From the NCBI GenBank assembly GCA_039804105.1, contig JBDRZU010000001.1, positions 352,001 to 416,000 on the forward strand: a stretch of 64,000 nt of DNA. Reading direction: 5' to 3'. The DNA is from a candidate division WOR-3 bacterium. GTDB lineage: Bacteria; Hydrothermota; 32-111. The translations under genes and the position numbers were made by a program. Shown here one piece after another: positions 1-64,000 of the stretch (the first letter of the stretch is position 1; every line of letters starts with the position of its first letter). Below the pieces are notes generated by a model that was not told the DNA's origin, made no database searches, and saw nothing but the letters and a program-made list of their open reading frames with translations.

Positions 1-464
1 ATCAACTCTTTCATCTTATCACTCTTCCCAATTATACCCTGAAAAGAAAACTCTTTTTCAACCTGTTCCTGTAAAATTTCATTCTTTATCATCAGTTCGT
101 TCCATTTCAAAGCTTTTTCTATATTCACAAGCAATTCTTTACCTTTAAAAGGTTTTTTGAGATAATCAAATGCACCCATCTTTATAGCTTTAACAGCATC
201 ATTTATATCTGCATTACCTGTAATTATTATTATTGGAACATCGGGGAAAAAATGTTTTAATTCTGGGAGATATTCTATCCCGGTTCTATCGGGTAATTTA
301 ACATCAAGAAGAATCAAATCAACTGAATTTTTTTCTAACACTTGAAACATCTCTTTACCATTTGACGATGTATAAACATTATATTTGTTTTCAACAAGCA
401 TCTCTCCAACAGATTGTAATATGAAAGGATCATCATCAACTATTAAAATATTCTTCATTTTCAT
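1..464 (-). CDS. NtrC-family sigma-54-dependent response regulator, N-terminal part (runs off window edge)
   Basis: Not in the ORF track; translated by hand from ATG at 464 (SD GGAGG 469-473): MKMKNILIVDDDPF...LILLDVKLPD...ITG...FDYLKKPF...FSFQGIIGKSDKMKEL. Intact REC followed by the typical linker into a sigma-54 AAA+ domain; frame open to base 1. Confidence 0.85.
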   Translation of the reverse strand, partial: MKMKNILIVDDDPFILQSVGEMLVENKYNVYTSSNGKEMFQVLEKNSVDLILLDVKLPDRTGIEYLPELKHFFPDVPIIIITGNADINDAVKAIKMGAFDYLKKPFKGKELLVNIEKALKWNELMIKNEILQEQVEKEFSFQGIIGKSDKMKEL

Positions 465-472
465 AAAACCTC

Positions 473-1534
473 CTATATCGCAGGCAATGGTAAAATAACC
501 TTTATTTCAGATCCAGAATCGTAATCTTTAAAAATCAATTTACCTGAAACATTTTCTATGTCAAACTTGATCGAATTGATCGTTAGAAGATCGGACCTGC
601 TACTCTCATCTTCAACATTTTCGAAAAGCAACTCTATACCAGTTTTAAAATTTGTATTAAAAATAATGTAGATGCTATCCTCTAAAAGTTTAAAGCTCAC
701 AAATATTTTATTCCCTTTTACCTTTTCACGCCTGTGAAACAAAAGTAGAATCAATTCAAGAAAGATATATTTTAAAAATCCAGATGGTAGTTTTACTGGT
801 GGAATCTTTTTATCATATGTATATTCAATTTCAACATTGTGGTTAATAAAATAATCTTTAATTATCGGGAAAAATTTTACAGTTTCATCTTCAACATTAA
901 CAAGTTCCATCTTTTCAGAAACTCCGAGTTTTAATTCTCTTACAGTCGATACTATCGAAACTATTCTATCAACATTCTGTTCGATCATATCAATTTTCTT
1001 ATGAAGTTCCTTTGGACAATTTTTATCCATCCTTAACATATCAAGTTGTAAAACTATGGAAGTAACAGGATTGTTTATCATATGGCTTATACTTGATATG
1101 AGTTCACCTGCAACAGATAATTTTGAAATTTTTCCTATCTCATGTTGAAGAGAGGACATACTTTCACAAGAAACAATATAATTTTTAACTCCTATCATTT
1201 TTTCCATTTTGAATTCAAAATCGTTTTCAAAATTGTTTTCGTAAATAAAATCAATAAAAGGTAATTCAAACAGATCCTTGTATTTATCGATACTCTCATC
1301 TTTTTTTAACACAACAAGAAGCGGGATCTTCCAGTTAAACAACTTTTTCAATAAACCTGAACCATTTTCAAGACCAAGATTTTTCGATGAGGTTAAAATA
1401 AGATCTATTTTTATTTCATTCTTTATCACTTCAAGATTTTTTAAATCTTCTTCAAAAGTAATATTCTGTTTGTTCAGCTTTTCTGATCTCAAAATTTCCT
1501 GATTATCAAGTTGAAACACAAGGATCTGTTTCAT
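473..1534 (-). CDS. Atypical histidine kinase-like protein (degenerate REC + HisKA + degenerate HATPase)
   Basis: H-box-like AGELISSISHMINNPVTSI and C-terminal GSEIKVILP; N, G1 and G2 boxes not conserved. Confidence 0.7.
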   Translation of the reverse strand: MKQILVFQLDNQEILRSEKLNKQNITFEEDLKNLEVIKNEIKIDLILTSSKNLGLENGSGLLKKLFNWKIPLLVVLKKDESIDKYKDLFELPFIDFIYENNFENDFEFKMEKMIGVKNYIVSCESMSSLQHEIGKISKLSVAGELISSISHMINNPVTSIVLQLDMLRMDKNCPKELHKKIDMIEQNVDRIVSIVSTVRELKLGVSEKMELVNVEDETVKFFPIIKDYFINHNVEIEYTYDKKIPPVKLPSGFLKYIFLELILLLFHRREKVKGNKIFVSFKLLEDSIYIIFNTNFKTGIELLFENVEDESSRSDLLTINSIKFDIENVSGKLIFKDYDSGSEIKVILPLPAI

Positions 1535-2796
1535 TTTTCCTCCCCTTCTATTTCACTTTCAGCGATATACTTAATCATTTCCATTGAAATGTCATTCGCA
1601 TATATTCTGGGTATATAAAAATTATTTCCGTCAACAAGTTTTACTATTTTTTTAAAATTTTCAACTGAGGATTTTTTCTTACCTTCCATTTTATTAATAA
1701 GAGCAAGGTAATACAAAGAATATATATTGTTTTGATTTGAAGATAAAGTTTTTTGAAAATAAAGTTTTGAAATCGAATAATTTAGTTTGTTGAAATAGAA
1801 TGTCCCAAAGATAAAATCAAAATCTGGATCTTTTATATCGTTTATTTCAAGTTGTTTTTCAAGAAACTCTATTTTTAAAATATCATTTAACCTTGTGTAA
1901 ATAAGAAGCATCAACTTCAGAATCTCGATGTTATTGCCTTCTTCTTTACCCAACAATGCTTGCAATATACCTAACGATTCATTGTATTTTTTTTCTCTGA
2001 AAAAGTTTAACGCATCTTCAAAAGTATAATCTGATACTATGAATTCATCGCTGTAGGGTTTTTTAAAGTAAAAATACCCTTCATAGTTTAACTGCTCAAA
2101 GATTCCTGAAGAAAAAATGTTGGTTTCTTTAAAATCACAAATCAGATAAGACCCATTCTTAAGTAACCTGTACATTTCCTTTGAAAAGTTTGATAATTTT
2201 TCTTTTAAAAAAATTTTCGAAAAATTGTTAACTATTATAATATCAAAATTTTCACTTCTTAAAGAATTGTTGAAAGGATTTGTTACAACAAAATTGACTC
2301 TGTTTAGAATATCATTTCTTAAAATATAATTTTCAATCATATCTATAAAATATTTCAACTGAGCATCGGATGCTTTAATGAGTTGTTGGTACTCAATCCT
2401 GTTGTTCTTAATTCTTTCAACAATAAAAAATGAGGGATAAACAGTAAAATAGTTAACATTTTTTCTTCTTTTAAGATTTTTTAAAATTAGTTCACATTCG
2501 ATTACAAAAGAAAAGAGTGAACTCCCAATATCTGAAGAGAAAATAAGTATATTGATATTATCGTTATCAATATTTTCAAGAACATTTTTTGTTAATTTAA
2601 AGATTTCCTCATTTTCAAAAAATATATTCTGATAGTTATAAAGTGCAAAAAGTATTTTTTCAAAATCACCTTCATTCTGAATCTTTCCAAGATTATATAA
2701 ATCCTGAATTTTACTGTTTAAAGAAGGGGTGATGTTAATATGATAACTGTTTTCAAGAATATCTATAATGTTTTGAACTGTTTTAGGAATCAACAT
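1531..2796 (-). CDS. Degenerate CheR-like methyltransferase fold + C-terminal TPR (WspC-like architecture)
   Basis: CheR-like landmarks in order (QNIFFEN, ILIFSSDIGSSLFS, KYF...LRNDILNRVNF...FDIIIVNN, LLKNGSYL), followed by TPR-like helices (FIFGTFYFNK...YYLALINKMEG). Confidence 0.6.
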   Translation of the reverse strand: MLIPKTVQNIIDILENSYHINITPSLNSKIQDLYNLGKIQNEGDFEKILFALYNYQNIFFENEEIFKLTKNVLENIDNDNINILIFSSDIGSSLFSFVIECELILKNLKRRKNVNYFTVYPSFFIVERIKNNRIEYQQLIKASDAQLKYFIDMIENYILRNDILNRVNFVVTNPFNNSLRSENFDIIIVNNFSKIFLKEKLSNFSKEMYRLLKNGSYLICDFKETNIFSSGIFEQLNYEGYFYFKKPYSDEFIVSDYTFEDALNFFREKKYNESLGILQALLGKEEGNNIEILKLMLLIYTRLNDILKIEFLEKQLEINDIKDPDFDFIFGTFYFNKLNYSISKLYFQKTLSSNQNNIYSLYYLALINKMEGKKKSSVENFKKIVKLVDGNNFYIPRIYANDISMEMIKYIAESEIEGEEK

Positions 2797-4892
2797 CCAC
2801 TCCTTTTTAATATATTTCTTATCCTTAACAAAACCTTTTGTGGATCTATCGGTTTTGGGATATAGTCATCAGCACCTTTGGACAATCCTTCGATCTCATT
2901 TTCAGAATCAGATTTTGAAGTTAAAACAACAACAGGAATGCTTTTTAAATTCTCATCATTTTTGATATTTTCGAGTAATTCAAACCCACCCATCTGTGGC
3001 ATCGAAAGATCTGTTATCACAAGATCTATCCTGTTATTTTTTAAAATTTCAAGTGCATCAACTCCATTTTCAGCTTCAAATGTTTCAAAACCTTCAGATT
3101 TAAAAAGTGCACATATTACAGTTCTTATAGTTTTTATATCATCAACAACAAGTATGCTTTTCTTCTCAGTCACACTTTTTAACTTTGTTTCCAATGTAAC
3201 ACTATTTTCAATCAAAAATCTATCAACATCAAGCACCCTTTCGATTTCACTGAATGTTGTTATACCATTTTTTACCTTATCAAGTCCATCATCAAATACT
3301 GTTTTATAGTTTATACTTTTTAGATATGAAACAATCTCATTTAGGTTCGCCTCTTTTTCAATGAGTTCTCTCAATTTTTGATCTATTTCAAGAACTCCAA
3401 AAATTCCAATAATTCCGGAAAATCCAGTATAGTTACACTTTTCACACCCATATTTATTCTCTTGATATATTTCAAAATTTTCATCAACTTTTAAAATTTT
3501 TTTTACTCTTTCATCGGGATGTACCTTTGTCGAACAGAATTTACAAACTTTTCTTACAATCCTTTGTGCTATAACAACAAGTAAAGCATCAGAGATAAGA
3601 TATGGCTCAACTCCGAGATCTCTCAACCTTATCAAAGTTGAAATCTCACTGTTAGTATGAAGAGTTGAAAGTAAAAGATGCCCTGTTATAGCACCTTTGA
3701 ATGCTGTTTGTGCTGTTTCTGTATCCCTTATCTCTCCAAGTAATATAACATTCGGATCCTGTCTTAATAGAGTTCTTAGCGCTGAAGAAAATGTTACATT
3801 ATTTTTCGGATCAATCTGCGTTTGGTTTATTCCTTTTATTGTATATTCGATAGGGTCCTCAATTGTAGTAATGTTTAAATGTTTATAATCAAGTTCCTGC
3901 AAGATTGAGTATAGAGTTGTTGTTTTCCCACTACCTGTTGGACCTGTAACAAGTATGATTCCCTGTGATTTGTTGGCATTCTTTCTGATTATAAATATAT
4001 TTTCCTGAGTTAAACCGAGTTGTTCAAGAGAAACTTTGATTTTACTCTTATCTAAAATTCTGATAACTATCTTTTCTCCATCCATTATCGGAATCGTTGA
4101 TACTCTTAAAGATATATCTTTTTGAGACACTACAATCTGTATATTTCCATCCTGTGCTTTTCTTGTGATCGTAATATCCATTTTTGCCATTATTTTAATT
4201 CTTGAGATAACTCTTTTCTCTATTTTTTTTGGTAATCTCAGATGTTCCTGTAAAAATCCATCTATTCTGTATCTTACTACAAGATTGTTCGATTGAGGTT
4301 CAAAATGTATATCAGAAGCGTTCAACTTGATTGCGTCTATTATTATTGAGTTTATGAGTCTTACGATAGGTTTTGCATTTATTTCATCATCTTCAACAAC
4401 TTCCTCTTCGAGGTTTTCATATTCATCCACTTTTAAAACATTCTCATCGAGTTCATAGGAAAATTTTTCCTGACCAAAAATTTCTATAAATTTTTTGTTC
4501 AAACTTTCTGTAGTTGTTATATAGAAATCAACATCAAGATTGGTTATGAATTGAATATCTTTTATAAGTTCAAGATTGAAAGGATTATCGGTGATAATTT
4601 TAATTTTTTTCTGCGACACCTCAAAAGGTATAAACCTATTCTTTTTTATATACGATGGGATAAACAAAGTCAACAAACCTTCTGTTATTTGAATTTTTTC
4701 AGCATCAAGATAAGTTATTTTAAAATTCTGTTCAATCAACTTTGCCAGTTTTTCATCAACTTTCAATTTTTTTTCTGAAATAAGATTTGTAAAAAATCTC
4801 ACCAGATCAAAATTCTTATTTTCACTCTCTTTTTGGTATTCCTGAAATATTTCAGGGAATTCTTTTAAATAATCAATTATTTGTTCTTTCAT
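2790..4892 (-). CDS. PilB/GspE-family secretion ATPase fused to a C-terminal receiver (REC) domain
   Basis: ASDIHFEP, Walker A GPTGSGKTTT, Asp box TIEDPIE, LRQDPNVILLGEIRD, His box GHLLLSTLHTN, CxxC...CxxC; C-terminal REC VVDD...TDLSMPQMGG...LTS...DYIPKP. Confidence 0.9.
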   Translation of the reverse strand: MKEQIIDYLKEFPEIFQEYQKESENKNFDLVRFFTNLISEKKLKVDEKLAKLIEQNFKITYLDAEKIQITEGLLTLFIPSYIKKNRFIPFEVSQKKIKIITDNPFNLELIKDIQFITNLDVDFYITTTESLNKKFIEIFGQEKFSYELDENVLKVDEYENLEEEVVEDDEINAKPIVRLINSIIIDAIKLNASDIHFEPQSNNLVVRYRIDGFLQEHLRLPKKIEKRVISRIKIMAKMDITITRKAQDGNIQIVVSQKDISLRVSTIPIMDGEKIVIRILDKSKIKVSLEQLGLTQENIFIIRKNANKSQGIILVTGPTGSGKTTTLYSILQELDYKHLNITTIEDPIEYTIKGINQTQIDPKNNVTFSSALRTLLRQDPNVILLGEIRDTETAQTAFKGAITGHLLLSTLHTNSEISTLIRLRDLGVEPYLISDALLVVIAQRIVRKVCKFCSTKVHPDERVKKILKVDENFEIYQENKYGCEKCNYTGFSGIIGIFGVLEIDQKLRELIEKEANLNEIVSYLKSINYKTVFDDGLDKVKNGITTFSEIERVLDVDRFLIENSVTLETKLKSVTEKKSILVVDDIKTIRTVICALFKSEGFETFEAENGVDALEILKNNRIDLVITDLSMPQMGGFELLENIKNDENLKSIPVVVLTSKSDSENEIEGLSKGADDYIPKPIDPQKVLLRIRNILKRSGC

Positions 4893-6300
4893 ATTGCTCC
4901 AAAAATGTTATAAAATGTTCAACTAAACTTTTTTTGAAATATTTATCTGACATTTTTCCAAGGTTTTCAAAAGCGTTTCTTTTTCCAACACCATCTCTAT
5001 AATTTTTGTTTTCAATCAGAAGAAGATATGTGTGCACCAATTTTATTACCTGTGATTCAACAGGTATATCATCTCCCTTCAATCTTTTAGGAAATCCGGA
5101 TCCATCATAGTTTTCGCCAATTGATTCGATGATAGGCTCAAGTTCTCTCAAAAACTCTATATCATCTAACACACTTTTAAATTTTTCTGAAACCTCTTTT
5201 GACCCATTTTTTTTGTCCTTAACAAATGATTGTATGATATTGAAAAGTATTGAAGAAAATTTTATCTTTTCGACTTTTTCTTCATCAAATTTTAAAAATT
5301 TTGCAAAATCTTCACAATATTTTGCTCTTTTTTCAATCAAAATTTTTTGATTACTATCTGAAAGTCCGGTTAATGTAAGCATTGTATAAATGAGTCCATA
5401 TCTTGTTGTTTTCAACTTTTTGTTCAATTTTATTTCATAGAATTTATTTGCAAGAACAAAAGAAAGAACCTCAGCTATCTCAAGATCTGTATCAACAAAA
5501 TCATTTTCTCTTTTAAAATAAACTACTCCAACTATATCATTTTCATAACTCATAACTGAAGTCATCGATTTTGAACCAGCGAATATACAACCTATATTGT
5601 TTTTAACTGGTACAAAAAATATTGGCAATTTTGAATCAACAATATCACCAATTTTGAATTCTCCAACAGATGGCCCATATATATTTTTAAAACCATTATT
5701 TTCCTTTAAAAAGAAATAGACGAATTGAGTTAAAAATATTTTTGAGAATTCAAGATAAGAAATTTTAAAAAATTCATCAATTTCATCAATTTTAGAAATC
5801 TTTTTCTGGAACTGTTTTAACAGAATCAACCTTTCTATAACCTTTCTTGATTCATCACTTTCAAGATTTTTTTCCTTCTTGTTTATAAGATCAGCGATTA
5901 TTTTCTTATTCTCAAGTAAACTGTTTCTTTTGTTGATTGCGCTTTTTAATGCGTTCATCACCTGATTTATATGCAATGGTTTTGGTATATAATCAAAAGC
6001 ACCATACTGTAATGCTTCAATTGAAGTTGAAAGTGAGGCATAGGCGGTCATAACTATTACCTGAATATCACTATCCATTTCTTTCACACTTTTCAATATT
6101 GATAAACCAGATTGATCTGGAAGAATTATATCTGTAAAAATAACATCAGGAGGATTATTGGTTATATAATTCATTGCTGAGTTTCCATCATAAAAAGCAA
6201 GACATTCATAATCTGAAGAGTAATTGTTAAGTGCATCTTTTAAGGAATTCGCAAGATCTATATTATCATCTATGATCAAAACCTTCATCTTTTTTTGCAC
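4873..6300 (-). CDS. Response regulator: REC + GAF-like + degenerate HD-GYP domain
   Basis: GTG start with SD AAGGAGG. Intact REC (IIDDN, TDIILPD, MTA, IPKP); GAF-like end (IVGVVYFKRENDFVDTDLEIAEVL); HD-GYP-like IGENYDGSGFPKRLKGDDIPVESQVI without HD or HH residues. Confidence 0.75.
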   Translation of the reverse strand: MQKKMKVLIIDDNIDLANSLKDALNNYSSDYECLAFYDGNSAMNYITNNPPDVIFTDIILPDQSGLSILKSVKEMDSDIQVIVMTAYASLSTSIEALQYGAFDYIPKPLHINQVMNALKSAINKRNSLLENKKIIADLINKKEKNLESDESRKVIERLILLKQFQKKISKIDEIDEFFKISYLEFSKIFLTQFVYFFLKENNGFKNIYGPSVGEFKIGDIVDSKLPIFFVPVKNNIGCIFAGSKSMTSVMSYENDIVGVVYFKRENDFVDTDLEIAEVLSFVLANKFYEIKLNKKLKTTRYGLIYTMLTLTGLSDSNQKILIEKRAKYCEDFAKFLKFDEEKVEKIKFSSILFNIIQSFVKDKKNGSKEVSEKFKSVLDDIEFLRELEPIIESIGENYDGSGFPKRLKGDDIPVESQVIKLVHTYLLLIENKNYRDGVGKRNAFENLGKMSDKYFKKSLVEHFITFLEQYERTNN

Positions 6301-6326
6301 TTTTTCCTCCTTTTCTATATTTTATA

Positions 6327-6341
6327 ACAAGAAAAGTGCCA
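6327..6341 (-). promoter_or_regulatory. Putative sigma-54 (-24/-12) promoter for the 6300->1 operon
   Basis: Minus strand TGGCAC-TTTTC-TTGT; exact spacing of consensus TGGCAC-N5-TTGC with GT at -12; lies just upstream of the SD and start. Confidence 0.6.
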
Positions 6342-6476
6342 AATATAAATGTCACGAATTTATTATGTTATGATATTATGACAAGATTAGTTTTTTGTAA
6401 ATAGCAAACAATTTTGAGTTAAATATTATATTTTGAAGATTTAAGTTTTTGAAAAAAAGATTACAGAGTCATATAT

Positions 6477-7196
6477 TTATGACACTTTTAAAGAGTTTGA
6501 AACGAGATAACATTTTTCAAGTATAAAATTTTTTAAAAGTGGGTTTTTATCACACTCAAATTTTAATTCTTCAATATTACTTTTCAAATGTAATACTATT
6601 TTTTTTCTATTTTGAATAGAAGATAGTCTGTTAAAAATTTTATAAACAGAATCGATATTATTAACTATTGAAAATTCAATATAATATTTATCATTTTGAT
6701 CATTCTCAAAATCAAAATCAACCAGTTCATCTATTTTTAACCTTTTCAATTGTTTCAATATTTTTACATTCGGAATATCTGTTAAGAGTAAAATATTTTT
6801 TTCGTGATCTTCTGTTTTTAAAAAATTTTTAATTATAAAATAGAATTCTTCGATCTCTTTTAAAATACCATCAAGTTCTTCATAGTGGAAAGGTTTTTCA
6901 ATGAAATAATGAACCCCCAGCCCTTTCAAAGTATCTTTCAACATCTGGGTTGGACTTGCCGTAACTATAATAACTGTTAAAAAAAGATCGATTCTTTTTA
7001 TTTGATTAATGATATTTATTCCATAATTTGAACCTAAATATATATCAAGTATTAAAACATCAAGGTTTTCTATGTCATTTTGATTTATCATCAAAGGATG
7101 TTTATATAAAAGAAAAACCTCATGTTTTTTTAAAACAAGTATATCTCTCAACGCATTTGCAAAAGTTTCACTATCTTCAAGAATTCCTATTTTCAT
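6477..7196 (-). CDS. Response regulator (REC) with unrecognised C-terminal region
   Basis: ILEDS, ILDIYL, VTA, IEKPF receiver motifs; SD AAGGAG. Confidence 0.75.
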   Translation of the reverse strand: MKIGILEDSETFANALRDILVLKKHEVFLLYKHPLMINQNDIENLDVLILDIYLGSNYGINIINQIKRIDLFLTVIIVTASPTQMLKDTLKGLGVHYFIEKPFHYEELDGILKEIEEFYFIIKNFLKTEDHEKNILLLTDIPNVKILKQLKRLKIDELVDFDFENDQNDKYYIEFSIVNNIDSVYKIFNRLSSIQNRKKIVLHLKSNIEELKFECDKNPLLKNFILEKCYLVSNSLKVS

Positions 7197-7223
7197 AATT
7201 TCTCCTTTTTACAAAATCAATTA

Positions 7224-7238
7224 ACATTATTTATGCCA
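7224..7238 (-). promoter_or_regulatory. Putative sigma-54 (-24/-12) promoter for the 7196 gene
   Basis: Minus strand TGGCAT-AAATA-ATGT, same spacing and same flanks (TT before, TA after) as the 6327-6341 site, at a similar distance from the start codon. Confidence 0.5.
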
Positions 7239-7312
7239 AACTTAACATATAATTTTTTTAAGAAGTTATAATTTAAATGGTAGGAACTTTTTCATTACAA
7301 ACATTTAATTTG

Positions 7313-7341
7313 TTGACAATTTGAAAGATGATGTTTATTAT
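7313..7341 (+). promoter_or_regulatory. Sigma-70-type promoter of the EamA gene
   Basis: TTGACA (7313-7318), 17 nt spacer, TATTAT (7336-7341), ATG 6 nt downstream. Confidence 0.6.
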
Positions 7342-7347
7342 GCATAT

Positions 7348-8259
7348 ATGGTTGGCATACTGTTTTTATCACTTTCAGTTTTTTTATTTTCAACTATGGA
7401 ATTAACTTCAAAATTTATTTCAGATGATTTCAATTTTATCCAGTTAACTTTTTTAAGATTTTTTTTGGGAACATTTGTTTTCATTTTTTTTATCGTTTTC
7501 AAAAAGGATTTGAGAAAAGAATTAGAAAATTTGAATATCAAGATGTTCTTAAAACTCTCATCTCTTGGTTTTTTGAACGTTTTCATTTCGATGCTTCTTT
7601 TACAATACTCTGTTGAGAAAGGAAATGCTTCTATAGCCGCCGTTTTGATCGGTAGCCATCCTATATTTGTTTATATTTTGAACCTTATTTTTTTCAAAGA
7701 GTTTGACAGAATCAAATTAATCAAAATATTTTTAGGTATTTTGGGTATACTTTTTCTTATTTTATTCTCAGGAAAGATAACCAAAACAATAAATTACATT
7801 CCTTCAATAACTGGACTTTTATCATCATTTTTCTTTGCACTCTTTACATTCCTTTCAAAAAGATTTCTGAAGAATAACAGCACGATCATAGTCAACTTTA
7901 TTTGTTTTTTTTCAGGAATAATTTTTTTGTTACCATTTTTTCTTTATAAAAATAATTATTTATTAAAAAACATTAACCTTTCGAACTCATCAATTTTAAT
8001 CTACCTCGGTTTTTTTGTTACCGGATGTGGATATTTATTTTACTATGAGGGCTTTAAAAGATTGAATGTGGTAGATGGATCAATGATCTTCTTTCTAAAA
8101 CCACTTCTTGGGTCAATTCTTGCTGTAATCATATTGAAAGAAAAATTAAATCTCTACCAATTTTTGGGAATCATTTTAATAATTATTTCTTTAACAAATT
8201 TCAGAAAAGGAAACAGAGTTGAAAACAATAATAGAATCAAAAAAGATAACGATAATTGA
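7348..8259 (+). CDS. DMT/EamA-family transporter
   Basis: About 10 hydrophobic segments in two EamA-like halves (LTFLRFFLG, ASIAAVLIGSHP, LKEKLNLYQFLG). ATG 7348 preferred over TTG 7321, which lies inside the promoter. Confidence 0.85.
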   Translation: MVGILFLSLSVFLFSTMELTSKFISDDFNFIQLTFLRFFLGTFVFIFFIVFKKDLRKELENLNIKMFLKLSSLGFLNVFISMLLLQYSVEKGNASIAAVLIGSHPIFVYILNLIFFKEFDRIKLIKIFLGILGILFLILFSGKITKTINYIPSITGLLSSFFFALFTFLSKRFLKNNSTIIVNFICFFSGIIFLLPFFLYKNNYLLKNINLSNSSILIYLGFFVTGCGYLFYYEGFKRLNVVDGSMIFFLKPLLGSILAVIILKEKLNLYQFLGIILIIISLTNFRKGNRVENNNRIKKDNDN

Positions 8260-8812
8260 AAAAAATTCAATTTTCATTGGAAGAGCATTTTTCGTACATG
8301 ATAAAAAAGAAGTTGAAAAATTTTTAAATCTTTTAAAAACGGAGAACAAAGGATACTCACATATAGTTTACGCTTACCGATTTACAAAGGATGAATTTTT
8401 CTATACCGATGATAAAGAACCAAAAAATACTGCAGGGCTTCCCGTTTTCAACGTGATTGATAAAAACGATCTTTACTTTACACTTTTAACGGTTACAAGA
8501 TTTTTTGGTGGTATAAAACTTGGTGCTTCTGGACTCGTAAGAGCGTATTCAAAATGTGCAATCGAAACCGTAAAAAATTCGATGATAAAAAAACTGGAAA
8601 AATTTTATCTTTTTGTATTCACTTTCGAATATCAACAATACAATGAATTTTTATATTTTATTAAACAAGCAAAACATAAAATTTTGGAAGAAAATTTTGC
8701 TGAAAAAATTACAATAAAGATTTATCTTGAAGAAAACCTTAATGAAAAAATTTCAAAATTATTTCCAGACAGTTTTACAATTTTAGAAAAAAATATTTTA
8801 CTGCCCTATTGA
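8219..8812 (+). CDS. YigZ/IMPACT family protein
   Basis: KNSIFIG, SHIVYAYR, DDKEPKNTAG, VTRFFGGIKLGASGLVRAY motifs. Confidence 0.9.
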   Translation: MKTIIESKKITIIEKNSIFIGRAFFVHDKKEVEKFLNLLKTENKGYSHIVYAYRFTKDEFFYTDDKEPKNTAGLPVFNVIDKNDLYFTLLTVTRFFGGIKLGASGLVRAYSKCAIETVKNSMIKKLEKFYLFVFTFEYQQYNEFLYFIKQAKHKILEENFAEKITIKIYLEENLNEKISKLFPDSFTILEKNILLPY

Positions 8813-9843
8813 TTCATTTTTTTCAACAATGAAAGAATTGACCTTCTTGAAAAAGGTTTTTTCAAAAGTGGTATTTTAAACTCTCTGATTATCCTTTTGA
8901 CTTCAGCAGGTATTGAATAACCTGTTATAAAAATAAATTTTATGTCAGGATAATTTTTTCTTACAAGATGAAAGACTTCTGATCCTGACTCATTTTTTAT
9001 CCTTATATCACAGAATATCATCGAAATTTTTTCTTTACCTTTTTCTATAATCTCTATAGCATCCTTTATATTCTCAGATTGTATCGTTTCTATTCCTTCC
9101 TCGTTTAAAACATCAATTATCGATTCCCTCACTTCTCTTTCGTCATCTATTATGAGGACTTTTTCAGTTTTTGTTGATGGTGGGAGTTTGATCATTTGAG
9201 AATCATCAGTGTAGGGGATAAGTTCAGGATCATGTTCATGAACAACGGCAAACCTTTTTAGAATATCGTTTATTTTGTTCAAACTATTTTTTATTCTTTC
9301 TATCAATTTTTTTTCTTTCTCTGTTAATTTGTTACCCAATTTTTTTTCAAGCATCTCCGTTGAAAGCAGGATCACCGAAAGTGGTTGATTCAACTCATGA
9401 TGCATCGTTATCACTGAAGCTTTGATAATGTTCATTTTTGCAAGTTTTATATTGTCTTTCATATCCTCAATCATTTTCAAAATGATTTTTATTCTTGAAT
9501 CGAGTTGATTGATATCTATTGGCTTATAAATATAATCAACTGCTCCAGCTTCAAGTCCTTCAGCAACGATTGCAGTATCTGTCAAATGTGAAAGGAATAT
9601 CACAGGTATCTCTTTGAGTTGTTCATCTTCCTGGATCTCCCGACAGATATCGATCCCATTGAATTCGTTCAAATCTATATCAAGAATAATTATATCGGGT
9701 AAAAACTCTTTTATCCTTTTGATGCATTTGTTTGGATCATTATCAGCATAAACCACATAGCCAAGTGAAGTTAATGACTTGCTTAAAAAAGTTGTAACAG
9801 TAATGCTATCATCAAGAAGATAAATTCTAATCTTATTTCTCAT
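8806..9843 (-). CDS. REC-HisKA(DHp)-REC signalling protein lacking an ATPase domain
   Basis: Two receiver domains (LLDDS/ILDID/YKP and IIDDE/FCDIR/ITG/KKP) flanking H-box TMHHELNQPL. Confidence 0.8.
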   Translation of the reverse strand: MRNKIRIYLLDDSITVTTFLSKSLTSLGYVVYADNDPNKCIKRIKEFLPDIIILDIDLNEFNGIDICREIQEDEQLKEIPVIFLSHLTDTAIVAEGLEAGAVDYIYKPIDINQLDSRIKIILKMIEDMKDNIKLAKMNIIKASVITMHHELNQPLSVILLSTEMLEKKLGNKLTEKEKKLIERIKNSLNKINDILKRFAVVHEHDPELIPYTDDSQMIKLPPSTKTEKVLIIDDEREVRESIIDVLNEEGIETIQSENIKDAIEIIEKGKEKISMIFCDIRIKNESGSEVFHLVRKNYPDIKFIFITGYSIPAEVKRIIREFKIPLLKKPFSRRSILSLLKKMNQ

Positions 9844-10193
9844 TTTTCCCCCCTTAAAAGGTTAATTACTTCGTTTAACTTCCTCTTTACCTCCCCTTTC
9901 AAAAAACTTTTTCCATTTTCAAAATCGAGATTTAGTTGAACGATTTCAACTTTTGAATTCATAACTTCATTCGCTCCTTTTATCGTATATTTTTTTTCAT
10001 ACAACAATTCTTTAATTTTTTTAACTGTCTCAATATCCTTTTCAGTATACATTCTTCTTCCGTTAACAGAATGTTTCATCGGTTTTAACTTTGGGAAAAC
10101 GGTCTCCCAATATCTTAAAACATAACTTCTCAGTCCTGTAATCTGAGAAACCTCCTTTATCGAATAGTATCTTTTTTTATATTCTGTTTTCAT
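9840..10193 (-). CDS. MerR-family transcriptional regulator
   Basis: YYSIKEVSQITGLRSYVLRYWE...GRRMY...LLYEKKYTIKGA. Confidence 0.9.
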   Translation of the reverse strand: MKTEYKKRYYSIKEVSQITGLRSYVLRYWETVFPKLKPMKHSVNGRRMYTEKDIETVKKIKELLYEKKYTIKGANEVMNSKVEIVQLNLDFENGKSFLKGEVKRKLNEVINLLRGEK

Positions 10194-10797
10194 TCCCCTT
10201 AATCAATCTTTCAATGTTACTTTTATGTTTTAAGATTATAAAAATAACAACAATAAGAATTAAAACAAAATCGATATTAGAAAATTTTTTAAAAGGAAAA
10301 GTTATATCCAACAGTTTGCCCATAACAAAATAAACTACTGGAAAAAGAAACGCTGATATTATGGTACCCACAGCAACTATTCTTGTTACAATAACGGATA
10401 TTAGAAAAAAAATAGCGCATATTAAAATTTCCAATGGGAAAAGCACCAAAAAACTTCCGAAGGATGTCGCAGCACCTTTTCCACCTTTAAATTTCAGATA
10501 TGGGGTGAACATATGTCCTAACACCGTTGATATTGCAACGATTGTTGAAACTTCAAGATTTTTATCAAAATAAAAAACGGATATTAATGTTGGGATAAAA
10601 CCCTTTAAAAAATCTAAAATAAATACAATAACTCCATATTTCCATCCACCAACTCTGTAAACATTGGTTGCTCCAACATTACCACTTCCAACTTTTCTTA
10701 TATCTATTTTTAAAAAGAGTTTTGAAACTATAAAAGCGAAAGGTATACCTGAAAAAAGATATGACAAAATACAAAAAATAATAACTTTAACTATCAT
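10177..10797 (-). CDS. plsY: Glycerol-3-phosphate acyltransferase PlsY
   Basis: DIRKVGSGNVGATNVYR, GHMF..FKGGKGAAT, KHKSNIERL motifs. Confidence 0.95.
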   Translation of the reverse strand: MIVKVIIFCILSYLFSGIPFAFIVSKLFLKIDIRKVGSGNVGATNVYRVGGWKYGVIVFILDFLKGFIPTLISVFYFDKNLEVSTIVAISTVLGHMFTPYLKFKGGKGAATSFGSFLVLFPLEILICAIFFLISVIVTRIVAVGTIISAFLFPVVYFVMGKLLDITFPFKKFSNIDFVLILIVVIFIILKHKSNIERLIKGNENRI

Positions 10798-12100
10798 TCT
10801 TACTCCTCAACTCAACATCGAAAGGAATTTCTGACAATTTCAATACCTCTCTTATTTTGTTAATTATATATCTTCTATAATTTCTGTCAATATTTTCTGG
10901 ATCGTTCACCCTGAGTATGAAAACAATTGGATCAGCTGACTTTTGAGTCAAACTGTAAAATCTTGGTCTTTTTCCAGTTTTTAAAACAGGATGTTTAAAG
11001 TTTGGTATAATCTGCTCAAAAAGTATCGAATTCAACAAACTCTTTTTAAATTTTGCTGGTAATTTACTTTTCAATTCATAAGATTTTTCAAGTATTTTAT
11101 AAATATGTTTTTTCTCTTTTGCTGAAATGAAAAATTTTGGTAAAAATTCTCCAAATTCAAGGTAGCCAAGAACCTCTTTATAAAATTTTGTCTTTTCAAC
11201 TTCAGTTATAAGATCGGTCTTATTGAAAACAACAATTGTTGGCTTCAAAAGTGCAAGTGATTCTCCAAGTATCTTCTTGTCCTGAAAGGTAACTTTCTCA
11301 TTTATATCGATCACAACCGCAACAACATCAGCCCTTTCCATAGCAAGTTTGCTTCGAAGAATTGTGTAATATTCTGTTGGTTCTTTTATTTTCGATGCTC
11401 TTCTGATACCTGCTGTATCGATTAACACAAAATTTTTATTATCATATTCAAGATAGGAATCTATAGAATCCCTAGTTGTTCCCGGAATATCAGAAACTAT
11501 CATTCTGTTCTCATTCAACAGTGCATTCACTATCGTCGATTTCCCTGTATTTGGTTTTCCAACGATCGCGATTTTTAATCCATCTTTAAAAAATTGATCC
11601 CTTTCAACATTTTTATATCTTGACACCATCATCTCTTTTAAAGATGATATATTCAATTTATGTTCAGCTGAAATCTGGATATAACTTTCAAATCCAAGTT
11701 TAAAAATTTCAGAATCCAATAAACTCTCATAATCATCACATTTGTTTATAACAAGAATTACATCATTTTTTCTACTTCTAAGTTTATTTGCGATATAGTA
11801 ATCATCACCAGTAATACCATTTTTGTTGTCAACAACAAAAAGGATCAGATCAGATTGATTTATAGCTATATCAACCTGTTGTTCTACCAATTCACTGAAT
11901 GTTACTTTTTTTGGATTCTCCTCTATCCCTCCAGTATCTATTATAACAAATTCCTTATTGTCAATTTCAATTCTATCATAATGTCTATCCCTTGTAAGGT
12001 TTGGTGTTGAATGAACAACAGCATCTCTTCTTCCAAGAAGAGCATTGAAAAGTGTAGATTTGCCAACATTTGGTTTCCCAATTATAGAAACAATGTTCAT
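10787..12100 (-). CDS. der: Ribosome biogenesis GTPase Der
   Basis: Two tandem G-domains (GKPNVGKS/TRD/DTGG and GKPNTGKS/GTTRD/DTAG) plus C-terminal KH-like domain. Confidence 0.95.
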   Translation of the reverse strand: MNIVSIIGKPNVGKSTLFNALLGRRDAVVHSTPNLTRDRHYDRIEIDNKEFVIIDTGGIEENPKKVTFSELVEQQVDIAINQSDLILFVVDNKNGITGDDYYIANKLRSRKNDVILVINKCDDYESLLDSEIFKLGFESYIQISAEHKLNISSLKEMMVSRYKNVERDQFFKDGLKIAIVGKPNTGKSTIVNALLNENRMIVSDIPGTTRDSIDSYLEYDNKNFVLIDTAGIRRASKIKEPTEYYTILRSKLAMERADVVAVVIDINEKVTFQDKKILGESLALLKPTIVVFNKTDLITEVEKTKFYKEVLGYLEFGEFLPKFFISAKEKKHIYKILEKSYELKSKLPAKFKKSLLNSILFEQIIPNFKHPVLKTGKRPRFYSLTQKSADPIVFILRVNDPENIDRNYRRYIINKIREVLKLSEIPFDVELRSKNDS

Positions 12101-13317
12101 TCTGTATACCTCACAAGATCAGTACTGTTTTCAAGTATGATAAAATTTTTACCACTTTTTTTAATAATATCTTTTTTTGTATAATTATCAAGTGTTAAAC
12201 CATCTTCGTTAAAAACTCTTTTATAGATCAAATAGTTTTTGAACTCTGTATTTTTCATCGTTTCAACAATATCTTTTCCAGATAAAAGTCCAGTCACTGT
12301 AACCATTTCCCCAAAGAATCTGTTCACAACAGGTAAAATACCTTCTGAAGAAAAAAAATTATTTTTTATTAAAAACTCTCCAAAACTTTTACCAGTCAAT
12401 ATCGCAAAACCTTTTTTAAGTTTTCTATTTTTTAATTCTGATGTTTCATCTATAAAATTTCTAACCATACCTATACCATTCTCATATTGAGGAAAAGAAT
12501 GATAGTAACTTTTAGGAGGAATCTTTTCTTCAGCTTTTAAAAAGAATTCATCAGCAATATAAACTTTTTTATATGACAATTTTTCTTTTAAATTTTCAAC
12601 AAAAGTTATCAAGTTTTTTGAATACTCTTTATCTATCGGTAAAAAGTTTGACGAATCTTTTCTGTATTTTGTTATACCCATTGGAACTATTCCAAGTGAA
12701 AGGAATTTTTTTTGTGCTGAATATTTAATCGTCTGTTCCAAATACTTTCCATCATTTATGTTTCTCATAAGAACAACCTGACCATGAATTTTGATCCCTC
12801 CATTTATAAGTTTTTCAAGTTTCTCGATCCGATTTTCAACTCCAAAAATTTTTTTTCTTAAACCATTATCGACAGAATGTATGGAAACATAAAGAGGGGA
12901 TATTTTATGCTCAATTATATTTTTCAACAATTTTTCGTTCAGATTTGAAAGTGTTATAAAATTTCCATATTCAAAAGATTCCCTGTAATCATCATCTTTA
13001 AAATACAAACTTTTTCTCAAACCTTCAGGATTTTGATCAACAAAACAGAATATACACTTATTGTTACATTTTCTTCTTTCACTTTCTTCAAACTCAACAT
13101 TTATTTTTTTATAATCATTTTTTTCAACTTCAAACTCTTTGATTTGCCCATCTTTCTTTTTAACTTTGAAAACCATTTTTTCAAAAGATGTTTCATATAT
13201 AACACCAAGAAAATCAAAAACTTCTCTTCCATTTATTGAAACAATTTTATCACCTTCTGATATTGAATATTTTTTAAAAATCGAATTCTGATTTATTTTT
13301 GAAATTTTTATAGACAT
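12097..13317 (-). CDS. DUF512 family PDZ/radical-SAM-like Fe-S protein
   Basis: N-terminal PDZ-like GDKIVSING, CNNKCIFCFVDQNP, KDDDYR, GNFITLSN, QYENGIG, TVTGLLSG. Confidence 0.9.
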   Translation of the reverse strand: MSIKISKINQNSIFKKYSISEGDKIVSINGREVFDFLGVIYETSFEKMVFKVKKKDGQIKEFEVEKNDYKKINVEFEESERRKCNNKCIFCFVDQNPEGLRKSLYFKDDDYRESFEYGNFITLSNLNEKLLKNIIEHKISPLYVSIHSVDNGLRKKIFGVENRIEKLEKLINGGIKIHGQVVLMRNINDGKYLEQTIKYSAQKKFLSLGIVPMGITKYRKDSSNFLPIDKEYSKNLITFVENLKEKLSYKKVYIADEFFLKAEEKIPPKSYYHSFPQYENGIGMVRNFIDETSELKNRKLKKGFAILTGKSFGEFLIKNNFFSSEGILPVVNRFFGEMVTVTGLLSGKDIVETMKNTEFKNYLIYKRVFNEDGLTLDNYTKKDIIKKSGKNFIILENSTDLVRYTE

Positions 13318-13901
13318 TATTTATTAAAAAGATTGTTTAATCTATAAAAAAATTTTATAAGTTCATATCCCCTAACTGTCTTGTAGGGATAAAAAAAACC
13401 ATCCTCAAGTTCCATTATTCCAAGAAATACTATATTTGATATCGGTTTGTAAGCAAAAAAATTTTCATCGATATCTTTTATTTCAGTAACATTCATTTTA
13501 AAATTTGAAAGGTATCCATTGTTCAAGATAAAAGTATAAATGAAAACTGCAAGTTGATACCGCAGAACAGGTGTATCAGGTTTAAAAGTTTTATCTGGAA
13601 GTGAAGGTACGATTCCCCTTTTGACCTGTGCGTAAAGAATTTCATTTTTGGGAAACATTTTTATATCGAAAGGTATTTCGTCTTTGTAAACATAAACATT
13701 TTCAGGAAAGTATATCCCGAAAAGATATGCAACATCACTTTTGGTAACAATATCTTTCTTATCAAGATCTTTTAAAAAGGAATACTCTTTATCAATCTTA
13801 CTTAGAAAAAAAGAAAGATATCTGTCATTCTTTTTAAAACAACCTGGAATTAAGATTGAAAGGATGAAAACCAACAGAAAAAATTTTTTTTTAAAAGACA
13901 T
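13317..13901 (-). CDS. Lipoprotein with S-layer homology (SLH)-like repeats
   Basis: Lipobox-like ILIPGC; SLH-like FKPDTPVLRYQLA and FYPYKTVRGYEL, VTKSDVA. Confidence 0.65.
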   Translation of the reverse strand: MSFKKKFFLLVFILSILIPGCFKKNDRYLSFFLSKIDKEYSFLKDLDKKDIVTKSDVAYLFGIYFPENVYVYKDEIPFDIKMFPKNEILYAQVKRGIVPSLPDKTFKPDTPVLRYQLAVFIYTFILNNGYLSNFKMNVTEIKDIDENFFAYKPISNIVFLGIMELEDGFFYPYKTVRGYELIKFFYRLNNLFNK

Positions 13902-13915
13902 AATCTTTATTAATT

Positions 13916-14001
13916 TGCCGGAGGCCGGACTCGAACCGGCACGGGATTGAAGTCCCAGCGGATTTTAAGTCCGCTATGTCTACCAATTCCATCACTCCGG
14001 C
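13916..14001 (-). tRNA. tRNA-Leu(TAA)
   Basis: GCCGGAG acceptor stem, anticodon arm GCGGA-CTTAAAA-TCCGC, long variable arm, TTCGAGT T-loop; CCA not encoded. Confidence 0.97.
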
Positions 14002-14004
14002 TTA

Positions 14005-14076
14005 AGGCGGCATCCGGATTTGAACCGGAGAATAACGGTTTTGCAGACCGTCGCCTTACCACTTGGCTATACCGCC
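14005..14076 (-). tRNA. tRNA-Cys(GCA)
   Basis: Anticodon arm ACGGT-CTGCAAA-ACCGT, U73 discriminator; CCA not encoded. Confidence 0.97.
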
Positions 14077-14086
14077 AACAAAAAAA

Positions 14087-14162
14087 TGGAGCGGGAAACG
14101 GGACTTGAACCCGCGACACTCACCTTGGCAAGGTGACGCTCTACCAACTGAGCTATTCCCGC
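14087..14162 (-). tRNA. tRNA-Gly(GCC)
   Basis: GCGGGAA acceptor, CACCT-TGCCA-AGGTG anticodon region, encoded CCA; first gene of the widespread Gly-Cys-Leu tRNA cluster. Confidence 0.97.
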
Positions 14163-14173
14163 TCTTTGAGAAC

Positions 14174-14203
14174 ATTTTATATCAAAATTATCAAAAATGT
14201 CAA
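14174..14203 (-). promoter_or_regulatory. Sigma-70-type promoter of the tRNA Gly-Cys-Leu cluster
   Basis: TTGACA, 18 nt, TAAAAT, 11 nt before tRNA-Gly. Confidence 0.55.
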
Positions 14204-14210
14204 TAGTTTT

Positions 14211-15419
14211 TTATATAGTTTTAAATACTTTTTCTATTTTCGCGAAAGCCCAATCGATATCCTTTTTCTTGATAACAAGAGGTGGAGCAAACCTGATTAT
14301 GTTTTCGTGCGTTTCCTTACACAAAAGTCCCTCTTTCATCAACGCCTCACAGAATCTTCTTGCACCACCTGCACTCTCGTGAAGTTCAACACCGATTAAA
14401 AGACCTCTTCCTCTAACTTCTTTTATGTAATCAGATTTTATAGATTTTAGAAGTTTCATAAAATAGTTACCCATCTTCAGTGCATTCTTATCAAGTTTTT
14501 CTTTGATAAGAACATCAAGTGATGCCACAGCGATCGCTGATGCAAGAGGGTTTCCACCAAAAGTTGAACCATGATCACCAGGATTAAAAACATCCATAAC
14601 TTCCTTTTTTGCAAGGAAAGCACTCACAGGATAATAACCACCTGAAAGGGCCTTTCCAAGAATAAGTCCATCTGGTTTTACTCCCTCTTCCCATTGATGA
14701 GCAAAAAGTTTACCTGTTCTACAAAGCCCTGTCTGTATTTCATCAAGAATAAAAAGAACATTGTTCTTTCGACATATTTCCTGTGCTCTCTTTAAAAATC
14801 CATCTTTTGGAATGATGATTCCACCTTCACCCTGTATTGGTTCAGTTAAAAATGCGACAGTGTTAGGAGAGATAGCTTGTTCAAGTGCATCAGCATCACC
14901 AAAAGGTATTTCAACAAAGCCAGGTGTCAAAGGACCGAATCCATCTTTATATTGAAATTCTGATGAGAAGGATATTACCGTAATCGTTCTACCATGGAAA
15001 TTGTTTCTTGAAACTATAATCTCTGCCTTATCCTTTTCAACTCCTTTAACAGTGTACCCCCATTTTCTTATAGCTTTAAGAGCTGTTTCAACAGCTTCAG
15101 CTCCAGAATTCATCGGTAACATTTTATCCATCTTTGCAAGTTTGCATAGTTTTTCATAAAACAATGGAAGTTGATCATTATGAAAAGCTCTACTCGTTAG
15201 AGTAAGTTTTTTCATTTGTTTTATTGCGGCACTTGCTATTTTAGGGTGACAATGTCCCTGATTCACAGCAGAATATGAACTCAAAAAATCAAGATATTTT
15301 TTACCTTCAGTATCCCAGACCCAGATGCCTTTACCTTTTGTTAAACAAACATCAAGTGGATGATAGTTGTTCGCACCATACTTTTTTTCGATTTCAAAAA
15401 GTTTATTTGATTTTTTCAT
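14211..15419 (-). CDS. rocD: Ornithine--oxo-acid aminotransferase
   Basis: YGANNYHPL, LSSYSAVNQGHCHP, LTLTSRAF, EPIQGEGG, DEIQTGLCRTG, GKALSGG, PGDHGSTFGGNPL. Confidence 0.92.
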   Translation of the reverse strand: MKKSNKLFEIEKKYGANNYHPLDVCLTKGKGIWVWDTEGKKYLDFLSSYSAVNQGHCHPKIASAAIKQMKKLTLTSRAFHNDQLPLFYEKLCKLAKMDKMLPMNSGAEAVETALKAIRKWGYTVKGVEKDKAEIIVSRNNFHGRTITVISFSSEFQYKDGFGPLTPGFVEIPFGDADALEQAISPNTVAFLTEPIQGEGGIIIPKDGFLKRAQEICRKNNVLFILDEIQTGLCRTGKLFAHQWEEGVKPDGLILGKALSGGYYPVSAFLAKKEVMDVFNPGDHGSTFGGNPLASAIAVASLDVLIKEKLDKNALKMGNYFMKLLKSIKSDYIKEVRGRGLLIGVELHESAGGARRFCEALMKEGLLCKETHENIIRFAPPLVIKKKDIDWAFAKIEKVFKTI

Positions 15420-15487
15420 AGTAACTCCTTTTTTTGATTTAATAAAATAACATATTAAAAATTTAAGTCAAGAGTTAACAAAAAATG

Positions 15488-15515
15488 TTGATTATTTCAA
15501 AAATCTTGCTAAAAT
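15488..15515 (+). promoter_or_regulatory. Extended -10 sigma-70-type promoter of the GT4 gene
   Basis: TTGATT, 16 nt, TGcTAAAAT; ATG 7 nt downstream, no SD. Confidence 0.5.
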
Positions 15516-15522
15516 CTTCAAT

Positions 15523-16629
15523 ATGAAAAATATTGCTGTATTCACAACAGTTCATAAGATCTATGATGCAAGAATCTACCATAAAGAGATAAAATCTTTA
15601 AAAAAATTTTATAATATTTTTTTGTATAACCCATATATTGAAGGTGAAATAAAAGAAGAACAAAACCTTCATTTTGTAAAATTGAAAAAGAGGAACAATA
15701 GATTCTTAAGAATACTTCTTTCACCCATCGATACTTTTTTACAACTTGTAAAAACAAACTATGATCTTTATCATTTTCACGATCCTGAACTTCTTGTGAC
15801 AGGAGTTCTTCTAAAAATTTTTGGGAAAAATGTTATTTATGATTCTCATGAAAACAATTATGGTTTAATAATGGAAAAGACCTACATAAAACCTTTTCTT
15901 CTAAAATTTTTTATAGCAAAAACGGTTAGATTGTTTGAAATTTTTTCATCATATTTTTTTGATGGAGTTATTGTTGCACGACCTGATCTGAAAAAACTTT
16001 ATAAAAATAAAAATATTCTAATTTTTAGAAATTTCCCAGATATACAGATAAAAATTGAAAATTCTGAAATAAATAAAGAAAGAGAGAAACCGATAATCGT
16101 TTATTCAGGTGGACTAACATACATAAGAGGGATTCTACAACTCATAGATGCAGTTGAACTTTTGGATGGAAAAGTTGAACTCCATCTTCTCGGTGAATGG
16201 CAGGATAAAGGTTTAAAAGAGGAGTGTGAAAAAAGAAATGGATACAATTTTACAAAATATCTTGGGAATTTTCCCTATGGAGAACATTTCAAATATATCA
16301 AAAACAGCGATATTGGAATAGTGCCTTTTTTACCTGCTCGAAATCACCTGACAACTCTTCCAAACAAACCTTTTGAATATTTTCTCTGTAAAATTCCAGT
16401 TTTAATGTCAAATTTCCCCTACTGGAAAACCACCTTCAAAAATATGGCTATATTTTTTGATCCTTTATCTCCAAATGATATAAAGGAGAAAATTTTATTT
16501 GTTCTTGAAAACAAAGATCTATCTTACAAACTTGTTGAAAATGCATTCAATAAACTTCAAACTGAATTCAACTGGGACAAAGAGAAAGTAAAACTTGAAA
16601 ACTTTTACAAAAGTATTCTTAAAAAATAA
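15523..16629 (+). CDS. Glycosyltransferase family 4
   Basis: TTVH..DARIYHKE, YHFHDPEL, IYDSHE, YSGGL...RGI, PNKPFEY, FNWD. Confidence 0.9.
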   Translation: MKNIAVFTTVHKIYDARIYHKEIKSLKKFYNIFLYNPYIEGEIKEEQNLHFVKLKKRNNRFLRILLSPIDTFLQLVKTNYDLYHFHDPELLVTGVLLKIFGKNVIYDSHENNYGLIMEKTYIKPFLLKFFIAKTVRLFEIFSSYFFDGVIVARPDLKKLYKNKNILIFRNFPDIQIKIENSEINKEREKPIIVYSGGLTYIRGILQLIDAVELLDGKVELHLLGEWQDKGLKEECEKRNGYNFTKYLGNFPYGEHFKYIKNSDIGIVPFLPARNHLTTLPNKPFEYFLCKIPVLMSNFPYWKTTFKNMAIFFDPLSPNDIKEKILFVLENKDLSYKLVENAFNKLQTEFNWDKEKVKLENFYKSILKK

Positions 16630-17719
16630 ACTTATCTACAATTTCCTTTAACCTTTTTACTTCGTCTTCATAGTTGAAAATATGAAAAGAAAATCTAACC
16701 ATCCCATCTCTAAAAGAAACCTTCACATTTTTCTCAATCAGGTAGTTGTAAAAATTTTTTGTATTTCTGGTTTTAAAAGAAAGTATCGGGGTTTTTATAT
16801 CTATAAGATTCTGTGAGATAAACCCAAAGTTTTCAAGTATTTTGCCTATTTGTTTTATACCTTCAATGTTATGAGAATATACATTTTCAATTCCAACACT
16901 GTTCAAAAATTTCAAATTTTCTCCCATCAAAAGAATACCAAAAAAATTCCTTGTTCCACTTTCTATTCCAGATCCATTCAATCGATATTCTGGAAGATTC
17001 TCGAATGAATCAAAATTTTTGTAGTCAAGAGAGAGCCATCCGCAATTTCTTCTAACTATTTTATCGATATGTTGTTCATCTATATAAAAAAATCCTATAC
17101 CCTGAGGGCCAAGAAGCCATTTAGAAGCACCTGCAAATAGAAAATCAACTGGGGTTTTGGAAAGATCTATCACAACTGAGCCAGCTCCCTGAATAGCATC
17201 AACAGCTAAAAGAGAGTTTCGGTTATGAACGATTTCAAGAATGAGATTAAGATCAACAATTTCACCTGTCAAATAATCAACAAGATCAACAAACACCAGA
17301 GTTTTCTTATATTTTGAAAGTTCTTTATCAAGGTTTTCAGGATTTTTCGTAATTATTTCAACTGAATACCTATCATCTTTTTGAAATGGTACTAGAGTAC
17401 ATGGGAAATTTTTTCCATATATAATTATTTTCTTGATTTCCGAAAATCCATTTTTTATCAAATGAACAGCGGAAGTTGTATTTGGAATCAAACCTATACT
17501 GTTAGGTTTGCAGTTAACAAGTTTTGCTATCTCCTTTCTACAATTTTCAATCGTTGAAAAATATGAATCTAATGGGACATCACCCTCTGTTGAAATCTTA
17601 TCAAGAAGTTCATGTGCTTTCAAAATACCATTTTTCGTAGGAATGCCTGAAGATGCTGAATTGAAATATAAAATTTCCCTTTTATTGAAATATGATGAAT
17701 AATCTTTCATAATACCCAC
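16619..17719 (-). CDS. Aminotransferase class V-fold PLP-dependent enzyme
   Basis: YFNSASSG, NTTS, VDAIQGAG, GASKWLLGPQGIG (PLP Lys), VRFSFHIFN; start GTG 17719 or ATG 17710. Confidence 0.88.
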   Translation of the reverse strand: MGIMKDYSSYFNKREILYFNSASSGIPTKNGILKAHELLDKISTEGDVPLDSYFSTIENCRKEIAKLVNCKPNSIGLIPNTTSAVHLIKNGFSEIKKIIIYGKNFPCTLVPFQKDDRYSVEIITKNPENLDKELSKYKKTLVFVDLVDYLTGEIVDLNLILEIVHNRNSLLAVDAIQGAGSVVIDLSKTPVDFLFAGASKWLLGPQGIGFFYIDEQHIDKIVRRNCGWLSLDYKNFDSFENLPEYRLNGSGIESGTRNFFGILLMGENLKFLNSVGIENVYSHNIEGIKQIGKILENFGFISQNLIDIKTPILSFKTRNTKNFYNYLIEKNVKVSFRDGMVRFSFHIFNYEDEVKRLKEIVDKFIF

Positions 17720-17731
17720 TTTTTTATTTTT

Positions 17732-17760
17732 ATTTTACCATATAGAGTTTTTACTTTCAA
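17732..17760 (-). promoter_or_regulatory. Sigma-70-type promoter of the class V aminotransferase
   Basis: TTGAAA, 17 nt, TGgTAAAAT, immediately 3' of tRNA-Arg. Confidence 0.5.
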
Positions 17761-17763
17761 GAG

Positions 17764-17837
17764 AGCGCCCGAAGGGAATCGAACCCCCAACCTCTTGATC
17801 CGTAGTCAAGTGCTCTATCCAGTTGAGCTACGGGCGC
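17764..17837 (-). tRNA. tRNA-Arg(ACG)
   Basis: GCGCCCG/CGGGCGC acceptor, A20 in D-loop, CTTGA-CTACGGA-TCAAG anticodon arm; CCA not encoded. Confidence 0.96.
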
Positions 17838-17850
17838 AAATAAAAATCTA

Positions 17851-18504
17851 TTATATACTTTCTTCTTTGCTGTTCAACTCAAATTCGTGTCTTATTGAAA
17901 AACCAATAAAAAGTTTTTTTGCCACATCTGTAAAAGGATAGGTTACATCGATCTGGAACGATTTTGGAATGAAGATGTTAACAAAAAAATCAGGGACTTT
18001 ATGTTTGAACAGATCTCCCCTTTCAATATCGAGAGTGAAAAAAATTTCGTTTTTTATTTTCTCTGCAAAATGAAAATATGTTGATAACCCAGTCGTAAAA
18101 GAAATATTTCTGTTTATATGATAAGTAGCTATTCCTGCAACTATTGGATAAACCAACACGTTCGATATATTTGTATAAAGATCACCTTCAAGTGCAAACC
18201 TGACTGGAATATTAAAATCTGGTGAGTACTTTAACCCAAATCCAGCAGATGAATTTTGATATCCCAAAATCAAATCAAGAACAGGAGCAAGTCCATAGTT
18301 GAATGAAAACCCCAAAAACCCCTTACTCTCCCTTAAAGAATCCGCAACGATTTTATCAGTTGCAGAAAAATATCCAGCATAGGATACTTTGTACTGAAAA
18401 TGAATATTCCCGGTGTAAACAGGATCAGCAAGTTGATTTGAAGAAAACAATCTAATGTTAAAAATTGATACAAATAACAATATGACAACAAAAACCCTTT
18501 TCAT
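17851..18504 (-). CDS. Hypothetical exported protein, possible outer-membrane beta-barrel
   Basis: Signal peptide; alternating aromatic beta-strand patterns (FSFNYGL, GFGLKY, ATYHIN). Confidence 0.55.
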   Translation of the reverse strand: MKRVFVVILLFVSIFNIRLFSSNQLADPVYTGNIHFQYKVSYAGYFSATDKIVADSLRESKGFLGFSFNYGLAPVLDLILGYQNSSAGFGLKYSPDFNIPVRFALEGDLYTNISNVLVYPIVAGIATYHINRNISFTTGLSTYFHFAEKIKNEIFFTLDIERGDLFKHKVPDFFVNIFIPKSFQIDVTYPFTDVAKKLFIGFSIRHEFELNSKEESI

Positions 18505-18517
18505 AAAAACCCCTTTT

Positions 18518-19597
18518 TTACAAAGATTCTTCTAATATTTTCTTTATCCTTTCAGAAGTTTTTCCATCCCAATATTTAATCTGTTTTCCTTTGACTTTTT
18601 CTGAAGATTTTAAAATTGTTTCGACATTCTCAATTTCAGGTTCTATCAACATGTTGGTTCCCTCAGTTAAGGTAATTGGTCTTTCAGTGTTCTGTCTTAA
18701 TGTAAAACATGGAATTTTAAGATATGTCGTTTCCTCTTGAATTCCGCCTGAATCAGTTAAAACAAATTTTGAATTCATTTCAAGTGCAATCGATTTAATA
18801 TATGACACTGGTTTTACAACAATTATTCTATTTGAGGTGAAGTATTTTTTTAAATTAAAATTCTCTATCATTTTCTGGGTTCTCGGATGGAGAGGAAAAA
18901 CTATTTGATATGTTCTCGATAATCTTTTCATAAATTCTAAAATTTTTACGAACCTTTTTCTGTTATCAACATTCGAAGGTCTATGTAAAGTACAATATAT
19001 ATATTCTCCCTTTCTCACAGAAAACTCTTTTTCAACATCAATCTTTTTTATTTTATCCATATTATCAACAAGTGTATCTATCATTATATTTCCAACAAGA
19101 AAAATCTCCTTTTTTTGATGCCCTTCGTTTAACAGATTTTCAACAGCATCAATCGAAGGAGCAAAGAGAAAATCAGACAAAGAATCTGTTACAACTCGGT
19201 TGATCTCCTCAGGCATATTCTTGTCAAAACTTCTTAAACCTGCTTCTACATGTGCAACTTTTATATAAAGTTTTTTTGCTGATAAAGTTGCGGCCATAGT
19301 TGAATTCACATCACCAAAAACTATGCATAGATCTGGAGTTTTCTTAAAGAGTAACTTTTCATACTCTATCATTATTCTGGAAGTTTGATATGCATGTGTT
19401 CCACTTTTAACTCCCAGGAAATATTCTGGTTCTGGTATCGAAAGATCCTCAAAAAAAATATCAGACATTTCACGACTATAATGTTGCCCAGTATGGACAA
19501 GTCGAACATTAAAATCTTTTCTCAATATCCTATTAAGTTTTACAACCTTTATGAAATTTGGTCTTGCACCGATGATAAGATCAAGCGTTTTTTTCAT
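18518..19597 (-). CDS. wecB: UDP-N-acetylglucosamine 2-epimerase (non-hydrolysing)
   Basis: GARPNFIK, HTGQHY, GDVNST, HVEAGLRS, MPEEINR, TLHRPSNVD, TDSGGIQEE, TERP. Confidence 0.95.
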   Translation of the reverse strand: MKKTLDLIIGARPNFIKVVKLNRILRKDFNVRLVHTGQHYSREMSDIFFEDLSIPEPEYFLGVKSGTHAYQTSRIMIEYEKLLFKKTPDLCIVFGDVNSTMAATLSAKKLYIKVAHVEAGLRSFDKNMPEEINRVVTDSLSDFLFAPSIDAVENLLNEGHQKKEIFLVGNIMIDTLVDNMDKIKKIDVEKEFSVRKGEYIYCTLHRPSNVDNRKRFVKILEFMKRLSRTYQIVFPLHPRTQKMIENFNLKKYFTSNRIIVVKPVSYIKSIALEMNSKFVLTDSGGIQEETTYLKIPCFTLRQNTERPITLTEGTNMLIEPEIENVETILKSSEKVKGKQIKYWDGKTSERIKKILEESL

Positions 19598-20523
19598 AGA
19601 TAAAATTGCATGGACTTTTTTAATCCTTCTTTCACTCGAACAAGTACCTCATATTTGAGAATCTTCTTTATCTTTTCAATATCAGCAAGAGAATCTTTTA
19701 CATCTCCAGGTCTTGGGGGAAGATAAACTTTTTCGATTTTGTAACCTGTTATTGAAGACACATAATCAACAAGTTCGTTAACAGAGATTCGCTCTCCACA
19801 CGCTACATTGAATGCCTCTCCAAATGCCTCTTCAGGAGCTTTAAGTGAAAGAATATTCGCATAGACAACATTTGAAACATAGGTAAAATCTCTTGTCTGT
19901 GTTCCATCTCCAAAAATTGTGATAGATACCTTGTTTTTCACAGCAGAGAAAACTTTAGGTATAAAAGCTGAATACAAAGACATTGGATCCTGATTCTCTC
20001 CAAAAACATTAAAATATCTTAATGAAATAGTTTTCAACCCATATATTCTATAAAAAATTGAAGAATAATATTCTCCAGCAAGTTTTGTTAAAGCGTAAGG
20101 TGATTTTGGTTTTGGCTCAAGTGTTTCAACTTTTGGAATCACAGGATTATCACCATAAATTGAAGATGAAGAAGCAAAAATGAATCTTTTTATATTCATA
20201 TCTTTACTACATTGAAGAAGGTTTAAAGTTCCAACAATGTTGACATCGTTTGTCGTCAGTGGATCATTTATCGATCTTGGAACAGAAGGAAGAGCTGCCT
20301 GATGAAACACATAATCAATATCTTTAAGGGATGTCAGAACAGTATGATAACTCCTTATATCACCTTCAACAAGATCAATTTTGTCTATAAATGGAAGTAT
20401 ATTCTCCCTCTTCCCTGTCGAGAAATTATCAAGAACTCTTACCTTGTTGTTATCCTCAAGAAGTGCTTTCACAAGATTACTACCGATAAAACCCGCACCA
20501 CCTGTAACAAGTATAAACGCCAT
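19594..20523 (-). CDS. NAD-dependent nucleotide-sugar epimerase (extended SDR, WbpP-like)
   Basis: TGGAGFIGS, HQAALPSVPRS, SPYALTK (YxxxK), LRYFNVFG, GDGTQTRDF. Confidence 0.93.
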   Translation of the reverse strand: MAFILVTGGAGFIGSNLVKALLEDNNKVRVLDNFSTGKRENILPFIDKIDLVEGDIRSYHTVLTSLKDIDYVFHQAALPSVPRSINDPLTTNDVNIVGTLNLLQCSKDMNIKRFIFASSSSIYGDNPVIPKVETLEPKPKSPYALTKLAGEYYSSIFYRIYGLKTISLRYFNVFGENQDPMSLYSAFIPKVFSAVKNKVSITIFGDGTQTRDFTYVSNVVYANILSLKAPEEAFGEAFNVACGERISVNELVDYVSSITGYKIEKVYLPPRPGDVKDSLADIEKIKKILKYEVLVRVKEGLKKSMQFYL

Positions 20524-20545
20524 TTCTTCTCCTTTTAAGAAAAAA

Positions 20546-20573
20546 ATTATATCATAAATTATTCTATTTACAA
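20546..20573 (-). promoter_or_regulatory. Extended -10 promoter of the epimerase-wecB-OMP-tRNA-Arg unit
   Basis: TTGTAA, 16 nt, TGaTATAAT; SD AAGGAG before ATG 20523. Confidence 0.55.
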
Positions 20574-20575
20574 TC

Positions 20576-22170
20576 TCAATTTATTTTATTTATTGAAAAG
20601 AATACACTTCCTCTTTCTTCAAAAATATCAAAATTTCCAAAATTTAGGGAATCATCGTATGTACAATATTCAAAGGTTAAACTATCATTTTTTTCTATTT
20701 TTACAATAGCAGATGCGTTTAAAACTTCAAAATTATCTTTTTGTAAAACTCCTTTATAACCAGTGTTAAGATTTGCTATCTCTCTACCATTCAATCTTAC
20801 CCTTAAAAATAAACTTGTTCCCTTTTCATTTTTAGAAGTAAAAACAACCTTATAATGTATATTGTAAAATCCACTCCTTTCAAAAACTAAAACTGACTCA
20901 TCATTTTTGGAAGTTCTGATGATTTTGGGATTGTTTTCTAAAATAATATTTTTAAACTTAAAATTTTTAAAAAAATTTTTTTCAACTTTTTTTTCTTCGA
21001 TATTAAAAACTTTTATCGGGGTATTCAAATCAACATCGTTATATTTACTTTCTGGATCAACAACAAGATTTCTCTTGAAAATGATATTTCCCAAACTGTC
21101 CTCATAAAAAGAAAAATCCCCAGTATTGTCAAGGTTCAAGAATCCCCATCTAATATATTGATTTTTCCCGTTGTTGTATCTAAAAATCAAAGGTTGATCA
21201 GAAAGGTTAGTTAAACTTTTTGTATATACATTTGAACCTAATATATCTAATTTTTTCAAATCCAATCTGTTATCCTTCAAATATAAGGTATCCCTTAAAT
21301 TCAAAACAAATGAAAAACTTCCATCCTCAGCAAAATTGAAATTCCCTCTATTTCCAAATTTTATTCCTTTTCCAAGGTTAAGATTTCCTGATACAAGAAA
21401 AGAACCTGTTTCTTTATCAAAAAATAGAGAATCTTTAATACCTTTTACCTTCATATTTCCTTTTAGATCCATAAAAGAGGCAGAGTATACTGAAGAGTCA
21501 ACAAAATTTTTTGCGACGATCTTATCTTTTACGATGATCTCTCCATCCATCTGTAAAATATTTTTTATTTCATCTTTCTCTTTCAACAGAAGAATGTTTC
21601 TTTTTTTATTCCCATACAGTATAAAACTATCACCTTCAGTTTCAAATAGGATTGATTTTACACCCCAAAAATTTGTACCAACATTTCTTCCTTGTGAAAC
21701 AGCAAGATAACCGTTTGAAAGCCAGTTGTAATAGTTTGATATTTCACAACCAAAAATATCTGAAAATTTTACGAGACCATTGTTTATAAGATTTTCACAC
21801 ATACTGAAAAAAAATGAAAAATAATCAATGCTTCCTTCATTTACAAAAGTTTTGAAACCAAATTTTCAATCTGGATAGATACGTTGGATGATCTGTTTAC
21901 AATAACTGTTTTATCAAGTTCACAGTTTGATGGAGTGTTTATTCCAAGAAGAACGATCTTCTTTATAGGTTCTTTTATCACTATACTGTCCTCTTTAAGA
22001 TCAGAAATAATATTTATTCTTAAATCATCTATGTTATTTTTTACGGCATCCTCTATAATATCTGATATATTGTCATAAATATCAGAGGGAACATTAAAAA
22101 CCTGATTTTCTATAGAAAAGATTTTGATAAACAAAAACAAACAAAAAAAACAAAAAATTTTTTCATTCAT
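20576..22170 (-). pseudogene. Frameshift-split gene for a secreted fibre-like protein with C-terminal C1q/BclA-like domain (ORFs 21841-22170 and 20576-21802)
   Basis: Upstream ORF has SD and signal peptide; downstream ORF has no SD, and its frame is open back to 21865, overlapping the upstream ORF in the -1 frame. C-terminus SGFYNIHYKV...LRVRLNG...ASAIVKIEKNDSL resembles C1q/TNF-like domains. Confidence 0.55.
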
Positions 22171-22191
22171 CTTTACATCTCCTTTCGTTCA

Positions 22192-22219
22192 ATTTTATCA
22201 TAAGGTGGTATCATTTCAA
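22192..22219 (-). promoter_or_regulatory. Promoter of the 22170 gene (divergent from tRNA-Leu)
   Basis: TTGAAA, 16 nt, TGaTAAAAT; SD AAAGGAG downstream. Confidence 0.5.
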
Positions 22220-22231
22220 CATAATCTTATA

Positions 22232-22259
22232 TTGACAAAAAGATTTTTTTTGTTAAGAT
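22232..22259 (+). promoter_or_regulatory. Promoter of tRNA-Leu(CAA)
   Basis: TTGACA, 16 nt, TGtTAAGAT, 9 nt before the tRNA. Confidence 0.55.
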
Positions 22260-22268
22260 ACTTTCTAT

Positions 22269-22352
22269 GCCGAAGTGGTGGAATTGGTAGACACGTCGGT
22301 CTCAAAAACCGATGATGGCAACATCATGCCGGTTCGACTCCGGCCTTCGGCA
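22269..22352 (+). tRNA. tRNA-Leu(CAA)
   Basis: GCCGAAG/CTTCGGC acceptor, TCGGT-CTCAAAA-ACCGA anticodon arm, long variable arm; CCA not encoded. Confidence 0.97.
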
Positions 22353-22353
22353 T

Positions 22354-23061
22354 TTAAGATCTTGCAAAAGTGAGTCCGAAAACTTTTTCAACTCCAAAAT
22401 ATTCTTTTAAAACTTTTGCCGCTTCAGATAAAGTTTTTCCTGTTGTAAAAACATCATCTACGATAAGAATAGAATAACATTTGAAATCTTTTTTAAATGG
22501 ATAAAACATTCTACCTCTTTTTTCTCTTAAAAATCCAGGGAGCATTGCCTGGTTGATAAAAGTCTCTTTTTGCTTTAATATGTCACAAACAAATGGTATA
22601 CCAGTAAGTTCTGAAAGATCTTTCGCTATAAGAAAAGATTGGTTAAAATACCGATTGTAACTTTTTAAAAAACTTTGCGGTATGTATGTTATGAATTCGA
22701 CATACTGAAAATTCGGATCCTCCTGAATTTTCATATACAAAGAATTCGAAATAAAAGAACCAAGAGATTTCAAATTTTTGTATTTAAAATTTTTTATTAT
22801 AATTGAAGTGATGTTATCATAGTAGTAAACAGATCTAACATAATCAAAAAAATATTTGCTTTCTTTACATTTAGGACATAAAATTTCAGTTTTTTCTATA
22901 TTGACACCACATATTGAACACAGATTCCCCCCAACTCTTTTTAATTTAATAAAACAGTTTTTACATATGGGGATATCATTTAAAAATTTTTCATTTTTAC
23001 ATACAATACAGTTTTGTGGGAAAAGTATTTCTAAAGGATTACCAATATTTATCCTTTTCAT
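22354..23061 (-). CDS. comF: ComF family protein (double zinc ribbon + PRTase domain)
   Basis: LFPQNCIVC...CKNC...CSIC...CPKC, FKY, RYFNQS, ILIVDDVFTTGKTL. Confidence 0.9.
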   Translation of the reverse strand: MKRINIGNPLEILFPQNCIVCKNEKFLNDIPICKNCFIKLKRVGGNLCSICGVNIEKTEILCPKCKESKYFFDYVRSVYYYDNITSIIIKNFKYKNLKSLGSFISNSLYMKIQEDPNFQYVEFITYIPQSFLKSYNRYFNQSFLIAKDLSELTGIPFVCDILKQKETFINQAMLPGFLREKRGRMFYPFKKDFKCYSILIVDDVFTTGKTLSEAAKVLKEYFGVEKVFGLTFARS

Positions 23062-24241
23062 TCAATCCTCTGTTTACTATCGCAAACATAATCATGGTTG
23101 TTATATATGACGACCCTCCATAAGAAAATAAAGGTAAAGGCACACCAACTATTGGAACCAATCCGATCGACATACTTATGTTTATAATGTATTCAAACAC
23201 TATAAAGAAAGTAAAAGTTGAAACAACAAGTTTTGTATATTTTGATTTTATTTTATTCAAATTAAAAAATACTCTAAAGATTATGATAAAAATCAATATC
23301 AATATCAAAATGTATCCTACAAATCCAAACTCTTCACCTACAGCAGAAAATATGAAATCGGTGTGCTGCTGTGGAACAAAATTTAAACCTTTCTGAGTAC
23401 CATTCAAAAATCCCTTCCCAAAAATTCCGCCCGAACCTATACCTATTTTCGATTGCAAAAGATTCCATCCGTAACCATGCACATCCTTTTCGGGAGAAAG
23501 GTAAGATAAAAATCTATTTTTCTGGTAATCCCTCAAACTGTTCCACACAATAGGAGCAATTCCCCCAAAGATTATGTTAAGAAAAAATATTTTTAAAAGA
23601 TTTATAAAATCAATCTTTGCAAAATAGAGTATAAAGGATATCACAAAAATATAGAATATCCAGATGATCGGGAAAAATGAAAAAATAATCGAGAGAATTG
23701 GAGTTAAAAGAATAAAAAGATTGATCAACTTTGTATCGTTAAGGAATAAAATCAAAAAAAGTATTAATAGAAAGAGGATCGATGTCCCAAGGTCAGGTTG
23801 AACAAAAACAAGAAAAAAAGGAATAAGAACCATTATGTAGGAAACAAGCAGAGTTATAGAATTATCTTTTTTTTCTTTTCTTGATAGCAAAAATTTCGGT
23901 AAAGCAAGAATTAAAGAAACCTTGGCAAACTCAGAAGGTTGTATATAAGCAATTCCAAAATCAAACCATCTTTCAACTGGTGCTTTGTTGATCAATTTTA
24001 AAAAAAATAACAGGAATATTGAAAAAAAGTACAGAAGATAAGAACCTATATAAAAAACCTTTATCGGAATAAACTGGATACCAATAAAAAGAAACATGGA
24101 AAGGAAAAACCAGATAAGTTGTCTGTAAAAAATTATAATATTATCGTTGTAAACTACTGAGAATAAGACAATAAGCCCAAAAATTGAAAGAAAAATCAAA
24201 GGCAAAACAATGAAGGGATCCAATCTATTTTTAATATCCAT
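23039..24241 (-). CDS. rodA: Rod shape-determining protein RodA
   Basis: IQPSEFAK, QPDLGT, YQKNR, QSKIGIGSGG, HTDFIF, GVPLPLFSYGGSS; follows mrdA. Confidence 0.95.
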   Translation of the reverse strand: MDIKNRLDPFIVLPLIFLSIFGLIVLFSVVYNDNIIIFYRQLIWFFLSMFLFIGIQFIPIKVFYIGSYLLYFFSIFLLFFLKLINKAPVERWFDFGIAYIQPSEFAKVSLILALPKFLLSRKEKKDNSITLLVSYIMVLIPFFLVFVQPDLGTSILFLLILFLILFLNDTKLINLFILLTPILSIIFSFFPIIWIFYIFVISFILYFAKIDFINLLKIFFLNIIFGGIAPIVWNSLRDYQKNRFLSYLSPEKDVHGYGWNLLQSKIGIGSGGIFGKGFLNGTQKGLNFVPQQHTDFIFSAVGEEFGFVGYILILILIFIIIFRVFFNLNKIKSKYTKLVVSTFTFFIVFEYIINISMSIGLVPIVGVPLPLFSYGGSSYITTMIMFAIVNRGLNEKDKYW

Positions 24242-26003
24242 CTGTAATCCTTATATATTTTTCAACTATCATTTTTGTCATTTTTGCAGGATCATCACCA
24301 CCATGCCCTCCATTCTCTATAACCACTACTACAGCTATTCTGTTTTTCCCATTCTTATCAGTATAGAAAGAACCAAACCAGGCATGTGGTTCTCCTGAAG
24401 AATTTTCAGCTGTTCCAGTTTTTCCACTTATATAACCAAAACTCTTATCTATCCTTGCCGCAATTCCAGTTCCATTATCCGAATTCACAACATTGAACAA
24501 AGCCTTTTTTAAAAGTTCAAGATAAATTTTTTCAAATTTTATTTCCCTTATAATTTTTTTGTTATATCTATAAACGACTTCTCCATTTTTGGTTTTTACA
24601 GAATCAACCACATGTGGTTGTAAAATTTTACCATCATTTGCTACACATAAAAAAAGAGAAGCAACCTGTATCGGAGTAACAAGAATATCTCCCTGCCCTA
24701 TTGAGATATTTGCAATATGCCCTGTACCCCATGTATTTTTACCATATTTTTTGTTCAAAAATTTTGAATCTGGTATTATCCCTTTACTCTCTTCAAATAT
24801 ATCTATTCCAGTAAGTTCTCCAAATCCAAGCTCACCTGCACCTTTGTAAATTTCATCAACTCCAACTTTCATCCCTAGTTGATAAAAATATACATCACAA
24901 GAATTTATGAAAGCATCAAAAAGGTTGAGTTCATTATGAACATTCCAACATTTAAAAATTCTGTTTGATATCATTATACTTCCAAAACATGGTTGGAAAA
25001 AAGTGTTTGAATCAACTTTATCCTTCTCAAGACCAACCAAAAAAGTTACTATCTTAAAAACTGATCCTGGAGGATACAAACCATTGGTTGCTCTGTTTAA
25101 AAAGGGAGATAATCTATTAGTTCTCAAGAACTCCCAGACATCCTTTCTTATGCCTGTTATGAAAATGTTAGGGTCAAAAGATGGTTTTGAATACATTGAC
25201 AGAATTGCACTTTTTTCAACATCGATAACTATGGCTGTTCCACTCTGAAAATCTTTAAACAATGTATCAATATAACTCTGTAATCTATGATTTATACTTA
25301 TATAAATATCAAAACCGTTCAGTTTTTTTAATGAATTTTTTTGTTCGACCTCTCTGACGATATTCCCCTTTACATCCACTTCATAATATTTTATTCCATT
25401 TCTCCCTTTTAAATAAGTTTCATAACTTTTTTCTATTCCCGTCTTACCAATAAAATCTGACATACTATATCCCTTAACTTTTAGTTCAAGAAATTCATCC
25501 CCTGTTATTTTACCAACATATCCTATTATGTGTGAATAAAGTTCATTGTATGGATAAAATCTTTTAGGTTGATACCTTATATCAAATTCAGGAAATTTAT
25601 TTTTGTTTTCTTCGATATAGGAAACATCCTCTATATTGAGATTGTTTTTAAGACATATTTCTTTTTCTTGATTTCTTTTTGCATCACCAATCATCTGATT
25701 GATCGATTCTGGATCAATTTCAATTATTTTTGAGATATCGAGTATATTGTCTGCTGTAATATTAAATCTATCAAGATTACAGAACAAGGAAAAATATTTT
25801 TTTGATGTAGCAACTATTACAGAATCTGATGTTATAATATTACCTCTTACTGCAGGAACAATAATCTTTTTATAACTGTTACCTTCTGCGAGTGTTTTAT
25901 AATAGCGATTTTCAAAAAACTGCAAATTTATTATTGAGATCGATTGGATAAAAAAAAGAAATACAACAAGAATTATTAAGGTTGAAAACCTATCTTTGAA
26001 CAT
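24231..26003 (-). CDS. mrdA: Penicillin-binding protein 2
   Basis: RGNI, GKTGIEK, YPPGSVFK (SxxK), SCDVYFY (SxD), GKTGTA; lies in the mre operon. Confidence 0.95.
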   Translation of the reverse strand: MFKDRFSTLIILVVFLFFIQSISIINLQFFENRYYKTLAEGNSYKKIIVPAVRGNIITSDSVIVATSKKYFSLFCNLDRFNITADNILDISKIIEIDPESINQMIGDAKRNQEKEICLKNNLNIEDVSYIEENKNKFPEFDIRYQPKRFYPYNELYSHIIGYVGKITGDEFLELKVKGYSMSDFIGKTGIEKSYETYLKGRNGIKYYEVDVKGNIVREVEQKNSLKKLNGFDIYISINHRLQSYIDTLFKDFQSGTAIVIDVEKSAILSMYSKPSFDPNIFITGIRKDVWEFLRTNRLSPFLNRATNGLYPPGSVFKIVTFLVGLEKDKVDSNTFFQPCFGSIMISNRIFKCWNVHNELNLFDAFINSCDVYFYQLGMKVGVDEIYKGAGELGFGELTGIDIFEESKGIIPDSKFLNKKYGKNTWGTGHIANISIGQGDILVTPIQVASLFLCVANDGKILQPHVVDSVKTKNGEVVYRYNKKIIREIKFEKIYLELLKKALFNVVNSDNGTGIAARIDKSFGYISGKTGTAENSSGEPHAWFGSFYTDKNGKNRIAVVVVIENGGHGGDDPAKMTKMIVEKYIRITDGY

Positions 26004-26472
26004 ATATTCTTTTTAAAAACCTGTTCAATATATGGAATATCGTATAAATAAAAACTGTATAAACGGGTATTATAAAAATAAAGATGAAAATTGTAAGTAT
26101 ACTTTTTGATTCGTTGAAATTTATTATAACGAGTATAAAACGGTATAAAAGGTCTGAAATCAGAACAAGTAACATTCTGTTTAAAAATCTTTCCTTATAG
26201 AAAAAATTACCAAACCTTGCTGTTATATAAGATATAAAAAGAAAAATTGAAGAGTGAAAGCCAAGAGATGTACCGGTTAACGCATCACAAAAAAAGCCAA
26301 TTATAAAAGAAAAAATATAGGTAAAAATCTCATCGAAATTTAAACACACAAATATAACAAGAATTATGATAAGGTCAGGTTGTATAATATATTTAATTGA
26401 AAGAAAAGGAGGAACAGTCGAAACGAAATAAAGAAAAAATAAAGATAAAATTATAACAAAAAAATATCTCAT
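25990..26472 (-). CDS. mreD: Rod shape-determining protein MreD
   Basis: Hydrophobic, QPDL, GFFCDAL; between mreC and mrdA. Confidence 0.85.
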   Translation of the reverse strand: MRYFFVIILSLFFLYFVSTVPPFLSIKYIIQPDLIIILVIFVCLNFDEIFTYIFSFIIGFFCDALTGTSLGFHSSIFLFISYITARFGNFFYKERFLNRMLLVLISDLLYRFILVIINFNESKSILTIFIFIFIIPVYTVFIYTIFHILNRFLKRIYVQR

Positions 26473-27314
26473 TCAAAAACCCTTTTATATATTGTGTACC
26501 AACCTAATCTTGCTATCTCCTGTTTTTTTGTTTTTTCATATCTATTCCGATAAAATTCTTTATCCATTTTTAAAAGAAAAACCTCTTTTAAAGATAGAAT
26601 GTTTTCAAAAGGTTTTATAGCATAAAAAAAATCTCCATCTTCTAAAACTTCTATTTTAACTACATTTCCAACAGGTATATTTTCAGGGAAAATTTTTCCA
26701 AATCCACTTGTAAAAATTGAATCACCAATTTTTAACTTATTATCATATTGAACATTTTCAACTTTTAAAAGTCCTGTTTTATAAAAATAACATAACATAA
26801 AAAGTTTCTTTTCCTTATCCATCACTCCAACTTTAAAATTCGAATTGTTGAATGTTTCAACGACAGAGCTGTATCTATCGACCGATATAACTTTTCCAAC
26901 AATCCCCTTGCTTGAAAGAACAGGCATTCCTTCTTCAACACCATCAACTTTTCCTTTATCTATCGTTAAAAATTCTCCAGCAAATTTTTCCTGTGAAACC
27001 ACTTCTGAAAAAATAACTTCATGTTTAAATCTATCTTTCATCTGTAAAAGATTTCTCAAATTTTCATTTTCATACTCTAAAAACTTCAATCTGCTTATCT
27101 CAAGATTTTTTTGAAAGATCGTTGTTTTATCATCTTTTAAAATTTTTCTGTTCTGAAATGTTAAACCTATAAAGTCAACAAAAAAATTGAAGGGTTTCAC
27201 TGGATAGATCAATAAATTTTTAAAAGAATAGAAGGTAAATTTACTTGAAAGAATCATAAAAAGAATAGATACAAAAAAAAGGAAAAAGAAGAAAATCTTG
27301 GATCTTGATCTCAT
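26469..27314 (-). CDS. mreC: Rod shape-determining protein MreC
   Basis: ENENLRNLL, IDKGKVDGV, GIVGKV, TSGFGKIFP. Confidence 0.92.
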   Translation of the reverse strand: MRSRSKIFFFFLFFVSILFMILSSKFTFYSFKNLLIYPVKPFNFFVDFIGLTFQNRKILKDDKTTIFQKNLEISRLKFLEYENENLRNLLQMKDRFKHEVIFSEVVSQEKFAGEFLTIDKGKVDGVEEGMPVLSSKGIVGKVISVDRYSSVVETFNNSNFKVGVMDKEKKLFMLCYFYKTGLLKVENVQYDNKLKIGDSIFTSGFGKIFPENIPVGNVVKIEVLEDGDFFYAIKPFENILSLKEVFLLKMDKEFYRNRYEKTKKQEIARLGWYTIYKRVFE

Positions 27315-27324
27315 TTTTTTACTG

Positions 27325-28371
27325 CTATCTTGATGTTTGAATTATAATTTTCTCATAAAAAGAAAGATTTTCAAGTATCTTACCACTACCCCGAACAACA
27401 CATTCTATAGGATTCTCTGCAATAGTCACCTTCAGACCTGTTTCTTTTGATACAAGTTTATCAAAATTTTTTAAAAGTGAGCCACCACCTGTCATAACAA
27501 TACCCTGATCTATAATATCCGAAGCTAGTTCTGGAGGTGTTTTTTCAAGTGCCTGTTTGATCGCCGAAACAATCATATATACGGGTTCTTTTAGAGCTTC
27601 CCTAATCTCCTCAGATGTTAATTTTATCGTTTTTGGAATCCCTTCAACAAGATCAACCCCCTTGATTTCAAGTTCAAGTTCTTGTTCAAGTTTATATGCT
27701 GAACCTATTGTTGTTTTTATCTTTTCAGTCGTTTGTTCTCCAATAAGAAGGTTATAGTTCTTTTTAACATACTGTATTATCGCTTCATCCATCTCATCCC
27801 CACCAACTCTTATCGAGTTATTGGTTACAATTCCATTTAGGGCGATGACCGCAATTTCGCTCGTTCCTCCACCAATGTCGATTATCATACTTCCTTTTGG
27901 TTGATCAACCGGAAGTCCAACACCAACAGCTGCTGCAACGGGTTCTGAAACCAAAAAAACATCTCTGACACCCGAATGTTCAACAGAGTCCCTTACTGCT
28001 CTCATCTCGACAGCGGTTATTCCAGATGGAACACAAACTATAACTCTTGGTCTTATGATTATTTTAGATTTTTCAACTTTTGTAATAAAGTATCTTAACA
28101 TTTCTTCAACAACTTCAAAATCTGCTATAACACCATCTTTCATAGGTCTTACAGCTTTTATCTCCTGTGGAGTTTTCCCAAGCATTTCTTTTGCTTGATA
28201 ACCAACAGCAAGAGGTTTATTTGTTCTCAAATCTATCGCAACAACAGATGGTTCATTTAAAACTATTCCTTCATTTTTCATATAAATCAGGGTTGAAGCG
28301 GTTCCAAGATCAATAGCGATATCATTTGATATAAATGAATTGAAAAAAGATTTCAAATTAAATGGTTTCAT
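27325..28371 (-). CDS. mreB: Actin-like rod shape protein MreB
   Basis: IAIDLGTA, NEPSVVA, RPMKDGVIADF, DIGGGTSE, TPPELASDI. Confidence 0.97.
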   Translation of the reverse strand: MKPFNLKSFFNSFISNDIAIDLGTASTLIYMKNEGIVLNEPSVVAIDLRTNKPLAVGYQAKEMLGKTPQEIKAVRPMKDGVIADFEVVEEMLRYFITKVEKSKIIIRPRVIVCVPSGITAVEMRAVRDSVEHSGVRDVFLVSEPVAAAVGVGLPVDQPKGSMIIDIGGGTSEIAVIALNGIVTNNSIRVGGDEMDEAIIQYVKKNYNLLIGEQTTEKIKTTIGSAYKLEQELELEIKGVDLVEGIPKTIKLTSEEIREALKEPVYMIVSAIKQALEKTPPELASDIIDQGIVMTGGGSLLKNFDKLVSKETGLKVTIAENPIECVVRGSGKILENLSFYEKIIIQTSR

Positions 28372-28389
28372 TTCTCCTCCAGGAGAGAA

Positions 28390-29034
28390 TCAATAGATAT
28401 TCAGGATATATATAGAATTTTCAAGTTCTTCAGAAGAATCATCAAAATAATCTTTTCTTTTAACCTTATAATTTTGGTTATTTTCAAGGAATTTGTTAAT
28501 AGGATCGATTGGGAAATCAACGAACTCTGTTTTGTAATGCATCGGGAAAACATATAGTGGTGATATATTTTCAATAATATTTTTCGCTTCCTTATAATCA
28601 ATTGTAAAATATCCACCTACAGGGATCATGATGATATAAGGATCCAAAAGTTTTTTTAAAACATCAGAGGGAGGTATATGCCCTAAATCTCCAAAATGTA
28701 TTATTTTGCCTTTCTCTGTATGAACCACAAAAACAATGTTCTCTCCTCTTTTTTTACCTTTATCATGATCATGAAATGTTTTTATACCTTCTATTTTTAT
28801 ATTGTCGATAGTGAAAACACCTTCTCTGTCAATTATTTTTGGGTTATTTTTGAAATCTCTGAAATTATGGTCTGAATGGTTATGTGATATCAAAACGACA
28901 TCTGGATTTTCGAAATTCCCACTGTACCTAAAGGAAGACCCGTATCCATCTTTATGGTACGGGTCAAAAATTATCTTTTTGTTTTCTATATTGAGTTGAA
29001 ATGATGCGTGGCCATACCACACAATCTTCATCAT
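28390..29034 (-). CDS. MBL-fold metallo-hydrolase
   Basis: WYGHASF, SHNHSDH, HFGDLGH, PVGG, PMHY. Confidence 0.9.
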
Positions 29035-29288
29035 TCCTTCCCTTCAACAAAAACCTTTTTTCTGAACTTTCCAAATCTTTGAAATTTAACCACTCCATCT
29101 ATCATTGCAAAAAGAGTGTTATCTGAACCGATTCCTACATTCATTCCTGGATGAAACACTGTCCCCTTCTGTCTTACGAGTATAGTCCCTGCTTTTACAA
29201 ATTCTCCTTCTGACCTTTTCACTCCTAAATATTTTGGGTTCGAATCTCTTCCATTTCTTGATGACCCTACTCCTTTCTTGTGTGCCAT
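29031..29288 (-). CDS. rpmA: 50S ribosomal protein L27
   Basis: [16 protein letters not shown]...LVRQKGT. Confidence 0.98.
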
Positions 29289-29297
29289 AAATCCTCC

Positions 29298-29615
29298 TTA
29301 GGGTGTAACTATTTTTTCTATTTTGGCAAGCGTATACATATCTCTATACCCTTTTATCCTTTTATAGTTTGATCTTCTTCTGAACTTCATAACTTCTATT
29401 TTCTTGCCTTTTCCCTCATCTATAAGTTCTAAAACAACCTTTGCACCTTTAACATAAGGTTTTCCAATATTAAATCCTTTATCGTTTTGAACAAAAAGGA
29501 CTTTATCTGTTTCGATCTTTTTTCCTTTTTCAAAATTATCAATTTTTGTCAACTTGATGGTTTGATTTTCTTCAACCTTGTATTGAAATCCGTTGATCTC
29601 TACTATTGCAAACAT
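29298..29615 (-). CDS. rplU: 50S ribosomal protein L21
   Basis: MFAIVEINGFQYKV, IGKPYV, KFRRR..Y.R.KG; adjacent to rpmA. Confidence 0.95.
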   Translation of the reverse strand: MFAIVEINGFQYKVEENQTIKLTKIDNFEKGKKIETDKVLFVQNDKGFNIGKPYVKGAKVVLELIDEGKGKKIEVMKFRRRSNYKRIKGYRDMYTLAKIEKIVTP

Positions 29616-29980
29616 TATTTTCCTCCTTCATTTGTAGGTAAATTGTTTAAAGGTAAAGTTGGATTCTGCTGTTGTGTATTTTGATTTGGAACATTCTGTG
29701 GGACTTCGTTTTGAACAGGGATCTTATTCTCTATCTTTATCGATTGTGTTCTATTCGCCTTACTTGTCATAATCGCAAGTGAAAAACTTGTGATCATGAA
29801 AATAACAGCGAGTACTGCAGTTGTTTTTGTTAAAAAGTTTTCAGCCCCAAAACCAGACAAAAGATTTTCTGAAGAACCACCAAACATTTCAGACATTCCA
29901 CCTTTTGATTGTTGTAACAGTATCAGAACAACCAAAAGTACTGATACAAGAATATGGATTATTAAAACCAATGTAAACAA
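29615..29980 (-). CDS. secG: Preprotein translocase subunit SecG
   Basis: ILLQQSKGG..FGG...FLTKTTAVLA; follows tpiA; TTG start with SD AGGAGG; Q/N/P-rich tail. Confidence 0.92.
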   Translation of the reverse strand: MFTLVLIIHILVSVLLVVLILLQQSKGGMSEMFGGSSENLLSGFGAENFLTKTTAVLAVIFMITSFSLAIMTSKANRTQSIKIENKIPVQNEVPQNVPNQNTQQQNPTLPLNNLPTNEGGK

Positions 29981-29992
29981 TTTAACAACCTC

Positions 29993-30748
29993 CTAAATTA
30001 AACTTTTATTAACTGTTTCAATTATCCTTGCGAACTTTTCACCTTTCAAAGATGCACCACCAACAAGGACTCCATCAACATCATCCTCTCTGAAAAGATC
30101 TTTCACATTTTCATCAGTTACACTACCACCATAAAGTATTGAAATTTCACAGGAGATATTCTTTCCAAATAAAAAAGAAAGTTGCTCTCTTATGAAAGCA
30201 TGCATCTCCTGTGCATCAAATGGTGTAGCATTCTTACCTGTACCTATCGCCCACACAGGTTCATACGCTATTATAATGTTTTTGAAATTATTTTCAATAC
30301 CCCCAAGACAGATTTTTAACTGATTCTCTACAATAAATTTTTGTTTATTCAAACTTCTCTCTTCCTCTTTTTCTCCAACGCAAAGTATCGGTTTAATGCT
30401 TGTTGTGAGTATCTTTTTCAATTTTAAAGATATCATCTTGTCATCCTCTTTAAAAATATTCCTTCTTTCAGAATGCCCCAGAATAACATATTCACATCCA
30501 AACTCTTCAAGAAATTTGTAAGATATTTCACCAGTGTATGCACCTTTATCCTCATAAAATACATTTTGAGCACCTATTTTGATTCTACTTCCCTTTAAAC
30601 TATCCTTGAATTTCCAGATATGGGTGAACGGTGGGAAAACAATAATTTCAACATCATCCTTCTTTTCTTCTGAAATCTTTTTTACCTGTTCGATATCATC
30701 AATAAGGTTCATCTTCCAGTTACCTGCAACATAAACTTTTCTCATCAT
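29993..30748 (-). CDS. tpiA: Triosephosphate isomerase
   Basis: AGNWKMN, GHSERR, AYEPVWAIGTG, LYGGSV, LVGGASL. Confidence 0.97.
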   Translation of the reverse strand: MMRKVYVAGNWKMNLIDDIEQVKKISEEKKDDVEIIVFPPFTHIWKFKDSLKGSRIKIGAQNVFYEDKGAYTGEISYKFLEEFGCEYVILGHSERRNIFKEDDKMISLKLKKILTTSIKPILCVGEKEEERSLNKQKFIVENQLKICLGGIENNFKNIIIAYEPVWAIGTGKNATPFDAQEMHAFIREQLSFLFGKNISCEISILYGGSVTDENVKDLFREDDVDGVLVGGASLKGEKFARIIETVNKSLI

Positions 30749-31932
30749 TCCTCCTGAAGAACTTTTATTCCTGGCATCTCAACACCACCTAAAAATTCGA
30801 GCATCGCTCCCCCACCTGTTGAAATAAATGAAAATGAAGATGAAAGATTGAGTTTATCAATTGCAAGTAAACTGTCACCACCACCTGCCACTGTAAAAGC
30901 TCCCTTTTTTGTTTCCTCTGCTATCGCTCTACCTATCTCAAGTGTCCCCTTTTCAAATAAGCTGTTTTCAAAATATCCCATCGGCCCATTCCAGACAATG
31001 GTCTTTGAATCTTTTAAAGCAGCTTTAAAAATTTCTGTCGAAAGTGGGCCTATATCAAGACCTATATCGTCGTTTTCGAACGATTCTCTTTTTTCAACCC
31101 TTTTCTTTTCTCCGTCCAAATTCTTTGCAACAATAAAATCGAGTGGTAAAAGAATGTTTACCATCTTTTCGTTAGCGATTTTAAATATCTTTTTACATTC
31201 TTCGATCATATCATCTTCAACAAGAGATTTCCCAACAGAAAATCCCTGTGATTTTAAAAATGTGAACGATAAAGCCCCTCCGATAATTATAGTCGAAGCA
31301 TTGTTCATGATATTATCTATGATGGTTAGTTTTGTTGAAACTTTTGAACCACCAACCACAAAAACATACGGTTTTAGAGGATTTTCGTTCAATTTTGAAA
31401 GATTTTCGATCTCCTTTGAGAGTAAAAAACCTGCACATCTATCTTTGATCTTTAAGGGAAGATGGTATATGGATGCTTCCTTTCTGTGGGAAACAGCAAA
31501 TCCGTCGTTAACATAAATTTCTCCAAAAGAAAGAAGTTTGTTTACATAACTCTCTTCTCCATCCTTTTCACCTTTGAAGAATCTCACATTTTCAAACATG
31601 ATGATTGAGGGATATGGAAGAGAATCTATTTTTTCTTTTATTCCATCACTAAGGAAATCTTCAATGAACACAACTTCTTTTTTAAGCAATTTTTCAAGTT
31701 CTTCTTTAACAGGTAATAACGAAAATTGTCTGTCAAAACCTTTTGGTCGACCAAGGTGGGAAAGTATTATTATTTTTGCACCGTTTTCAATTAGATATTT
31801 TAAAGTTGGTAAGCTTTCAACAATCCTTTTGTTTTCAAGAACCTTCCCATTCTCGATCGGGACATTGTAATCTACCCTTATCAGAACTTTTTTATTTTTC
31901 ACATTTATCTGATCAACTTTTTTTAACCTCAT
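30745..31932 (-). CDS. pgk: Phosphoglycerate kinase
   Basis: RVDYNVP, SHLGRP, ENVRF, WNGPMG, GGGDS, STGGGA. Confidence 0.97.
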   Translation of the reverse strand: MRLKKVDQINVKNKKVLIRVDYNVPIENGKVLENKRIVESLPTLKYLIENGAKIIILSHLGRPKGFDRQFSLLPVKEELEKLLKKEVVFIEDFLSDGIKEKIDSLPYPSIIMFENVRFFKGEKDGEESYVNKLLSFGEIYVNDGFAVSHRKEASIYHLPLKIKDRCAGFLLSKEIENLSKLNENPLKPYVFVVGGSKVSTKLTIIDNIMNNASTIIIGGALSFTFLKSQGFSVGKSLVEDDMIEECKKIFKIANEKMVNILLPLDFIVAKNLDGEKKRVEKRESFENDDIGLDIGPLSTEIFKAALKDSKTIVWNGPMGYFENSLFEKGTLEIGRAIAEETKKGAFTVAGGGDSLLAIDKLNLSSSFSFISTGGGAMLEFLGGVEMPGIKVLQEE

Positions 31933-31934
31933 AA

Positions 31935-32951
<1,017 letters not shown>

Positions 32952-34442
32952 TTAAAACACATAAGCGATTTTTTCAAGTTTGTTCAACGAGTATATTTCG
33001 TAACCCGTTTTGAACGAATCTATTTTTTCTATTTTTATATTCACTTTATAATCCTTCATCAAACTCTCAAAATATTTAAAAAGATCTTTTTCGATAACAT
33101 CAGATAGTTCTTTGTTGCAGTTTATTATCAGAGTATCGTTTGTATAGTTTTTTATATTCTCTTTTATCCATCTTGTAAGTTTCAAACCAAGAAATATCGG
33201 TTTTGCAATATAGCCCCTTCCATCACAACATTGACATTTCTCAACAAAATTCATCGTAACAGATGGACCAATTTTTTTTCTTGTCATTTCAACAAGCCCA
33301 AACTGTGAAAGTTTTAAGGTTTTTGTTGTTGAACGATCATTTTTTAAACATTTTTTCAAATAATTAAAAACTTCTTTTCTTGATTGTTCATCTTCCATAT
33401 CGATGAAATCTATAACGATAAGACCACCTATATCTCTCAACCTTAATTGTCTGGCGATCTCTTCAGCTGCCATAAGGTTTATATCTTTGATAAGATTTAT
33501 ATCATCTCGACTCTTTGAAATTTTCCCGGAATTTACATCTATTGCCGTTAAAGCTTCCGTTGTTTCAATAACTATGGAAACACCGCCTTTCAAATAAACT
33601 TCAGGTTTTGTCATTTTTTCTATTTCTTTATCAATTTCAAAGTAAGAAAGCATAGGAATTTTGAATTTATAAAGATTGACTTTACTTTTTAACAAAGGGT
33701 TTATAAATGTTAAATAATTTGTGACCTCATTGAATATTTCTCTTGAATCAACATAAATAGCATCAAGGTTTCTCTTCATAAGGTTTCTAATTGTTTTTAT
33801 CACAAGAGATGATTCCCTGTAAAGCAATGTTGGAGATTTCTTCTTTTCAATATTTTTTATGATCTTGTCCCATATTTTTAAAAGTTCAAAAAATTCCTTC
33901 TTTAAAATCGTTGGTTTTGCATCAAGTGCAGCTGTTCTTACGATAACCCCCATATCCTGCGGTAAAAAAGAATATATGAAAGATTTTATCGATGATTTGA
34001 ATTCTTTATCTTTTATCTGCTTTGACACTCCGATAAAATGAACGAATGGGACAAGAATTAAATAATTCCCCGCAATTGAAATATAAGATGAAAGTTTTGC
34101 ACCTTTCGAGTTTATCTCATCTCTCACAACCTGTACAAGGATTTCATCTCCCTCTTTTATTTCCATAAAATTCTCAACATCCTCATCGATCTCACCAAAA
34201 TATTCAAATTTCACTTTTCCATCGGGAGTGTTCAAAGGAAGAAACGCTTTCTTTTTCTCTCCAATATCTACGAAAGCTGCCTGTATGCCTTCCGAAATAT
34301 GTTCAATCCTTGCTTTATAAATATTTCCTACAAGTGAACTTTTCGTTGTATCATCAACGCTGATTTCAACAAGTTTCGAGTCCTCTTTCAGTGCAATGAT
34401 TATACTATTTTCCAATTTAGAAATGTAAAGTTCATTCATCAT
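32952..34442 (-). CDS. rng: Rne/Rng family ribonuclease (RNase G-sized)
   Basis: GNIYKAR, AAFVDIG, RTAA, IDVNSG, RQLRLRDIGGLIVIDFIDM, EMTRK, CxxC. Confidence 0.9.
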   Translation of the reverse strand: MMNELYISKLENSIIIALKEDSKLVEISVDDTTKSSLVGNIYKARIEHISEGIQAAFVDIGEKKKAFLPLNTPDGKVKFEYFGEIDEDVENFMEIKEGDEILVQVVRDEINSKGAKLSSYISIAGNYLILVPFVHFIGVSKQIKDKEFKSSIKSFIYSFLPQDMGVIVRTAALDAKPTILKKEFFELLKIWDKIIKNIEKKKSPTLLYRESSLVIKTIRNLMKRNLDAIYVDSREIFNEVTNYLTFINPLLKSKVNLYKFKIPMLSYFEIDKEIEKMTKPEVYLKGGVSIVIETTEALTAIDVNSGKISKSRDDINLIKDINLMAAEEIARQLRLRDIGGLIVIDFIDMEDEQSRKEVFNYLKKCLKNDRSTTKTLKLSQFGLVEMTRKKIGPSVTMNFVEKCQCCDGRGYIAKPIFLGLKLTRWIKENIKNYTNDTLIINCNKELSDVIEKDLFKYFESLMKDYKVNIKIEKIDSFKTGYEIYSLNKLEKIAYVF

Positions 34443-36919
34443 CTAACCTCAAATATCTTTCCATTTTCAAAGATGAAAAATTTTTCTCTATAAACATTTA
34501 TATCTTTTAGTTCTTCAATACATAAAACTTTTTTATACAACTCTTCAAATTTTATGTTCCCTTCCTTTCCCAAATTTAAAACGACCTTTACGAATCCTTT
34601 ACCTACTTCAATTATATCAATATATTTTCTGATATCAACTTCCTCTTCTTTTTCGTTTATAACTCTTTTTACAATGAAATTTTCACTTTCAAGAAACTTT
34701 TTAATACAATCTATATTTTTCTGTTGAACATTTAATTCAAAAACCATCACACTTCTGTTGATCCTTGAGATCACCGAATCTTTTTCATTCAGAAGTTCTT
34801 TTGCATAAAAAAATCTTATCCCCTCAGGAAAAGATTTATTTAGAACATCAAGGATATTATCGAGGAACAAACCCTCAAGATAAACCTCAACCATCTCCAT
34901 CTGAGAATAAACAAAAACTGGTTTTGGATAACCAAGATTCATCTTTATTCTTGGGTTAAAACCTTGTGTATATATAAATGGGAGTTTTGATCTTCTAAAA
35001 CCCGTGTTTAGAATATTTATCATGTTAAGATGTGATACATACTGAAATACCGGATCAACAGAATATAGTAAAAGAAGTTTCGTTTTTTTCACCAAAGGGT
35101 TTACCAATTTTTTCTGTTTTCGTCTGATAAAATCGTTGACATTTGAAAACTGTTCGACTTTTTCTTCAATAAGTTCACCAGCGATTTCACCTTTACATGC
35201 ACCACATCCAGTACATTTATCTCTGCGACAATCTTCAGTAAAAATCTCTTTCTGTGATGCAAGGTACTCTTTCTCCAGATAACTTTTTGAAACCTTACAG
35301 TTGATGAAATCCCACGGTAACTCTTCCCCTATCGCTCTTTCTTTTAAATAATCCCCCATTTCAATACCAATATCCTGTGATGCTTCTTTCCACTTATCAA
35401 AATCAAAATATTCGCTCCATTCATCCAAACGGCAACCTTTTTGGTAAGCATCATATACAAGGGCATTCAATCTTTCATCACCTCTTGCAAAAACTCCTTC
35501 AATAAACGAGATCTCAGGATCCCTGTATGTGATATGAACATTTTTAAATTTGACTCCATTTAAAATCTTTGAAATCTTTTCTTTTGTTGTTTCGATATCA
35601 TCCTGCTTTACCCACTGGAATGGGGTGAATGGCCTTGCAACAAATGGAGATATTGAAACATTGATAACGAATTCTTTAAATCTTTTGCCAAGATCGTTCA
35701 GCAGGTTCACAGTTTCCTGAATATCATTTTCATCCTCATATGGCAACCCAACCATAAAATAAAGTTTTATATGTTTCCAACCAAGATTTTTCCCTCTTTC
35801 AATCGTTTCAAAGATTTCATCGTTTGATATGTTTTTGTTGATAACCCTTTTTAACCTTTCAGAACCTGTCTCAACCGCTATAGTCAAACCAGATTTTCTG
35901 ATGTCTGAAATCTCTTTCAAAAGATCATTCTTAATTTCCCCTATCCTTAAAGAAGGAAGTGAAATCGAAATTTTATTTTTCGAAAGGTTTTTGTTTAAAC
36001 TTTTTAAAAGTGGAAAAAGTTCTCTATAATCTGTAGCAGACAAAGATAAAAGTGTAATTTCATCATAACCAGAATTTTTTACAATCTCAGTGCAATCACT
36101 GATAACGAGTTCCTTTTTCTTTTCCCTTACAGGTCTATAGATATATCCTGCCTGACAGAATCTACACCCTCTTGTGCAACCTCTACTTATTTCAACAATA
36201 TCCCTTTCATAAACTGTTTTTCCAATAGGGACTATCGGATTTGTAAAATTTTTTCTTTCGTAAAACCCTTCATCGATCCTTTGAAAAACATCTTTATTTT
36301 TTCCGGAAAGTTGTGGTATATAGGTGTAATCGAGTTGATCAAAAAGTTGTAATGCTTGATACTTTGTTATTTCACCCCATTTAAATTTTCTCATTATTGA
36401 AATGATATCATCAACCATCTCTTCACTTTCACCTATAAAGAAAATATCTATAAAATCTTTTATCGGAAGAGGGTTAAAAGCAACAGTTCCTCCGGCTATT
36501 ATAATCGGATACCTTTCATCCCTATATCTTGAAAACAATGGGATTTTACCAAGGTCAAGTATCTGTAAAATGTTTGTAAATGTTAACTCATATTCAACTG
36601 TGAATCCGATAATATCAAACTCATTTATCGGAGTTTTCGTCTCAAGTGAAAGAAGAGGTATCTGTTGTTCTCTCAAAAGTTCTTCCATATCTTTTTCAAC
36701 AGCGTATACTCTTTCAGCATAAACATCATCATAGGAGTTGAAATAATAATAATTCAGAAGATGCCCGAGAGAGGACATACCAATAGAATACAGATCAGGA
36801 AAGGAAAGTAAAACCCTAATCTTTTTTTCAGGATTCTTTTTTATCAAATTAAATTCATTCCCTATATATTGAATCGGATTTTTTACTTTTCTAAGCACAC
36901 TATCAGGATATTTTTTCAT
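34439..36919 (-). CDS. B12-binding radical SAM protein fused to the radical-SAM-linked domain (TIGR03960/TIGR03936-like)
   Basis: FPDLYSIGMS, EISRGCTRGCRFCQAG, KLYFMVGLP, PFTPFQW, LPWD, CTGCGAC; C-terminal YVSHLN...YTQGFNPR. Confidence 0.88.
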   Translation of the reverse strand: MKKYPDSVLRKVKNPIQYIGNEFNLIKKNPEKKIRVLLSFPDLYSIGMSSLGHLLNYYYFNSYDDVYAERVYAVEKDMEELLREQQIPLLSLETKTPINEFDIIGFTVEYELTFTNILQILDLGKIPLFSRYRDERYPIIIAGGTVAFNPLPIKDFIDIFFIGESEEMVDDIISIMRKFKWGEITKYQALQLFDQLDYTYIPQLSGKNKDVFQRIDEGFYERKNFTNPIVPIGKTVYERDIVEISRGCTRGCRFCQAGYIYRPVREKKKELVISDCTEIVKNSGYDEITLLSLSATDYRELFPLLKSLNKNLSKNKISISLPSLRIGEIKNDLLKEISDIRKSGLTIAVETGSERLKRVINKNISNDEIFETIERGKNLGWKHIKLYFMVGLPYEDENDIQETVNLLNDLGKRFKEFVINVSISPFVARPFTPFQWVKQDDIETTKEKISKILNGVKFKNVHITYRDPEISFIEGVFARGDERLNALVYDAYQKGCRLDEWSEYFDFDKWKEASQDIGIEMGDYLKERAIGEELPWDFINCKVSKSYLEKEYLASQKEIFTEDCRRDKCTGCGACKGEIAGELIEEKVEQFSNVNDFIRRKQKKLVNPLVKKTKLLLLYSVDPVFQYVSHLNMINILNTGFRRSKLPFIYTQGFNPRIKMNLGYPKPVFVYSQMEMVEVYLEGLFLDNILDVLNKSFPEGIRFFYAKELLNEKDSVISRINRSVMVFELNVQQKNIDCIKKFLESENFIVKRVINEKEEEVDIRKYIDIIEVGKGFVKVVLNLGKEGNIKFEELYKKVLCIEELKDINVYREKFFIFENGKIFEVR

Positions 36920-37787
36920 CTGTGATTAAAGTGTAAATTTTTTTATAGATTTCTGAAGTTTTTTGAACTATCTCATCTGAAAGTTGTGGAGGTTGTGATT
37001 TTCTATCCCAATCAGTTGAAAGAAGGTAATTTCTGATGAGTTGTTTATCAAAAGGTTCCTGCTTTTTTCCAACCTCATATGTCTCTTTTAACCAGAATCT
37101 TGATGAGTCGGGAGTAAAAATTTCATCTATAAGAATCACATCACCATCAAGTAATCCAAATTCGAATTTTGTATCAGCAAGTATGATATTTTTTTCTGAT
37201 AAGAACTCAGCCCCAAACCTGTAAAGTTTAAGTGACAGATCTCTCAACATCTTCGCAAGTTCATCACCTAGTTTTTCTCTCATATATTCAAAAGAAACAT
37301 TCTCATCGTGCCCTGTTTCCGCTTTTGTTGTTGGAGTGAAAAGAGGTTCATCAAATTTTTCTGATTCAAGATACCCACCTCTTATAAAACCACCACCAAC
37401 AGTTTGCGTTTTTATATATTCACTCCATGCACTACCTGTTATATATCCTCTCACAATACATTCAAATGGAAACGGTTTTGCTTTTTTGACTATCATAAAC
37501 CGGTCTTTTAAAAATTCATATTTCTTTAGTTCCTTGGGAAGTGCATCAAAATCATCATAGAGAAAATGGTTTTTAACAATATTTTTTGTTAGTTCAAAAA
37601 AGAATTTCGACAGTTTATTCAATACTTTTCCTTTTCCATCAATTCCATTTTCGAGTACAAAATCGAATGCTGAAATTCTATCGGTTGTCACTATGAGAAG
37701 TTTATCATTCTCAAATTCATAGATATCCCTAACTTTTCCCCTTGATATCATCCTTAATTCTTTTATGTTTGTCTCTCTTATTACCAT
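36903..37787 (-). CDS. purC: SAICAR synthase
   Basis: RGKVRDIY, TDRISAFD, ECIVRGY, FTPTTKA, ADTKFEFG, DEIFTPDSSRFW. Confidence 0.96.
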   Translation of the reverse strand: MVIRETNIKELRMISRGKVRDIYEFENDKLLIVTTDRISAFDFVLENGIDGKGKVLNKLSKFFFELTKNIVKNHFLYDDFDALPKELKKYEFLKDRFMIVKKAKPFPFECIVRGYITGSAWSEYIKTQTVGGGFIRGGYLESEKFDEPLFTPTTKAETGHDENVSFEYMREKLGDELAKMLRDLSLKLYRFGAEFLSEKNIILADTKFEFGLLDGDVILIDEIFTPDSSRFWLKETYEVGKKQEPFDKQLIRNYLLSTDWDRKSQPPQLSDEIVQKTSEIYKKIYTLITDEKIS

Positions 37788-38247
37788 TCTTGTCTCCTTT
37801 GTTCAGAAGTGAATTTAACTCATCAATGAATTCATTCATATCTTTGAATTGTCTGTAAACGGAAGCAAATCTAACATAAGATATTTCATCTATCTCTTTC
37901 AAGTGCTCCATAACTATCTCTCCAATGATTTTTGATTCCACCTCCTCAGATTCTTTTGCAAAAAGTTTTCTTTCAACATCTTCAACAATTTTGTTGATAC
38001 TTTCATTTGAAACCGGTCTTTTCCTGCATGCCGTTCTGATACCCTCTATCAGTTTATCCCTTGCATACGGTTCTCTTCTACCATCTCTTTTGATAACGAG
38101 TAATGGAGTTTTTTCAACATACTCATAGGTTGTGAACCTTTTTTTACATTGGAGACATTCCCTTCTTCTTCTAACACTCTGTCCATCTTTACTCGCTCTT
38201 GAATCTATAACTCTGTTCTCTTCAAAACCACAGTATGGGCATTTCAT
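37729..38247 (-). CDS. nrdR: Transcriptional repressor NrdR
   Basis: MKCPYC...VIDSR...RRRREC..C..RFTTYE, ATP-cone, YVRFASVYRQF. Confidence 0.97.
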   Translation of the reverse strand: MKCPYCGFEENRVIDSRASKDGQSVRRRRECLQCKKRFTTYEYVEKTPLLVIKRDGRREPYARDKLIEGIRTACRKRPVSNESINKIVEDVERKLFAKESEEVESKIIGEIVMEHLKEIDEISYVRFASVYRQFKDMNEFIDELNSLLNKGDKNGNKRDKHKRIKDDIKGKS

Positions 38248-38729
38248 ATTTTTTTAATTTTCTTTGTTGCATTCAACACCAAAGTGTTTGTACAGCTAAC
38301 AATATTTCCATTGTCATCTTTGCCATAATAAGTTTCAACCATCTTAGAAGAAGTGTAGTTTCCGGTTGTAAAAAGTGCATTATCTTCTATTATAGAACTT
38401 CCACCATCTATCCTTAATGTTCCAAACCAACTCTTAACTTCATTTTCATAATAATAATATGTTTTAACAATATTACCGTTAACTATAAGTTGTCCATAAC
38501 AACAACATCCTTCTGGTCCATAATTACCAAGTGTTACACCAATATTGTTCTTTTCTTTTATGGTAACATCAGCATAGAAAGACCAACCATTTGTTGCACC
38601 GTATGTTCCATCTGTTACCGGATTTGGAGAATAACTCAACTCAAGTTCAGCACTCTGAGGTAGAGGAAGTAACATACACGATGTAAAAAATAAAACGATT
38701 AAAATTGGGAAATAAAAGAATCTTTTCAT
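38244..38729 (-). CDS. Hypothetical lipoprotein
   Basis: ATG 38729 with SD AAGGAG; MKRFFYFPILIVLFFTSC lipobox; beta-rich mature region containing CCC. Confidence 0.7.
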   Translation of the reverse strand: MKRFFYFPILIVLFFTSCMLLPLPQSAELELSYSPNPVTDGTYGATNGWSFYADVTIKEKNNIGVTLGNYGPEGCCCYGQLIVNGNIVKTYYYYENEVKSWFGTLRIDGGSSIIEDNALFTTGNYTSSKMVETYYGKDDNGNIVSCTNTLVLNATKKIKKI

Positions 38730-38742
38730 AAAACTCCTTTTC

Positions 38743-38768
38743 AAAAAAGGGGAAATCAATTCCCCTTT
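38743..38768 (-). terminator. Intrinsic terminator after the aldehyde dehydrogenase (possibly bidirectional)
   Basis: Minus strand AAAGGGGAA-TTGAT-TTCCCC-TTTTTT hairpin plus U-tract, overlapping the ALDH stop codon. Confidence 0.7.
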
Positions 38769-40263
38769 ATTTTTCTATACTAACATCGATTTGTGCTTTC
38801 TGCAATTTACCCGAATAATCTATATATACAGTTTTTTGTTCGGTGAATATCTCATAAACAGTCCATCCACCTTCTCTATGACCGTTTCCTGTATTCTTTG
38901 TACCTCCAAATGGGAGATGACATTCAGCACCTATTGTTGGGCCATTGACATAAGTTATTCCAGTATCAATATCCTCTATCGCTTTGAATGCAAGGTTTAC
39001 ATTTTTAGTATAGATTGAACTTGAGAGTCCATATTCGACACCATTGAGAACATCTATCGCTTCCTCAAAACTTTTTACTTTGATCACAGAAAGAACTGGG
39101 CCAAAAATCTCTTCCTGTTCAATCCTCATCCCAGGTTTAACATCAATAAAGATTGTTGGTTTAACAAACCATCCATTTTTACATACTCCTTCCTGATATC
39201 TATAACCACCTGTAACGAGTTTCGCACCTTCCTCCTTTCCAATTTTAACATATTCTAAAATTTTGTTCATCGATGACTCGTTGATCACTGGACCAACATC
39301 TATATTTTCATCCCATGGATAACCCAATTTCAACTCTTCAGTTCTTTTAACAAGTTTCTCAACAAAAAGATCATGAATCTTTTCATGCAATATCAATCTC
39401 GAGGTTGCAGTACATCTCTGTCCTGCTGTTCCAAAAGCACCAAACAAAACACCTTCAATAGCAAGATCAAGATCAGCATCATCCATAACTATCTGTGCAT
39501 TTTTCCCACCAAGTTCTAAAGAAACCCTTTTCAAAGTTCTTCCACAAACTGATGCGATATGTCTTCCGATTTCAGAAGAACCTGTAAAAGAAACAACTCC
39601 AATATCCTTATGTTCAAGAATCGCATTTCCAACAGCACCACCTGGTCCATGAACGAGGTTCACAACACCTTTGGGAAAACCAGCTTCCTCCATTATCTCA
39701 ACAAGTTTTGTCGCGAGTGCAGGTGTATCAGATGCTGGCTTTAACACAACAGTGTTTCCCGAAAGTAAAGCAGGAAACATCTTCCATGTTGGTATCGCTA
39801 TCGGGAAATTCCATGGAGTTATGAGTCCCGCAACTCCTATCGGTCTTAAAAAGGTTATAGCAACTTTGTTTGGAAGTTCAGATGGAGAAGTCCTGCCAAA
39901 AAATCTTCTTCCTTCTCCAAATGCATAGTATGCTGTATCTATCCCTTCCTGCACATCACCTCTTGCCTCTTTCATTATTTTTCCCATTTCCTCAGTCATC
40001 AGTTTCGCTATTTCCTCTTTCCTTTTAACCATTATATCACCAACTTTACCAAGTAGTTCACCTCTTTTTGCTGCTGGAACTTTTCTCCAACTTTTGAACG
40101 CCTCTTTAGCGGCCCTAACAGCAAGATCAACATCCTCTTTATTTGATTTAGGAAATATACCTACAACTTTACTCCAATCAGCCGGCATCCTGCTTTCAAA
40201 AGTTTCCTTTGTAACAGAATCAACCCATTCTCCATTAATAAAATTTTTAAATTTTTGAGTCAT
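38767..40263 (-). CDS. Aldehyde dehydrogenase family protein
   Basis: ITPWNFP, LKPAS, FTGS, LELGGKN (Glu), GQRCT (Cys), EEIFGPV. Confidence 0.95.
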   Translation of the reverse strand: MTQKFKNFINGEWVDSVTKETFESRMPADWSKVVGIFPKSNKEDVDLAVRAAKEAFKSWRKVPAAKRGELLGKVGDIMVKRKEEIAKLMTEEMGKIMKEARGDVQEGIDTAYYAFGEGRRFFGRTSPSELPNKVAITFLRPIGVAGLITPWNFPIAIPTWKMFPALLSGNTVVLKPASDTPALATKLVEIMEEAGFPKGVVNLVHGPGGAVGNAILEHKDIGVVSFTGSSEIGRHIASVCGRTLKRVSLELGGKNAQIVMDDADLDLAIEGVLFGAFGTAGQRCTATSRLILHEKIHDLFVEKLVKRTEELKLGYPWDENIDVGPVINESSMNKILEYVKIGKEEGAKLVTGGYRYQEGVCKNGWFVKPTIFIDVKPGMRIEQEEIFGPVLSVIKVKSFEEAIDVLNGVEYGLSSSIYTKNVNLAFKAIEDIDTGITYVNGPTIGAECHLPFGGTKNTGNGHREGGWTVYEIFTEQKTVYIDYSGKLQKAQIDVSIEK

Positions 40264-40275
40264 AAAACCTCCACT

Positions 40276-41184
40276 CTATTTTAAGATTTTTTCAAGTTCT
40301 TTATCCTCTGGATATCTCTCTTCAAAAAGTGTAACAACTTCGGATCGATATCCTATTATCCTTCCAAAATCATCAACTTTCAAAATCAACTTATCAAAAC
40401 TTGATAATTCACCATATCCTTTCATTATTATAGTATGATTTTTAGGTGTTTCGATAGCATTCCTTAATCCAATCCCATCGAATCCACCAAAAATAATATC
40501 TATACCTTCCACATTTTCCGCAATAATTTTGTCATGTTCAAGACCAACAGATGTTAAACCAATTATAATTGAACATCTATTTTTTTTCAATATATCGACC
40601 ATCTCTTTCGCTACATCGATCTCCCTGCTTATGACATAATTCCCAGCAACATCTTCATCCATATTCAATAATGCATATTCAGATAATAAGCCAAATACAC
40701 CGATCCTGACTCCTTCCTTTTCAATAATCACATAACGTTCAGGTTGTAAATCTGAATTCAGAATCTTTAAGTTTGAAGAGATAAGTTTTGGATTAAAAAG
40801 TTTTACAGAGTTTAAGAAGAACTCAGGACCTGCGATTATCTCATCAATGCCGAGATTCACGATATCATAACCCATATGGTTAAAATACAAAGCAGGTTTG
40901 ATAAAATCAACAGAATCGTTATCAACACTTTTAAAGACAAAATTGCCAGAATCAAAGAGAAGAAATATTGCACCATTTTTACAAGCTTTTTCTCTTTCAT
41001 ATTTTATAGCTGTTGATAGTGAATATATACCACCAAGAACTGGAGGAAAATCAGGGTTGATAAAAGTTGCCTCCCTTCTATCAAGAACATTTCTTATATC
41101 GTTTGTATGTATTAATATGATATCTTTTGAAAAAATTGATAAAAAGAACAGAAAACCAAATAAAATGGAAAAACTCTTTTTCAT
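40276..41184 (-). CDS. Exported 5'-nucleotidase-like metallophosphoesterase domain, metal ligands degenerate
   Basis: Signal peptide; IHTNDIR, FDSGN, MGYD..NLGIDE, ISSNL, GVRIGVFGL, GIDIIFGG in calcineurin-like order; no C-terminal 5'-NT domain. Confidence 0.75.
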   Translation of the reverse strand: MKKSFSILFGFLFFLSIFSKDIILIHTNDIRNVLDRREATFINPDFPPVLGGIYSLSTAIKYEREKACKNGAIFLLFDSGNFVFKSVDNDSVDFIKPALYFNHMGYDIVNLGIDEIIAGPEFFLNSVKLFNPKLISSNLKILNSDLQPERYVIIEKEGVRIGVFGLLSEYALLNMDEDVAGNYVISREIDVAKEMVDILKKNRCSIIIGLTSVGLEHDKIIAENVEGIDIIFGGFDGIGLRNAIETPKNHTIIMKGYGELSSFDKLILKVDDFGRIIGYRSEVVTLFEERYPEDKELEKILK

Positions 41185-41193
41185 TTTCACCTC

Positions 41194-41760
41194 TTAAAAA
41201 ACTGTTATTTTATCAGCTGCTTTTTCAAGTATTTTCGAAAAATAATTTTCATATATATGAGCCAGAGTATCCGATTTGATGAGTATAGATGCTTCATTGT
41301 TTTTATCAAGTGCCTGGTAACTCCAGTTTGTTGAACCAACTATAACAAAAACTGAATCTATGATCAGCGCTTTTGCATGCAGTGTCGCTTCAGGATCATC
41401 ATAGTAAACTTTTATACCCCCACTTCTTAAAAAATCGCCAAGATCTTTGTTTCTAATGCTTTGATTCGGATTGAAACCTGACTGATCAAGAATGATCTTT
41501 ACATCAACACCCCTTTTAACAGCATCAAACAAAGATTCATAAATCTTTTGGTTCACACCTTCCTTTCTTTCAGGATAATAACCACCTTCAAGCATCATGA
41601 TATGAATCGTTTTTTTCGAATTTTTTATAAGTTTTAATAAATTTTTTGAATATTCTCTGTTGTTCATTGTCATTGCTCCCTCCGCAGGGAGAAAATTTAA
41701 ACTATCTGAAAACAAAAAGTAAAAAGAAAATATCGATAAGAAAAATATTAACCTTTTCAT
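41194..41760 (-). CDS. Exported single-HKD phospholipase D/Nuc-family protein (paralog 2)
   Basis: Signal peptide; HAKALIID......GSTN, NNE. Confidence 0.9.
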   Translation of the reverse strand: MKRLIFFLSIFSFYFLFSDSLNFLPAEGAMTMNNREYSKNLLKLIKNSKKTIHIMMLEGGYYPERKEGVNQKIYESLFDAVKRGVDVKIILDQSGFNPNQSIRNKDLGDFLRSGGIKVYYDDPEATLHAKALIIDSVFVIVGSTNWSYQALDKNNEASILIKSDTLAHIYENYFSKILEKAADKITVF

Positions 41761-41770
41761 AAATGTACTC

Positions 41771-42346
41771 CTAAGGTGTTATTGTTAAACTGTCAAATTT
41801 GAACTTATAAAGTTTTTCAAAAAAATCTTCATATTTTAAAGATATATCCCTTGATTTCACAGCAACAGCACATTCATTGTTTTTTGCAAGAGCATAAAAA
41901 CTCCAGTTTGTAGATCCAACGACAGTTATGGTTGAATCTATAACAACGAATTTTGCATGTGTTGTTATGTCGGGCATATCAAAGTATACTTCAACTCCAA
42001 ACTGTTTCATATATTTTACATACTCGTCGTTTTTAACTGATAATGAAGGATTCCATGAGGATTGATCAACGATCACAACAACCTTGACACCTCTTTTAAC
42101 TGCATTTATCAGAGAATTTTGGATATCTGTTGGTTCACCTTCAGGATAATCTGGATAATAACCAACCTGATATATAACAGCATGGATAGTTTTCTTCGAA
42201 TTGTCAAAAAGTTTTATAAGAGTTTTTGTATAGTCTCTGTCGTTCATCGGCAACACTCCATCAACAGGAAAAAGTTTTAACTCTTCCTGTGAAAAGATTG
42301 CTGAATAAATCATAAAAGGTAATAAAATTAAAATTATCTTTTTCAT
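41771..42346 (-). CDS. Exported single-HKD phospholipase D/Nuc-family protein (paralog 1)
   Basis: ATG 42346 with SD AGGAG; signal peptide; HAKFVVID......GSTN, NNE. Confidence 0.9.
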   Translation of the reverse strand: MKKIILILLPFMIYSAIFSQEELKLFPVDGVLPMNDRDYTKTLIKLFDNSKKTIHAVIYQVGYYPDYPEGEPTDIQNSLINAVKRGVKVVVIVDQSSWNPSLSVKNDEYVKYMKQFGVEVYFDMPDITTHAKFVVIDSTITVVGSTNWSFYALAKNNECAVAVKSRDISLKYEDFFEKLYKFKFDSLTITP

Positions 42347-42353
42347 AATTCTC

Positions 42354-43514
42354 CTAAAATTTGATTGAAACATCACCAACGAATTTTAAAACTCTATCGT
42401 TATAATAAATTCCTTCTTTTTCATAGTTGATATTTTTATAGTTAACAGCAAGAGTAAATTCTGTCATCCCTAATTTGTATGTAAGTCCTGTTGAAAAACC
42501 TATATCTACCAATCTGTTATCCTTTCTGTATGGTTCATACAGAAAACCATACATAAGATCAATATTTCTATTAAGTTCATGTGAAACACCAATATTATAT
42601 TTGATAAGATCGTTGTAATCTTTAAAATCACCGTTGAGTTCACTCCATCTTTCATAACTCAAAGAATAATAGAAAGTAGCTGGTGCAACATTCTTTGCTC
42701 TATATTCCAAACCAAAAGAGAATATGTTGGGGATTATATAGTAGACGGTCTCAGTCAAAAGATTTGTATCAGAAGCGATGATATCAGTTACTCTGTTAAC
42801 TGTAAGATATGTTCTAATGTTGTAAACAAAAGTTAAAATTACATCATCTTTATGGTTGTAGGAAATTCCGATATTTCCTCTGATCCCTGAGTAATTTTCT
42901 TTCGTGGATGATGTAGAGTCAATAAAAGAAGGATCTACAAAAAGTTTTGAGTAATCGGATGAACCATCTCCCTGCATTATTGAAAAATTTGTTCCCAAAG
43001 CTAATCCATAAAATCTGTAATTCAAACTCAAAAAGTATGTGTTTACATTTCCAATTCTGACATAACTTTCATCATAGAGTATAACATAGTTATCGTTTCT
43101 GTATATTTGTCGATAGGTATAATCATTGTTTATGTAATTCTCATAACCTAAATAGAGACCAAAATCTGATACGGGCATATATCCCATAATGTAAGCAGGT
43201 TCACCATAAAGAAAAGTGTTATCGTAAACATTCTTTTTCGCAACACTGTTTTCGTATGAATCAAAAATATACTTTGATCTTGTTTCCCTTGTTGATAATC
43301 CATAAAAACCGAGCGAAATCAAATAGTTTGTGGTTTTACATTCAACTGTTGGATTCAAAAGTGGATTGAAGAAGAAATCGTTGTTCCCCAGTGCTGCTCC
43401 TTTACTGAAAAGCGATGTGTTAAAATCTCCAAGTCCTGTATTGTATAATGAAACATATGAAAAAAGGTTAACACAAAAGAAACTCAGAAGAATAATATAA
43501 AAAAACTTTTTCAT
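42354..43514 (-). CDS. Outer-membrane beta-barrel protein (FadL/PorV-like)
   Basis: ATG 43514 with SD GGAGG; signal peptide, N-terminal GAALG...NP motif, aromatic-rich alternating strands, terminal VSIKF beta-signal. Confidence 0.65.
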   Translation of the reverse strand: MKKFFYIILLSFFCVNLFSYVSLYNTGLGDFNTSLFSKGAALGNNDFFFNPLLNPTVECKTTNYLISLGFYGLSTRETRSKYIFDSYENSVAKKNVYDNTFLYGEPAYIMGYMPVSDFGLYLGYENYINNDYTYRQIYRNDNYVILYDESYVRIGNVNTYFLSLNYRFYGLALGTNFSIMQGDGSSDYSKLFVDPSFIDSTSSTKENYSGIRGNIGISYNHKDDVILTFVYNIRTYLTVNRVTDIIASDTNLLTETVYYIIPNIFSFGLEYRAKNVAPATFYYSLSYERWSELNGDFKDYNDLIKYNIGVSHELNRNIDLMYGFLYEPYRKDNRLVDIGFSTGLTYKLGMTEFTLAVNYKNINYEKEGIYYNDRVLKFVGDVSIKF

Positions 43515-43522
43515 TTTTCCTC

Positions 43523-45943
43523 CTACCATCTGATATCTATCTGACAGGATATACTTAAAAGATTTCTATACTCATTAAAATCTGAGATTACCTGAAAATC
43601 AGAATCAATATAACGATACTTGTTGTTGTAAAGTGATATACCAGAAAATGTTGTCTCTTGGTTCTTCAACGATAATTTCATTCTCATTGAAAGAATGTTT
43701 GATATTCTATCAACAAAAGTTAAATACATTTTGTTTCCCTTCCCATAGAGAAAATCTATTCCATTATCTTCAAGTATCCATTGACTCATACCATCCGTAT
43801 TCCATGTAGCAAAACCACCAAGTAATGAAAGAAAATCTGTAAACTTTTTCTCATAGGAAATATTCACAAAAGAACCATCGATAAAATTGTTCTCAAGGTT
43901 ACCACCTGTTGTGAGTTTTACCATTCCATACCTTGCCTCAAAATTCAGATAATCACTGTTATCAAGAACTGTGAATACTCTTAAAGTTGTTTCGTTAGTT
44001 ATAGAATTTGTTGACACTATACTTTTATAAATGTTTTTCTCCTGAATTTTATGTTTCAACCTGATTCTCACTGGATAAACAGGCCTTAACTCAAGTTCAG
44101 TTTGAAATCTGTAGTTGAGTAAGTTATAGTCGAGTGTTCTCCATATATCAAGATATGTGTAGTTCAATGTCAGATTCGAAAGGATTCTATATCTTGTCTC
44201 CAGGTATATTCCTTCCTCAGGTTTAGGCCTTGGATCATCGAGTATAAATGTGAAAAGCGGATCTATCAATCTGTAGGTTTTTTCAAATTCTGTATCATCA
44301 TATCTTGATTGTTCATAAAATGGCCTTGAGTAGAAATTTGTATAACCAAGATCGTATCTTCTTAAAAGTCCTACAAAATAAAAATCATTGTAAACAACAC
44401 CGCTTTTCAAAACATAAGCATAACTGTTTTTCTGTTTTGCAATTTCATACTGTAAGAAAACATTTTTATATGCTGTCTGGAAATTCAACCCGTAAACACT
44501 CATTCGATCACCTTTAAATTCTGATATATACACAGGAATATTAAGATTATCTTTATCGTATGGTATATCAAGAGTTAAACTGTCCTGTTCGAAACTTCTA
44601 TCGAAGATCGAGTTGAAACCGGAAACACCAATCTGTGTTACAAGTGGGAGATTAAAAATTCCCCCAATATTGATAGCGAATTTCCCTCCAAAAGTTTTCT
44701 CCCTGTAAACATCTGTGAATTCATCGATGTAAGTTTTCGTTAAAAATGGAAGGTTTACGGTTGAATCTCTGTTTAAAACACCATCTCTGTTCTTATCTGA
44801 AACAAACAAAAGATAATACAATCTACTGAAATTACCTTCAAGAGCAACTCCCAAAAGATTGTTTGCAAAAGATTCGTTAACATCGACAAAAAGTCCAGAA
44901 CTCCTGTCATATGTTCTTGAACTTTTTTCATCGGTGTTATCAAAAATCACTCCTTCATTCAAAGTAACTCGATAATTTCCAAATATGAGATTTTTTATAA
45001 ATGGGATATCCCTTATCTGAAAATAACCTTTAAAACCTCTTCGTCCAAGTGTTGAATAATCTGTAAAGAGTGTTCCGAAAGAGAAGTTGTTCCCAAGATT
45101 AAATGTCAATTTGTTGTAAAGGTTTGCACCGATTTTTCTTTTCGAAACCTGTAAATATTCTCTTTCAATTCGACTTTTTAAAGAATCAACTTCTTCAGAA
45201 GTATAACCAGCTTTTAAAAGAGTATTTCTAAGGTTAGAGGAATCGGGATTTATAACCTCAAGTTGTTTTAATCTATAAGATAGTTCGTTTGCAAGTGAGG
45301 AAAAAGAGGAATAACCATAAGTGTCATCGTTTGAATATCTAACCTTTGTTCTGATATATCCAGAAAGATCAAAAAAATTTCTTTTGTGATCCTTGAAAGA
45401 GATATAATTTCTTAAATTCGAATAAGCATAATAGGTAAGGTTTGGTGTTCGTCTGAGATCACTTGGATACCTGTAAGTTCTTGTCTTTTTTGCCTGCATT
45501 ATAGCTTCAACATCAGTTAATCTCACACCGTAAATCTGTGAAATCTCTTCAAATCCCACTTTATTTATGTTGATCTTCTCAACGAGCAACCTTTCCCATA
45601 GATCTATCGCGCCCTTTGAAGGATTCTCTTCACTCGCCAACCTATCCTGCATCCTTAAAATATAGATCGAAGTTGAATCAAGAGTTGTATCAGGTTTTAT
45701 TTCAAACTTATCCTTTAATATTGAAAATATTTCATAATCGACACCATCTATTTCAATAAGTTCATAGATCGATTTTATCTCACCATGTTTTTTTAAATAC
45801 AATTTTATATTGTTTATAACCTCATCTGGTAAAAACAATGTATCGAGTACATCAGGATCAACATTGTTTATATCAATTTTCTCCTGTGAAAAAAGTATTG
45901 AAAAAATGGTGAGAGCCAAAAGAAAAATGTATATCCTTCTCAT
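43523..45943 (-). CDS. Helix-hairpin-helix (ComEA-like) x2 + large outer-membrane beta-barrel protein
   Basis: Signal peptide; KIDINN...HGEIKSIYELIEIDGV and KININK...EEISQIYGV...SDLRR HhH-like units; beta-strand-rich remainder ending QIDIRW. Confidence 0.75.
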   Translation of the reverse strand: MRRIYIFLLALTIFSILFSQEKIDINNVDPDVLDTLFLPDEVINNIKLYLKKHGEIKSIYELIEIDGVDYEIFSILKDKFEIKPDTTLDSTSIYILRMQDRLASEENPSKGAIDLWERLLVEKININKVGFEEISQIYGVRLTDVEAIMQAKKTRTYRYPSDLRRTPNLTYYAYSNLRNYISFKDHKRNFFDLSGYIRTKVRYSNDDTYGYSSFSSLANELSYRLKQLEVINPDSSNLRNTLLKAGYTSEEVDSLKSRIEREYLQVSKRKIGANLYNKLTFNLGNNFSFGTLFTDYSTLGRRGFKGYFQIRDIPFIKNLIFGNYRVTLNEGVIFDNTDEKSSRTYDRSSGLFVDVNESFANNLLGVALEGNFSRLYYLLFVSDKNRDGVLNRDSTVNLPFLTKTYIDEFTDVYREKTFGGKFAINIGGIFNLPLVTQIGVSGFNSIFDRSFEQDSLTLDIPYDKDNLNIPVYISEFKGDRMSVYGLNFQTAYKNVFLQYEIAKQKNSYAYVLKSGVVYNDFYFVGLLRRYDLGYTNFYSRPFYEQSRYDDTEFEKTYRLIDPLFTFILDDPRPKPEEGIYLETRYRILSNLTLNYTYLDIWRTLDYNLLNYRFQTELELRPVYPVRIRLKHKIQEKNIYKSIVSTNSITNETTLRVFTVLDNSDYLNFEARYGMVKLTTGGNLENNFIDGSFVNISYEKKFTDFLSLLGGFATWNTDGMSQWILEDNGIDFLYGKGNKMYLTFVDRISNILSMRMKLSLKNQETTFSGISLYNNKYRYIDSDFQVISDFNEYRNLLSISCQIDIRW

Positions 45944-45952
45944 AAAAATCTC

Positions 45953-46831
45953 CTAAAACGAATAGGACAGTTGGATATGGTTTCTTGAAGGAAGATTTAT
46001 CACGGTTGTGTATCCATAATCAATCGATATGTTTTTAATCTTTAATTCAAATCCTAGGCCAAGAGTTGCAGGATAATTTCTTACACCTGAAAATATTGTA
46101 AAAACATTTTTCACGATTTGGGACTTGAATGAAAAACCAAATGAAGTTGGTTCACCACTTGTTTTTGAAAGATCGAAATTGGTAGTTAAACTCTCATAAG
46201 GGCTGAATGTTAAACCACCGGAAACCTTTCTTGTTATATAGTATCTTTCGTTACTCATTGAGCCAACTATATATGTATCTGTTAGATTAGAAACAGATAA
46301 ACCAATAAACCATCTATCGTAAATCCTTCCTATTATACCAAGATCAGCAGTATAATATATGTTGTTGTTATCATCAATTCCTTCCATCTTTTGTTCAACA
46401 AAAAGAAAATTAATATTTGTCCCTACCATAATAACATCGTTAAACCCCATACCATAAGTTAACTGGACAACTCGTTCTGTTTGTAATCTTGTGTTTGTAG
46501 AAATGATAGAATCCATATTTGAATAATCTCCCAAAACAAAAAGTTCAGAATATTTTAAACCGAGATTACCATAGTTCGAATAGTATCCACCAGAAATTGA
46601 TACTGTGTGTATGAACCTGTAAAGGTTCTCATACGACACAGAAACCTGATACTTATCAAGACCAACGATTGAAGCAGGATTAACTGTTATATTTTCTATT
46701 CCTGTAAGCATTCCTGTTGTAGCGAAAGCCATACTTTTTGATTGAACATTTCCGGGTATATATTCAAACACAGCAAAACTATTCAGGAAAAGTAAAAATG
46801 AAATTATGAAAATTAAAACTTTCTTTTTCAT
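45953..46831 (-). CDS. PorP/SprF/PorV-like outer-membrane beta-barrel
   Basis: About 290 aa, signal peptide, SKSMA...VNPAS motif, IDYGY, terminal NHIQLSYSF. Confidence 0.7.
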   Translation of the reverse strand: MKKKVLIFIISFLLFLNSFAVFEYIPGNVQSKSMAFATTGMLTGIENITVNPASIVGLDKYQVSVSYENLYRFIHTVSISGGYYSNYGNLGLKYSELFVLGDYSNMDSIISTNTRLQTERVVQLTYGMGFNDVIMVGTNINFLFVEQKMEGIDDNNNIYYTADLGIIGRIYDRWFIGLSVSNLTDTYIVGSMSNERYYITRKVSGGLTFSPYESLTTNFDLSKTSGEPTSFGFSFKSQIVKNVFTIFSGVRNYPATLGLGFELKIKNISIDYGYTTVINLPSRNHIQLSYSF

Positions 46832-46843
46832 CTTTTACCTCAA

Positions 46844-48817
46844 CTATTTTAATTTTGTTGAAATAACAATTGGTTTTGTGATACTTGTAACATAACCATT
46901 TGGATCGATTTTGGATACATTGAGTATAAATATTCCTATGTTACACCTTGCTCCATTCTTGTCTTTACCATCCCATTGATATATATTTGAACCTGGCTGG
47001 TTTTCAGCGATAGTTTTTATATGTTTTCCATTTATATCATAGATTTTCAATGTGAATCGTTCAGTGTTCAAACCTTTTAATTCGATTCTCAAGACCTGTC
47101 CATAATCTGGTGAGAAAGGGTTTGGAAAGAGTGAAACAGAAAAGGTGGAATCTTCAGGTAAACTTAAAATGTTGATATCCGATCTTTTGCGAACAAGAAG
47201 TTGATAACCAGAAGTGTATGGAGATTGGTTGTCATATTGGCTTGCTATTCCTGTAACATCGAGGATATTACCCGGCATTATCGAACTCATAATATTATCA
47301 AGATAAAGACCTGTTGATTGCCCGATTCTCACATCAATAACAGAAAAGCCATTTTGCACCTGGAAATTCTTTCCTGTTCCAGCATCAACAGGATATGTTA
47401 GAATCTTTCCATATCTGATCTTCAAAAGTTTACCTTCAACATTCTCAGAAATCCCCTGAGAGTTCAAAAGTTCTTCAGGTTTAACGATCGCTATCGTATC
47501 ATTTATAATGTAAACATCAGTATCTGGAGAAGAATATTTGATTTCAGTTAATCCATTATATTCAGTCACTGTTCCTCTGACTATGACCTCTATACCTTCT
47601 TTAAATTTTTGATTAGCTGGATCTGAAGATGAATATATGTTGACACCACCAGTTTGATCCTGTATATAAAAACCAGTTGATGTTGCAGTTGGCGAGAAGA
47701 TACTTGATGATCCAGTTACGATTCCTTTTACTGAAACAACCTGTCCCACATATTTTGAATTGTATCCATCATTTGTCGATTGAACCTCAGAAATATTCAT
47801 AATATCAGCAAAAGGGATTTTTTTCATAACAAAAAAAGAAGAAACTGGCAGTAATTGTGTTTGAGTAACTCCCGTGTACATCTTTACAGTATCAACATTT
47901 GTAAAATAATAATCTTTGATATAAATCTTTATAGTATCCTTAAAAGAAATATCGTCGATGTTAATCGTTGTTGTATTTGAAGTCGTATCGAAAGTTATTT
48001 TTGTTGAATCAAAAGAAATTAAAGATGAATCACAAACAACTTTTATTGAATCTGTAAGAACCTTTTTGTTTAAAACAACTTTAAGATATTTTATCGTTCC
48101 ATAAACAGTATCAACATTAGGGATAAGATCCACTCTTATATCGTTATAAGAAAAATCGTTAAAAAATTTCGGATTAACACTTAAAACTCCACTTCCATCA
48201 AGTGTTTTTAAAACATCTTCGTTTCCATAAGGTCTCAATTCAAATTTACCGTTGTATTCATCCATACATCCTCTAACAAAAATGAAAGTATCGTTTAGAG
48301 ATTCAACTGTTACAGGATAGTTAAGATCCTCGTATACAGTTAAAGGCCCTGTGCCATCATCGATTTGCCATTCTCTCGCTGTTACTATCTGACTCACATA
48401 ACAGCCCTCTAACTGTACAAACATCCCCTCCCATTTTTCTTTTCCTGCCTCACCTGTTTTGAGTTTCACCGGGCCTGGGATCGTCCGTCCTTTTGCAAGT
48501 ACAGTTAGAACTGTTGGATTAGAAATCTCTGTTTTTCCATTGTATTCAACAACCTGTCCTGTAACACTTATTGAATCTCCAACTTCAACAGGAGCTGGAG
48601 GATTATACACAAGAATTCCATGCCACGGTAAAGTATCATCCTGTATATACACATTAACTCCAAAAACTCTTGTAACTATTCCTGAAACCGTAACAATTTG
48701 TCCAGCATAGGGAGAAGCACCAGAAATGTTTTCAGTATATTGAACATCATAGATCGTTAACGAAAAAGAGACGATAACAAGTAAAACGGTTGAAAAAAAT
48801 AAAAATAGATATTTCAT
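46844..48817 (-). CDS. Secreted tandem OB-fold (YhcR/ExeM-type) protein with C-terminal FlgD-Ig/T9SS-like sorting domain
   Basis: Two repeats I.DVQ...S.Y.GQ.V.V.GIVT...YIQD...V.G.V.EYNG.TEI...EG.(F/L); CTD PNPFSP...LKIYDING.HIKT...WDGKDKNG...GIFI. Confidence 0.8.
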   Translation of the reverse strand: MKYLFLFFSTVLLVIVSFSLTIYDVQYTENISGASPYAGQIVTVSGIVTRVFGVNVYIQDDTLPWHGILVYNPPAPVEVGDSISVTGQVVEYNGKTEISNPTVLTVLAKGRTIPGPVKLKTGEAGKEKWEGMFVQLEGCYVSQIVTAREWQIDDGTGPLTVYEDLNYPVTVESLNDTFIFVRGCMDEYNGKFELRPYGNEDVLKTLDGSGVLSVNPKFFNDFSYNDIRVDLIPNVDTVYGTIKYLKVVLNKKVLTDSIKVVCDSSLISFDSTKITFDTTSNTTTINIDDISFKDTIKIYIKDYYFTNVDTVKMYTGVTQTQLLPVSSFFVMKKIPFADIMNISEVQSTNDGYNSKYVGQVVSVKGIVTGSSSIFSPTATSTGFYIQDQTGGVNIYSSSDPANQKFKEGIEVIVRGTVTEYNGLTEIKYSSPDTDVYIINDTIAIVKPEELLNSQGISENVEGKLLKIRYGKILTYPVDAGTGKNFQVQNGFSVIDVRIGQSTGLYLDNIMSSIMPGNILDVTGIASQYDNQSPYTSGYQLLVRKRSDINILSLPEDSTFSVSLFPNPFSPDYGQVLRIELKGLNTERFTLKIYDINGKHIKTIAENQPGSNIYQWDGKDKNGARCNIGIFILNVSKIDPNGYVTSITKPIVISTKLK

Positions 48818-48818
48818 C

Positions 48819-50222
48819 TTACCTCCTGAGAATCCCTTTCCTTTTAGATGAAGGGAGAATATTTAATTTTTCTCTATATTTCGCGACAGTTCTTCGTGCG
48901 ATTTTTATCGAATGTTTTTCCTCAAGAATTTTTACAAGTTCTATATCAGAATAAGGATTGTTTGGATCCTCATTCTCTATCTCTTCTTTTATGATATTCA
49001 TAATTTTTTTGTTTGAAACCTCAAAACCTGTTGTGTTTTTAACACCCTTAGAAAAGAAAAATTTTAAAGGAAATATACCAGCAGGTGTTTCCATATATTT
49101 ATTTTCTATTGCTCTTGAAACTGTTGCTTCATGAATTCCTATATAACTTGAGATATCGTTCAAAGTAAGCGGTTTTAAAGAGGAAATTCCGTTGAAGAAA
49201 AAATCTTTTTGAATCTGAACGATCCTTTCTGATATTTTTAAAAGAGTATTATTTCTTCTGTATATACCTTCAAGTAAAAACAACGCTGCATTGAACTTGT
49301 TTTTCAAAAATTTTTTTTCTTCCTGTGAAAGATTTTCGTTATTTTTGTACATTTCAAAATAACTTTTACTCAGATGAACTTCAGGGAAAGATTGTAGATT
49401 TAAAGAGACATATAGTTCTTCACCTCTCTGTTCCACTATAATATCCGGAATAATGTAATCTGAACTTTTTCCCCAACTTCCATTCGCCGGTTTGGGATTC
49501 AAAGTTCTGATCGATTCAAGAACTTTTTCAAGTTTGTTTCTTGTGATTTTTAATTTGTTTTCAATAATATATAATTTGTTTGTTAAAAACTCTTCATAAA
49601 AATCTTTTATAATCCTATATTCCAATGAATCCATTTTGTTTTGATTTTCAAGTTGAGTTAGAAGAACTTCCTGAACACTTCTACTACCGATACCTACTGG
49701 ATCAAAAAATTTATATTTTGAATGGACATATTCAACTTTTTCAATTGGAATGTTTAAATTTTCTGCGATCTGGGACAAAGATACTTCCAAAAGCCCATCA
49801 TCCGAAAGTGAAAAGGTTATCTCTTCAGCAATTTTTATTTCATCTGGATCATCAAAAAAAATATGTGATTGTGTCAAAAGGTAATCCTGCAAACTTTCAG
49901 GTTCTTCAACATTTGTTAATGGATCAAACTCTTCTCTTTCTCTATCATATCTTTCAGAAGGTAAAGATGCTCTTTTCCAATCATCATGAAAAAAATATTC
50001 ATAGTCAATTTCATCCTTCAAAGGTAGTTCAGGTTCAACCTCCTCATATGTAACATCTTCTTCTTCAAGAACATCATCGGCCAAAAATGGATTCTGTTCA
50101 ATCTCGTTCGTTATAACCTGTTGCAACTCGAGAAGAGGAAGTTGTAAAATTTTTACAAGAGTCAACAACTGTGGTGTTAATTTTATTTCCTGTCTTAAAG
50201 AGGTCTCAAGTTTCTGTTTCAT
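48819..50222 (-). CDS. rpoN: RNA polymerase sigma-54 factor
   Basis: Region I LTPQL..LQLPLLEL, FDPVGIG, HEATVSR, RpoN box ARRTVAKYRE. Confidence 0.97.
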   Translation of the reverse strand: MKQKLETSLRQEIKLTPQLLTLVKILQLPLLELQQVITNEIEQNPFLADDVLEEEDVTYEEVEPELPLKDEIDYEYFFHDDWKRASLPSERYDREREEFDPLTNVEEPESLQDYLLTQSHIFFDDPDEIKIAEEITFSLSDDGLLEVSLSQIAENLNIPIEKVEYVHSKYKFFDPVGIGSRSVQEVLLTQLENQNKMDSLEYRIIKDFYEEFLTNKLYIIENKLKITRNKLEKVLESIRTLNPKPANGSWGKSSDYIIPDIIVEQRGEELYVSLNLQSFPEVHLSKSYFEMYKNNENLSQEEKKFLKNKFNAALFLLEGIYRRNNTLLKISERIVQIQKDFFFNGISSLKPLTLNDISSYIGIHEATVSRAIENKYMETPAGIFPLKFFFSKGVKNTTGFEVSNKKIMNIIKEEIENEDPNNPYSDIELVKILEEKHSIKIARRTVAKYREKLNILPSSKRKGILRR

Positions 50223-50938
50223 AATCTGAATTTTTCTCCAAGATAGAGTTCTCTTGCCTTCTCATCGTTAATTAACTGGTGAGTATCCCCGGATAAGAGA
50301 ATCTTTCCTTCATATATTATATGTGCTACATCTACGATTTCAAGTGTTTCTCTTACATTATGATCGGTTATTAAAATTCCGATACCTTCTTTTGCAAGAT
50401 CAGTTACCATATTTTGTATTTCTTCTTTAACCTTTGGATCTATCCCTGTAAAAGGTTCATCAAGAAGTAAGAATTTTGGATTTGAAGTCAAAGCCCTTGC
50501 GATTTCGACCCTCCTTCTTTCTCCACCCGAAAGTTTGTAAGCAGGGAGATTTTTCAAATGTGATACTTTAAATTTTTCAAGGAGTTCATCAGCCCTTTTC
50601 TCATTTTTTTTTCTATCTGGAAACAACATTTCAAGTATAGCCAAAAGATTTTCTTTTACAGTTAGTTGCCTAAAAATTGAACTCTCCTGTGGAAGATATC
50701 CTATTCCCAGCCTTGCTCTTTTATACATTGGAAGATCTGTTATATCCTTTTCATCAAGAAAAATTTTCCCTGATGATACAGGAACAACTCCAACCATCAT
50801 ATAAAAAGTTGTTGTTTTACCAGCTCCATTTGGACCGAGAAGTCCAATAATTTTACCATTTTCAACTTCAAGAGACAGTTGATCCACAACTTTCCTTTTT
50901 CCGTAGTATTTAACAAGATTTTCACATCTGAGTATCAT
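50219..50938 (-). CDS. lptB: LPS export ABC transporter ATPase LptB
   Basis: GPNGAGKTTTFYM, LPMYKRARLGIGYLPQE, LSGGERRR, ITDHNVRETL, YLGEKF. Confidence 0.96.
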   Translation of the reverse strand: MILRCENLVKYYGKRKVVDQLSLEVENGKIIGLLGPNGAGKTTTFYMMVGVVPVSSGKIFLDEKDITDLPMYKRARLGIGYLPQESSIFRQLTVKENLLAILEMLFPDRKKNEKRADELLEKFKVSHLKNLPAYKLSGGERRRVEIARALTSNPKFLLLDEPFTGIDPKVKEEIQNMVTDLAKEGIGILITDHNVRETLEIVDVAHIIYEGKILLSGDTHQLINDEKARELYLGEKFRL

Positions 50939-51833
50939 TTTGTTCCTTTTTCAGAAGTTCACTTTCTTTGATCCTGAAAAAATTAAGGATATCAACTTTT
51001 GAAGATTTAAAAGATCCATCGACTGAATCGCATTTTATTCTTATTATATTATCACTTTCATTTTCAAATACAATATTGTTTTTTCCAACCATTCTCTGTA
51101 AACTATCATTTTTAAAATAAAAAACAAAAGTATCACCTTGAAAGAACGATCTGTTTGAGTATATCTCTCCCCTTTTTATCGTTTTAAAAAAAGAATTTTT
51201 TCTATCATAGATAACAGAGTCAGATTTGATCTTAAAACTATCATTGAATATCTCAACATCGTAAGAAAAAATGTTCATAGAATCTTTATCATCAATAAGA
51301 AGATTTTGAGATTTTATAGTATAGGAAGAATCATTTTTTTGAAGTATAGAATTCCCTTTTATAAAAGTTTTTTCAGTGTTTTTGAAATATTCAATATGGT
51401 TACCCAAAATTTTAAAATTTTCCTGAACATTTTCAAATAAAGGTGTTCCTGTAAAAACTAATAGTGAATCGTCAAGAAAAATTTTGAGTGTTTCACTTTC
51501 GATTAAAAATCTTTTTTCTTTTTCTGTTTTTTGAAAATTTATCAGAAATTTTTTTTCTTTTATAAAATAAATACCCGATTTTGCAAATATTTTAATAGAA
51601 TCATCTCTTTTTAGAAGAAAACTTTTAGGGAAGTATATCAAGGAATCTTTTTTCAAAATGTAAGATGAATCGGTGATAAGGTTATATTCATTAGATTTGA
51701 AATCAACATTTTTGAAAAAAAAGATTGTATCACCATTTATTGATGCTTTTTCAGAATAAAGAGTATAAGAGTATAAATATTCAATGAAAGATAAAAACAG
51801 GATTAATAAAAAAATTTTAATTTTTTTCATCAT
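50922..51833 (-). CDS. LptA/OstA-like beta-jellyroll protein
   Basis: Signal peptide, repetitive beta pattern (FTGTP, IKSDS, GDT); sits between lptC and lptB. Confidence 0.65.
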   Translation of the reverse strand: MMKKIKIFLLILFLSFIEYLYSYTLYSEKASINGDTIFFFKNVDFKSNEYNLITDSSYILKKDSLIYFPKSFLLKRDDSIKIFAKSGIYFIKEKKFLINFQKTEKEKRFLIESETLKIFLDDSLLVFTGTPLFENVQENFKILGNHIEYFKNTEKTFIKGNSILQKNDSSYTIKSQNLLIDDKDSMNIFSYDVEIFNDSFKIKSDSVIYDRKNSFFKTIKRGEIYSNRSFFQGDTFVFYFKNDSLQRMVGKNNIVFENESDNIIRIKCDSVDGSFKSSKVDILNFFRIKESELLKKEQNDTQM

Positions 51834-52302
51834 AAATTAATACTGGTGAAAGAAAAATCGTTTTTTTGAAATTATCAAAACACACGAATCCTTTTGTTAA
51901 CATTTTATCACTCTTTTTCTCTATCATGATTGAGTCCTCGGTTCTTAAAGTATCAGATTCAATATTGTAATAAAGAAATCTTGTATACAACACCATAGAA
52001 TCCGAAAATAAAACTTTAACATTTCCAAAATATTCGATCGACTTTTCATAAACATAAGAACTATCAGCAAAAATTTTTACATTTTCTCCATCCTCTCTTA
52101 TATACTCAATATTCTTCAGAACATACATTTTTAAAGAATCAATATAATAACCGGTATCAGATTTTAATGAATAAATTTTCACACTATCTTCATAATAATC
52201 GGATTTGTAATCTATAACAATATCTTTTTGAACGATTGGAACTTTTTCAATATCTTCTCTGCTACAGAAAATAAGAAAAAGAAAAAAACTAACAGTTATC
52301 AT
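51817..52302 (-). CDS. lptC: LPS export protein LptC-like
   Basis: IFADS...GNVKV...LYTRFLYY...IEK...GF pattern and position; start uncertain (52302 or 52329). Confidence 0.65.
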   Translation of the reverse strand: MITVSFFLFLIFCSREDIEKVPIVQKDIVIDYKSDYYEDSVKIYSLKSDTGYYIDSLKMYVLKNIEYIREDGENVKIFADSSYVYEKSIEYFGNVKVLFSDSMVLYTRFLYYNIESDTLRTEDSIMIEKKSDKMLTKGFVCFDNFKKTIFLSPVLIYDEKN

Positions 52303-53107
52303 CCTGAAAAATTTTACTGAAGAAATCATATTGAAATATGTCCTTTCGAATCTGGTTTTCAAAAAACTGGTATATTTTTTCAAGTGTAAACCCAGATGCA
52401 TCATAAAAATAAATTCTATGTTTTCCTTTTTCAAACCTTGTGATCATCAAAACAGGAGTTAGTTTAAACTTTCCGATGATGTTGAACCATCCGGATGGCA
52501 ATTCCTGTTCAATACCAAGAAAATTTATTTTTTTCGTTGTGAGATTGTTCAACCTCTGATCGATCATAAATGACAAAATCCTTCCTTCCTCTATGTGTTT
52601 TCTATAAACCTCAGTTGGAGAACTTTTTTCTATAAGCTTTATCCCATATTTTACTCTGATAGAGTCAATATAACTATAAAACCATTCGTCTCTTTTTTGA
52701 TAAACAATGGAGATATTGTATCCTTTTCTCTGCAACACTTGTCCCGCTACTTCCCAATTGCCATAATGCACAGAGATTAAGGATATCTTTTGATTTTTTC
52801 GTTTTAAATTTTCAAGTATTTCTAAATTTTCTATCTCGAATCTTCTTTCATCTGGATCATGAAACATAAGATATAAATTTTCAACAAGAAAAGCTGCACT
52901 GTTGAAGTATATCTTTATTGAAAATTTTATACGATACTTCTTCAAATTCTCTTTTACTCTCTTTTTACTTTTTATTCCAAAATTGTAAAACAATACAGAA
53001 ACCAATTTTGATATGATTATCAATATCTTTAAAGGCAAATATTTTAAAAGAAAAAGTGAAACTTTTACTAGTGGATCATTTTTTGAACTTTTCATACAGA
53101 TTCTCAA
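52289..53107 (-). CDS. LpxL/HtrB-family lipid A-type acyltransferase
   Basis: VHYGNWE, MIDQ, FLG, Q+Y near C-terminus; adjacent to lpt genes. Confidence 0.8.
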   Translation of the reverse strand: MRICMKSSKNDPLVKVSLFLLKYLPLKILIIISKLVSVLFYNFGIKSKKRVKENLKKYRIKFSIKIYFNSAAFLVENLYLMFHDPDERRFEIENLEILENLKRKNQKISLISVHYGNWEVAGQVLQRKGYNISIVYQKRDEWFYSYIDSIRVKYGIKLIEKSSPTEVYRKHIEEGRILSFMIDQRLNNLTTKKINFLGIEQELPSGWFNIIGKFKLTPVLMITRFEKGKHRIYFYDASGFTLEKIYQFFENQIRKDIFQYDFFSKIFQDDNC

Positions 53108-54185
53108 GAATACTCTTTTTAACTTTTACCGATTTATATTGACACACCTCAACACAACAATAACAGGTTATACATAACCTTTCTCTTACATGTGGATATC
53201 CATCAACTATATTTATTGCTCTCGCTGGACACGATTTAAAACATTTGAAACATCTTTTACAGTTTTCCGTTATGATAAATGGATAATTTGCAGTAAAATG
53301 TTTTACGAACTTTTGCTTAGCAAAATTCAAAGAAACTTTAAAACTGTTCCTGTCTGGCATTTTCATATTCAATTTATGATAATTTCCAATCACTTGATAG
53401 TTCCGATCGTAAAGACCATTTTTTATCGCAATCTTCAAAAAAGGTACATCATCGGTTTTTAAATCAAGAAGCGATGCAACAAAGTCATCAAGTACAAACC
53501 CATCCTCCGATACCAACAAAAGTCCTGTCGCAGCATAATCTCCTCCACCAGGGCCATTCCCCTGCATTCCAGTTATTCCATCGATTATGTTGATATCAGG
53601 TTTTATCGTGTTGTAGAGTTTCGTCAAAAATTCTGAAAAACTTTCTGTATCTGGATATCTTGTATGATAATAGAGTTTGCTCTCACCTGGAATCAAACCG
53701 TAAAGGTTTTTAACAGATAATGTTAACCTTGTTAGCATATGTGTTTTCAATTTTGCTATGTTAATTATATGGGGTTGATCTTCCAAAAATTCACTTATTT
53801 TTATTTTGTTTTTGATGATGTATTTTGTCCTATTCAGATTCACAAGACCTATTCCATACCTTTCAGCAATATACATATACCCTGTTTCTCTAAATATCGG
53901 ATCCATATCTTTATGAATCGCTGATGACCCATCTGCTATAATTATCCTTTCTTTTTTAATTCCTTCTGAAAGAAGTATTCTGATAACGGATTCAACAACA
54001 ACTGGATTTGTGGTTATGATATTGAGATTTGAATTGGGTTTTGTTAAAAGATTTGGTTTTAAAACTATTTTTTTTTCGTCTGAAAATTTTTTTAAAAATT
54101 CTAAACTTTTAAAAACTTGTTTTAAATTGGACTCTATCTCTTCAAGGTTATAATCAAAAATTTCAAAAGAAAAAACTTTTTTCAT
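53076..54185 (-). CDS. DUF362 domain protein with C-terminal 2x[4Fe-4S] ferredoxin
   Basis: VLKPNLL, TNP, KLKTH, KNLYG, DGI.GMQGNGP; CxxCxxCxxxCP and CxxCxCCxExC. Confidence 0.9.
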   Translation of the reverse strand: MKKVFSFEIFDYNLEEIESNLKQVFKSLEFLKKFSDEKKIVLKPNLLTKPNSNLNIITTNPVVVESVIRILLSEGIKKERIIIADGSSAIHKDMDPIFRETGYMYIAERYGIGLVNLNRTKYIIKNKIKISEFLEDQPHIINIAKLKTHMLTRLTLSVKNLYGLIPGESKLYYHTRYPDTESFSEFLTKLYNTIKPDINIIDGITGMQGNGPGGGDYAATGLLLVSEDGFVLDDFVASLLDLKTDDVPFLKIAIKNGLYDRNYQVIGNYHKLNMKMPDRNSFKVSLNFAKQKFVKHFTANYPFIITENCKRCFKCFKSCPARAINIVDGYPHVRERLCITCYCCVEVCQYKSVKVKKSILENLYEKFKK

Positions 54186-54652
54186 CTGATGAAATAGATC
54201 TTAACTTTTCTATCAAAAACTTTACTTTCAACTGGCTGAACTTCACTGTTGATTATAACTTCATAATTTTCGACCAACTCTTTTAAAACCCTTTCATCAT
54301 AAATTATAAGATATTTTGGTTTGACGATTTCAAACTCTTCTTCAAGGTACCTCTTACATCTTTTTTTTGCTTCATCCGTAAGTTCTCCATGGATTATAAG
54401 AGAACATCTATAAAGATATGTTATGTATGCTCCATACTTTACTTCCGTTTCATAGAGAGTGAGTAGAGATGATGCTTTCGCAACAAGTTTTGAATCTATC
54501 GAGAAATTATGACTTTCAGGTTCATAACCGATTATCATTATTTCTTGTAAAATATTCCCTGAAAATACCGGCTCTCCATAACTTCTCATGGGACATCCTT
54601 CACAATCTTCCATCTTCTTTAAAAATTTTTTAAACTTTATATCTCTGTCCAC
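54182..54652 (-). CDS. Degenerate uracil-DNA glycosylase family 4-like Fe-S protein
   Basis: CEGCPM...PVFSG...MIIGYEP...YITYLYRC...CKRYLEEEFEIVKPK; GTG 54652 preferred start. Confidence 0.6.
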   Translation of the reverse strand: MDRDIKFKKFLKKMEDCEGCPMRSYGEPVFSGNILQEIMIIGYEPESHNFSIDSKLVAKASSLLTLYETEVKYGAYITYLYRCSLIIHGELTDEAKKRCKRYLEEEFEIVKPKYLIIYDERVLKELVENYEVIINSEVQPVESKVFDRKVKIYFIR

Positions 54653-55184
54653 TTTTCCCCCTTGAAAAGATACAGCCACAATAATTTTGACGATAAAGGT
54701 TTAACTCTTTTGAGATCTTTACCGATTTTAAAAATCCATCATTCTTTTTTAAATTCTCTTTAACAAACTCCAATCCAAACTCTTTTGCGACTCTTTCACC
54801 AATACTGTTTATAAGATCAACATTCTTATGAGGACTTATCGTTAAAGTTGTAGAAAATATTTTAAATCCATTCTCTTTACAGAAATTTGCTGTTTTTCTG
54901 AAATTCAAAAGATGACATACTTCACAACGTTTACCCATCTCTGGTTCATCTTCAAGACCAACAATATTCTTAAGAAAAATTTCATTTTCATATTCAAGAT
55001 TTTTGCATTCAAAACCATAATGTTTTGCAACTTTTAAAACCTCTTCATATCTTTTTTGAAATTCATCAAAAGTATCCATATTATCATTAACAAAAAGTGC
55101 AAAAACATTGTATGTTTTGCTAAAGTATTCATAAGAGTAAGTCAAATCGGGAGCACAACATGTATGTAAAATTAAATTTTCCAT
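54630..55184 (-). CDS. queH: Epoxyqueuosine reductase QueH (DUF208)
   Basis: LHTCCAPD, EPEMGKRCEVC, STTLTISPHKN, YRQNYCGCIFS; ATG 55184. Confidence 0.92.
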   Translation of the reverse strand: MENLILHTCCAPDLTYSYEYFSKTYNVFALFVNDNMDTFDEFQKRYEEVLKVAKHYGFECKNLEYENEIFLKNIVGLEDEPEMGKRCEVCHLLNFRKTANFCKENGFKIFSTTLTISPHKNVDLINSIGERVAKEFGLEFVKENLKKNDGFLKSVKISKELNLYRQNYCGCIFSRGKSGQRYKV

Positions 55185-55190
55185 GTTTTT

Positions 55191-55219
55191 ATTATACACA
55201 TAGATAAACAAATATTCAA
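55191..55219 (-). promoter_or_regulatory. Sigma-70-type promoter heading the queH...lpt-rpoN gene run
   Basis: TTGAAT, 17 nt, TATAAT, then 6 nt to ATG. Confidence 0.65.
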
Positions 55220-55231
55220 GGATGGTTAATG

Positions 55232-55259
55232 TTGACATTTTACTTTTTAAAAGAATAAT
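55232..55259 (+). promoter_or_regulatory. Divergent promoter of the cupin gene
   Basis: TTGACA, 16 nt, AATAAT; SD AAGGAGG before ATG 55277. Confidence 0.45.
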
Positions 55260-55276
55260 AGATAAAGGAGGTCTTT

Positions 55277-55606
55277 ATGAATATATTTGAAAATATCCCA
55301 TTTCAGGAAGAAAATTTTGGTTACAGAAAACTTTTTGAAAACGATTACTGTTTGATACTCCAAATTGCTTTAAATCCGAAACAATCTGTTAAAGAACATA
55401 ATGCTAACTCTTTTCTTACGATAATACCAATCATTGGAGAAGTTGAAATAACAATAAATGGGATTAAATCAAACTTGAAAGAAGGAACATTGTTCAATGT
55501 GAATCTAAACGACAGAATGTTCATTGAAAATACATCAGATAAAAAAAGTTCACTTCTTGTTTTTAAAGCACCACATCCCGATAGTTTTAAAAAAGATTCT
55601 CAGTAA
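55277..55606 (+). CDS. Cupin domain protein
   Basis: L.PKQSVKEH...GEVEITING...LKEG...IENTSDK pattern. Confidence 0.75.
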   Translation: MNIFENIPFQEENFGYRKLFENDYCLILQIALNPKQSVKEHNANSFLTIIPIIGEVEITINGIKSNLKEGTLFNVNLNDRMFIENTSDKKSSLLVFKAPHPDSFKKDSQ

Positions 55607-56720
55607 AATAACTATTTTTGAAAGGTTGTTTAAATCTCTCAACGATGCTATCGTTATAATAGTACTCATTCTCGATCAACCTTTTCAACTTTTGTTCTAA
55701 ATCGCTAACATCTGATTTTGAAATCGCTTCTCCAATTTTGTTACTTTTAATAAAATCGTACAGATCATTTTTGGGGCCAACATAAAGAATCTTCTTTTTG
55801 AACTTTATTCCATCAAGAAGTTTAGAAGAGAATATTGACTGACCATCTTTCAAATTGAAAGGATGCATTATAAGAAAAATGTCTGAAGAAAAAACATACT
55901 TTTGTGTTTCCTTATAATCCATTTCTCCAAACAATTTAACAAAACTTTTCTTCTCAAGATAATTTTTTATTTTTTTATCAACTTTTCCAACAATAAAGAT
56001 TTTTATTGGAGGAGTTATTTTTTCGAATATTTCAAAAAAATCTTTATTGAATCTGAACCTATCAAGTTTACCTGAATAAAGTATAACTTTTTCTTTAAAA
56101 TTTACTTTTTCCAATTGTTGCTCTTCATCATCTAAAGAGTTCATAACAAGATCAACCCTTTTCAGTTTATATCTTTTTTTTATTAGATCTACATATCTTG
56201 GAATGTTTGTCGTGATTTTGCGAAATTTTTTAAATATGATTCTATCAAAAATATAATCAGTAAATCTTATTAATGGGATCTTATAATCTCTTAAAGTTCC
56301 ATCATAATATATATCTCTAACATCAAGTATGAACTTATCAAAATCAGTTCTTTTTAAAAATAAGGATAAAATTAAAGGTAAAGAAAATGGCGGTGCTGAA
56401 ACGATTATTCTATCAAAATTTTTTTTATGTTTCTTTAGATATTTAAACACCTCATAGGACCATAAGAACATAGAATCAGGTAAGGGGTTGAAACTCCTTA
56501 AAAAAGAATTCCCCCTATCAACACTTTTGCCTCTAATGAAAGGATCTTTTATAAAGAGTGTTTTGTGATCCAAAAAAGTTTTTTCAGATGATGTTATAAC
56601 AAGATAATCTATTTTGTTGGAATCAAATAATTTCAGCAATGATAAGAACCTTCTTCCACCACCATAATTATAAAAAGGGTAGAGATAATAAGAGATCACT
56701 AAAACCTGTTTTTTATCCAT
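55587..56720 (-). CDS. Glycosyltransferase (GT4-like)
   Basis: VISYYLYP..GGRR, LPD, VSAPPFS, DVRD, YSG, SSKL. Confidence 0.8.
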   Translation of the reverse strand: MDKKQVLVISYYLYPFYNYGGGRRFLSLLKLFDSNKIDYLVITSSEKTFLDHKTLFIKDPFIRGKSVDRGNSFLRSFNPLPDSMFLWSYEVFKYLKKHKKNFDRIIVSAPPFSLPLILSLFLKRTDFDKFILDVRDIYYDGTLRDYKIPLIRFTDYIFDRIIFKKFRKITTNIPRYVDLIKKRYKLKRVDLVMNSLDDEEQQLEKVNFKEKVILYSGKLDRFRFNKDFFEIFEKITPPIKIFIVGKVDKKIKNYLEKKSFVKLFGEMDYKETQKYVFSSDIFLIMHPFNLKDGQSIFSSKLLDGIKFKKKILYVGPKNDLYDFIKSNKIGEAISKSDVSDLEQKLKRLIENEYYYNDSIVERFKQPFKNSYFTENLF

Positions 56721-57681
56721 TTAACTTTTTCTTCAAAATTTCACCTTGTTTATAAAAATCTTTAACCTTTCCGTTATCACTTGCTAAAATGTAAACCTTT
56801 TTCAATTTTCTAAGATAAATTTTTGCTTTTTCAAAATCTTTTAATTCGTAATTAACAAGAGCCATGTTGTAGTAAACAAAAGATAAGTTCACATAAGTTT
56901 TCGGTTGTTCTATTTCCACTTTTTCTTTTAACTTTTCGAGTAATGGAAGAACCTCGTCATATTTTTTCTGTTCAAGAAGAATTTTTACATGGGTAAACAA
57001 AAACATTCTGTTTTCTGGATAAATTTCTCTTAACCGTTCACATACGATTTCAGCATCCTTATATTTTTTATCCATCTGGTACAGAATAGCAAGCACATTG
57101 TAAGCGGGATATTGAACAAAAATTCCAGAATCAGCAGAAAACTTTATGAGTTTTATGCCATCATCGTTTCCTGAAACAAAAGGTAATTTATCTTTGAATT
57201 TATTTATGAAATAACTCACAACACCTTTTCCAAGATAACTGTCGTACATTTTTTGATCGAGTTCGATTGCCCTGTTAAAATATTTCAATGCAGTTAAACC
57301 TGAATTTATAACTTTTGGGTAATTACCTTTATCCAAGTAAAAGTAAGTCCTATACAGAAAGATACCTCCAATAAAAAAGTTATCGTATGAGTTTGACATA
57401 TCCGCATACTTTAAAACAGAATCAGAACTTGAAAAGAGGATTCCAGACAAAGAATCAGTTTCAAAATCACTCATATAGGTTGATACTATAGTAGATTTTA
57501 GAAAATAATAGAGAACAGGAGAATATTTGTTTCTTATTTTTTCGGTATGTTCAAATGCATTTCTATAATCCTGCTTATATATAAAATCTATAATAGTATC
57601 AACATCATGTTTGTAAACAGGATAAGAATAAACAAAAACAAATAAAATTATAAGAATCGATAAAAGAAAAAATTTTTTCAT
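56713..57681 (-). CDS. Exported TPR protein
   Basis: Signal peptide; TPR-like helices (ALKYFNRAIELD..YDSYLGKG, YYNMALVNY). Confidence 0.75.
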   Translation of the reverse strand: MKKFFLLSILIILFVFVYSYPVYKHDVDTIIDFIYKQDYRNAFEHTEKIRNKYSPVLYYFLKSTIVSTYMSDFETDSLSGILFSSSDSVLKYADMSNSYDNFFIGGIFLYRTYFYLDKGNYPKVINSGLTALKYFNRAIELDQKMYDSYLGKGVVSYFINKFKDKLPFVSGNDDGIKLIKFSADSGIFVQYPAYNVLAILYQMDKKYKDAEIVCERLREIYPENRMFLFTHVKILLEQKKYDEVLPLLEKLKEKVEIEQPKTYVNLSFVYYNMALVNYELKDFEKAKIYLRKLKKVYILASDNGKVKDFYKQGEILKKKLNG

Positions 57682-58610
57682 AATATATTATAGTTAAACC
57701 TTTTCTTGTAATATATGAGTGAAAGAAAAAGTGTAAAAGCACATAGTAATAAAAAGTAAGGGAAAATCAAACCAAGTATAAATGAAACAAAAGGAGATGT
57801 AAACATAACAGACCATTTCACATATTTTTCATTTCTGAAAAATAATGAGATTATGAAAAAAATAAGAGAGTATGAAGTCGTTACAATTGCAAGAGTATCT
57901 TTATTGTATATGCCTGAGACCAAAGCGAGTATCATAAAAAATGTTGAAACGAATAGAGAAGTTTTTATTCCCAAAAGGATTCCTGTCGTTTTCAACCCAA
58001 CCTTTCTATCACCTTCATAATCAAGGATCGTTGTGTTTATGAAAATAGCAGCCATTGAAAACATGTAAGGTATAAAGATTATCAACTGTGGAAAACTATT
58101 TTTAACTGAAAGATAACCGATCATTGAAGCGATAAGAGCATAACCGAAAACATTTGAGAAAAGGTCAAGAAAAGGTCTACTTTTAAAATAAAAAGGTTTT
58201 GCTGAATAAAGATAACCCATAATAAAAGAGATTATGAACAGATTTAAAATTGTTTTTTGAATTTTAAAGTTAAAAAAGATCATAAAAAAACCAATAAGAA
58301 CAACAAAAATAAAAGTTGTGTATGCATTTTTCACACTTATAATCCCTTCCGGCAAAATAAAAAGTTTTTTGTTCATCCTGTCCGTTTCTATGTCTGTGAT
58401 CTGGTTAAGGATATATACTCCCCCCATCAAAAGCGAATACGCTAAAAGAATATAATAAGTTCTGAAATTGAAAACAAAATTGAAAAATTTTATATTCCCT
58501 TCTTCCCTGTAACCAAGATAAACTCCTATGAAATAAAATGTCCACAAAGCAACCTGAATTGTTGGTCTTAAAAGAAAAATATAGTCGATAAACAGAGTTT
58601 TCTTTTTCAT
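57678..58610 (-). CDS. UbiA-family prenyltransferase
   Basis: LLRP, NQITDIETDRMNK, YSAKPF.FK, ILDYEGDRKVGLKT; multiple TM helices. Confidence 0.88.
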   Translation of the reverse strand: MKKKTLFIDYIFLLRPTIQVALWTFYFIGVYLGYREEGNIKFFNFVFNFRTYYILLAYSLLMGGVYILNQITDIETDRMNKKLFILPEGIISVKNAYTTFIFVVLIGFFMIFFNFKIQKTILNLFIISFIMGYLYSAKPFYFKSRPFLDLFSNVFGYALIASMIGYLSVKNSFPQLIIFIPYMFSMAAIFINTTILDYEGDRKVGLKTTGILLGIKTSLFVSTFFMILALVSGIYNKDTLAIVTTSYSLIFFIISLFFRNEKYVKWSVMFTSPFVSFILGLIFPYFLLLCAFTLFLSLIYYKKRFNYNIL

Positions 58611-59449
58611 AATTTTATAACTGGAGAGAATCTCCCGAACCAGTTTGTTATCCTTCCTTTCATATCAAAATGTCCAAAAAGTATAACTGGTCTTCTTGTC
58701 AATAAAGTTTTTAAAGCAAGATTCGTATCAATAATATAGAGAGTATTTCTTGGAATCTCGAAAATATCAAAATCAAGATTATCCGTATAAGATGTAAATG
58801 CTCCTTTGTAACCAGCATCTTTAACCACTTTTTTCACCCGTTCGTTTGTTAATCCATAAGGGTAAAGGAAATAATCAACATTTTTTTTCAGAATATTTTC
58901 AAGTATCTCCTTTGAATGAAAAACCTCTATTTTCAATTTTTCATGGTTCAATTTTCTGAGATCTTTATGGGAAAATGAATGTGAAATTATTTCAAATCCA
59001 TTTTCTTCCATCTCTTTCAACATTTTAACATCCATATGTCTGAATTTCCCAGTTTTTGCATCCCAGACATTCCTTTTACCAATATATCCAGCAACAGGAC
59101 ATAAAACTCCAGTATAAGAATATTTTTTCATTACAGGGAAAGCATACTTATAAACATTTTCATAAGCATCATCGAAAAAGATTAAGATTTTTTTTTCATC
59201 TTGAGAATTTAAAAAATCATCTATCGTTGTTGTTTTAAAACCATTTTTTTTTAAAAATTTCAAATAGTTTTCAAATTGAAAAACGATATTTGATGTTCCT
59301 CCGAATTCAGGATATTTCGAAATCTTATGAAAAGAGATAATATTTTTTGCATATATTTTTTTTTTATAGAATCTAATATACCAATAAATCCAACCATAAA
59401 TATAAAGTATAACAACAAAAAACAACGGCAAAAAATATTTTAAAACCAT
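58607..59449 (-). CDS. Polysaccharide deacetylase (NodB/CE4), N-terminal membrane anchor
   Basis: FHKI, FFDDAY, SHSFSH, YPYG. Confidence 0.88.
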   Translation of the reverse strand: MVLKYFLPLFFVVILYIYGWIYWYIRFYKKKIYAKNIISFHKISKYPEFGGTSNIVFQFENYLKFLKKNGFKTTTIDDFLNSQDEKKILIFFDDAYENVYKYAFPVMKKYSYTGVLCPVAGYIGKRNVWDAKTGKFRHMDVKMLKEMEENGFEIISHSFSHKDLRKLNHEKLKIEVFHSKEILENILKKNVDYFLYPYGLTNERVKKVVKDAGYKGAFTSYTDNLDFDIFEIPRNTLYIIDTNLALKTLLTRRPVILFGHFDMKGRITNWFGRFSPVIKL

Positions 59450-60612
59450 CTTCTCAATCTATCTTGTTTATGATTACTCTTCTCTTCAATCTTTTTGTAA
59501 TAGAATTCGAGAATTTCATTGGAAATGTTTTCCCATGAAAATCTTTTCACAAATTCAAGACCATTTTTTTTCAAATTCTCTTTCAATTCCCTGTTTTTCA
59601 GGACTTCAATAATCCCATCAGCAAGTTCTTTTGGATCTTTTGGTTTAACAAGAAAGCCGTTATACTTATGTTTTATCACCTGTCTGTATCCTCTTATATT
59701 ACTTGCAACAACAGGAGTTCCAGATGCCATAGCTTCAAGTAAAACGATTCCAAAACTTTCTCCGCCTGTTGCTGGAGAAACAAAAACATTTGCGGTACTG
59801 TAATAAAGTGGAAGCAAAGACCAATCAACATAATCCTCAAAAACAATATGTTCTTTTGCTTTCTCACTGATTGACAATTCATAATATTTTTTCAAAAATC
59901 CCTTACCAACAACTATCAATCGAACATCAGATATTTCTTCAATAATATAATCCATCGCTTTATAAAGAAATTTTATACCTTTTCTTGGATCCTGTCTTCC
60001 AACGAAAAGTATGTTTATCCTTCCATCAATATAGTTTTCAAGTTTTGGATTTGATGGTGAAAATCTTTTGAGGTCAACTCCATTTGGAATAATCGTGTAT
60101 TCTCCCGGGAAATATTTATAAACCGATCTTTTTGCTTCCTCGGAAACTGCAATAACTCCATCCAATCTTTCAAAAAATTTTTTTAGAGGGGATCTCAACG
60201 CTTCATAACCAATAGATCTATCAAAAGCAGCATGGAATGTTATTATGTTTGTTGAATTAGAAAAAAACAATGTTATCAAAGGAAGTGTAGGTGCCAACGC
60301 ACCGTGTATGTGAATTACATCATACTTCTCTCTCTCAAGAAGATTTTTAATATCGAATATCATTTTGATTCCAACTGACACCTGTGCAAATGATTTATTG
60401 GCGGGTATTGAAATCGAGTATCCAACTCTTTTAATATCGCTACCTTCATTTTTTATCGACTTCAAAATCGGATTTCCTGTTAAAATATGAACTGTATGCC
60501 CTTTTCTCTTCATCTCTATATACAGATGATGGATATGTTCTGAAATGCCACCAGGCAAAGGATAATACATATCTGAGACCATCAAAATTTTTAATTTTTT
60601 TCTTTCAGCCAT
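59440..60612 (-). CDS. GT4 glycosyltransferase, PimA-like
   Basis: PGGISEHI, IPANKS, TFHA, IAVS, IIPNGVD, FVGRQDPRKG, GGESFGIVLLEAMASG. Confidence 0.88.
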   Translation of the reverse strand: MAERKKLKILMVSDMYYPLPGGISEHIHHLYIEMKRKGHTVHILTGNPILKSIKNEGSDIKRVGYSISIPANKSFAQVSVGIKMIFDIKNLLEREKYDVIHIHGALAPTLPLITLFFSNSTNIITFHAAFDRSIGYEALRSPLKKFFERLDGVIAVSEEAKRSVYKYFPGEYTIIPNGVDLKRFSPSNPKLENYIDGRINILFVGRQDPRKGIKFLYKAMDYIIEEISDVRLIVVGKGFLKKYYELSISEKAKEHIVFEDYVDWSLLPLYYSTANVFVSPATGGESFGIVLLEAMASGTPVVASNIRGYRQVIKHKYNGFLVKPKDPKELADGIIEVLKNRELKENLKKNGLEFVKRFSWENISNEILEFYYKKIEEKSNHKQDRLRRWF

Positions 60613-60613
60613 A

Positions 60614-61435
60614 TTACTCCCACCTCATTGAAAAAGCAAACCATTCTTCAGGTTTTCTTTTGATCACATCGACTAAAACTTTTAAACCATTTTCAGCATA
60701 CTTTTTCAGATTCTCATCTTTTTCAACTTCTATTATTAAAGCAATATATCTATACTTTTTATTTTTTCTGTAAAAAAAAGTTCCAAACATTATATCCCTT
60801 GAAAATTTTTTACCAAAATAAAAGGGACCTTTGGGAATAAAAACTTTTGAATTTCCAAAATCACAAAGTGTTCCTGTCTTTGTTATATCTCTATCGAACA
60901 GAAGTACCGGGATATATCCCATCTGCAAATGTTCTTCAAGTTTTAATATTGTTTTTGGATCTTCAAGTGGGAATATTTTCATACCAGTTAAATTTCTAAA
61001 TCTCAACAGAGCCCTGTATTTTGCTTCACCAACTCCTTTAAATTCAGCAACTGATACACTATTTTTAACAAGGTAACCAAAAATTATACCCGCCAACTCC
61101 CAATTCCCATAATGTGCCGTTATCAGAATGTATTTGTGATTCTTAATTCTTTCAAGATCCACATTACTCAAATCGGTTATTTTTAAAATGTAATCCTGTT
61201 TCAAATAATAAGATTTTAATAGATCAAAATGGTTTCTTACCATGTTTACAAAAATCTCTTTCAAATTGAAATCAAATATCCCTATCCTGTTGAGATTTTT
61301 TTTGATACTTTCAACTCTCCAGTTGTTTGAAAAATATATAAGATTTCCTATGACATAAGAAAAAAAATCTATAACTTCATACGGAACAAAATACAAAAAT
61401 ACACTCATAATCCTGAAATAGTAGTAAGAGATCAT
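60614..61435 (-). CDS. Lysophospholipid/LpxL/PatA-family acyltransferase
   Basis: TAHYGNWELAG, FDRD, FG...PKGP, PEEWF. Confidence 0.82.
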   Translation of the reverse strand: MISYYYFRIMSVFLYFVPYEVIDFFSYVIGNLIYFSNNWRVESIKKNLNRIGIFDFNLKEIFVNMVRNHFDLLKSYYLKQDYILKITDLSNVDLERIKNHKYILITAHYGNWELAGIIFGYLVKNSVSVAEFKGVGEAKYRALLRFRNLTGMKIFPLEDPKTILKLEEHLQMGYIPVLLFDRDITKTGTLCDFGNSKVFIPKGPFYFGKKFSRDIMFGTFFYRKNKKYRYIALIIEVEKDENLKKYAENGLKVLVDVIKRKPEEWFAFSMRWE

Positions 61436-61857
61436 TTTCCTGTATGGCCAAATCCGCCATCCCCTCTTTTTGTGTTGTTAACCTTATCTTCAATAAAATT
61501 TGCTTTTTCTACTTTTGATAAAACCATCTGCGCTACTCTCTCTCCTTTTTTTATACAAAATCTTTCTCTGTTAAGGTTGAACATTATGATTTTTATTTCA
61601 CCTCTATAATCTGAATCGATCGTTCCAGGAGTGTTTAAAATCAAGATCTTATTTTTTAAAGAGAATCCACTTCTTGGTCTTATCTGTAACTCATAGCCAG
61701 AAGGTATTTCTACTTTTATTCCTGTTGGGACTAACGAAACATCGAAAGGTTCTATACAAACATCCTCAGATGCAAATATATCTGCACCCGAAGAACCATC
61801 TGTCATATATTTTGGTAAAAAACCATTTTCTGTGACTTCAATTTTTATATCTATCAT
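61432..61857 (-). CDS. dut: dUTP diphosphatase
   Basis: SSGADI, PTG, QIRPRSG, NTPGTIDSDYRGEI, RGDGGFGHTG. Confidence 0.97.
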   Translation of the reverse strand: MIDIKIEVTENGFLPKYMTDGSSGADIFASEDVCIEPFDVSLVPTGIKVEIPSGYELQIRPRSGFSLKNKILILNTPGTIDSDYRGEIKIIMFNLNRERFCIKKGERVAQMVLSKVEKANFIEDKVNNTKRGDGGFGHTGK

Positions 61858-63107
61858 ATCTTAAAATTTTTTTTATTTCCAACTATCGAAATATTCAATT
61901 TGTCGAACTTAAAATACTTTTTTGCAATTTCTTTAATATCTTCTGAACATACATTTTTGAATTTTTTTATAACCGAATTTACACTCTCGATTCTTTTTTT
62001 GTATAAAAAAGATTTTGCATTGAATCCCATCCTTCCAGAAAGAGAATCATAACTCATCACAACATTCGCAAGAATCTGGTTTTTTACTTTTTCCATCTCA
62101 TCTTTTTCAACCCCATAGCGTATGATGTTGGACATCTCATTTTCAATAATTCCCATAGTTTTCCTATAATTATCTGGAGAACAGACAAAATATATTCCAC
62201 TCATTCCAGATTCTTTGAAAATATCAACAAAAGAATAAACAGTATATACAAGTCCTTTTTCCTCTCTCAATTTTTTGAACAATCTTGATGACATTCCAAT
62301 ACCTAATATAGCAGAGAGTATCGTCAAAGGGAATCTCTCATCAGAATAATAGTTTTGAGTTTTGAAACCTAATGCAACATGAAATTGCTGTAAAGAATTT
62401 TTATAAACATAGATTTTTTGAGAAAAATTATCTTTGATTTTTATGTTATCATTTTTAACAGATTCACCATTCCTAAAATATTTTTTGTCGATTGATTCTT
62501 TGATATTTTTCGTAGTCAAAGGTCCAACATATGAATAGAAAGAGTTATCATTTACATAATTTTTTTCTATAAAGTTTAAAACATCGTTTCTCGTGATCGA
62601 TTTTATTATCTTCTCACTTCCAAGTATTGTCTTTTCAAAAGGAGAACCTTTAAAAACGATCCTGTTTAAATTTTCAAACACAAGATCTTCAGGATCATCT
62701 TCAGCTGATCTAATTTCTTCTATAACAACATTTTTTTCTTTTTCAAGTTCATCTTCAGTGATCAGAGGTTCAAAAAGCATCTCCTGAAAAATTGGAAGGA
62801 TCCTTTTAAAATTATCAGGTAAACATTTAAAGTAAAATGAGGTATGATCCCTTGCTGTGTAAGCATTTATTGTTCCACCATAATGTTCTATCAATCTTGA
62901 GATCTCATCAGCTTTTCTTTTTTTTGTTCCCTTAAAAATCAAATGTTCTGTAAGATGGCTTATTCCATTCAATCTCTCATTTTCATAATCAGATCCAACT
63001 CTCACATAATAACCAAAAATTAGAGAATGGAAGATTTTTATCTGTTCTCCAATAAAACTGACTCCATTCTCCAATTTTTCAGTTGAAATATTCTGTTTAA
63101 GATCCAT
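61854..63107 (-). CDS. M16 family zinc peptidase
   Basis: GISHLTEHLIFKGT (HxxEH), INAYT, SSRLF..LREEKGLVY; ATG 63107 preferred; conserved pnp-M16-dut order. Confidence 0.92.
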   Translation of the reverse strand: MDLKQNISTEKLENGVSFIGEQIKIFHSLIFGYYVRVGSDYENERLNGISHLTEHLIFKGTKKRKADEISRLIEHYGGTINAYTARDHTSFYFKCLPDNFKRILPIFQEMLFEPLITEDELEKEKNVVIEEIRSAEDDPEDLVFENLNRIVFKGSPFEKTILGSEKIIKSITRNDVLNFIEKNYVNDNSFYSYVGPLTTKNIKESIDKKYFRNGESVKNDNIKIKDNFSQKIYVYKNSLQQFHVALGFKTQNYYSDERFPLTILSAILGIGMSSRLFKKLREEKGLVYTVYSFVDIFKESGMSGIYFVCSPDNYRKTMGIIENEMSNIIRYGVEKDEMEKVKNQILANVVMSYDSLSGRMGFNAKSFLYKKRIESVNSVIKKFKNVCSEDIKEIAKKYFKFDKLNISIVGNKKNFKI

Positions 63108-64000
63108 CTCTTCTATAATCCTTTCTTCCAAACTTTCTATAGTGGTGTTTTTCTTCATTTTTGTTTTGATCCTGATTTTTGTTTTCTATAAGGACTTTTC
63201 GTGAAACATTAACTTTACCATTTTCATCAACATTTATAACTTTAACTGAGACCTTATCCCCAACCTTCAAATGCTCATTTAGATCATTAATCCTTTCATG
63301 TGAGAACTGTGATATATGCATCAAAGCTTCTTTACCAGGTAAAAGTTCTATGAATGCACCAAAGTTGGTTATCTTGGTTACTTTACCTTCATAGATTTCT
63401 CCCATCTCAATATCTTTTACGAGTGATTCGATCATTCTTTTTGCTTCATCTCCACTTGCAAGATCCGTGGATGCGATCGTCACCTTTCCTGTATCATCTA
63501 TATCAACTTTTACACCAGTTTTTTCGATAATCGACCTTATCATCTTTCCACCAGGACCGATAACAAGCCCTATCTTATCTTTATCGATTGTAAACTGGAT
63601 CAACCTTGGAGCGTACTGTGATAACTGTTCTCTCGGCTTTGATATCGTTTTTTCCATTATATCGAGAATATGCTCTCTTCCCTCTTTCGCCTGATAGAAA
63701 CCTTTTCTAAGAATATCAATGGTTATACCCTCAATCTTTGTATCAAGTTGCAAACCAGTTATTCCTTCTCTTGTTCCAGCAACTTTAAAATCCATATCAC
63801 CATAATGATCCTCTTCACCCATTATGTCTGATAATATTACTGGATCATAACCTTCTTCAACTATGAGCCCCATAGCGATTCCGGCAACATGACATTTGAT
63901 TGGAACTCCAGCATCCATCAATGAAAGAGATCCAGAACACACTGAAGCCATGCTTGACGAACCATTTGATTCAAGTATTTCAGAGACGATTCTTATCGTA
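63097..64000 (-). CDS. pnp: Polyribonucleotide nucleotidyltransferase, C-terminal part
   Basis: RIVSEILESNGSSSMASVC, EDHYGDMDFKVAGT, KH (IGPGGK) and S1 domains; frame open to window edge. Confidence 0.98.
   Translation of the reverse strand, partial: TIRIVSEILESNGSSSMASVCSGSLSLMDAGVPIKCHVAGIAMGLIVEEGYDPVILSDIMGEEDHYGDMDFKVAGTREGITGLQLDTKIEGITIDILRKGFYQAKEGREHILDIMEKTISKPREQLSQYAPRLIQFTIDKDKIGLVIGPGGKMIRSIIEKTGVKVDIDDTGKVTIASTDLASGDEAKRMIESLVKDIEMGEIYEGKVTKITNFGAFIELLPGKEALMHISQFSHERINDLNEHLKVGDKVSVKVINVDENGKVNVSRKVLIENKNQDQNKNEEKHHYRKFGRKDYRRDGS

Follow-up and report, generated by a model that had tools for sequence, protein, structure and literature searches.

A conserved envelope gene cluster in a TA06/WOR-3 bacterium with a possible role in the capture and breakdown of extracellular nucleic acids

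Introduction

What might seven consecutive genes for exported proteins, three of them barrels and several others related to nucleic-acid families, do together in the envelope of a candidate division WOR-3 bacterium? An initial annotation, made from the letters of a 64,000-nucleotide stretch of its genome (contig JBDRZU010000001.1, positions 352,001 to 416,000; the window), had proposed an undescribed system that captures, imports and processes extracellular DNA or RNA. We favour, with a probability of roughly 0.55, a related reading: that g1–g7 are the TA06-lineage version of an FCB (Fibrobacteres–Chlorobi–Bacteroidetes) envelope module for extracellular nucleic-acid capture, import and breakdown. 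Its substrate, topology, direction of transport and ratchet, and the place where its PLD proteins act, are what we infer from the evidence below.

Results

The seven ORFs lie head to tail within 40276–48817 of the window (Table 1), and a hydrophobic N-terminal signal sequence can be read from all seven translations. AGGAG-type Shine-Dalgarno sites stand 5–10 nt upstream of the best starts, favouring later starts for g4 (43514, giving 386 aa rather than the 391 aa from 43529), g5 (42346; the ORF listing begins at a TTG, 42379) and g7 (41184), with successive gaps from g1 to g7 of 12, 9, 8, 7, 10 and 3 nt. The annotated run of seven genes, each preceded by a Shine-Dalgarno site and encoding a signal peptide, is borne out by these ORFs, translations and upstream sites, and Pfam, NCBIfam and fold searches uphold the domain calls, nucleic-acid-related families included. 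Tight spacing proved not to be distinctive: of 55 neighbouring ORF pairs that share a strand in the window, 44 are separated by 15 nt or less, and the end of rpoN, which precedes g1, is 1 nt away. The cluster lies between lptC/A/B–rpoN and a flank with aldehyde dehydrogenase, nrdR and purC genes, and, as first noted, no integrase, toxin or defence genes adjoin it.

Table 1. Features of the cluster, with positions in the window
Feature	Position	Strand	Description
g1	46844..48817	-	exported, 657 aa, tandem OB-fold modules and T9SS-type C-terminal domain
g2	45953..46831	-	292-aa PorV/PorQ/PorP-like outer-membrane barrel, C-terminus …SYSF
g3	43523..45943	-	806 aa: signal peptide, two ComEA-type HhH modules, helical linker, barrel; C-terminus …DIRW
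g3 HhH module	45707..45886		
g3 HhH module	45401..45580		
g4	42354..43514	-	FadL/BamG-fold outer-membrane barrel, C-terminus …SIKF
g5	41771..42346	-	exported single-HKD PLD/Nuc-type, 191 aa from Shine-Dalgarno-backed ATG
g6	41194..41760	-	exported single-HKD PLD/Nuc-type, 188 aa, g5 paralogue
g7	40276..41190	-	exported 5'-nucleotidase remnant, 302–304 aa, N-terminal metallophosphatase domain only

It is synteny, not spacing, that shows the grouping to be other than chance. Genes for the OB protein, the PorV-like barrel, the HhH barrel, the FadL-like barrel and a 5'-nucleotidase follow one another in this order, between unrelated flanks, in MAGs carrying the labels TA06/WOR-3, Edwardsbacteria, Fermentibacteria/Hyd24-12 and Fibrobacteraceae; Cloacimonadota is a further label among the lineages of the loci. 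In a profile-HMM neighbourhood search of 47 species-level loci, counting only loci with enough flank, g3 is accompanied by g2 in 37/39, by g1 in 31/36, by g4 in 34/38 and by g7 in 32/36, and all four surround it in 25 of 32, although these counts overstate independence, the loci being from related genomes. The genes stay together as a conserved block in several candidate phyla; g3 itself was found in 29 of 40 sampled genomes of the host phylum. What follows the barrels varies, but in 33 of 36 loci with 4 kb or more of downstream sequence it includes a phosphoesterase, 32 times as g7 and once, in locus L048, as a secreted alkaline phosphatase. An ABC binding protein adjoins the cluster in 17 of the 47 loci, upstream or downstream according to lineage, a position consistent with import of breakdown products; its best NCBIfam match is the glycerol-3-phosphate binder UgpB (E down to 6e-51), at 103–173 bits against a cut-off of 411, so that no more than membership of the broad binding-protein family is established. 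Genes for patatin-like phospholipases are found close to the cluster in two (L043 and L046) of the eight loci whose neighbours were scanned.

We propose g1 as a putative surface nucleic-acid binder. Its OB-fold modules (about residues 20–200 and 340–548) enclose an Ig-like stretch and are followed by the T9SS-type domain (about 563–657); its halves are internal repeats (33% identity over 138 residues, E = 3e-9). Pfam returned tRNA_anti-codon, an OB fold, at 32 bits, FlgD_ig at the C-terminus at 28.4 bits, and DUF5689 at 23.9 bits, under the cut-off of 28.6, while NCBIfam gave ExeM_NucH (E = 8.7e-19, covering just the N-terminal portion of that model) and TIGR04183 (E = 0.0055); neither database revealed a nuclease domain in g1. 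Among 20 orthologues, 11 match the OB family and 7 match DUF5689 (best E = 1.9e-13). The L036 orthologue reaches 43.4 bits for DUF5689, and those of Fibrobacteraceae carry lamin-tail domains.

The neighbouring barrel, g2, is proposed as an anchor or partner of the g1 C-terminal domain. It matches NCBIfam PorV_fam at E = 6.7e-9 and 35.8 bits, below the cut-off of 90, and is the weakest of six PorV-family matches in the genome; its Fibrobacteraceae orthologue exceeds the PorP_SprF cut-off (26.3 versus 22.3 bits). It stands directly upstream of g3 in 37 of 39 flanked loci (38 if L067 is included); of 26 distant loci from Cloacimonadota and Bacteroidales, 12 have it there too. Like g3 and g4, it ends in an aromatic residue typical of outer-membrane barrels.

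Structure prediction makes g3 a large outer-membrane barrel with a periplasmic-type N-terminus: its AF2 model (pLDDT 81.7, pTM 0.78) has 24 long strands, the barrel of about 24 strands spanning residues about 193–805, and Foldseek matches it to generic large barrels only (MtrB, E = 2e-7; FimD; PapC). Pfam HHH_3 scores 35 bits on g3, with two HHH_3 stretches in a whole-genome scan; no solved ComEA matches the N-terminal region in sequence. A profile search collected 123 cluster representatives at E ≤ 1e-30, named in databases ‘hypothetical’, ‘helix-hairpin-helix domain-containing’ or ‘Competence protein ComEA (Modular protein)’.

No Pfam or NCBIfam family matches g4, whose AF2 model (pLDDT 85.4) resembles 9hiv_F, from a Bacteroides thetaiotaomicron BAM entry titled BamADG (E = 5e-18, TM 0.72), 9n2d_B (TM 0.73) and Escherichia coli FadL (TM 0.66). 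When g3 (residues 185–806) and g4 were modelled together, the pair scored 0.66, against 0.01 for the best of three controls, which supports binding; the mark of this test was reached by 116 of 157 solved complexes and by 2 of 215 mismatched pairs. The runs share at least 89% of their contacts, and partner pLDDT is at least 79. The prediction docks g4 along the g3 seam, with contacts at the first strand (201–205) and last strands (743–802) of g3, and this pass could echo memorised two-barrel structures (BamA–BamG, SprA–PorV). The FadL-like fold earlier assigned to g4 stands, for a barrel that, by prediction, sits on the HhH barrel instead of working alone.

Both g5 and g6, 44% identical, match PLDc_2 (E = 9e-23 and 2.2e-26) and keep the HxK(x)4D(x)6GSxN motif unbroken, intact as THAKFVVIDSTITVVGSTNWS in g5 and as LHAKALIIDSVFVIVGSTNWS in g6. 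The best NCBIfam matches of g5, DrmC and NucT, are under cut-off; g6 matches in the PDB the Nuc endonuclease (1byr, E = 1.1e-8), NucT (6ehi, E = 1.2e-5) and mitochondrial cardiolipin hydrolase (4ggj and 9lkx). Lipid-acting enzymes exist among single-HKD PLDs. PLD genes occur in all 12 loci with a short g7 and in none of the 21 with a long one. They appear to have been added in one lineage to an ancestral cluster without a nuclease; in most lineages, therefore, the cluster's own enzymes could process only nucleotides.

The last gene product, g7, shares homology with 5'-nucleotidases over their N-terminal domain and has lost the C-terminal nucleotidase domain. It has no Pfam match even at E = 10 and weak UshA-like and SoxB matches in NCBIfam, and aligns to the 5'-nucleotidase chain 6xuq_A (E = 6e-11), where HTNDVH has become HTNDIR, DAGD DSGN, GNHEF GIDEI and GGHS GGFD. 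Its orthologues elsewhere, full-length in 21 loci, have 504–601 aa, canonical motifs at the aligned positions and 5_nucleotid_C, a domain not found elsewhere in the host genome (85% complete). The annotated homology thus holds, yet g7, truncated and with metal-binding motif residues substituted, could not release nucleosides by known chemistry; judged by its sequence, it is likely a retained pseudo-enzyme.

Discussion

In the mechanism that we favour, g1 would be exported and displayed on the surface via its T9SS-type domain, probably held by g2, and would bind extracellular nucleic acid through its tandem OB/DUF5689-like modules. The polymer or its fragments would cross the outer membrane via the ~24-strand g3, with g4 docked on its seam, and the two periplasmic HhH modules of g3 would grip the incoming strand and stop it sliding back, a proposed ratchet that would therefore need neither TonB nor a pilus. 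Periplasmic phosphoesterases would degrade the polymer, a full 5'-nucleotidase in most lineages; the TA06 lineage would have gained one or two Nuc-type single-HKD nucleases (g5 and g6, possibly a heterodimer), and its nucleotidase would have decayed to the inactive g7, which would persist in a non-catalytic role. Scavenging of nutrients and phosphate would be the chief function, with delivery to ComEC for transformation a possible secondary one.

Separate links to nucleic acids or phosphoesters (HHH_3, OB/DUF5689, lamin-tail, 5'-nucleotidase, PLD, alkaline phosphatase) favour this reading, as do the synteny, the phosphoesterases that follow the barrels, the barrel models with the predicted g3–g4 contact, the adjoining ABC binding protein, and the signal peptides and aromatic C-termini. 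Against it weigh the ancestral cluster's want of a nuclease, the apparently dead g7 and the genome's lack of another detected 5_nucleotid_C, the lipid-acting PLD relatives, the patatins, the UgpB match, the sub-cut-off DUF5689 of g1, the g3 N-terminal region's lack of a match to a solved ComEA and the FadL/PorV fold of two of the three barrels, a fold known for hydrophobic substrates or protein shuttling. Of the scheme first proposed, co-conservation and the families survive, and a live nucleotidase in g7 does not.

The closest described systems are two sets of genes with a DUF5689-type binder, the DNA-utilisation locus ddb of Bacteroides and the transformation genes of Riemerella. Deletion of the ddbABCDEF locus of Bacteroides ended DNA depletion, DNA binding by its DUF5689 protein DdbD being a structure-based prediction only (PMC12478041). 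In Riemerella, transformation without pili requires a DUF5689-family protein (RA0C_RS04920), an outer-membrane barrel and an HhH protein (PMC8459023). Both systems share with g1–g7 only the binder and use a TonB-dependent transporter instead. Our literature searches found no paper describing the g1–g7 cluster, so the claim of an undescribed system holds, as far as those searches reach, for the cluster itself and not for DNA utilisation with a DUF5689 binder.

The same machine might instead handle another anionic phosphoester, such as teichoic-acid-type poly(glycerol phosphate), glycerophosphodiesters or lysophospholipids, in general organophosphate scavenging. Here the PLD proteins would be phosphodiesterases or phospholipases, with the UgpB-like ABC system importing the products. 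The adjoining binding protein, the FadL fold of two barrels, the cardiolipin hydrolases among PLD matches, the patatins and the alkaline phosphatase all fit, but HHH_3 and OB/DUF5689/lamin-tail are nucleic-acid-linked families, the enzyme of the ancestral cluster is a 5'-nucleotidase that has its nucleotide-binding C-domain, the UgpB scores fall far under cut-off and patatins neighbour few of the scanned loci; we consider this reading unlikely.

Unlikely too, and slightly lower in our ranking, is a role in surface display or matrix formation, in which the barrels, as a T9SS accessory or an attachment complex, would export and anchor g1 rather than import. In that case g1 would hold extracellular DNA or some other polymer for adhesion or biofilm, or the cell would export DNA. 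The g1 C-terminal domain and the PorV/PorQ/PorP-like g2 suit it, as do one SprA_N match and nine Peptidase_C25 genes in the genome and the FadL-like barrels PorV and BamG set on larger barrels in secretion and assembly machines (PMC12578637). It leaves unexplained, however, the periplasmic-side HhH modules fused to a large barrel and the constant pairing with periplasmic-type phosphoesterases, and 12 distant loci carry the g2–g3 pair but no g1.

More doubtful still is a transformation gate, in which g1–g4 would bring long DNA into the periplasm to supply ComEC, with the PLD proteins trimming or converting it. ComEC is present in the genome, the Riemerella proteins offer a pilus-free precedent, and ComEA-type modules reportedly act in Vibrio cholerae uptake (PMC3879209). 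Yet the cluster is consistently joined to degradative phosphoesterases, and in 17 of 47 loci also to an ABC importer, whereas comEC, comF and dprA are not its partners. For the usual route the genome already has a secretin and, apart from g3, a small ComEA-like protein of 117 aa; with these and ComEC present, ‘pilus-independent’ describes the cluster only and not the genome.

That these are chance neighbours in a compact genome, without joint function, is highly improbable: tight spacing is general in the window and the cluster runs on into rpoN and the aldehyde dehydrogenase gene, but the synteny counts already contradict chance, the order is kept in lineages with different flanks, and the g3–g4 model passes with its controls at 0.01.

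Gene layout and neighbourhood

The window is AT-rich (G+C ~30%) and tightly packed, with nearly all of its genes (almost every ORF of at least 120 aa) on the minus strand and a GC skew that stays below zero throughout. Seven consecutive minus-strand ORFs, designated g1–g7 in transcription order, form the cluster considered here; every one of the encoded proteins begins with a basic and then hydrophobic signal sequence, and an AGGAG-type Shine–Dalgarno site precedes the best start codon of each gene, so that the layout described in the initial annotation is borne out by the ORFs and their translations. The Shine–Dalgarno criterion shifts the starts of g4, g5 and g7 to 43514, 42346 and 41184, giving gaps from g1 through g7 of 12, 9, 8, 7, 10 and 3 nt. 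Such short gaps had been noted at the outset; they are present but not distinctive, since 44 of the 55 neighbouring same-strand ORF pairs in the window are separated by ≤15 nt, overlaps included.

The flanking genes are of housekeeping type. The end of rpoN lies 1 nt from g1, and 12 nt downstream of g7 comes an aldehyde dehydrogenase gene, followed by a 171-aa ORF without assigned family (zero Pfam matches even at E 10), nrdR and purC. A role in lipopolysaccharide transport, prompted by the upstream lptC/A/B–rpoN genes, was rejected because this adjacency is limited to the window's own family; the aldehyde dehydrogenase neighbour is likewise found only there, and other lineages have different flanks. 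Promoter-like sites (87, against 76.2 ± 8.7 expected by chance) and terminator-like sites (8, against 5.3 ± 3.0) are little informative across the window, the sole intergenic minus-strand terminator-like hairpin falling where the aldehyde dehydrogenase gene has ended and the 171-aa ORF starts.

Coordinates of the cluster, its flanks and related features (names beginning with L are loci of g3 homologues from other genomes; C2 is a contig of the genome carrying the window)
Feature	Sequence	Position	Strand	Remark
g1–g7	window	40276–48817	minus	seven consecutive ORFs
lptC-like, lptA, lptB, rpoN	window	48819–52434	minus	directly upstream of g1
171-aa ORF	window	38244–38759		between aldehyde dehydrogenase gene and nrdR; 44–59% identity within family
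Terminator-like hairpin	window	38765–38750	minus	
RecJ-like gene	L046	14036–15679		
RecJ-like gene	L052	14008–15627		
RecJ-like gene	L057	7048–8694		
RecJ-like gene	L051	16325–17872		
RecJ-like gene	L060	16464–17951		
UgpB-like ABC region	L041	12586–15573		
UgpB-like ABC region	L043	13970–16957		
UgpB-like ABC region	L051, L060			upstream
UgpB-like ABC region	L056, L058, L059, L061, L063, L066–L072, L075	about 5500–7170		
Lamin-tail protein in g1 slot	L073	5652–8000		Fibrobacteraceae
Lamin-tail protein in g1 slot	L074	5612–7999		Fibrobacteraceae
g3 broken into three ORFs	L044	8893–11390		Edwardsbacteria-labelled MAG
Lone g3 homologue	L084	8803–10866		gut Bacteroides/Phocaeicola MAG
Lone g3 homologue	L078	8311–10419		gut Bacteroides/Phocaeicola MAG
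Lone g3 homologue	L083	8410–10437		gut Bacteroides/Phocaeicola MAG
Alkaline phosphatase homologue	C2	33007–33837		
Third small single-HKD PLD gene	C2	36134–36532		202-aa frame

Conservation across lineages

We compared loci taken from relatives (16) and from scanned species-representative genomes (73). The barrel gene g3, whose product carries helix-hairpin-helix (HhH) modules, was recovered from 29 of the 40 genomes sampled within the phylum, and tblastn followed by profile HMMs built from the matches recovered a shared gene order—g1, g2, g3, g4, an optional phospholipase D-type (PLD) gene, g7—in close relatives labelled 'candidate division TA06', 'WOR-3' and 'Acetofilamentum' as well as in the more distant Edwardsbacteria, Fermentibacteria/Hyd24-12 and Fibrobacteraceae. 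Among the 47 full-length loci, restricted for each gene to those with enough flank, g2 accompanies g3 in 37 of 39, g1 in 31 of 36, g4 in 34 of 38 and g7 in 32 of 36, and all four partners are present in 25 of 32, counts that are not independent events because the loci come from related genomes. The co-occurrence check proposed in the initial annotation thus turned out in favour of a conserved unit, with its order kept across lineages whose flanks differ.

The exceptions are instructive. One of the g2 misses, L067, is an artefact of the counting window, g2 being present there by profile HMM; L048 to L050 retain g1–g2–g3 only; L046, L052, L054 and L055 have no g1 directly upstream; and L038 has no g7. 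Beyond the full-length loci, weaker g3 homologues of 613–702 aa carry a single HHH_3 module and stand either with g2 alone (12 of 26 loci; Cloacimonadota, Dysgonomonadaceae, Carboxylicivirga and others) or as lone barrels (14 of 26; Bacteroides, Phocaeicola and other Bacteroidales). Orthologues of one ABC binding protein, whose best named match is UgpB at a score far below cut-off, are found beside the cluster in 17 of the 47 loci, on a side that varies (upstream in Fermentibacteria, downstream in L041 and L043), and both permeases of this system adjoin the cluster in four loci; in the window's genome the UgpB-like ABC genes are located away from the cluster.

Three gut Bacteroides/Phocaeicola MAGs hold lone g3 homologues of 675–702 aa, near which g2, g4 and the nucleotidase were not detected. 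Each has a 258-aa ORF next to it, downstream, identified as radical-SAM in both of those scanned (L084 and L078); upstream of the L084 homologue, a DUF4294 gene runs in the opposite direction. In L044, an Edwardsbacteria-labelled MAG in which g3 is broken and has no partners near, the gene is either degenerating or misassembled.

A putative surface binder and a PorV-like barrel

The first protein, g1 (657 aa), contains two homologous OB-fold modules (33% identity over 138 residues, E 3e-9) that match the nucleic-acid OB family and the N-terminal part of ExeM/NucH nucleases. It covers positions 4–217 of the 217-position DUF5689 model at 23.9 bits, below the cut-off of 28.6; 7 of 20 g1 orthologues match DUF5689 at E ≤ 0.001, the best at 1.9e-13, and that of L036 scores 43.4 bits. 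The C-terminal domain of g1 reaches 28.4 bits against FlgD_ig (cut-off 27) and 16.7 bits against TIGR04183 (cut-off 23), and the corresponding domains of the orthologues match FlgD_ig in 7 of 20 and Por_Secre_tail in 3 of 20. Pfam and NCBIfam scans revealed no nuclease domain in g1, and a phmmer search of the PDB returned just one marginal match, CcmE (E 0.017). The second protein, g2, has 292 aa and is distantly related to the PorV/PorQ-family barrels (PorV_fam 35.8 bits, below the cut-off of 90), with no Pfam match even at E 10; one orthologue scores 26.3 bits against PorP_SprF, above the cut-off of 22.3.

The genome (1.81 Mb in 2 contigs, 85% complete) has a SprA_N match in an 1816-aa frame, six PorV-family matches and nine Peptidase_C25 (gingipain/PorU-type) genes encoding about 900–1500 aa, which makes export of g1 by a T9SS-like route plausible. 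In two Fibrobacteraceae loci the g1 slot is occupied by lamin-tail proteins of 782–795 aa without clear OB matches; one of these loci, L073, also has an additional 446-aa gene without assigned family between g4 and the nucleotidase gene.

A predicted two-barrel pair

The third protein, g3 (806 aa), carries two HHH_3 modules (35 bits; cut-off 27), both stretches coming from the genome scan. In its AlphaFold2 model (pLDDT 81.7), these modules are followed by helices and then by 24 long strands. Foldseek matched this model to generic large barrels only (MtrB and the FimD and PapC ushers, TM ≤0.33), finding no specific structural relative, and a phmmer search of solved structures in the PDB with the N-terminus matched nothing. 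Public annotations name g3 'hypothetical', 'helix-hairpin-helix domain-containing' or 'ComEA (Modular protein)'. Outer-membrane barrels usually end in residues such as F or W, and the C-terminal residues of g2, g3 and g4 are F, W and F.

The fourth protein, g4, has no family match in Pfam (including at E 10) or NCBIfam, and one orthologue scores 24.8 bits against Toluene_X, below the cut-off of 29.7. Its model is a FadL-fold barrel (pLDDT 85.4) whose nearest structure in a Foldseek search is 9hiv_F, a chain of a Bacteroides thetaiotaomicron BAM entry titled BamADG (E 5e-18, TM 0.72), with further matches to chains of Flavobacterium and Porphyromonas BAM entries and then to FadL (1t16_A; E 8.7e-13, TM about 0.67).

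A complex prediction that paired g3 residues 185–806 with g4 residues 24–391, each with its own alignment, scored 0.66, against 0.01 for the best of three controls; three runs share at least 89% of contacts, with partner pLDDT of at least 79. Of 157 solved complexes 116 clear the mark applied, as do 2 of 215 mismatched pairs; this calibration is only roughly valid for g3–g4 because our own alignments served as input. The result supports binding of g4 to g3 but does not show it. Since the confident contacts on g3 fall in its first strand (201–205), the ensuing helices (212–223) and its last strands (743–802), g4 is predicted to sit against the seam of the large g3 barrel. The pass may alternatively stem from the model's memory of solved two-barrel complexes, because BamA–BamG and SprA–PorV, both with a FadL-fold partner, have been solved; against this explanation, Pfam scanning of g3 returned neither Omp85 nor SprA.

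Exchange of the phosphoesterase genes

Both g5 and g6 are single-HKD PLD proteins, 44% identical to each other (PLDc_2 E 9e-23 and 2.2e-26), each with a signal peptide, a size within ~150–200 aa and one intact HxK(x)4D(x)6GSxN motif. Among named proteins they come closest to NucT, DrmC and the Nuc endonuclease 1byr (E 1.1e-8), with cardiolipin hydrolases matching too. For g7, the initial annotation had proposed a 5'-nucleotidase-like domain. Homology to the N-terminal half of 5'-nucleotidases stands, but the metallophosphatase motifs are substituted: alignment with a solved 5'-nucleotidase chain and with g7 orthologues reads HTNDIR, DSGN, GIDEI and GGFD in place of HTNDxH, GD, GNH(D/E) and GHxH. 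The protein ends after about 304 residues, without the C-terminal 5_nucleotid_C domain, and has no Pfam match, nor one to Metallophos even at E 10; 5_nucleotid_C itself has no match anywhere in the 85% complete genome.

Two forms of the last gene occur. Twenty-one loci end in a full-length 5'-nucleotidase of 504–601 aa and none of them has a PLD gene; canonical motifs are kept in all ten such orthologues aligned, and 5_nucleotid_C is present in all seven scanned with Pfam. A short g7 of 288–308 aa with degenerate motifs occurs in 12 loci, the window's family included, and one or two PLD genes lie between g4 and g7 in all 12, an association that may reflect one or a few events only. No nuclease gene was seen in the g1–g7 set of other lineages, and in L048 a secreted alkaline phosphatase occupies the region of the nucleotidase. 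Within the family the short g7 is about as well conserved as the genes around it (50–77% identity), which suggests that the remnant is kept for a non-catalytic role. Five related loci have RecJ-like DHH/DHHA1 genes near or after the 5'-nucleotidase, which we left out of the envelope system because they lack a signal peptide.

Comparison with known systems

In B. thetaiotaomicron, the ddbABCDEF locus serves to metabolise exogenous DNA; its exported proteins include a surface protein of DUF5689 type that is predicted to bind DNA, a barrel in the outer membrane, and nucleases that are secreted or periplasmic (PMC12478041). The cluster has exported barrels as well, with g1, which scores below the DUF5689 cut-off, as a candidate binder and the Nuc-type PLDs g5 and g6 as putative nucleases. 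The ddb conduit, however, is the TonB-dependent transporter DdbC, whereas g3 is a barrel with fused HhH modules and a predicted FadL-like partner, and the ddb surface proteins are lipoproteins by that paper's signal-peptide classification whereas g1 has a putative T9SS-type C-terminal domain. Pfam and NCBIfam scans of g2, g3 and g4 gave no match to Plug, TonB-dependent receptor or CarboxypepD_reg, and the four Plug-domain genes of the genome all lie outside the cluster.

Three Riemerella anatipestifer genes needed for natural transformation (RA0C_RS04920, RA0C_RS04915 and RA0C_RS02645; PMC8459023) form a pilus-independent set with a DUF5689 protein, an outer-membrane barrel and an HhH protein. 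As that source describes them in its available portions, the barrel is TonB-dependent-receptor-like and the HhH protein is separate, predicted periplasmic and at a distant locus tag, whereas the HhH modules of g3 are fused to an unrelated barrel and g1–g7 are tied to degradative enzymes. We considered the Riemerella HhH protein as a g3 homologue; its domain position (residues 236–301) and its homologues in Firmicutes and Proteobacteria, taken from the description, fit an ordinary ComEA-like protein. With the ddb and Riemerella systems the cluster shares a logic and a candidate DUF5689-like binder, but not their conduit.

ComEA, which receives DNA in the periplasm of competent cells, is small, soluble or membrane-anchored, and works with a pilus and a secretin. 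Like it, g3 carries HHH_3-type modules, two of them, at its presumed periplasmic end; unlike this stand-alone protein, g3 has them covalently joined to a ~24-strand barrel. No pilin, secretin or pilus ATPase gene of a type IV pilus/secretin competence system lies among g1–g7 or their flanks.

FadL-fold partner barrels are described for the SprA translocon (PorV) and for BamA in Bacteroidota, where BamG is the FadL homologue of the BamADG complex (PMC12578637, available portions; PDB 9hiv, 9n2d, 9hjm). The fold of g4 (TM 0.68–0.73) and its predicted tight contact with a larger barrel resemble these partners, as may the distantly PorV/PorQ/PorP-like g2, but BamG binds the back of BamA (PMC12578637) whereas g4 is predicted on the first and last strands of g3.

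Among the enzymes, Helicobacter NucT acts in purine salvage, and Bacillus YhcR belongs alongside the extracellular nuclease sets of ExeM/UshA type. In size, single intact HKD motif and signal peptide, g5 and g6 are like Nuc and NucT (PDB 1byr, 6ehi), but they are two diverged tandem paralogues that score 30–53 bits against NucT models, below all equivalog cut-offs (211–351), and their nuclease activity is putative. DNA degraders of marine sediments and Shewanella combine extracellular nucleases and nucleotidases, with periplasmic nucleotidases predicted in four TA06 MAGs (PMC8289736, available portions). The cluster resembles these sets in its ExeM/NucH-type OB and lamin-tail modules and its secreted 5'-nucleotidase, but g1, unlike ExeM, has no nuclease domain; HhH or ComEA proteins receive no mention in the available text of that source. 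The literature on DUF5689, the Riemerella genes, ComEA-like outer-membrane barrels and TA06/Fermentibacteria nucleases, searched in main texts, yielded no published description of the cluster.

Proposed function

We regard the cluster as real and conserved, an undescribed variant of the systems that use or take up nucleic acids, in which the outer-membrane conduit is of a new type; its function is plausible but unproven. Because it combines an OB/DUF5689 binder, a ComEA-type barrel, a FadL-like partner, phosphoesterases and often an ABC importer, our main reading, to which we assign a probability of roughly 0.55, is that it captures, imports and breaks down extracellular nucleic acid, mainly for nutrition. 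At the surface g1 would bind the substrate, and the large g3 barrel, with its ComEA-type modules on the periplasmic end and g4 docked, would let it across the membrane; periplasmic-type phosphoesterases, varying by lineage and joined in many lineages by an ABC importer, would act behind it. We infer substrate, topology, transport direction and the ratchet from knowledge of the families.

A more far-reaching proposal, which we hold tentatively and with the odds against it, is that g3 and g4, with g2, represent an unrecognised type of outer-membrane nucleic-acid translocon that is ancestral in much of the FCB group and whose phosphoesterase module has been exchanged by lineage. The ~24-strand barrel would have a built-in ComEA-type ratchet and a seam held or gated by its FadL-fold partner, and would run without TonB, pilus or secretin; the g2–g3 pair reaches Cloacimonadota and Bacteroidales, and lone g3 homologues reach gut Bacteroides. 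In the window's lineage, a Nuc-type PLD pair would have displaced the 5'-nucleotidase, its dead remnant having perhaps turned into a structural subunit.

Several other readings deserve weighing. The substrate might be another anionic phosphoester: cardiolipin hydrolases are among the matches of g5 and g6. Against it, g1 matches nucleic-acid OB folds, and we consider this reading unlikely. A display or matrix module, to which the putative T9SS-type C-terminal domain of g1 would lend itself, is also unlikely, given the phosphoesterases that accompany the cluster. A gate dedicated to transformation would parallel the Riemerella set, in a cluster tied to degradative enzymes. The genome encodes ComEC, a single secretin (on the contig other than the cluster's) and a separate 117-aa HHH_3 (ComEA-like) protein, and therefore has a conventional competence route as well; such a dedicated gate seems improbable to us. 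With g3 identity between lineages of only 24–39%, synteny across them is far beyond chance, and mere chance adjacency of the genes is scarcely credible.

In sediments, digesters and hot springs, DNA outside cells makes up a major reservoir of phosphorus, nitrogen and carbon. To our knowledge, just two kinds of system are known to bring it across the outer membrane: the pilus/secretin machinery of competence and, since 2025, the TonB-dependent Ddb transporters. If the translocon proposal is true, the cluster would provide a third route, passive, self-ratcheting and widespread (at E ≤ 1e-30 the g3 profile retrieved 123 cluster representatives), which would explain nucleic-acid feeding by many uncultured FCB-group phyla; among outer-membrane conduits it would form a new class, and its genes could serve as markers of DNA scavengers in metagenomic data. 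The presence of g3 homologues in genetically tractable Bacteroides makes the question testable. The exchange of PLD for nucleotidase, with the dead enzyme kept, offers a clean natural case of module turnover in a machine of this kind.

The seven PLDc_2 matches in the genome include a third small single-HKD gene, located ~2.3 kb from an alkaline phosphatase homologue; this stretch, C2:33007–36532, may be a second phosphoester-scavenging spot.
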